DNA of 23,211 bases from Candidatus Iainarchaeum sp. Lineage in GTDB: Archaea > Iainarchaeota > Iainarchaeia > Iainarchaeales > JAZDDZ01. The stretch spans positions 1 to 23,211 of the forward strand of contig JAZDDZ010000020.1 of NCBI GenBank assembly GCA_043809245.1. The letters run 5' to 3'. The notes beneath the pieces were generated by a model. The model was not told the origin of the DNA. It searched no databases and saw only the letters and a program-made list of their open reading frames with translations. The translations under genes were made by a program, and so were the position numbers. Positions 1-23,211 of this stretch are shown one piece after another; position 1 is the first letter of the stretch; every line of letters begins with the position of its first letter.

Positions 1-141
1 TCAGAAAAATCATTGGCGGACTACGCCGCGAAACCGGCGCACGAACAATGGAAACAATCACTTCCATGTTCGCCACATGGAAACAACAAGGCAAACCCCT
101 CTACCCAACCCTCAAAAAAGCCATAAGCGGTTAGCACTTAC
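1..141 (+). mobile_element. Right end of an IS66-family insertion sequence (partial), ending in terminal IR ...GGTTAGCACTTAC
   Basis: Contains a transposase C-terminus followed 7 nt after its stop by ...CTTAC, whose reverse complement GTAAG is the typical IS66 terminus. Confidence 0.85.
3..134 (+). CDS. IS66-family transposase, C-terminal fragment (5' part outside window)
   Basis: Hand translation from nt 3 gives RKIIGGLRRETGARTMETITSMFATWKQQGKPLYPTLKKAISG*, matching the RKIxGxxRxxxG...S..ATWxQQG C-terminal pattern of archaeal IS66 (ISBst12/ISH10-like) transposases. Not in the ORF track. Confidence 0.85.
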   Translation, partial: RKIIGGLRRETGARTMETITSMFATWKQQGKPLYPTLKKAISG

Positions 142-189
142 ATGATTTGTGTTTTTTCCCAAGGCGACTCTTTTTCGTTAAGCATAACA

Positions 190-209
190 TTTTTAAGTAG
201 TTAGCTACT
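190..209 (+). promoter_or_regulatory. TATA box (TTTTTAAG, 190-197) and adjacent palindrome AGTAG-TTAG-CTACT (196-209), candidate operator of the rib operon
   Basis: TATA lies about 25 nt before the ATG at 220. The inverted repeat (12/14 self-complementary) sits between TATA and the start codon. Confidence 0.55.
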
Positions 210-219
210 GCTTTTTATC

Positions 220-1364
<1,145 letters not shown>

Positions 1365-1389
1365 TTAATTATTTTTGGAGGTAATGAAA

Positions 1390-1803
1390 ATGAATTTGGG
1401 AATAGTGGTTTCGGAATTCAACTACGACATTTCGCAGATGATGCTGCAGCGCGCAAAAGAGCACGCAAAGTTTCTCGGCGTAAATGTCGGGGAAGTCATT
1501 CAGGTGCCCGGCGCCTTTGACATGCCGCTTGCAGTGAAAAAGCTTTTGGAGGAAAAGGGAATTGACGGGGTTGCAACGCTTGGCGCAATCCTGGAGGGAG
1601 ACACTGACCACGACACCTTGATAGCGCAGCATGCCGCGAGAAAAATAATGGACCTCTCACTGGAGTTTAACAAGCCAGTCGGTTTGGGGATAACGGGTCC
1701 AAAGGTGAACAGGCTTCAGGCACAGGACAGGATAGACGATTACGCGCGGAGAAGCATTGAAACAGTGGTTAAACTGAACCAGAGGCTGAAGGAAAAAAAA
1801 TGA
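1390..1803 (+). CDS. ribH: 6,7-dimethyl-8-ribityllumazine synthase
   Basis: [27 protein letters not shown] and PVGLGITGP motifs. GGAGGT at 1377-1382 favours ATG 1390 (or 1384) over the TTG at 1375. Confidence 0.93.
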
Positions 1804-1815
1804 CCCTGTTTTTTT
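1793..1815. terminator. Convergent oligo-T terminator region between ribH and the antiporter
   Basis: T7 at 1809-1815 on + just after the ribH stop, and A8 at 1793-1800 (T8 on -) just after the antiporter stop. Confidence 0.45.
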
Positions 1816-1817
1816 GG

Positions 1818-2792
1818 CTAAAAAGTGCCAGTGAACTGCGATAAAATGAAAATACAGTAAACAACGACAAACAGCAGGCCCATGTTTCTGGTTATTTTTC
1901 CAAGCCTGCTCAGCACAAGCCAGAGGAACAGCTGTGTGCAAACCAATAGGATGACCGGACTCCCTATCACGTCAAAGGCCGTGGGAACCGAGGTTAGCGC
2001 AGCGCCAGTGCCAAGGACAAGGGTAAGGTTTACAACACTGCTCCCCAATATTTCACCCAATGCAATGCTTTTGTGTTTTTTCAGCATCGCGCTTATCCCT
2101 ATTGCCAGCTCTGGAATGCTTGTGCCCAAAGCGATTATTGTGAGGCCAATTATTGTCTGGTTTATTCCAAGGCTAATTGAAATGTTTACCGCGGAGCCAA
2201 CCAGAAAATTGCTTGAAACAACCACTACTACGATTCCGGCAGCAAAGAAACAAAATGTTTTAATCATTTCAAGCGAAACCGAAAGCCATTTCACCCCTTT
2301 GGAGGATTCTGTTTTCAATTCCTTTCCTTTTACGTCTATTTCAGGGGAAACGCCTGTTCTTACCATGAGAAAAGCATAAACAAAAAACATTACAATTAGG
2401 AGGCCGCCTGCAAGACCGCTTATTTCCTGCCTTTGCAGGAGCACAAGGGGAATAAGGCTCACAATGAAGAGAATCTGCGCGTTATCCACTATCTCCTTTG
2501 AATCCACGAAAATGGTTGCAATCACTGCAGTCAAACCCAAAACCAGGAGCGTGTTAGTGATGTTAGAGCCAATCACGTTTCCAATGATTATTCCGCCGTC
2601 TCCGTTCAGGCCAGCAACAATCGAGACAAATAGTTCCGGCAAAGAGGTTGCAACTGCTATCAAAATGAATCCAATTGCAAATTCCCCTATTCCAAGCATG
2701 CGTGAAAGGCTGACGCTTGACTTGAGCACTGTGTGGCTTGCCTTTGCAAGGAAAACAAGCGAAACAAGGAAAACTGCAACATCCAGCAACAT
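1818..2792 (-). CDS. Ca2+/Na+ antiporter (CaCA superfamily, YrbG-like)
   Basis: About 10 hydrophobic segments with two alpha-repeats: ATSLPE...GNVIGSNITN and GTSIPE...GEILGSSVVN. Start moved to ATG 2792 (GAGG upstream) to avoid overlap with pdhC. Confidence 0.9.
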   Translation of the reverse strand: MLLDVAVFLVSLVFLAKASHTVLKSSVSLSRMLGIGEFAIGFILIAVATSLPELFVSIVAGLNGDGGIIIGNVIGSNITNTLLVLGLTAVIATIFVDSKEIVDNAQILFIVSLIPLVLLQRQEISGLAGGLLIVMFFVYAFLMVRTGVSPEIDVKGKELKTESSKGVKWLSVSLEMIKTFCFFAAGIVVVVVSSNFLVGSAVNISISLGINQTIIGLTIIALGTSIPELAIGISAMLKKHKSIALGEILGSSVVNLTLVLGTGAALTSVPTAFDVIGSPVILLVCTQLFLWLVLSRLGKITRNMGLLFVVVYCIFILSQFTGTF

Positions 2793-2808
2793 TTCATCTG
2801 CCTCTTCA

Positions 2809-4113
2809 TCAGCTGATGTCAATCAGCAAAAGATTCGGGTCTTCAAGGTGCCGAACCAAGTCCTTCATGAACTGCGCTGCCTGTGCTCCGTCAACTACTC
2901 TATGGTCAAATGACAAACTGAGCGGCAGAATTTTTCTCACTTCCACTTTTCCGGCCTTAACCGCTGCGCGCTCCGTTATTCTCCCCACTCCAAGGATTGC
3001 GATTTCAGGAAAATTTATTATCGGCACGCCGAATGTTCCGCCAATGCTTCCATAATTTGTTATAGTGAAAGTGGAGTCCTGCATTTCTTCAATTGAAATG
3101 CTCCTGTCCCTTGCCTTCTGGCCTAAAACCTCTATTTCATGCCCTATTTCAAGAATGCTTTTTTCCTCAGCCTTCCTTATAACTGGCACCATCAATCCAT
3201 GCGGAGTGTCAATCGCCACGCCTATGTTGTAATAGCTTTTCGTGAGCACTTCTTTTTTTTCCTCGTCAAAAGTTGCATTGAAATAAGGGTTCAGCCTTAA
3301 CGCCGCAATCGCCGCCCTCACAATGAATGGCAGGAAAGTCAAATGGATTCCCTTGGAATCCGCGAACTCTTTTTCCTTTTCCCTTACAGCCCACAAATCA
3401 GTTACATCCGCTTCATCCATTTCAACCGCGTGAGGCTTTGTGCTCCAGCTTTTCGCCATTCTCTCAGCAATCGTCCTGCGCGTCATTGTCAAGGGAATAC
3501 GCAAAAACTTTCCGTACTTGTCAAAGGAAGCGACTGTCTCCATTTTGTAGGGCGCTTTCTTTCCCGCTTCCCCTGCGGCTTGAACCTTTTCTTGCGCTTC
3601 GGTTTTCTTCTCCTCAATGTGCGGCGAAAAAACTTTTAAGTCCTTTTCAAGAACCTGCCCATGCAATCCGCTGCCATTAATTTTTTTTAAGTCAACCCCC
3701 AGATTTTTCGCAAGCCTTCTCACTGCAGGTGTTGCAAGAACCTTTCCGCTTATCTCATGTTCTGCGGTTTTCCTTGGAGGAGCCTCCTCCAGCACTCCCA
3801 CAACCGAGGAAGTGTAGCGTTCCGCTGCCTTGCTTTCCGCTGGCTGCTTTGCATGCGCCTTCTCGCCTTCCTCTGCAATGGACACAAGCACCTGCCCTAC
3901 CTTGATTATTTGCCCTTCCCCTGCGTTTAGCCCTGCAATTGTTCCCGCTCTCGGTGACGGAAGCTCCACAACCGCTTTCGCTGTCTCAATTTCTGCAATC
4001 GGCTGGTCTGCCTTGACCCTATCGCCTTCCTTCACAAGCCATTTGACCAACTGCCCCTCAGTGATTCCCTCGCCGACATCAGGAAAACGGAATTCAAAAA
4101 CCAAATCAACCAC
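2809..4113 (-). CDS. pdhC: Dihydrolipoamide acyltransferase (E2) of a pyruvate/2-oxoacid dehydrogenase complex
   Basis: Lipoyl domain (PDVGEGITEG...ETAKA), E1/E3-binding domain (ATPAVRRLAKNLGVDL) and catalytic DHRVVDG. Confidence 0.93.
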   Translation of the reverse strand: MVDLVFEFRFPDVGEGITEGQLVKWLVKEGDRVKADQPIAEIETAKAVVELPSPRAGTIAGLNAGEGQIIKVGQVLVSIAEEGEKAHAKQPAESKAAERYTSSVVGVLEEAPPRKTAEHEISGKVLATPAVRRLAKNLGVDLKKINGSGLHGQVLEKDLKVFSPHIEEKKTEAQEKVQAAGEAGKKAPYKMETVASFDKYGKFLRIPLTMTRRTIAERMAKSWSTKPHAVEMDEADVTDLWAVREKEKEFADSKGIHLTFLPFIVRAAIAALRLNPYFNATFDEEKKEVLTKSYYNIGVAIDTPHGLMVPVIRKAEEKSILEIGHEIEVLGQKARDRSISIEEMQDSTFTITNYGSIGGTFGVPIINFPEIAILGVGRITERAAVKAGKVEVRKILPLSLSFDHRVVDGAQAAQFMKDLVRHLEDPNLLLIDIS

Positions 4114-4135
4114 TCAATAAAAAAACGCTTTTTGT

Positions 4136-4150
4136 GCTTAAAACACTTTC
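4136..4150 (-). promoter_or_regulatory. BRE/TATA promoter of pdhC
   Basis: Minus strand reads GAAAGTG-TTTTAAGC, with the TATA about 25-30 nt upstream of the GTG at 4113. Confidence 0.55.
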
Positions 4151-4184
4151 GGCGTTTGGCTTTAACCGCGTAAAAGGTTTTATT

Positions 4185-4192
4185 AAAAAAAA
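4185..4192 (-). terminator. Oligo-T terminator of surface protein A
   Basis: T8 on the minus strand 11 nt after the stop at 4204. Confidence 0.45.
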
Positions 4193-4203
4193 GCAAGCCC
4201 GGG

Positions 4204-7200
4204 CTAGGAAGTGAACTGCAGCAATCCTGCTGCGCTGCTGTTTGCGGTTTTGTTTTGTGTTGTTCCTGTTGTCGTGTTCTCTATTTTTATTTCGTATGCC
4301 TTGCTTGCCTGCAAGCCGTTCACTGCGTGGTTCACTGGGCTTGTCGCATTATACTGGTAAATCAGATTCTGCTGTGTGCAGGAATTGATTGTTCCCCCTG
4401 CAATTGAAATCGTGCAGGGTGTTGCAATGTTGACTGTGCATTGCAGCGCGGGTGTGCAGCTTGTTGTTTGCCAGGAACCGTTGCAGCAGTATCCTGAGTT
4501 AACTATTCCTGTGCATAAATTGTTTGTTGCATTGCAGTCCGGGTTTGGCGTGCTTGTTCCACAGTAGCAGATGCCTACATTTTCAGGGGTGATTTGGGTT
4601 CCGTTTGGGCAGGGCTCAGGGCCAATGTAGGCGGAAGAAACAACGTAATCATCAAGCCAAATCTGCTTTTCTTCAGGTGGAAGCCATGGCACGCCGGAAG
4701 AGCCGGGCTGGTTTGTATAAATTATATTGTCCAGCAGATTTATGGCATTAATTCCCAAAGAATTAGTTCTAAAAGTTATATTTTCTTCATCCATTACTTT
4801 TTTTCCGTCAATCCATGCTCTTGCAATTCCATTATCTAATCCAGGCGTGTTTAACTTAACATAATTCTCAATCAAAATCCACTTTCCTGGCCCATAATCA
4901 TACCATGAAACTTCGGGCCTTGAATATGGGGCTTCAGAAGGGGTTACTTCCCATGCATAAGCCATTCGCCCCCACAACCAAGCGGGAATAATGTATGCGC
5001 TGCCACTAGCAGGCAAAGTTGCCTGGCAAGCCTGGTCCCCAAGGGCTTTGATTCTGGCTAGTTTTTGCCCGTTTTGGTTTGGCCACCAGCTCCAAGTGGG
5101 GTCGTATTTCAAATACCACCTTAAATAAAGCTCATCATATCCTGCGCCAGGAAACTTGCTATCTAGTTTTCCGCCACCAGGAGCAACTCTGGATTCAACA
5201 TTAGATACTAGTGAATTACTGTTTAATCTTCCTCCGTAGTTCAGCACCTCTATTTCCGGCTCCCCATAAGTATCAAACTCTGTAAACCCACACCACTCAG
5301 GCTTGTCAGCGGGCCTGCACAAGGAAAAGTTATCCCCTGGAGCGCACAACACATCCAGCCTGTTATCTTCATCATGCCATCCCTCAAAATCGTCTTGGAA
5401 AATCACTCCCTCGCCCGGTGTGGAACAGCTCTGCGTTTCAGCCGGCTTGTAAACGGTTGTTCCGCATCCAGCTGAATCAGTGCAGGTTCTTGTCTGCGTT
5501 CCTCCAGAGCAGGCGCTCCATGCTCCGCAGCTCCATTGCTCTGTACAAGTTGTTCCTGTTCCTGGAATTTCTATTCCGTTTATTATGCATCCCCCTGTAC
5601 CGCAATTGGAGAAGCCGACTGTCAGTTGCCCGTCGTTTACATTTGTATTAAAGGTTTGTGTTGATTTTGTTCCAGCGGATAATTGTAGGTTGTTTATCAC
5701 TTGTGTTCCTTCAATGGATAGGTTCATTCCGTTGTGACTGAATACAGAGTCATAAAAGTGCAGTGTGACTGCGTATGCTCCGTTTGGCACGTCTACTAAA
5801 AAGTTTTTTGTAACAGTTGTTTGGTGTAAATCGCGTTCCATATCGCTTCCTGTTCCCCTGTCTCTTGTTTGCACGCTTGACGTGTTTTCCCACCCATAAC
5901 CTGTTGACGGGGAGTATGCTGTGAGCGAATAGTTTGTCCATCCCGCCATTGTTGGTGAGCTGCCTGTTCCGAAATCAATTTTTTCAAAGCCTGTTCCCTG
6001 CTGGCAGTTTGGAGCTATTGAGCAGCTTCCTGTGTCACTGCAGTTGATTAAACCATCGCAGTCTTCATCCAAGTTTCCAACGTCATCGCACACCTCATTT
6101 CCTGCCTGCTGGTTTTGTACGCACGAACCCCATGTTTGGTTGGAGCAGGTTTGTGTTCCGGCTGAACAAATTCCCTGCAAATCTGTTGAACAGCTTTGCG
6201 TTGCCCCATTAGTGCAATTGGAGGAAGGGCTCCATATTCCGTTGTTGCAGTATCCTGAGTCAACTATTCCTGTGCAGGCGGAAGGATTGGGTGTAATGCA
6301 GTCTCCTGCTTCGCTGCCGGATAGACAGGCGTTTGTGTTGGTTGCACAATTTGGGTTTGGTTGTGTTGGACCGCAGTAGCATACTCCTATGTTTTCAGGG
6401 GTTATTTGTATTCCGTTTGGGCATGGGCTTGGGCCTAAATAGTTTGTGGTGATTTTGAAGTCATCAAACCATATTTGTTTTTCTTCTGGCGGGAACCAGG
6501 GAACTCCAGGAGTTCCTCCCTCATAATCGTTGAGGTAAATTATGTTGTCGCCTAAGACTAGGGAGTTGATTTTTCCTTCGTTTGTTCTGATGATATAGTT
6601 TTCCTTGTGTAGGACTTTTTTGCCGTTAATCCATGTGCTGGCGATTCCGTTGTTTTGATCTAGGTCGTCCAGTTTTAGGTAGATTTCCAGGTATATCCAT
6701 TTTCCCGGGCCGTAATCGCCCCAGTATGCTTCCGGGTTGGAATAAACCGTGCTGAATGGCGCTCTATCGCGGGTATTCGCAATATGGTAAACGTTTCTGC
6801 TCCACTGCCAACTTGGTATAAGGTAAACATTGCCGTAATCCGGCAGAACACCCGCTCCGCTTCCTTCAGGGAGTGACATTATCCTCATCAGTTTATGCGT
6901 GGTTTGGTTTGGCCACCAACTCCATGTTTCATCATACTTCATGTACCAACTAAAATAAACTTCCTGGGGCAAACTCATATAGTATTTATTTATTCCGCCT
7001 CCTGGCTGGACTCGACTTTCAATGTTTGCAACCATGCTTCCAGAGTTATTACGCCCGCCCGAGGTTATAACCTGCTGGTCCGGCAACCCATACAAACTGT
7101 ACATGTGGCTAGCCTGCCAATTCCCATTAGAGGAAGTGCTGATTGTTGACGTGCTCCCATTCCAAACCACGTTTGGGTCGCTTGGAACAACGTCTGACCA

Positions 7201-7290
7201 ATTGTCAAAGTTATCCTGAAAGATGATTCCCGCACTCGCTGATACGGAAATCAATAACAGCAGTAATGCCAGTAACAATGCCTTTTTCAT
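4204..7290 (-). CDS. Secreted multidomain surface protein A (1028 aa): signal peptide, jelly-roll polysaccharide-lyase/lectin-like domain, Cys-rich linker, malectin/galactose-binding-like domain, TSP1-like repeat, second jelly-roll domain, conserved C-terminal domain
   Basis: Signal MKKALLLALLLLLISVSASA. Duplicated domain with YF.WY.KYD, KL.RI, GKWI.LE.Y.KL, NG...WI(N/D)GKKV and IW(F/L)DD. KIDFG...GYGW...VDVPNGAYAVTLHF sandwich. WSCGAWSACSGGTQTRTC TSP1-like. Domain names are by motif resemblance, not a search. Confidence 0.8.
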   Translation of the reverse strand: MKKALLLALLLLLISVSASAGIIFQDNFDNWSDVVPSDPNVVWNGSTSTISTSSNGNWQASHMYSLYGLPDQQVITSGGRNNSGSMVANIESRVQPGGGINKYYMSLPQEVYFSWYMKYDETWSWWPNQTTHKLMRIMSLPEGSGAGVLPDYGNVYLIPSWQWSRNVYHIANTRDRAPFSTVYSNPEAYWGDYGPGKWIYLEIYLKLDDLDQNNGIASTWINGKKVLHKENYIIRTNEGKINSLVLGDNIIYLNDYEGGTPGVPWFPPEEKQIWFDDFKITTNYLGPSPCPNGIQITPENIGVCYCGPTQPNPNCATNTNACLSGSEAGDCITPNPSACTGIVDSGYCNNGIWSPSSNCTNGATQSCSTDLQGICSAGTQTCSNQTWGSCVQNQQAGNEVCDDVGNLDEDCDGLINCSDTGSCSIAPNCQQGTGFEKIDFGTGSSPTMAGWTNYSLTAYSPSTGYGWENTSSVQTRDRGTGSDMERDLHQTTVTKNFLVDVPNGAYAVTLHFYDSVFSHNGMNLSIEGTQVINNLQLSAGTKSTQTFNTNVNDGQLTVGFSNCGTGGCIINGIEIPGTGTTCTEQWSCGAWSACSGGTQTRTCTDSAGCGTTVYKPAETQSCSTPGEGVIFQDDFEGWHDEDNRLDVLCAPGDNFSLCRPADKPEWCGFTEFDTYGEPEIEVLNYGGRLNSNSLVSNVESRVAPGGGKLDSKFPGAGYDELYLRWYLKYDPTWSWWPNQNGQKLARIKALGDQACQATLPASGSAYIIPAWLWGRMAYAWEVTPSEAPYSRPEVSWYDYGPGKWILIENYVKLNTPGLDNGIARAWIDGKKVMDEENITFRTNSLGINAINLLDNIIYTNQPGSSGVPWLPPEEKQIWLDDYVVSSAYIGPEPCPNGTQITPENVGICYCGTSTPNPDCNATNNLCTGIVNSGYCCNGSWQTTSCTPALQCTVNIATPCTISIAGGTINSCTQQNLIYQYNATSPVNHAVNGLQASKAYEIKIENTTTGTTQNKTANSSAAGLLQFTS
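4265..4443 (+). repeat. 179-bp direct repeat, copy 1 (3' part of gene A)
   Basis: Matches 8781-8959 with a single mismatch (4396 C vs 8912 G). Offset 4516 bp. Confidence 0.95.
6315..6360 (+). repeat. 46-bp exact repeat shared by genes A and B (other copy 10501-10546)
   Basis: TGCCGGATAGACAGGCGTTTGTGTTGGTTGCACAATTTGGGTTTGG at both positions, encoding PNPNCATNTNACLSG. Confidence 0.9.
6911..6948 (+). repeat. 38-bp exact repeat shared by genes A and B (other copy 11094-11131)
   Basis: GGCCACCAACTCCATGTTTCATCATACTTCATGTACCA at both positions, encoding WYMKYDETWSWWP. A related 29-bp exact block occurs at 5066-5094 and 9624-9652. Confidence 0.9.
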
Positions 7291-7305
7291 CGCTAATAAT
7301 TAGCG
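7291..7305. promoter_or_regulatory. Palindrome CGCTAAT-A-ATTAGCG abutting the start codon of gene A
   Basis: Perfect 7-bp arms. AGGTGA (SD-like) lies just upstream on the minus strand at 7309-7314. Confidence 0.5.
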
Positions 7306-7326
7306 CTTTCACCTATTTATGTTTAA

Positions 7327-8619
7327 CTATTTGTTTTCTTCCAGCAGCCATTTCCAGAGGGGAATGTATTGTATTGTTTTTTTGCCGGTTTTTTCTTCTT
7401 TTTCCATGCGGTCTGTTATTATTGTGCCCTTTTTTAGCCTGAATGCATTCATTGCTTCAAGCAGCCCTTTTGTTTCCCTTTCATTGTTTTCTTTTATTTG
7501 GTAGGCTACTTGAATTGCTTGAACTATTTTTTTGCCTTCCTTTATTATGAAGTCGCATTCGTTTTTGTTTTTATAGTAGAATATTTCTTTTCCTTTTTGA
7601 AAAAGCGAGAGAAATACCGCGTTTTCGTACAGCCTGCCAATGTTTTCGCTGAACCTGAATCCGGCCATGTTAATCAATCCCGCGTCAATGCAGTAAACTT
7701 TTTTCGGGTTTACCTGCTGTTCCTTTAGGGAGAAAGAGAATTTTGGGACAAAAAATGCAAGGAATGCCTGTTCAAAGTATTCCGAGAATCTTTCAACACT
7801 GTCCAAGCTTAACCCAATTGTCTCGGCATTTTTCCTGAATGAAACAGGGCATGCAAAGGAGGTTAAATATTGTTTTGCGAGCGCTTTTAGTTTTTGGGGT
7901 TTTCTTATTTTGTGCCTTTCGGCTATGTCCCGGGTTATAATGTCATCAAAGTATCTTGAGATTAGCTCTTGTTTTTCTTCTTTGAGAACAACTAATGGGA
8001 AGCCGCCGAATTCAAGGTACTCCCTTAGCAACTGCTTTATCCTGGTTTTTTGTGAAACCAAGTCAAGCCTTCGCCCTATCTTTAATTGCCTGAATTCAAG
8101 AAACTCTTGAAAGCTTAAGGGATAAACAAGCAGCTGAACCCATCTGCCTGTCAGAAGCGTTCCAAGTTCTTTGCCTAAAAGCTTTGACGAAGAATCAGAA
8201 ACAATTACATTGGCTTCCTTTTTTTCGTGTAATCCCCTTGCGAACTGCTCCCATTTCGGCGCGTTATGGACTTCATCCAGCAAAACAAACGGCTTTCCCT
8301 TTGGCTTGACAATTTCGAGGTAAGCGTCATAAATTTGTTGCAAAAACTCCAATGAAACCAGCCCTACAAACCTCGGCTCCTCAAGATTAACGTACAGAAA
8401 AGATTCGCTGCTTTCCCCGGAATTAACGCGTTTTTTAATGAACTGCTTCATTAAAGTTGATTTGCCGCTCCTCCTTACGCCCGCGATTGCCACAATCTGG
8501 TCTGTTTCAACCAGCGCTTCAAGCCTGTCCAGGTATTTCTCCCTGAAAACCCCGGAATCGGGCTGTTTGGTCCAAAAATTCCAGCTGTCCAAAACCCCAA
8601 TTATTTCCTCGTTGTTCAT
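7327..8619 (-). CDS. AAA+ ATPase (AAA_14 + DUF4143 family)
   Basis: Walker A GVRRSGKS, Walker B VLLDEVH, FGGFP, PKKVYCIDAG, ENAVF and a C-terminal ECDFII...IQV (PD-(D/E)xK-like) segment. Confidence 0.9.
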   Translation of the reverse strand: MNNEEIIGVLDSWNFWTKQPDSGVFREKYLDRLEALVETDQIVAIAGVRRSGKSTLMKQFIKKRVNSGESSESFLYVNLEEPRFVGLVSLEFLQQIYDAYLEIVKPKGKPFVLLDEVHNAPKWEQFARGLHEKKEANVIVSDSSSKLLGKELGTLLTGRWVQLLVYPLSFQEFLEFRQLKIGRRLDLVSQKTRIKQLLREYLEFGGFPLVVLKEEKQELISRYFDDIITRDIAERHKIRKPQKLKALAKQYLTSFACPVSFRKNAETIGLSLDSVERFSEYFEQAFLAFFVPKFSFSLKEQQVNPKKVYCIDAGLINMAGFRFSENIGRLYENAVFLSLFQKGKEIFYYKNKNECDFIIKEGKKIVQAIQVAYQIKENNERETKGLLEAMNAFRLKKGTIITDRMEKEEKTGKKTIQYIPLWKWLLEENK

Positions 8620-8640
8620 GCAAAAATAGGGTGCTTAAAA

Positions 8641-8716
8641 CAATATAAATGTATCGGTCACTTTTTAGTAATTTTTTACTAATATATCGGTCACTATTAA
8701 CGCTTAAAAATAGCGT
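8641..8716 (-). promoter_or_regulatory. ATPase promoter region with direct and inverted repeats
   Basis: TTTATATTG TATA on - (8641-8649). AATRTATCGGTCACTWTT twice (8648-8665, 8681-8698). Palindromes TTAGTAA-TTTT-TTACTAA (8665-8682) and ACGCT-N7-AGCGT (8700-8716). Confidence 0.65.
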
Positions 8717-8719
8717 GTT

Positions 8720-11479
8720 TTATGAACCGAACTGCAGCACTCCAGCCGAATTCGTGTTTGCGGTTTTGTTTTGCGTTGCCCCTGTTGTCGTGTTCTCTAT
8801 TTTTATTTCGTATGCCTTGCTTGCCTGCAAGCCGTTCACTGCGTGGTTCACTGGGCTTGTCGCATTATACTGGTAAATCAGATTCTGCTGTGTGCAGGAA
8901 TTGATTGTTCCGCCTGCAATTGAAATCGTGCAGGGTGTTGCAATGTTGACTGTGCATTGTATTGCGGGTGTGCAGCTTGTTGTTTGCCAGTTTCCGTTGC
9001 AGCAGTAGCCTGAATTGACTATTCCAGGGCATGCTGATGGATTGGCGGCAATGTATTCTCCTGCTAAGGGGTCTGTGGAAGGAGAATTGGTGTTAGTAGC
9101 GCAATCAGGGTTTGGCGAGCCGGTGCCGCAATAACAGGTGCCAACATTTCCAGGGGTTATTTCCACTCCGTTGAGGCATGGTTCCGGGCCAATGTAATTA
9201 GTGGAGACTTTTACGTCATCAAACCATATTTGTTTTTCTTCTGGTGGAAGCCAGGGTATGCCGGAACTTCCGGCTTGGTTTGTATAGATTATATTATCTC
9301 CAATGGTGAGATTAGTGAAATTATAATTGCTGTTTCTTATAGTTACGCCTTCCTGATGCAATACTTTTTTTCCGTTAATCCAGGAAGTCATTATTCCGTT
9401 GCTTTGCCCGACTGTATTAAGTTTTGCGTATACTTCGATTAAAATCCATTTTCCTGCGCCGTAATCATACCAAGCGGCATCTGGATTGGCGTATGTTGTT
9501 GGATTGCCTCCCTCGGGCCAGATCCTGTAAGTCATGCGCCCCCATACAATGCCGGGAATTAGATGGTTATTTAAAGTGCCGCAACTCGCCCCTGCAGGGC
9601 CTACATTTATTCTCGCTAGTTTCTGCCCGTTTTGGTTTGGCCACCAGCTCCATGTTGGGTCATATTTGGTGTACCACCTGAAATATAATTCGTCATGGGT
9701 TTGGTCTGATAGTGCTGCCCCTACTCCGGCGGCAGGCTGCACTCTTGATTCAATGTTGCCTTCTACGCTGTGGCTGTTGTATCTTCCTTTTGATGATATT
9801 ACTTGTGTGTCTGGCAATCCATATTCGCTCCATTGCTGTGAATAACACCATTTTCCGTTTGAAGCGGAAGAAATGCTTCCATTCGAGGGGCTCCAAAGCA
9901 GGTAACTGTCGTTCGGAACCGCATCATTCCATCCCTCAAAATCATCCTCGAAAATCACTCCCGCGCCCGGCGTGGAACAGCTTTGCGTTTCCACTGGCTT
10001 ATTCGTTGTTGTTCCGCATGCGGCTGAATCGGTACAGGTTCTTGTCTGCGTTCCACCCAAGCACGCGCTCCATGAAGTGCAACTCCAGTTTTCCGTGCAT
10101 GTTGTGGATTGTGTGGTTGCTGAAGAAATGCTTGAATAACCAGACAAATTTCCCGCAGCATCAGTTGCTCTCACCCTATACCTGTAAGTTGTGTTTGCTG
10201 TTAGGCTTGTGTTGTTGTATGTTGTTCCTGTTGGTGTTGCAATTTGTGAAAAGCTCGTGCAGCTTGCGCCTGTACAGCGTTCTAAGCGGTAACCTGTTAC
10301 TCCAATGTTGTCTGTTGAAGCACTCCAAGAAAGATTTATCTGCGTGGAAGAAGCCGCAGTTGCGGCAAGGTTTGTTGGCGTTGAGGGCGGCGTGGTGTCA
10401 CTTGTCCCGTCTGGGCTCCAGACCCCGTTATTGCAGTAACCCGAGTCAACTATTCCCGTGCATGCCGAAAGATTGGGTGTAATGCAGTCTCCTGCTTGGT
10501 TGCCGGATAGACAGGCGTTTGTGTTGGTTGCACAATTTGGGTTTGGCGTTGAAGAACCGCAGTAGCATGTGCCTATGTTTTCCGGTGTGATTTCAGTTCC
10601 GTTCGGGCAGGGCTCGGGGCCAATGTAATCAGTACTTACAACAAAATCATCAATCCACATCTGCTTTTCCTCAGGCGGCAACCATGGCACACCAGGAGTT
10701 CCCCCGACAAAATCGTTGGTGTAAATGATATTGTCGGGAAATACGATTTTATCTAGGTGGACATTGCTTGTCCTTAATTCCCTATTTTCAATATGGAGAA
10801 CTTTCTTCCCGTCAATCCAGGAGGTTAAAACCCCATTGCTCTCCCCTAATGTGTTAAGTTTGATGTAAGTTTCTAATAAAATCCATTTTCCAAAGCCGTA
10901 TTTTTTTGTACAGGAGTCAAGATCCGTCATGCATACTTCCGGGTTGGAATAAATTGTTGGACTTACCGTGCCGCCTATGGCATAAACCATTCTTCCCCCA
11001 GTCCAGAAGGGCTTAGCATATTCTGTCAGCGCACCGCATGCAGTTCCCTCTGGAGTCCATTGTATTCTTGCCAGTTTCTGCCCATTCTGCTCAGGCCACC
11101 AACTCCATGTTTCATCATACTTCATGTACCAGCGAAAATACAGTTCGTCTTTTGTTTTGTCTGGAAGCCAGCCAGTGACACACGCAGCGGGTTGAACTCT
11201 TGACTCAATGTTTCCTACAAAAGCATTGCTGTTTAACCTGCCGCCGCTATCAACTACTTGTGAATCCGGCAAACCATAATCACTCCAATTACACATGCCA
11301 CACCACTCACTTCCCTCAGGCCTACACTGCGAAATGTTGCTGTTTGGGTTGCATAAAACCAATGGGTCATTGGGAACCGTGTCGTGCCACCCCTCAAAGT
11401 TATCCTGAAAAATAATTCCTGCGCTGGCTGATATGGAAATCAACAGCAGCAGTAAAGCCAGCAAAATTATTTTTTTCAT
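8720..11479 (-). CDS. Secreted multidomain surface protein B (~919 aa), paralog of A, with a fibronectin type III domain as its central module
   Basis: Signal MKKIILLALLLLLISISASA. Same duplicated jelly-roll domain, TSP1-like repeat and C-terminal domain as A. FN3 motif DTTPPSTPTNL...LSWSASTDNIGVTGY...YRYRVRATDAAGNLS. AGGTGA overlapping the pdhB stop favours ATG 11479 over GTG 11491. Confidence 0.8.
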   Translation of the reverse strand: MKKIILLALLLLLISISASAGIIFQDNFEGWHDTVPNDPLVLCNPNSNISQCRPEGSEWCGMCNWSDYGLPDSQVVDSGGRLNSNAFVGNIESRVQPAACVTGWLPDKTKDELYFRWYMKYDETWSWWPEQNGQKLARIQWTPEGTACGALTEYAKPFWTGGRMVYAIGGTVSPTIYSNPEVCMTDLDSCTKKYGFGKWILLETYIKLNTLGESNGVLTSWIDGKKVLHIENRELRTSNVHLDKIVFPDNIIYTNDFVGGTPGVPWLPPEEKQMWIDDFVVSTDYIGPEPCPNGTEITPENIGTCYCGSSTPNPNCATNTNACLSGNQAGDCITPNLSACTGIVDSGYCNNGVWSPDGTSDTTPPSTPTNLAATAASSTQINLSWSASTDNIGVTGYRLERCTGASCTSFSQIATPTGTTYNNTSLTANTTYRYRVRATDAAGNLSGYSSISSATTQSTTCTENWSCTSWSACLGGTQTRTCTDSAACGTTTNKPVETQSCSTPGAGVIFEDDFEGWNDAVPNDSYLLWSPSNGSISSASNGKWCYSQQWSEYGLPDTQVISSKGRYNSHSVEGNIESRVQPAAGVGAALSDQTHDELYFRWYTKYDPTWSWWPNQNGQKLARINVGPAGASCGTLNNHLIPGIVWGRMTYRIWPEGGNPTTYANPDAAWYDYGAGKWILIEVYAKLNTVGQSNGIMTSWINGKKVLHQEGVTIRNSNYNFTNLTIGDNIIYTNQAGSSGIPWLPPEEKQIWFDDVKVSTNYIGPEPCLNGVEITPGNVGTCYCGTGSPNPDCATNTNSPSTDPLAGEYIAANPSACPGIVNSGYCCNGNWQTTSCTPAIQCTVNIATPCTISIAGGTINSCTQQNLIYQYNATSPVNHAVNGLQASKAYEIKIENTTTGATQNKTANTNSAGVLQFGS
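8781..8959 (+). repeat. 179-bp direct repeat, copy 2 (3' part of gene B)
   Basis: 178/179 identical to 4265-4443. Confidence 0.95.
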
Positions 11480-11491
11480 TGATTTTTTCAC

Positions 11492-12472
11492 CTAAAAATT
11501 AACCGCCTTTTCAACCGCCCTTTCCACTGCGAACGCATCCGGCAAATAATAATTCTCATTCTTGTACAATGGCATCACAGTGTCAAAGCCAGTAACCCTT
11601 TCAACCGGTGCCTCCAAATACAGCAAAGCCTTTTCATTTATCACTGCAACCACTTCCGCGCCAAAGCCACAGGTGCGCGGCGCCTCATGCAAAACAACCG
11701 CTCTCCCGGTTTTCTTCACCGAAGCCGCAATCGCCTCGTCATCCAATGGGGATAAAGTCCTTAAATCAATTACCTCTGCCCCAATTCCCTTTTTTTCCTT
11801 CAGGTTTTTCGCGGCTTCAAGCGCAATGCGAACCATTGCGCCCCAGCAGAAAATGCTTGCATCCCTTCCATCCCGTGCAACCCTTGCTTTCCCGATTTCT
11901 TCCAAATATTCTTTTTCAGGCACCTCTTCCCTTACCGCGCGGTAAATTTTTTTCGGCTCAAGAAAAATTATTGGATCAGGGGAGCGAATGCTTGAGGCAA
12001 GCAATCCCTTTGCATCAAAAGGAGTTGAAGGAATAACTGTCTTTATGCCGGGCATGTGCGCGAAAAAAGCCTCAGGGCTTTCCGAGTGGTGTTCCGGCGC
12101 ATGAATGCCTCCGGAGTAAGGCGCCCTGATAACCATTGGCGCAGTGAACCTTCCCCTTGACCTTGTGCGAATCCTGCTAATGTGCGAAATTATCTGGTCA
12201 AACGCAGGGTAAATGAAGCCGCTGAACTGAATCTCTGCAACAGGCCTGAATCCCTTTAACGCCAATCCGAATGAAGCGCCAACAATTCCTGACTCGCTTA
12301 ACGGAGTGTCAATTACTCTTTCTGCGCCGAATTTTTTCCACAATCCATCAGTAACCCTGAATACTCCGCCGTTAATGCCCACATCCTCGCCTATCAATAA
12401 AACGTTTTTATCCCTCTCCATTTCCTGTTTCAATGCAAGGTTTATCGCTTCAACCATGTTCAGTTCAGCCAT
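11492..12472 (-). CDS. pdhB: Pyruvate/2-oxoacid dehydrogenase E1 beta subunit
   Basis: GEDVGINGGVFRVT, DTPLSESGIVG, EIQF, EHHSES and DLRTLSPLD motifs. Confidence 0.95.
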   Translation of the reverse strand: MAELNMVEAINLALKQEMERDKNVLLIGEDVGINGGVFRVTDGLWKKFGAERVIDTPLSESGIVGASFGLALKGFRPVAEIQFSGFIYPAFDQIISHISRIRTRSRGRFTAPMVIRAPYSGGIHAPEHHSESPEAFFAHMPGIKTVIPSTPFDAKGLLASSIRSPDPIIFLEPKKIYRAVREEVPEKEYLEEIGKARVARDGRDASIFCWGAMVRIALEAAKNLKEKKGIGAEVIDLRTLSPLDDEAIAASVKKTGRAVVLHEAPRTCGFGAEVVAVINEKALLYLEAPVERVTGFDTVMPLYKNENYYLPDAFAVERAVEKAVNF

Positions 12473-13562
12473 CTTCTTTCACTCTTTCCTTTTCTTCAAT
12501 TCTTTCCATCAATTCCTTTTTTTGTTCCGCAAGCCTTGGCGTAAGTTCGCTGAAAGTGAAATCAAAAAACTCAGTTGGCTTTTGTGCAGGCATTGCCTCA
12601 AACTGCTGAACCGCTTCCTCCACTTTTTTTGCAGCCCATGCCTTAAGCTTTTTTTCCTCTTTTTCGCTCCAGAGCTTTTTTTTCTCCAAGTATTTCCTCA
12701 GCCTTTCAATCGGGTCCTTTTTCTCCCATTCCTTGACCTCTTTTTCCGGGCGGTATCTTTTAGCGTCATCCGCCGTGGTGTGGTCTCCGATGCGATAAGT
12801 TTCCGCCTCAATCAGCGTTGCTCCTTTCCCCTGCCTTGCGTTCTCAAGCGCTTCGCTCACCGCCTTGAAAACCGCAAACACATCATTGCCGTCCACCTGA
12901 ATTCCTTTTATTCCGTAAGCGATTGCCTTCTGCGCAATCGTCTTTGATTCAGTCTGCTTTTTCCTCGGCTCGGAAATAGCCCACTGGTTGTTCTGGCAGA
13001 GGAAAACTGAATTTGTTTTGAATACTCCCGCAAAATTCAATCCCTCGTGGAAGTCGCCTTCGCTTGTCGCGCCGTCCCCGAAAAAAGTGATTGCCGCGGC
13101 TTTTTCTTTCCTCATTTTCATTGCCCAGCCAATTCCCGCGCCGTGAATTATCTGGCTTCCAACCGGAATTGAAGTCGGCAGAACGTTGATGTTTTCCGGG
13201 CAAACAGCGCCCCTTTCATCCCCGCCCCAGTAAGCGTAAAGCAAATGCAGGGGATAACCCAAAGCAAGTGAAACAGAGTTCTCCCTAAAGCTTTGAACCA
13301 CCCAGTCTTTTTTTCCCAAAGCCAGCGCGCTTCCAATCTGTGCTGCCTCCTGGCCCTTGACCGATGCATATGTGCCAATCCTTCCCTGCCTTTGGAGTGA
13401 CAGGGCCTTCTCGTCAAATGCCCTTGCAAGAACCATCAGCCTGTGCATTTCCTTTACTTTTTCTTCCGATAGCTTTGGCTTGAGCTTTTCATCGCATTCG
13501 CCTTTCTCGTTCAAAATCCCGAGCCTTTCAATGGAAAAAACAGCAAGCTTTTTCAAGGGCAT
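12465..13562 (-). CDS. pdhA: Pyruvate/2-oxoacid dehydrogenase E1 alpha subunit
   Basis: LQRQGRIG, TPP-binding GDGATSEGDFHEGLNFA...NNQWAIS and YRIGDHTTADD. ATG 13562 preferred to TTG 13577. Confidence 0.93.
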   Translation of the reverse strand: MPLKKLAVFSIERLGILNEKGECDEKLKPKLSEEKVKEMHRLMVLARAFDEKALSLQRQGRIGTYASVKGQEAAQIGSALALGKKDWVVQSFRENSVSLALGYPLHLLYAYWGGDERGAVCPENINVLPTSIPVGSQIIHGAGIGWAMKMRKEKAAAITFFGDGATSEGDFHEGLNFAGVFKTNSVFLCQNNQWAISEPRKKQTESKTIAQKAIAYGIKGIQVDGNDVFAVFKAVSEALENARQGKGATLIEAETYRIGDHTTADDAKRYRPEKEVKEWEKKDPIERLRKYLEKKKLWSEKEEKKLKAWAAKKVEEAVQQFEAMPAQKPTEFFDFTFSELTPRLAEQKKELMERIEEKERVKEDG

Positions 13563-13619
13563 AAAATCCAATAACAATAGGCATTAGCTGCTTAAAAAAT
13601 TTTGCCTTTGCTTGTTTGC

Positions 13620-14093
13620 CTACTGCGGCTTTCTTGCGCGCAAAACCAGGGCAAAAACACACGCCGCAACCAAAAGCGCGAACGCGGGCGGCATTTCAGG
13701 AATTGAAGGCACTTTGAGTTCGTAAACCGAGAAATACGCCTGGCCCCTTATCCCTGAAGGCCCATTTGCAACAATGCGGTGTACCCCGCGCTCCATAAAA
13801 GCAATTTCAGCCTGTGTAATTAAAGCAGTGCACGTTGATGTTGGAGGCAATTCAATAGAGTCCACTGTAATTTCAAGGTTTCCAGCAGAATCAAATATCT
13901 CAAAAACGCAGCTGAAGGAGCCGGATAATTCAGCGGTTACTGTTGCAGAGGAATCATTGAGGTTTATAGTGTTTGATTTCCCGCTTGGAAAGCCTGTAAC
14001 TGAAATTGACCTGAATGAATCCGCTGCAGCCAAGCCAGTTAATGCAATGAACAACAGGAAAAAAGCCAGCAAGCCCGCTGTTTTCTTGGCCAT
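13620..14093 (-). CDS. Small secreted Ig-like surface protein with PEF-CTERM-like sorting signal
   Basis: N-terminal signal (MAKKTAGLLAFFLLFIALTGLAAA), beta-rich body, C-terminal IPEMP + hydrophobic helix + basic tail (RARKPQ). TTTAAAA about 26 nt upstream of ATG 14093. Confidence 0.7.
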   Translation of the reverse strand: MAKKTAGLLAFFLLFIALTGLAAADSFRSISVTGFPSGKSNTINLNDSSATVTAELSGSFSCVFEIFDSAGNLEITVDSIELPPTSTCTALITQAEIAFMERGVHRIVANGPSGIRGQAYFSVYELKVPSIPEMPPAFALLVAACVFALVLRARKPQ

Positions 14094-14125
14094 TAAAACC
14101 AATACAGAATAGCTCTTTTAAATTA

Positions 14126-15004
14126 TTAAATCTTCCCATCAGCTTCCACGAACAATTCGTGCGCAAGATAACTGCTTCTAACGAAAGGCGCTGAGGCAAC
14201 AGCGGAAAAACCCTTCTTCAAGGCAATTTTTCTCAGTTCCCCAAACCTTTCAGGCGAAACAAATTCCTTTACAGGCAGATTTTTCGCAGAAGGCTGCAGG
14301 TACTGCCCTATCGCCAAAAAATCCACTTCCGCTTCCCTTAAATCATCAAGCGCCTGAAGCAATTGCGCTTTCGTTTCCCCCAAACCCAAGAGAAGCGAGG
14401 ACTTTGTCTTGATTGCGGCATCAATTTCCTTTGCTGTTCGCAAAACATTCAAGGAAGTTTCATAGCTTGCCTTTCCATCCCTCACTTTTCCCGTGAGCTC
14501 CCCCACGGTCTCAATGTTGTGCCCGAACACATCCGGCTTTGCATTCACAACAGTTTCAATGCTTTCCAGTCTTCCCTGAAAATCCGGAACAAGCACCTCT
14601 ACTTTCACATCAGGGCATTCGCTTTTCACTGCTTCAATGCAGCGCGCGAAATGGCCAGCGCCGAAATCATCCAAATCATCGCGGTCAACTGAAGTAATCA
14701 CTGCGTATTTCAAGCCGAATTTTTTAACCGCCTCCGCTAACCTTCGCGGCTCTTCCCCGTCAACCTGATTTCCTTTTTTCGCGCTTTTTGTTGCGCAGAA
14801 ACCGCAATTGCGCGTGCAGACATTGCCCAAAACCAGAAAAGTCGCAGTGCCTTTGTTCCAGCACTCGCTTTTATTCGGGCACCTTGCCTCAACGCAAACC
14901 GAGTGCAGCTTCTTTTCCTCAAGCTCATTGCTTAATTCAAAAAATTTTTCATTCGTTTCAAAACGCTTCTTCAGCCAATCCGGTTTTCGTTCACCCAAAG
15001 CCAA
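14126..15004 (-). CDS. lipA: Lipoyl synthase (radical SAM)
   Basis: CX4CX5C (CVEARCPNKSEC), CX3CX2C (CTRNCGFC), ITSVDRDDL, HNIETV and C-terminal RSSY. Confidence 0.95.
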   Translation of the reverse strand: MALGERKPDWLKKRFETNEKFFELSNELEEKKLHSVCVEARCPNKSECWNKGTATFLVLGNVCTRNCGFCATKSAKKGNQVDGEEPRRLAEAVKKFGLKYAVITSVDRDDLDDFGAGHFARCIEAVKSECPDVKVEVLVPDFQGRLESIETVVNAKPDVFGHNIETVGELTGKVRDGKASYETSLNVLRTAKEIDAAIKTKSSLLLGLGETKAQLLQALDDLREAEVDFLAIGQYLQPSAKNLPVKEFVSPERFGELRKIALKKGFSAVASAPFVRSSYLAHELFVEADGKI

Positions 15005-15074
15005 TTGAACCGCCTTTTTAAATGAAGGAAAGTGTGAAATGCTTTTAAACGGGAAAGCGGTTAATTTTTCTGCG

Positions 15075-15617
15075 ATGAATTATTTATCCAAGAAAGTAGC
15101 AGAGGCGCTCTCAACCTTAATTGATGTTTCATTCAATGTGCTTCTTGAAAGAGGCACAGGGGAAAGAATTCCTGCTGGCTTTAAGGGAAATATCTCCATT
15201 TTTAAAAAATTTATTCAAGGGCAGGGTTTAGCGGTTCCCGAGCCTTTGGATTTTATATTTATTGTTGATTCCCTTGCGAGAATACAAAGGAAAAAAAGAA
15301 TAGCCATTTTTTCCAGAAGCCAGATGTCTATTTACACTGGAAACAAAAAAAGGCTTGGCGAAATCAGAAGCCTCCTGCACAGGATTAGAAAAAACGCGCG
15401 GCTTCACCCCAAATCACCCACTCATCCTGAAAAAGCAAGCAGGCGCAAGAAAAGAGGGTCTTTTCGCCGCTCTTCGCCAGGTAACCTCCGCCCCTGGCAG
15501 CGGCAGCTTGCATTGGAACAGCGGCTGAACAATGCAATAAAAGGCTCTTCAAATCGGGAGGCAGGAATTATTTCACACTATCTTGAAAACTTGAGGAAAC
15601 GCTGGCCGAAAAAATAA
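15075..15617 (+). CDS. Hypothetical, strongly basic protein
   Basis: Long ORF filling the gap, with TTTTAAA (15043-15049) about 26 nt before ATG 15075 and a T-rich tract after the stop. No recognisable motif. Confidence 0.6.
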   Translation: MNYLSKKVAEALSTLIDVSFNVLLERGTGERIPAGFKGNISIFKKFIQGQGLAVPEPLDFIFIVDSLARIQRKKRIAIFSRSQMSIYTGNKKRLGEIRSLLHRIRKNARLHPKSPTHPEKASRRKKRGSFRRSSPGNLRPWQRQLALEQRLNNAIKGSSNREAGIISHYLENLRKRWPKK

Positions 15618-15671
15618 TTTTTTCCCTTTTTCAAACATAGCTTTAAAAAAAGTTTCACGTTTCATTGATGC

Positions 15672-15995
15672 ATGGCCTTGAGTTCTTCCATTCTTTACGC
15701 CGCGAGGCGCAACACGCCTCCTGCAAAGGCATTTGACCCAAAAAAGCCAATCAATAACCTGATTGACGCTTCAGGAGGAGCCGAGGCGGTTAATGCCGCA
15801 GGCGTGGGCGCAAGCGCAAGTGCAGGCTTAGGCGCCGGGGTTAGCGGCAACGGCGGGGAAAAGGCTTTTAGCGGGGTTAAATGGGAAGATTGCGCCCACC
15901 TGAACAAAAAAGGCGACAGGGCCTACTGCAAGGCATTCGTGAGCTATTGTGCTGGGGACAAATGCAAGCCCAAATTTAGGAAAGCCAAGGCTTAA
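15672..15995 (+). CDS. Hypothetical protein with Gly/Ala linker and C-terminal four-Cys motif
   Basis: TATA-like CTTTAAAAAA at 15641-15650. C-terminal CX11CX6CX4C. Ends 9 nt before the FMN reductase start. Confidence 0.65.
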   Translation: MALSSSILYAARRNTPPAKAFDPKKPINNLIDASGGAEAVNAAGVGASASAGLGAGVSGNGGEKAFSGVKWEDCAHLNKKGDRAYCKAFVSYCAGDKCKPKFRKAKA

Positions 15996-16004
15996 CGTGT
16001 TTTT

Positions 16005-16565
16005 ATGGCTGGAGCTGGCTTAAAGCTGCTTGGCCTTTGCGGCAGTTTAAGAAGAGGCTCTTACAACAAAAAACTGTTAAACATTGCAGCTGACCTTGCG
16101 GAAGAGCAGGGGGCGTTTGTTGAAACCTTTGGCCTTTCAGCAATTCCATTATACAACGAGGATGTAAAAGAAAAAGGCTTTCCCGATATAGTTAAGCAGT
16201 TCAGGCAAAAAATAGCTTCAAGCGACGGCCTGCTGATTGCATCCCCGGAATACAATTTTTCTTTCACCGGTGTTTTAAAGAACGCAATTGACTGGGCTTC
16301 AAGGCCCCCGGAGCAGCCATTCAGCGGAAAATGCGCCGCGATTTTCGGCGCATCGGACGGCGGTTTCGGCTCTGTGAGGGGGCAACTGCATTTAAGGCAG
16401 GTGCTGATGTCAGTTAACATTTCAGCTGTAAACTATCCTCAGGTGCACATCGCCAATGCGGATGACGCGTTCGATGAAAAAGGAAAATTAAAGGACGAGA
16501 AAAAAAGTGAGCAATTGGGAAAGCTTGTTGCCGCGCTGTTGAAGGCGATTGAAAAAAATAAGTGA
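16005..16565 (+). CDS. NAD(P)H-dependent FMN reductase (ChrR/SsuE-like flavodoxin fold)
   Basis: GSLRRGSYN and SPEYNFSFTGVLKNAIDWASR motifs. Confidence 0.92.
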   Translation: MAGAGLKLLGLCGSLRRGSYNKKLLNIAADLAEEQGAFVETFGLSAIPLYNEDVKEKGFPDIVKQFRQKIASSDGLLIASPEYNFSFTGVLKNAIDWASRPPEQPFSGKCAAIFGASDGGFGSVRGQLHLRQVLMSVNISAVNYPQVHIANADDAFDEKGKLKDEKKSEQLGKLVAALLKAIEKNK

Positions 16566-16566
16566 T

Positions 16567-17187
16567 TCACTTTTTTTTGCTTTTCAGGTATTCGCGTGCC
16601 TTTTCGTCCACAATGTCCTTTAATCCCAAGCCAAGCGCTATCGCTATCCCCAATCCGAGTGATGCCACGATTATCAGGAAAATGCTGTTAAGGAAATCAA
16701 TGTTTATGCGGATTATTGGCAAAGCTATTGCAAGAGAAATGTAGACTATTATGGAGAAGATTATTTTGGAGAGTATTTCCGCGTAATCAATGTTTAGCTC
16801 GTCAATTTTTTTTGACAGGGTGCTTGCAAGCGCGTAACCCCCTATGATTATGATTATTGCCGCAAGAATATTCGGAATGAATGCAAGGATTGCAGAAACA
16901 ATTGCCGCAGCGCCTATCAGCCCAAGCTGCGTGAATGCGGCTTCAATTGCAATCAGGTAAATTATCGCATTCAATGCAATCGCGATAATGTGCGTGATTT
17001 TGATTCTTGTCGAAGCGTTCTTTTCAATTCTTTTCTCAAGCCCGTCCAAAAACCTCAGCCTGTAAACAACAGCGCTCACTATTTTTGCGGCAATGAATGC
17101 AACCACAAGGTAAAGCAGCGCCAGAGCCAGATTGTACAGCAGCACGCGGAATTCCGCGGGAATGAAGCCCAAAAACTCTAAAACCAT
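16567..17187 (-). CDS. Membrane protein with MscS-type conserved TM-helix repeats (CmpX-like)
   Basis: AFIPNILAAIIIIIGGYALA and ALGLGLKDIV motifs with about 5 TM segments. No MscS beta/C-terminal domain. Confidence 0.7.
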   Translation of the reverse strand: MVLEFLGFIPAEFRVLLYNLALALLYLVVAFIAAKIVSAVVYRLRFLDGLEKRIEKNASTRIKITHIIAIALNAIIYLIAIEAAFTQLGLIGAAAIVSAILAFIPNILAAIIIIIGGYALASTLSKKIDELNIDYAEILSKIIFSIIVYISLAIALPIIRINIDFLNSIFLIIVASLGLGIAIALGLGLKDIVDEKAREYLKSKKK

Positions 17188-17247
17188 ACAAGAACACCTG
17201 CGTGATTTTATTTAAACCTTTCCCTGCGCATAAAAAGTTTTCCAGCT

Positions 17248-18618
17248 TTAAACGTACAGCAGCAGCTCGGATAAATCGCTTATCTGCACGTCGGCTTTTT
17301 TTGCAATGTTCCTTTCCGCGTTGAACGCAATTCCCAATCCCGCTTTCTTCAGCATGCATTCGTCCTCTATGCTGTCCCCAACTGCAATGCTTTCAGAGGC
17401 ACCTGCGTTCGCTTCCTTTAAAATTCTGCCAAGGATTACGGCTTTGCACTGCATTGCGCCGTGGAATGAACAGCTTTTCTTCCCTGTCTTGCTGAATGAA
17501 ATCCTTCCGGTGAAAGCCTTTCTTTTTATCTGCAGCTTCGGGCACCTGAAACTTTCAATGCCGAGCTTTTGCGCAAAGAATGCAACTATTGGCTCGAATG
17601 AATGCGAAACAATCGCTAGCCTGTAACCGCTTGTTTTCAGTTTTTTAACTACTTTTTCCGCGTTCTTCTGCAGGCGCATTTTCTGCAGAATCAGCGCAAG
17701 GTCCTCGGTTTTTTTTCCATTGAAGTGCCTTGCAATCGCCTGGCTTAACTCGAATTCCTTTAACTCGCCTTTCTGGAGCCTTCCATTTAATTCAAGCAGC
17801 TCAGCCTCAAAGCCCCATTCTTTTGCAATCACCTCAAGGCTGTCATCTGCGATGAGCGTCTTGTCCAAATCAAATACAATTATTTTCCTGTTTTTGCCTA
17901 GTACGCCCGCCTTTTCAAGTATGGTTTTCGAAACCTGTTCTGCCATTGGAACCAGGCCAATCCATGTCTTGTGCCTGTGCTCTATTTTTCCGATGAACAC
18001 TTCCTTGAGCCTTGCGCCTTTTTTTGTGGCGTCAAGCAGAATGCCAACATCAACGCCGTAATCGTTCGCTATCGGCATTTTTTCAAGGATTTTCCGCCTT
18101 GCGCTGAACTGTCCGCTCAAAGGCTGCCTTATGGTTTCCCCAAACAAGTGCTTCATTAACGGGTTTGCCACCAGCTGTGTTACCCTTCCCGCAGCCCTTT
18201 CAAAATCCCCTTTCACAATGTCTGCTTCATTGAAAGCCAGGGGCTCCACTAAAAGGTCAACTGCCTTTGGATTCAGGTCCTTTAAATCTGCATCAACAAA
18301 GCATAGAATCTGCCCCTTTGATTTCTCTATGCCTGTCTTTATCGCCGCGCCTTTTCCCCTGTTTTTTGAATGAGAGAAAACAATCGCCCCGGCTTTCCGC
18401 GCTTCTTCTGCGGTTTCATCCTTTGACCCGTCATCCACTACAATTAATTCGTCAACCCACTTGTTTTTCTTCACTATTTCGATTACTTTTCTTATTGTCT
18501 TGCATTCATTGTACGCGGGAATTATCACGCTTACAGAAGGCCTTGAAAGGTACTTGTGCCAGAAGCGCCTTGCGTGGTAAAAAAAGCCACTGTTTTCTTC
18601 TCCGCTAAAACCATTCAT
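17248..18618 (-). CDS. Fusion of a GpgS/MpgS-like glycosyltransferase (GT-A fold) with a SerB-like HAD phosphatase
   Basis: VIIPAYNE, VDDGSKD, NRGKG, DAD, GRVTQLVANPL, QPLSGQF and YGVDVGILLD, followed by FDLDKTL, IVSHS and VGDSIED. ATG 18618 preferred because TATA lies 26-33 nt upstream and it avoids overlap with the divergent gene. Confidence 0.85.
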   Translation of the reverse strand: MNGFSGEENSGFFYHARRFWHKYLSRPSVSVIIPAYNECKTIRKVIEIVKKNKWVDELIVVDDGSKDETAEEARKAGAIVFSHSKNRGKGAAIKTGIEKSKGQILCFVDADLKDLNPKAVDLLVEPLAFNEADIVKGDFERAAGRVTQLVANPLMKHLFGETIRQPLSGQFSARRKILEKMPIANDYGVDVGILLDATKKGARLKEVFIGKIEHRHKTWIGLVPMAEQVSKTILEKAGVLGKNRKIIVFDLDKTLIADDSLEVIAKEWGFEAELLELNGRLQKGELKEFELSQAIARHFNGKKTEDLALILQKMRLQKNAEKVVKKLKTSGYRLAIVSHSFEPIVAFFAQKLGIESFRCPKLQIKRKAFTGRISFSKTGKKSCSFHGAMQCKAVILGRILKEANAGASESIAVGDSIEDECMLKKAGLGIAFNAERNIAKKADVQISDLSELLLYV

Positions 18619-18643
18619 TGCCCTAAAATTGGCGTTAATACTC

Positions 18644-18657
18644 CTTAAAAATTTAAA
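18644..18657. promoter_or_regulatory. Bidirectional TATA region between the GT-HAD fusion and the stand-alone HAD gene
   Basis: CTTAAAAATTTAAA lies in the middle of a 56-nt gap, about 25-30 nt from both start codons. Confidence 0.5.
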
Positions 18658-18674
18658 GCCATCCAATTCTCTCA

Positions 18675-19334
18675 ATGAATTCATGCAAAAAAGCGGAAAA
18701 ATCCGCGGGAATCGCGTTCTTTGACTTGGATAAAACGCTTATACGGGAAAGCAGCATTGAAGCAATATCCAAGCGTTTTGGCTTCTTCAGGGAACTGAAA
18801 AAACTCAGGGCAAAGCTGAAAAAAGGAAAAATAAAGGATTTCCAAATCACCCTCTCGCTAGCTGAAATTCTCAAGGGAAGGAAAAAAAGCGAAATAACCG
18901 CTGCCTGCAAAAAAATTCATCTGCAGAAAAACGCGAAAAAAACAATTCATGGCCTTAAAAAAAAGGGATTTGAAATAGCCATTGTCTCGGTTGCATTTTC
19001 ACCCGTTGTACGGTTTTTTGCAAAAAAGTTTGGAGTTAAAATAGCAGCCTCTCCAATGCTTGAATCCGATGCGAAAGGCATTTTCAACGGAAAAGTGCTG
19101 CCAAAAAAAAGGCATTCAGGAAGCTGCTGCGGCAATTTCATCTGCAAGAGCCGTGAGGCAAAAAAACTAATGAAAAAACTGAAAATTGGGCGGAACAATT
19201 GCATTGCGGTTGGAGACGGCACAAGCGACAAATGCCTTTTCCGCGCCTGCGGGAAAGCATTCGCGTTGAATCCAAAGGTCAGGATTGGTGGAAAAAAAAT
19301 CAGGGATTTAATCGAAGTGCTGCGCTTCGTTTAA
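18675..19334 (+). CDS. SerB-like HAD phosphatase, paralog of the HAD domain of the neighbouring fusion
   Basis: FFDLDKTL, IVSVAF, CKS and VGDGTSD motifs. Confidence 0.85.
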   Translation: MNSCKKAEKSAGIAFFDLDKTLIRESSIEAISKRFGFFRELKKLRAKLKKGKIKDFQITLSLAEILKGRKKSEITAACKKIHLQKNAKKTIHGLKKKGFEIAIVSVAFSPVVRFFAKKFGVKIAASPMLESDAKGIFNGKVLPKKRHSGSCCGNFICKSREAKKLMKKLKIGRNNCIAVGDGTSDKCLFRACGKAFALNPKVRIGGKKIRDLIEVLRFV

Positions 19335-19348
19335 TTTGCGCGGCGGGT

Positions 19349-21661
19349 TCAGAAAACTTCTTCCGCGTAATGCCCGCGCGTGAACTTCGCGAACTTCTTC
19401 AGCGGCTTTTTTCCCTTTCTTTTTTCAGCGAGGAATTCCAGCGCATCCATTGCCTCCGCTTTCTCCGTTGCAGTGAAGTCCAATGCAACCATTCCGAACC
19501 CGGAAAACTTTTCAAGCTCGAAAAGCATGTCAACAGGCAAAGGGTTAAAGATGCGCATTATCCCCTGCTCATCAAAAAACACTTTGTAGCGGAAGTCCTT
19601 CCTGTCCGACAATTCGTATTCTTTCTGCATTTTTTCTTTTGCGTAAGCCCTTGAAACCATCAGGCAAGGGTAAAAGAAAACAAGCGGAACAAGCCTTTCG
19701 CGAAAAGGCATTTCATTAAGCTGCCTGATTGACAATTCAACGGATGGAACGATTTTTTCCGCGCCCAAATCCACGAGCAGTTTCACGGAAAGCGAATTGA
19801 ATGCATTCAGTTCCCTGCCAGCCCAAAAGCGCACCTTGCTTTTAACAGCAAGCTGCAGCGCGCCCAAATTTGAGCAAACAATTCCCTTTGCTTTTTTCAA
19901 AAACCTTTCCTCAAATTCGCGCAAATCCTCATCAGACTGAATCTTCGGCGATTTCACGTAATCAGATTCATTCGGCAAAAAACCGCTGCAGACAACCTCA
20001 TCAGCATTCTTTGCGCTTTCCTCCAGCAATTCCTTGTTGTCAAGGAAAACAACTGTTTTTTGCGCGCCTTTTTCCATTGCCCCGTTTGCCTCAAATGAAA
20101 GCAGTTTTTCTTTTTTCTCCGCAAAACCTTTTTCATCCACCTTGCGCCTGTATTCCAGGAAAAGCTTTTCGCGCATTTCACGCATTATCTTGTTCTTGAA
20201 TGCCTTCAGCACGCTTAAAGGCACGAAAGGCTTTCCTTCAATTTCACAGCTGAATTTTCCAGTTGAAAAGAAATCGCTTTCCTTGAACAGCTTTCCCCCA
20301 AGCATTTCCCTAGTCGCCTTTATTTTCTCGGATTCATTTGGAACAAAATCGTGCAGAATCTCCGCATTAATTCCCGCAAATTTAGCCCTAGCATGCAATT
20401 GTTTTCCCGCTGCCGCGGAAACATGCAAATCATATTTCACCGCGGAATTTTTCTTTATTGACGAATAAGCGAAGTCCTTCAGCTTTTTGCTTGACGTGAA
20501 GTAAAGCCTTTGCCCTTCCTCGAGGTAAGGCTTTTTTCCGGTCTGCACCAGAACAGTTTCCCCTTTGAGCGCCTTGAAAACAGCTTTTTTTCCCTTGAAT
20601 ATTTTAACCGCGCTGAACTCCTCCACCTCATCGCCTTTCACGTGCGCGAACCTGTCCCACTGGAAAAGATTTTCATAAAGCTTTAACCTAACCATTGCCC
20701 CCGCGAAACCCAGGACCTCTGCTGCCAGAAGCCCCTTGCGCGCGGAAGCAGCGGGATGCACCAATTCGTTTTCACCCAAAATATGCCCTCTAGTCGGCTC
20801 GCGCATGAAAGCGATTTTCATCAGCTTCACATCCCCCTCTGAAAGCCTTTCTTTTGCATTAAAGCACGCATCAATTGCGTGCCTGTAAGCGCGCGCAACC
20901 GCTGCAACATACTCAACGCCCTTCAGCCTTCCCTCCACCTTGAAAGAATCAATTCCCGCTTCAATCAATTGCTTCACATTGTAGGCTGTCATCAAATCCT
21001 TCATCGACAAAACAAACCCGCTTCTGCTTTCCTTTCCCCCCTTTCCCTTCAGCGTGTAAGGCAGGCGGCAGGGCTGCAGGCACATCCCCCTGTTGCCGGA
21101 TTTCTTGAACAAAAAGCTGCTGAAAAGGCACTGGCCCGAATAAGAAAAGCACAAGGCGCCGTGCACAAAGCACTCAATCTCCGCCCCGCAGTTTTTCTTT
21201 ATTTCCCTTATTTCTTTCAATGAAAGCTCTCTCGCCAAAACGATTTTTTTCACGCCCAATTCTTCCAGAAACTTTGCGCCCGCGCTGTTATGGCATGTCA
21301 ACTGCGTTGAGGCATGCAGTTCAAGTTCAGGCAGCAATTCGCGCAATGCCTTAATCAACCCCAAATCCTGAACAATCACTGCATCGATTCCGAGCGTGAA
21401 AGCGTTTTTCGCGGTTTCAATTGCTTCACTTATTTCGGAATCTTTGATGAGGATGTTCAGCGCCAAGTATGCCTTTTTTTTGTGCAAATGGCAGAAATCA
21501 ATCGCATCCCTTAACTGTTCCCCTGCGAAATTTTGCGCGGGAATCCTTGCATTGAATTTTTTTGCGCCAAAGTAAACAGCGTCAGCTCCGTTAAGGACAG
21601 CGGCCTTTAACGCATCCATTGAGCCGGCGGGAAGAATGAGTTCGGGTTTTCTGTAATCCAT
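19349..21661 (-). CDS. Long-form U32-family protein (RlhA/TrhP-like Fe-S RNA hydroxylase family, 'collagenase-like')
   Basis: PELILPAG, GADAVYFG, HASTQ, LARELS, FVHGALCFSYSGQC...NRGMCLQPCRLPY and KVEGR, with a degenerate second U32 half ending TRGHY. Confidence 0.9.
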   Translation of the reverse strand: MDYRKPELILPAGSMDALKAAVLNGADAVYFGAKKFNARIPAQNFAGEQLRDAIDFCHLHKKKAYLALNILIKDSEISEAIETAKNAFTLGIDAVIVQDLGLIKALRELLPELELHASTQLTCHNSAGAKFLEELGVKKIVLARELSLKEIREIKKNCGAEIECFVHGALCFSYSGQCLFSSFLFKKSGNRGMCLQPCRLPYTLKGKGGKESRSGFVLSMKDLMTAYNVKQLIEAGIDSFKVEGRLKGVEYVAAVARAYRHAIDACFNAKERLSEGDVKLMKIAFMREPTRGHILGENELVHPAASARKGLLAAEVLGFAGAMVRLKLYENLFQWDRFAHVKGDEVEEFSAVKIFKGKKAVFKALKGETVLVQTGKKPYLEEGQRLYFTSSKKLKDFAYSSIKKNSAVKYDLHVSAAAGKQLHARAKFAGINAEILHDFVPNESEKIKATREMLGGKLFKESDFFSTGKFSCEIEGKPFVPLSVLKAFKNKIMREMREKLFLEYRRKVDEKGFAEKKEKLLSFEANGAMEKGAQKTVVFLDNKELLEESAKNADEVVCSGFLPNESDYVKSPKIQSDEDLREFEERFLKKAKGIVCSNLGALQLAVKSKVRFWAGRELNAFNSLSVKLLVDLGAEKIVPSVELSIRQLNEMPFRERLVPLVFFYPCLMVSRAYAKEKMQKEYELSDRKDFRYKVFFDEQGIMRIFNPLPVDMLFELEKFSGFGMVALDFTATEKAEAMDALEFLAEKRKGKKPLKKFAKFTRGHYAEEVF

Positions 21662-21676
21662 AAACTAACCACAAGA

Positions 21677-22060
21677 CTAAATTATTTCAACGTTTTCAAG
21701 GCCCTTGAAATGGCTGTCCTTTGTTTTTATTTCCGAGCCCGTAATTTCAGCTGTTGCCTTTATTACCGAGTCAGCCATTGAAAGGCTGTGGGCAAGGCTT
21801 ATTTCAGCGGCATGAACCGCAATCCTTTCATTCAATGGAATTATTTCCGTGGCATCAATTATGTATGCTATTGCCTCGCTGGCCTTCTGCTCGCTTAGCT
21901 CTTTTTTTATTTTCTTGTAAACCTCGAACAAAACCAGTGAAGGCGTTTTGTAGGCGCTTTTTTGGGCTCTGCCAATTATTTCCGCGGCTTTTTTCGCCTT
22001 GGGGCCTCCCGCGAAAAACTCTATCCAGACGCTGCTGTCAACCAAAACGTTCGCTTTCAT
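21677..22060 (-). CDS. vapC: VapC-family PIN-domain toxin
   Basis: VLVDSSVWIEFF, LFEV, LSMADSVI and TKDSHF acidic PIN motifs. Confidence 0.9.
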   Translation of the reverse strand: MKANVLVDSSVWIEFFAGGPKAKKAAEIIGRAQKSAYKTPSLVLFEVYKKIKKELSEQKASEAIAYIIDATEIIPLNERIAVHAAEISLAHSLSMADSVIKATAEITGSEIKTKDSHFKGLENVEII

Positions 22061-22250
22061 CCCTTAACCCCTTCAGCGAAACGCCCTGTGCCAAGCCCAT
22101 TGCGCCCTTTATGTCGCCTATCCTCACAAGCTCAATGCTGTTTCCCTTTTCAATTATCACAAGCTTCTGGCCGCTTTTAAGATTCAAGTCCTCCCTTGTT
22201 TTCTTGGGAATGACTATCTGGAATTTTTCCGACAAAGTCACGGTTTCCAT
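22038..22250 (-). CDS. vapB: AbrB/MazE/SpoVT-family antitoxin
   Basis: TVTLSEKFQIVIPKKTREDLNLKSGQKL motif. Overlaps vapC. ATG 22250 is preceded by GGTGGT. Confidence 0.88.
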   Translation of the reverse strand: METVTLSEKFQIVIPKKTREDLNLKSGQKLVIIEKGNSIELVRIGDIKGAMGLAQGVSLKGLRDESERFG

Positions 22251-22294
22251 TAAATACCACCTGATAAAACCAGGCAGCAAACAATATTTAAATC

Positions 22295-22326
22295 TTACTT
22301 TTAGCCTATCGATGGCTAAAACGTAA
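22295..22326. promoter_or_regulatory. Hairpin/palindrome TTTTAGCC-TATCGAT-GGCTAAAA (terminator of the upstream gene or TA operator)
   Basis: 8-bp perfect arms at 22299-22306 and 22314-22321, extendable by TTAC/GTAA. Lies next to ATTTAAAT (TATA-like, 22286-22293). Confidence 0.5.
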
Positions 22327-22346
22327 TAACTAGTTCCTGTTGTGTT

Positions 22347-23027
22347 TTAGGCGCTCTCCTTTTCCGCCTGCTCTGCTTTCTCAACATCTTTTGCCGAAAT
22401 CCCAAACAGCATTTGCTTGAAGAAAAGCAGCACCCTTAACGCCCACTCAAGCAATACCATGAACAAAAGGTACGCTGCTATCTGGGGAATGAACTTCGGT
22501 ATTTCACCAAGCCTTTGCCCTAACAGGTCAAGCGAGAAAAAAGAAGGCTCGACTATTGCAACGCCGAGAAATGCAAAGGGAATCAGCTTTGCCATGTCCT
22601 TTGCAAGGTCATCCGAGTAATAGGACACAAGCCTGATGGATGCAACGAATGTAACTGAGATAAGCAGTATCTGCGTCGTGTCAATGTTTTTTGCCATCAA
22701 AAAAAGCAGCACTGAGAAGCCGCCGAACCAAAGGAAAACAATGAACGGGAAAATCATGCCGTACTCGAATAGCCTTACAATGAACTTCATTATTGACGGC
22801 GAGAGGCTCGTCTTGTTGTGGTATTTCGCAAGCCCTGTCTCGAATACATCCCTTTTCGCCACAAAACGGTAAAAATTGAACACAAGAAACCCGTAAGCCG
22901 CAATTGAAAACATCAAAGTGACAACCATGGGCAGCATTGACGCAAAATTCGGGTAAACAATTTCAACGTAAGGCAATACCGCGTGCCACAAGCCGCTGAA
23001 AAAAGCCATTAACCCTTCTTCCGCCAT
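22347..23027 (-). CDS. Hypothetical integral membrane protein (~5 TM)
   Basis: Hydrophobic segments with FYRFVAKRD and YYSDDLAKDMAKLIPF. CTTTAAAA on - lies about 25 nt upstream of ATG 23027. Confidence 0.75.
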   Translation of the reverse strand: MAEEGLMAFFSGLWHAVLPYVEIVYPNFASMLPMVVTLMFSIAAYGFLVFNFYRFVAKRDVFETGLAKYHNKTSLSPSIMKFIVRLFEYGMIFPFIVFLWFGGFSVLLFLMAKNIDTTQILLISVTFVASIRLVSYYSDDLAKDMAKLIPFAFLGVAIVEPSFFSLDLLGQRLGEIPKFIPQIAAYLLFMVLLEWALRVLLFFKQMLFGISAKDVEKAEQAEKESA

Positions 23028-23070
23028 GAAAAAATAAGGGCTTACCACTTTTAAAGCTTTTCCAAAAAAT

Positions 23071-23211
23071 GTAACAGTTTAAATTTCTCCCGTTAGTTGG
23101 GGTGTTATGATGTCTTGGAGTGTTTGGGGGTATTCCAAGCCTCTGGTTTTGCTGGTTGCGTATATTGAGGCTTGCATTTCGTAGCTGTGCATGTGGACAG
23201 TGCTTCTGTTT
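23071..23211 (-). mobile_element. Right end of a second, different IS66-family element (partial)
   Basis: Begins GTAACAG at 23071 (IS66-type terminus), 8 nt after the stop of a transposase-like frame. Confidence 0.75.
23079..23210 (-). CDS. IS66-family transposase, C-terminal fragment (5' part outside window)
   Basis: Hand translation gives NRSTVHMHSYEMQASIYATSKTRGLEYPQTLQDIITPQLTGEI*, resembling the IS66 C-terminal NRS...E..xS+xxT.+.RG pattern. Not in the ORF track. Confidence 0.7.
   Translation of the reverse strand, partial: NRSTVHMHSYEMQASIYATSKTRGLEYPQTLQDIITPQLTGEI

Follow-up and report, generated by a model that had tools for sequence, protein, structure and literature searches.

In cassette-based antigenic variation, as found at Neisseria pilE/pilS and Borrelia vlsE, segments are transferred between homologous copies independently of reverse transcriptase (RT). 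Diversity-generating retroelements are reported to be common in DPANN archaea, where they act on surface or secreted proteins of small-genome hosts. Mosaic families of paralogous genes have also been described. According to the accessible text of one report, mosaic paralogous merozoite surface antigens of Plasmodium falciparum result from ectopic recombination or gene conversion (PMC10919680); the accessible text of another describes domain rearrangements in surface factors of Porphyromonas gingivalis (PMC5266723). Finally, the Chlorella virus polysaccharide lyase vAL-1 digests a cell-wall glucuronate polymer and, in the part of the source available, its catalytic residues are Lys197 and Ser219, a Lys being catalytic in both families PL14 and PL36 (PMC13709232).

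Here, the window is the whole stretch of DNA that was analysed, 23,211 nucleotides of contig JAZDDZ010000020.1, from the 1.48-Mb, 55-contig MAG of a small archaeon related to Iainarchaeota/Diapherotrites (91.8% complete, with an estimated contamination of 0.89%). Four copies of one jelly-roll domain, in two genes named here A and B, had been proposed to be crosswise mosaics diversified by recombination. We think it likely that genes A and B are members of an expanded secreted family in which paralogs occasionally recombine under purifying selection, with no dedicated diversifying machinery. The two genes and their domains are the following.

4204..7290, minus strand: gene A, 1028 aa (open reading frame and translation)
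6421..7230, minus strand: domain A1 of gene A, 'SNG' N-terminal cassette, a divergent copy
4609..5409, minus strand: domain A2 of gene A, 'Cys-loop' cassette, group II
8720..11491, minus strand: gene B, 923 aa from a GTG start, with an ATG four codons in
10607..11419, minus strand: domain B1 of gene B, 'Cys-loop' cassette, group I
9176..9961, minus strand: domain B2 of gene B, 'SNG' cassette, group III

The product of gene A begins with a signal peptide, followed by the PL14-like domain A1, a Cys-rich linker and an EGF-like Cys module. Its second half carries a malectin/galactose-binding-like module, a WSxWS Cys module, the PL14-like domain A2, a linker and a conserved C-terminal domain (CTD). 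In the product of gene B, the order is signal peptide, PL14-like domain B1, Cys-rich linker, fn3, WSxWS module, PL14-like domain B2, linker and CTD. The CTD was modelled with a pLDDT of 58.7 (AF2). All four homologous domains were found at the places claimed for them, and the alignment confirms that the six scaffold motifs on which the proposal was built (ESRV.P, KYD.TWSWWP, GKWI, GKKV, DNIIY and PW.PPEEKQ.W.DD) are each present in the four copies.

Both genes exceed the curated cut-off (27 bits) of the PL14 profile PF21294, with two matching stretches each, at 49.5 bits for gene A, which also matches PF21254 and PF11721, and 56.7 bits for gene B, where fn3 reaches 40 bits. The best stretches cover mainly positions ~134-215 of the 215 of the profile. 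The AF2 model of B1 (pLDDT 82.7) is all-beta, and its top Foldseek matches are lyases of families PL20 (2zzj), PL36 (6kcw) and PL14 (5gmt/3gne), with E-values from 1e-9 to 4e-7, a probability of 1.00, a moderate TM of 0.5-0.62 and 12-15% identity. A profile search of PDB sequences returned four matches at E <= 10, all of them glucuronan and alginate lyases; the chains belong to PL20 and PL36 only and are aligned in part. Seven residues predicted to lie on core strands (R61, E72, Y98, K100, K115, R118 and E183, in the numbering of domain B1) are invariant in 19 of 19 copies. Profiles and models together indicate that each domain is a PL14-like, polysaccharide-lyase-type beta-jelly roll, in agreement with the glycan-cleaving type of domain initially suggested. 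Most likely, the domain would bind and cleave a uronic-acid-containing polymer outside the cell, candidate substrates being an exopolysaccharide or the envelope glycan of another cell. In this respect, cell-wall digestion by vAL-1 offers a plausible analogy for an attack of this family on envelopes or exopolysaccharides. Considering that only the C-terminal third of PF21294 is well covered, that the Foldseek listing of B1 also includes generic jelly rolls, lectin-like jelly rolls and receptor-binding domains, and that the malectin-like, fn3, Big_7 and PKD modules carried by the family proteins are typical of adhesins, it may alternatively be imagined that these domains are non-catalytic carbohydrate-binding modules (lectins or adhesins) built on a lyase fold and used for attachment rather than cleavage. 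We hold this to be rather unlikely. The PDB sequence matches are lyases only, and the top structural matches are enzymes. Moreover, the predicted core-strand Lys, Arg, Tyr and Glu are conserved without exception, with a Lys being catalytic in PL14 and PL36. Finally, distant relatives sit in bacterial multi-enzyme proteins with dockerin, cohesin or T9SS signals.

The four copies are only a part of the family. One protein query found 19 PL14-like domain copies in the host genome, and the profile 20, spread over 11-12 genes, with E-values against B1 of 1e-80 to 2e-194. The family inventory consists of 11 full genes, one related gene and a single remnant, a CTD-only piece, amounting to ~2% of the genome. 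In all 11 family open reading frames, the N-terminus runs from a Lys-rich to a hydrophobic and an Ala-x-Ala type segment, as signal peptides do. Outside the host genome, the close relatives belong to two Ca. Iainarchaeum MAGs. Within the same order, the domain was found in just one of 40 genomes, as a single copy, and only 16 matches at E <= 1e-30 were returned among 1.84 billion representative proteins. A scan of metagenome contigs confirmed at least 21 loci from 596 stretches, the best being 54% identical and the others listed 23-30%; no strain-level variant occurred among the matches listed. The family is thus a lineage-specific expansion of secreted, modular proteins. Our literature searches found no work joining DPANN archaea with PL14 and, in the accessible parts of the publications listed on Diapherotrites and 'polysaccharide lyase', no description of such a family; the accessible text on the DPANN bins of PMC8091004 reports PL1 and PL0 only. 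The share of this tiny genome devoted to one secreted, disulfide-rich, lyase-like family, together with its near absence from relatives of the same order, speaks for an interaction specialised on a polysaccharide, either extracellular or of a host, and the family members are concrete candidates to express and assay.

The N-terminal cassette of the domain, ~45 residues long, exists in two forms, 'SNG' in A1 and B2 and, in A2 and B1, 'Cys-loop', which has an additional pair of Cys. Counted in B1-domain residues, the variable segments extend over 12-47, 78-90, 119-178 and 205-250. The crosswise likeness of the N-termini proved real: in columns 12-60, identity is 48% for both A1/B2 and A2/B1, against 18% for A1/A2, 26% for A2/B2, 35% for A1/B1 and 42% for B1/B2. 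The split between the two forms has 100/99 support in a family tree of 19 rows (columns 1-62) and is rejected by the remainder of the domain (dlnL 88, AU p = 0.0003); membership of the 'SNG' group had been assigned visually on the N-terminal sequence ahead of the tests. A2 groups with C49_1, C44b_2 and C24_1 (group II; 99/97) and B2 with C44a_2, C54a_1 and C37_1 (group III; 100/100). The remainder of A1 is best placed with group II (94/88); taken by itself, A1 shows no significant disagreement between its N-terminus and the remainder, with group III not rejected (AU 0.14). As for B1, its nearest neighbour shifts along the domain, from C37_2 (columns 1-60, 80-86% nucleotide identity) to C54b/C49_2, then C48_1, then C49_2. 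Thus, two old cassette forms would have been re-assorted onto different domain bodies, with the N-terminal cassette as one clear unit of exchange, and the crosswise likeness of A1/B2 and A2/B1 would follow from this re-assortment.

The complementary part of the original prediction, a pairing by position of the downstream parts (A1 with B1, A2 with B2), holds in short patches and fails overall. In columns 61-305, the identities of the six pairs range over 53-61%, with B1/B2 highest, and the rest-of-domain data reject both an A1+B1 clade (AU p = 0.003) and an A2+B2 clade (AU p = 3e-8). Pairing by position is seen at the WYMKYDETW / KYDPTW block and again where the ND[FY]xGGTPG indel is followed by the linker. 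Likewise, of the exact DNA blocks of 29-46 bp described before, those of 29-38 nt were found, and no 46-nt block was detected inside the domains. The longest are 38 nt (A1/B1), 30 nt (A1/B2) and 29 nt (A2/B2), and they exceed 500 synonymous-codon resamplings (P = 0.002, 0.002 and 0.010, respectively); by the same procedure, the blocks of the other three of the six pairs are not significant (P = 0.24-0.74). Nor do the four copies make up a self-contained mosaic set, since each has closer relatives elsewhere among the 19-20 genomic copies.

Several tests agree on recombination between paralogous copies. The PHI test gives p = 0.002 with four copies and 0.004 with 16. At the nucleotide level, the tree of the whole domain is rejected by segments S1 (AU 0.0004) and S2 (AU 0.017), and each of the four segments rejects the trees of the others. 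A single breakpoint improves the fit at columns 38 and 56 (dAICc -78 and -183) and most at column 125 (dAICc -254). All three kinds of test (AU, PHI, breakpoint scan) may give too strong a signal when rates shift, when loops are under convergent selection or when the alignment of variable regions is uncertain. Four-gamete tests were made on the two N-terminal cassette forms and on indels including VCxTxLxxCTK, LPxxG and ND[FY]xGGTPG, and all four combinations occur in 7 of 10 pairs of these characters. When the genes are painted by their relatives, the best-matching paralog changes module by module. Hence, as in a mosaic paralog family, several full-length paralogs have significantly conflicting segment phylogenies. 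DNA comparisons further delineate two tracts shared by the genes.

4239..4475, minus strand: recent A/B tract in the CTD, gene A side (pairwise alignment, painting at 98-99%, dS)
8755..8991, minus strand: recent A/B tract in the CTD, gene B side (same evidence)
6227..6550, minus strand: older A1/B1 tract, gene A side, with the last loop of domain 1 (ND[YF]xGGTPG indel) and the Cys-rich linker
10413..10736, minus strand: older A1/B1 tract, gene B side, counterpart of 6227..6550

The recent tract covers ~237 nt with ~6 mismatches, including a core of 179 nt with a single mismatch, and identity drops to ~70-80% in its flanks. The CTDs of A and B have a dS of 0.13, compared with a median of 1.03 over 78 CTD pairs. 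A general concerted evolution of the CTD was considered and rejected on these values, dS being low for A/B only. The older tract is 80% identical over 325 nt and 88% in its 3' part (~150-170 nt); the next-best paralog reaches 73-74% over comparable lengths, with one 55-nt match at 82%. In the all-against-all comparison of the family, the single reported block of at least 100 nt at 88% identity or more is that of C49/C54b (690 nt, 92%).

Could the conflicts between segments arise with no recombination at all, because loops evolved convergently or in parallel, rates differed and old paralogs were misaligned? The variable segments are indeed hard to align, the sequences are highly diverged with saturated dS, A1 taken alone shows no significant conflict, and the WYMKYDETW block is rich in codons of low degeneracy. 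Nevertheless, this explanation is improbable. The re-assorting characters are complex multi-residue indels and cassette forms, and their occurrence in all four combinations in most pairs makes convergence unlikely. In addition, nucleotide identity steps abruptly from 97-99% in the CTD tract of A/B to ~70-80% around it, the dS of B1/C37_2 is 0.41-0.75 in columns 1-60 and saturated elsewhere, and the AU rejections come with dlnL values of 27-142. The mosaics might also be artefacts of metagenome assembly or binning, that is, chimeric joins of paralogs or strains merged in one bin. The genome is a MAG of many contigs, of the 13 family loci, 7 are close to a contig end (within ~2 kb), and a repeated ATPase gene breaks contigs. 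This is the least probable of the explanations that we considered. With at most 38 nt, the exact blocks inside the domains would not be long enough to confuse an assembly with large k. One contig (C54) bears as many as four family loci, C20 and C44 bear two genes each, estimated contamination is low, and copies of two other MAGs (X4_1 and X17_1) show a like re-assortment. Run X1 (0.05 of sampled words), which is possibly not independent of the assembly, gave 10 short contigs, of which three match at >=99% (151-176 nt) and the others are paralog-like at <95%; none contains a joint, and the one of 151 nt is an exact match to 4438-4588 and spans the edge of the A/B tract.

Occasional recombination within the family is therefore retained, and DNA identity and dS were used to judge the relative ages of the exchanges. 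Duplication, the shuffling of entire modules and, now and then, ectopic recombination or gene conversion among paralogs would drive the evolution of the family. Among the exchanges, cassette re-assortment at the N-terminus would be ancient, those of the B1 N-terminus with C37_2 and of the A1/B1 linker intermediate, and that of the A/B tract in the CTD recent, with purifying selection keeping the copies between exchanges. As far as these comparisons can tell, exchanges appear to be family-wide and mostly old. In columns 63-317, B1 is sister to X4_2, a copy in the MAG of another species (100/97); with the nearest relative of most of the domain in another species, the lineages are old and stable.

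The original proposal went further, to a diversification at work among the four copies. In such a model, a dedicated and currently active system would use programmed segmental gene conversion to recombine loops on a fixed scaffold and thereby track a glycan or host target. The significant recombination signals, the scaffold blocks exceeding the codon-resampling null in half of the pairs, the very recent A/B tract and the presence of AAA_14/DUF4143 ATPase genes, which could conceivably act on DNA, at 7 of 13 family loci would fit with it. The divergence of the copies speaks against it: DNA identity among A1, A2, B1 and B2 is just 36-73% per window of 40 codons, dS is saturated or ~1, and the closest paralogs have dS from ~0.4 to saturation with dN/dS of 0.02-0.45, every segment staying under 1. 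One orthologous lineage has been maintained in more than one species, and the recent tract, which sits in the conserved CTD, homogenises rather than diversifies. Independence from RT, another element of the proposal, stands, with no match of PF00078 in the host genome (91.8% complete; the control search was positive in 3 of 14 known genomes). Silent cassettes were also searched for, by tblastn of all family proteins against the genome, and no PL14 fragment was detected outside the known loci; all 19 domain copies lie in full-length open reading frames with signal-peptide-like starts. With the ATPase not found in the flanks of four external loci, we consider a dedicated system improbable, if slightly less so than an origin of the conflicts with no recombination. 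The family is an ordinary recombining paralog family, and no purpose-built variation machine is indicated.

The ATPase genes deserve separate consideration. The one of the window separates genes B and A, and the three genes together form a 7.4-kb block.

7327..8619, minus strand: AAA_14 + DUF4143 ATPase between B and A (Pfam; matches the PADLOC candidate defence family PDC-S01)
11492..12472, minus strand: 2-oxoacid dehydrogenase E1 beta (Pfam), upstream border of the B-ATPase-A block
2809..4113, minus strand: 2-oxoacid dehydrogenase E2 (Pfam), downstream border of the block

Paralogs of this ATPase adjoin 7 of the 13 family loci of the host genome; the flanks of four external loci examined contain none. 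E1 beta is adjacent to E2 in 7 of 9 loci of relatives, and no direct or inverted repeat of at least 10 nt, as a target site might leave, was detected at the borders of the block. The tight linkage to PDC-S01-type ATPase genes stays outside the reading of an ordinary family and is counted against it. It may be imagined that the family and the ATPase genes together constitute an archaeal 'var-like' variation system, in which the ATPase, whose DUF4143 domain may be nuclease-like, would favour breaks or mobility, and these in turn would drive the exchange of cassettes and the spread of gene-ATPase-gene units, such as B-ATPase-A inserted into a 2-oxoacid dehydrogenase operon. We give this idea little probability, somewhat less than to a dedicated active system or to conflicts with no recombination. 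If true, a DPANN archaeon would re-assort its glycan-recognition loops without RT. In any event, the linkage to ATPase genes of a candidate defence type and the insertion into a metabolic operon give clues to the spread of such families.

On present evidence, the family adds no new kind of diversification mechanism. It is notable mainly as the expansion of an ordinary recombining paralog family in a DPANN archaeon, and it offers there a clear case in nature of paralogs among which an old cassette with two forms has been re-assorted. Compared with known lyases, the domains resemble CAZy PL14 (PF21294; Chlorella virus vAL-1, Aplysia AkAly30) in their profile match above cut-off and their beta-jelly roll, and PL20 (T. 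reesei glucuronan lyase, 2zzj) and PL36 (Aly36B, 6kcw) are among their best Foldseek matches; conserved Lys, Arg and Tyr on predicted core strands would be shared with all three. They differ from the solved lyases by their low identity (12-15%) and partial profile match, and from these three families by the extra N-terminal cassette of ~45 residues in two forms, the archaeal host, and their arrangement as tandem pairs in Cys-rich modular proteins with a family-specific CTD.

With diversity-generating retroelements, the family shares targets of a similar kind, secreted proteins of a small-genome archaeon. However, no RT was found in the host genome, nor any near-identical pair of template and variable repeats among the family genes in the all-against-all search. 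Exchange in the family is RT-independent, segmental and between homologous copies, as at pilE/pilS and vlsE. In contrast to these systems, the family has neither an expression site with silent promoterless cassettes nor long guide repeats of high identity (36-73% per window, with exact blocks of 29-38 nt), and its events are mostly ancient. The mosaic surface families of P. falciparum and P. gingivalis, as portrayed in the accessible parts of their reports, differ in that no immune-type diversifying selection is seen here (dN/dS <1) and in that the host, an archaeon, is uncultured and has a genome of 1.5 Mb. With the same families, as so portrayed, the archaeal one has in common its many full-length paralogs, conserved blocks between variable segments, conflicting segment trees, the re-assortment of an old dimorphic segment and occasional recent conversion tracts.

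Genes A and B encode modular proteins with signal-peptide-like N-termini and are separated by an ATPase gene.

Features of the B-ATPase-A block and its borders (window coordinates)
2809-4113, minus: 2-oxoacid dehydrogenase E2, one border of the block
4204-7290, minus: gene A, 1028 aa
4609-5409, minus: domain A2
6421-7230, minus: domain A1
7327-8619, minus: AAA_14/DUF4143 ATPase gene, between A and B
8720-11491, minus: gene B, 923 aa
9176-9961, minus: domain B2
10607-11419, minus: domain B1
11492-12472, minus: 2-oxoacid dehydrogenase E1 beta, the other border

In A, the order of modules is PL14-like domain A1, Cys-rich linker, EGF-like Cys module, malectin/galactose-binding-like domain, WSxWS Cys-rich module, PL14-like domain A2, linker and conserved C-terminal domain (CTD, ~95 aa). 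B follows the same plan but has an fn3 domain at the middle. The four domains are present where the original prediction had placed them, and each of the four copies has all six scaffold motifs that it listed. The Cys-rich module just ahead of every second PL14 domain (~5410-5540 and ~9962-10110, minus strand) has the pattern W-S-C-x-x-W-S-x-C...Q-T-R-x-C-T-D, which we take to be thrombospondin-type-1-like; this module of A or B gave no Pfam match at E <= 0.1. A further copy of the W-S-C-x-x-W-S-x-C module occurs at an unrelated locus of the genome (contig C21, 1300-1446). Also on the minus strand of the window are a GT2 glycosyltransferase fused to a HAD phosphatase (17248-18684) and a U32 (collagenase-type) peptidase of 770 aa (19349-21661).

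Fold and Pfam place the domain among the PL14-like jelly-roll lyases. Gene A scores 49.5 bits and gene B 56.7 bits against Pfam PF21294 (polysaccharide lyase 14), both above the cut-off of 27, the best stretches spanning mainly the final third of the profile. The AF2 model of B1, built on 19 genome copies, is an all-beta jelly roll (pLDDT 82.7). Its top Foldseek matches are the PL20 glucuronan lyase 2zzj, the PL36 alginate lyase 6kcw and the PL14 lyases 5gmt/3gne/3a0n (E 9e-10 to 4e-7, TM-scores 0.46-0.62, identity 12-15%), generic jelly rolls ranking lower. In a profile search of PDB sequences, all four matches at E <= 10 were glucuronan lyase or alginate lyases. The Pfam scores and the Foldseek lyase matches argue for the glycan-cleaving one of the two domain types initially proposed (glycan-binding or glycan-cleaving). 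Residues R61, E72, Y98, K100, K115, R118, E183, D229, N230, E251, D257 and D258 (B1-domain numbering) are invariant in 19/19 copies, and several of them sit on predicted core strands of the B1 model. In PL14 vAL-1 and PL36 Aly36B, a Lys is described as catalytic (review PMC13709232). We infer that the PL14-like domain is catalytic.

Among the genes of the window is one for a CTP-dependent riboflavin kinase, a typically archaeal enzyme, and the nearest outside proteins come from 'Candidatus Diapherotrites / Iainarchaeum' MAGs. In the genome itself (1.48 Mb, 55 contigs, 91.8% complete), B1 has 19 matches and the family profile 20, of which one is partial, the domain copies being spread over 11 ORFs; A1, A2, B1 and B2 are not a closed set. 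Among same-order genomes, 1/40 has the domain, as a single copy. Matches among 1.84 billion representative proteins number 16 at E <= 1e-30, 229 at <= 1e-10 and 3209 at <= 1e-3, the distant relatives being bacterial multi-domain enzymes bearing dockerin, cohesin or T9SS signals. Thus, the family is here a lineage-specific expansion of an otherwise mostly bacterial domain. Literature searches yielded no paper on both DPANN and PL14; in one DPANN study, PL1 and PL0 are the only lyases reported (PMC8091004).

The CTD closes every family protein and is also present in proteins of other Iainarchaeum MAGs. Its consensus of ~95 aa, QCTVN...CTIS..GG.IN.C.QQNLIYQY...IKIENTT.G..QNK...GVLQF, corresponds to 4207-4500 and 8726-9016 (minus strand). 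In A and B, the CTD matches nothing in Pfam, and AF2 models it poorly (pLDDT 58.7); anchoring in the envelope and sorting are two possible roles. Of the 13 CTD loci in the genome, 11 are the family genes; the other two are the locus of a 1189-aa beta-helix protein and a remnant with the CTD only. This remnant (contig C54, 33212-33685), with the linker end and the CTD but without signal peptide or PL14 domain, adjoins an ATPase paralog and is likely a gene fragment.

The four copies had been proposed to be crosswise mosaics, paired A1 with B2 and A2 with B1 at the N-terminus and by position downstream. The N-terminal cassette (alignment columns ~12-60) has an SNG form in A1 and B2 and a Cys-loop form, marked by an additional Cys pair, in A2 and B1. 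Identity is there 48% for A1/B2 and for A2/B1 against 18-42% for the remaining pairs, so that the crosswise likeness is real. Pairing by position (A1 with B1, A2 with B2) fails overall, columns 61-305 showing 53-61% identity for all six pairs. Four-taxon informative nucleotide sites are distributed 35:31:25 over the three topologies, and the rest of the domain rejects A1+B1 (AU 0.003) and A2+B2 (AU 3e-8). Position pairing is confined to patches. At the KYDxTWSWWP scaffold, a 38-nt exact block is shared by A1/B1 and a 29-nt one by A2/B2; A1/B2 share a 30-nt exact block. Short exact DNA blocks had been proposed; these three of the six pairs, unlike the other three, beat a codon-resampling null. 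A further A1/B1 patch spans 325 nt at 80% identity (core 88%), taking in the ND[YF]xGGTPG indel and the linker; the next-best paralog reaches 73-74% over comparable lengths, with one 55-nt match at 82%.

The whole-domain ML tree of 19 copies (labels giving contig and copy number) has a group I with B1, C49_2, C48_1, C37_2 and C54b_1, a group II with A2, C49_1, C44b_2 and C24_1 (support 99/97), and a group III with B2, C37_1, C54a_1 and C44a_2 (100/100), joined by C54a_2 and A1 (94/97). In the rest of the domain, A1 goes best with group II (94/88), group III not being rejected (AU 0.14); for A1 alone, the conflict between N-terminus and rest is not significant.

Recombination has acted at the family level, as had been anticipated: PHI, segment AU tests, breakpoint scan and character combinations agree. 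PHI was significant both for A1, A2, B1 and B2 (p = 0.002) and for 16 copies (p = 0.004). With 15 copies (nucleotide), the whole-domain tree is rejected by segments S1 (columns 1-60, AU 0.0004) and S2 (61-130, 0.017), not by S3 and S4 (0.08, 0.22), and every segment rejects the ML trees of the others. For the comparison of N-terminus and rest, six rows were set aside: C16_2, three copies of outgroup type and two outside proteins truncated at the N-terminus. Of the 19 rows kept, four are copies from other MAGs. The tree of the N-terminus splits SNG from Cys-loop forms (100/99), and the remaining columns reject this split (dlnL 88.3, AU 0.0003). In a single-breakpoint scan, the AICc gain, which mixes topology and branch-length effects, is 78 at column 38, 183 at column 56 and at best 254 at column 125, which fits a break near residue 45-55 and one or more others. 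Five complex characters were scored: the N-terminal form, the type of one middle segment and three multi-residue indels. Of their 10 pairs, 7 show all four combinations. For instance, X4_1, from another MAG, combines an SNG N-terminus with a middle type that goes with a Cys-loop N-terminus in C37_2 and C54b_1. When the best-matching paralog is painted along A and B, the partner switches module by module.

Most exchanges are old. DNA identity among A1, A2, B1 and B2 is 36-73% per 40-codon window, and closest paralogs have dS from 0.3 to saturated and dN/dS of 0.02-0.45 in every segment (0.2-0.45, where estimable, in the most variable one, columns 141-200). Over columns 63-317, the sister of B1 is a copy from the MAG of a different species (100/97), so the paralog lineages are older than that split. 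Intermediate ages are found for the N-terminus of B1 versus C37_2 (80-86% nt, dS 0.41-0.75, other segments saturated), the A1/B1 linker (88% identical) and the 5' 690 nt of the C49 and C54b genes (92% identical). The latter block (C49:77139-77828 and C54:113301-113990) corresponds to the signal peptide and galactose-binding-like domain of both ORFs, and is the sole one of at least 100 nt at >=88% reported by the family all-against-all search. A recent exchange is seen in the A/B CTD, along ~237 nt (window 4239-4475 and 8755-8991; core of 179 nt with 1 mismatch), with an abrupt identity drop at both flanks and a dS of 0.13 versus a median of 1.03 for 78 CTD pairs. This tract homogenises a conserved domain and diversifies no loop.

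The 7.4-kb B-ATPase-A block (4114-11491) lies between E2 and E1 beta. In same-order relatives, these two genes are <=155 nt apart in 7/9 loci and ~1.3 kb apart in 1/9, E1 beta not being found in the fetched flank of the remaining one. Hence, the block looks like an insertion interrupting the 2-oxoacid dehydrogenase operon; no border repeats of at least 10 nt were found. The ATPase matches the PADLOC candidate-defence family PDC-S01 (E 1e-113), and paralogs lie within 250 bp of 7/13 family loci.

AAA_14/DUF4143 ATPase paralogs in the genome
Window 7327-8619, minus
C54:33895-35079
C54:115295-115966
C44:10786-11937
C49:77859-78476
C24:8419-9090

Four contig ends coincide with two ATPase copies that are 98% identical to each other; together, the C49/C54b block and the shared ATPase copy suggest that another gene-ATPase-gene unit has been divided between contigs. 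The flanks of four external loci of the family yielded no ATPase. From the linkage, it may be imagined that the ATPase promotes cassette exchange and spread of the unit. That the family and PDC-S01-type ATPase genes form a variation system working without reverse transcriptase is nevertheless very improbable.

The RT-independence initially put forward agrees with the finding of no reverse transcriptase in the 91.8%-complete genome. A dedicated diversification system, also put forward, is not supported: most exchanges are old, dN/dS is 0.02-0.45 in the closest paralogs, the sole recent tract homogenises the CTD, all copies are inside full-length ORFs and no PL14 fragments were found in the genome outside the known loci. 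The old exchanges, the full-length ORFs and the lack of reverse transcriptase and of PL14 fragments lead us to read the whole as probably an ordinary family of paralogs, held by purifying selection, in which ectopic recombination goes on at a low rate. Two features that define cassette-type variation systems, silent partial cassettes and high DNA identity between copies, were not found in this family, nor was the reverse transcriptase of DGRs in the genome; in its evolutionary behaviour, the family is like the mosaic multigene families that encode surface proteins.
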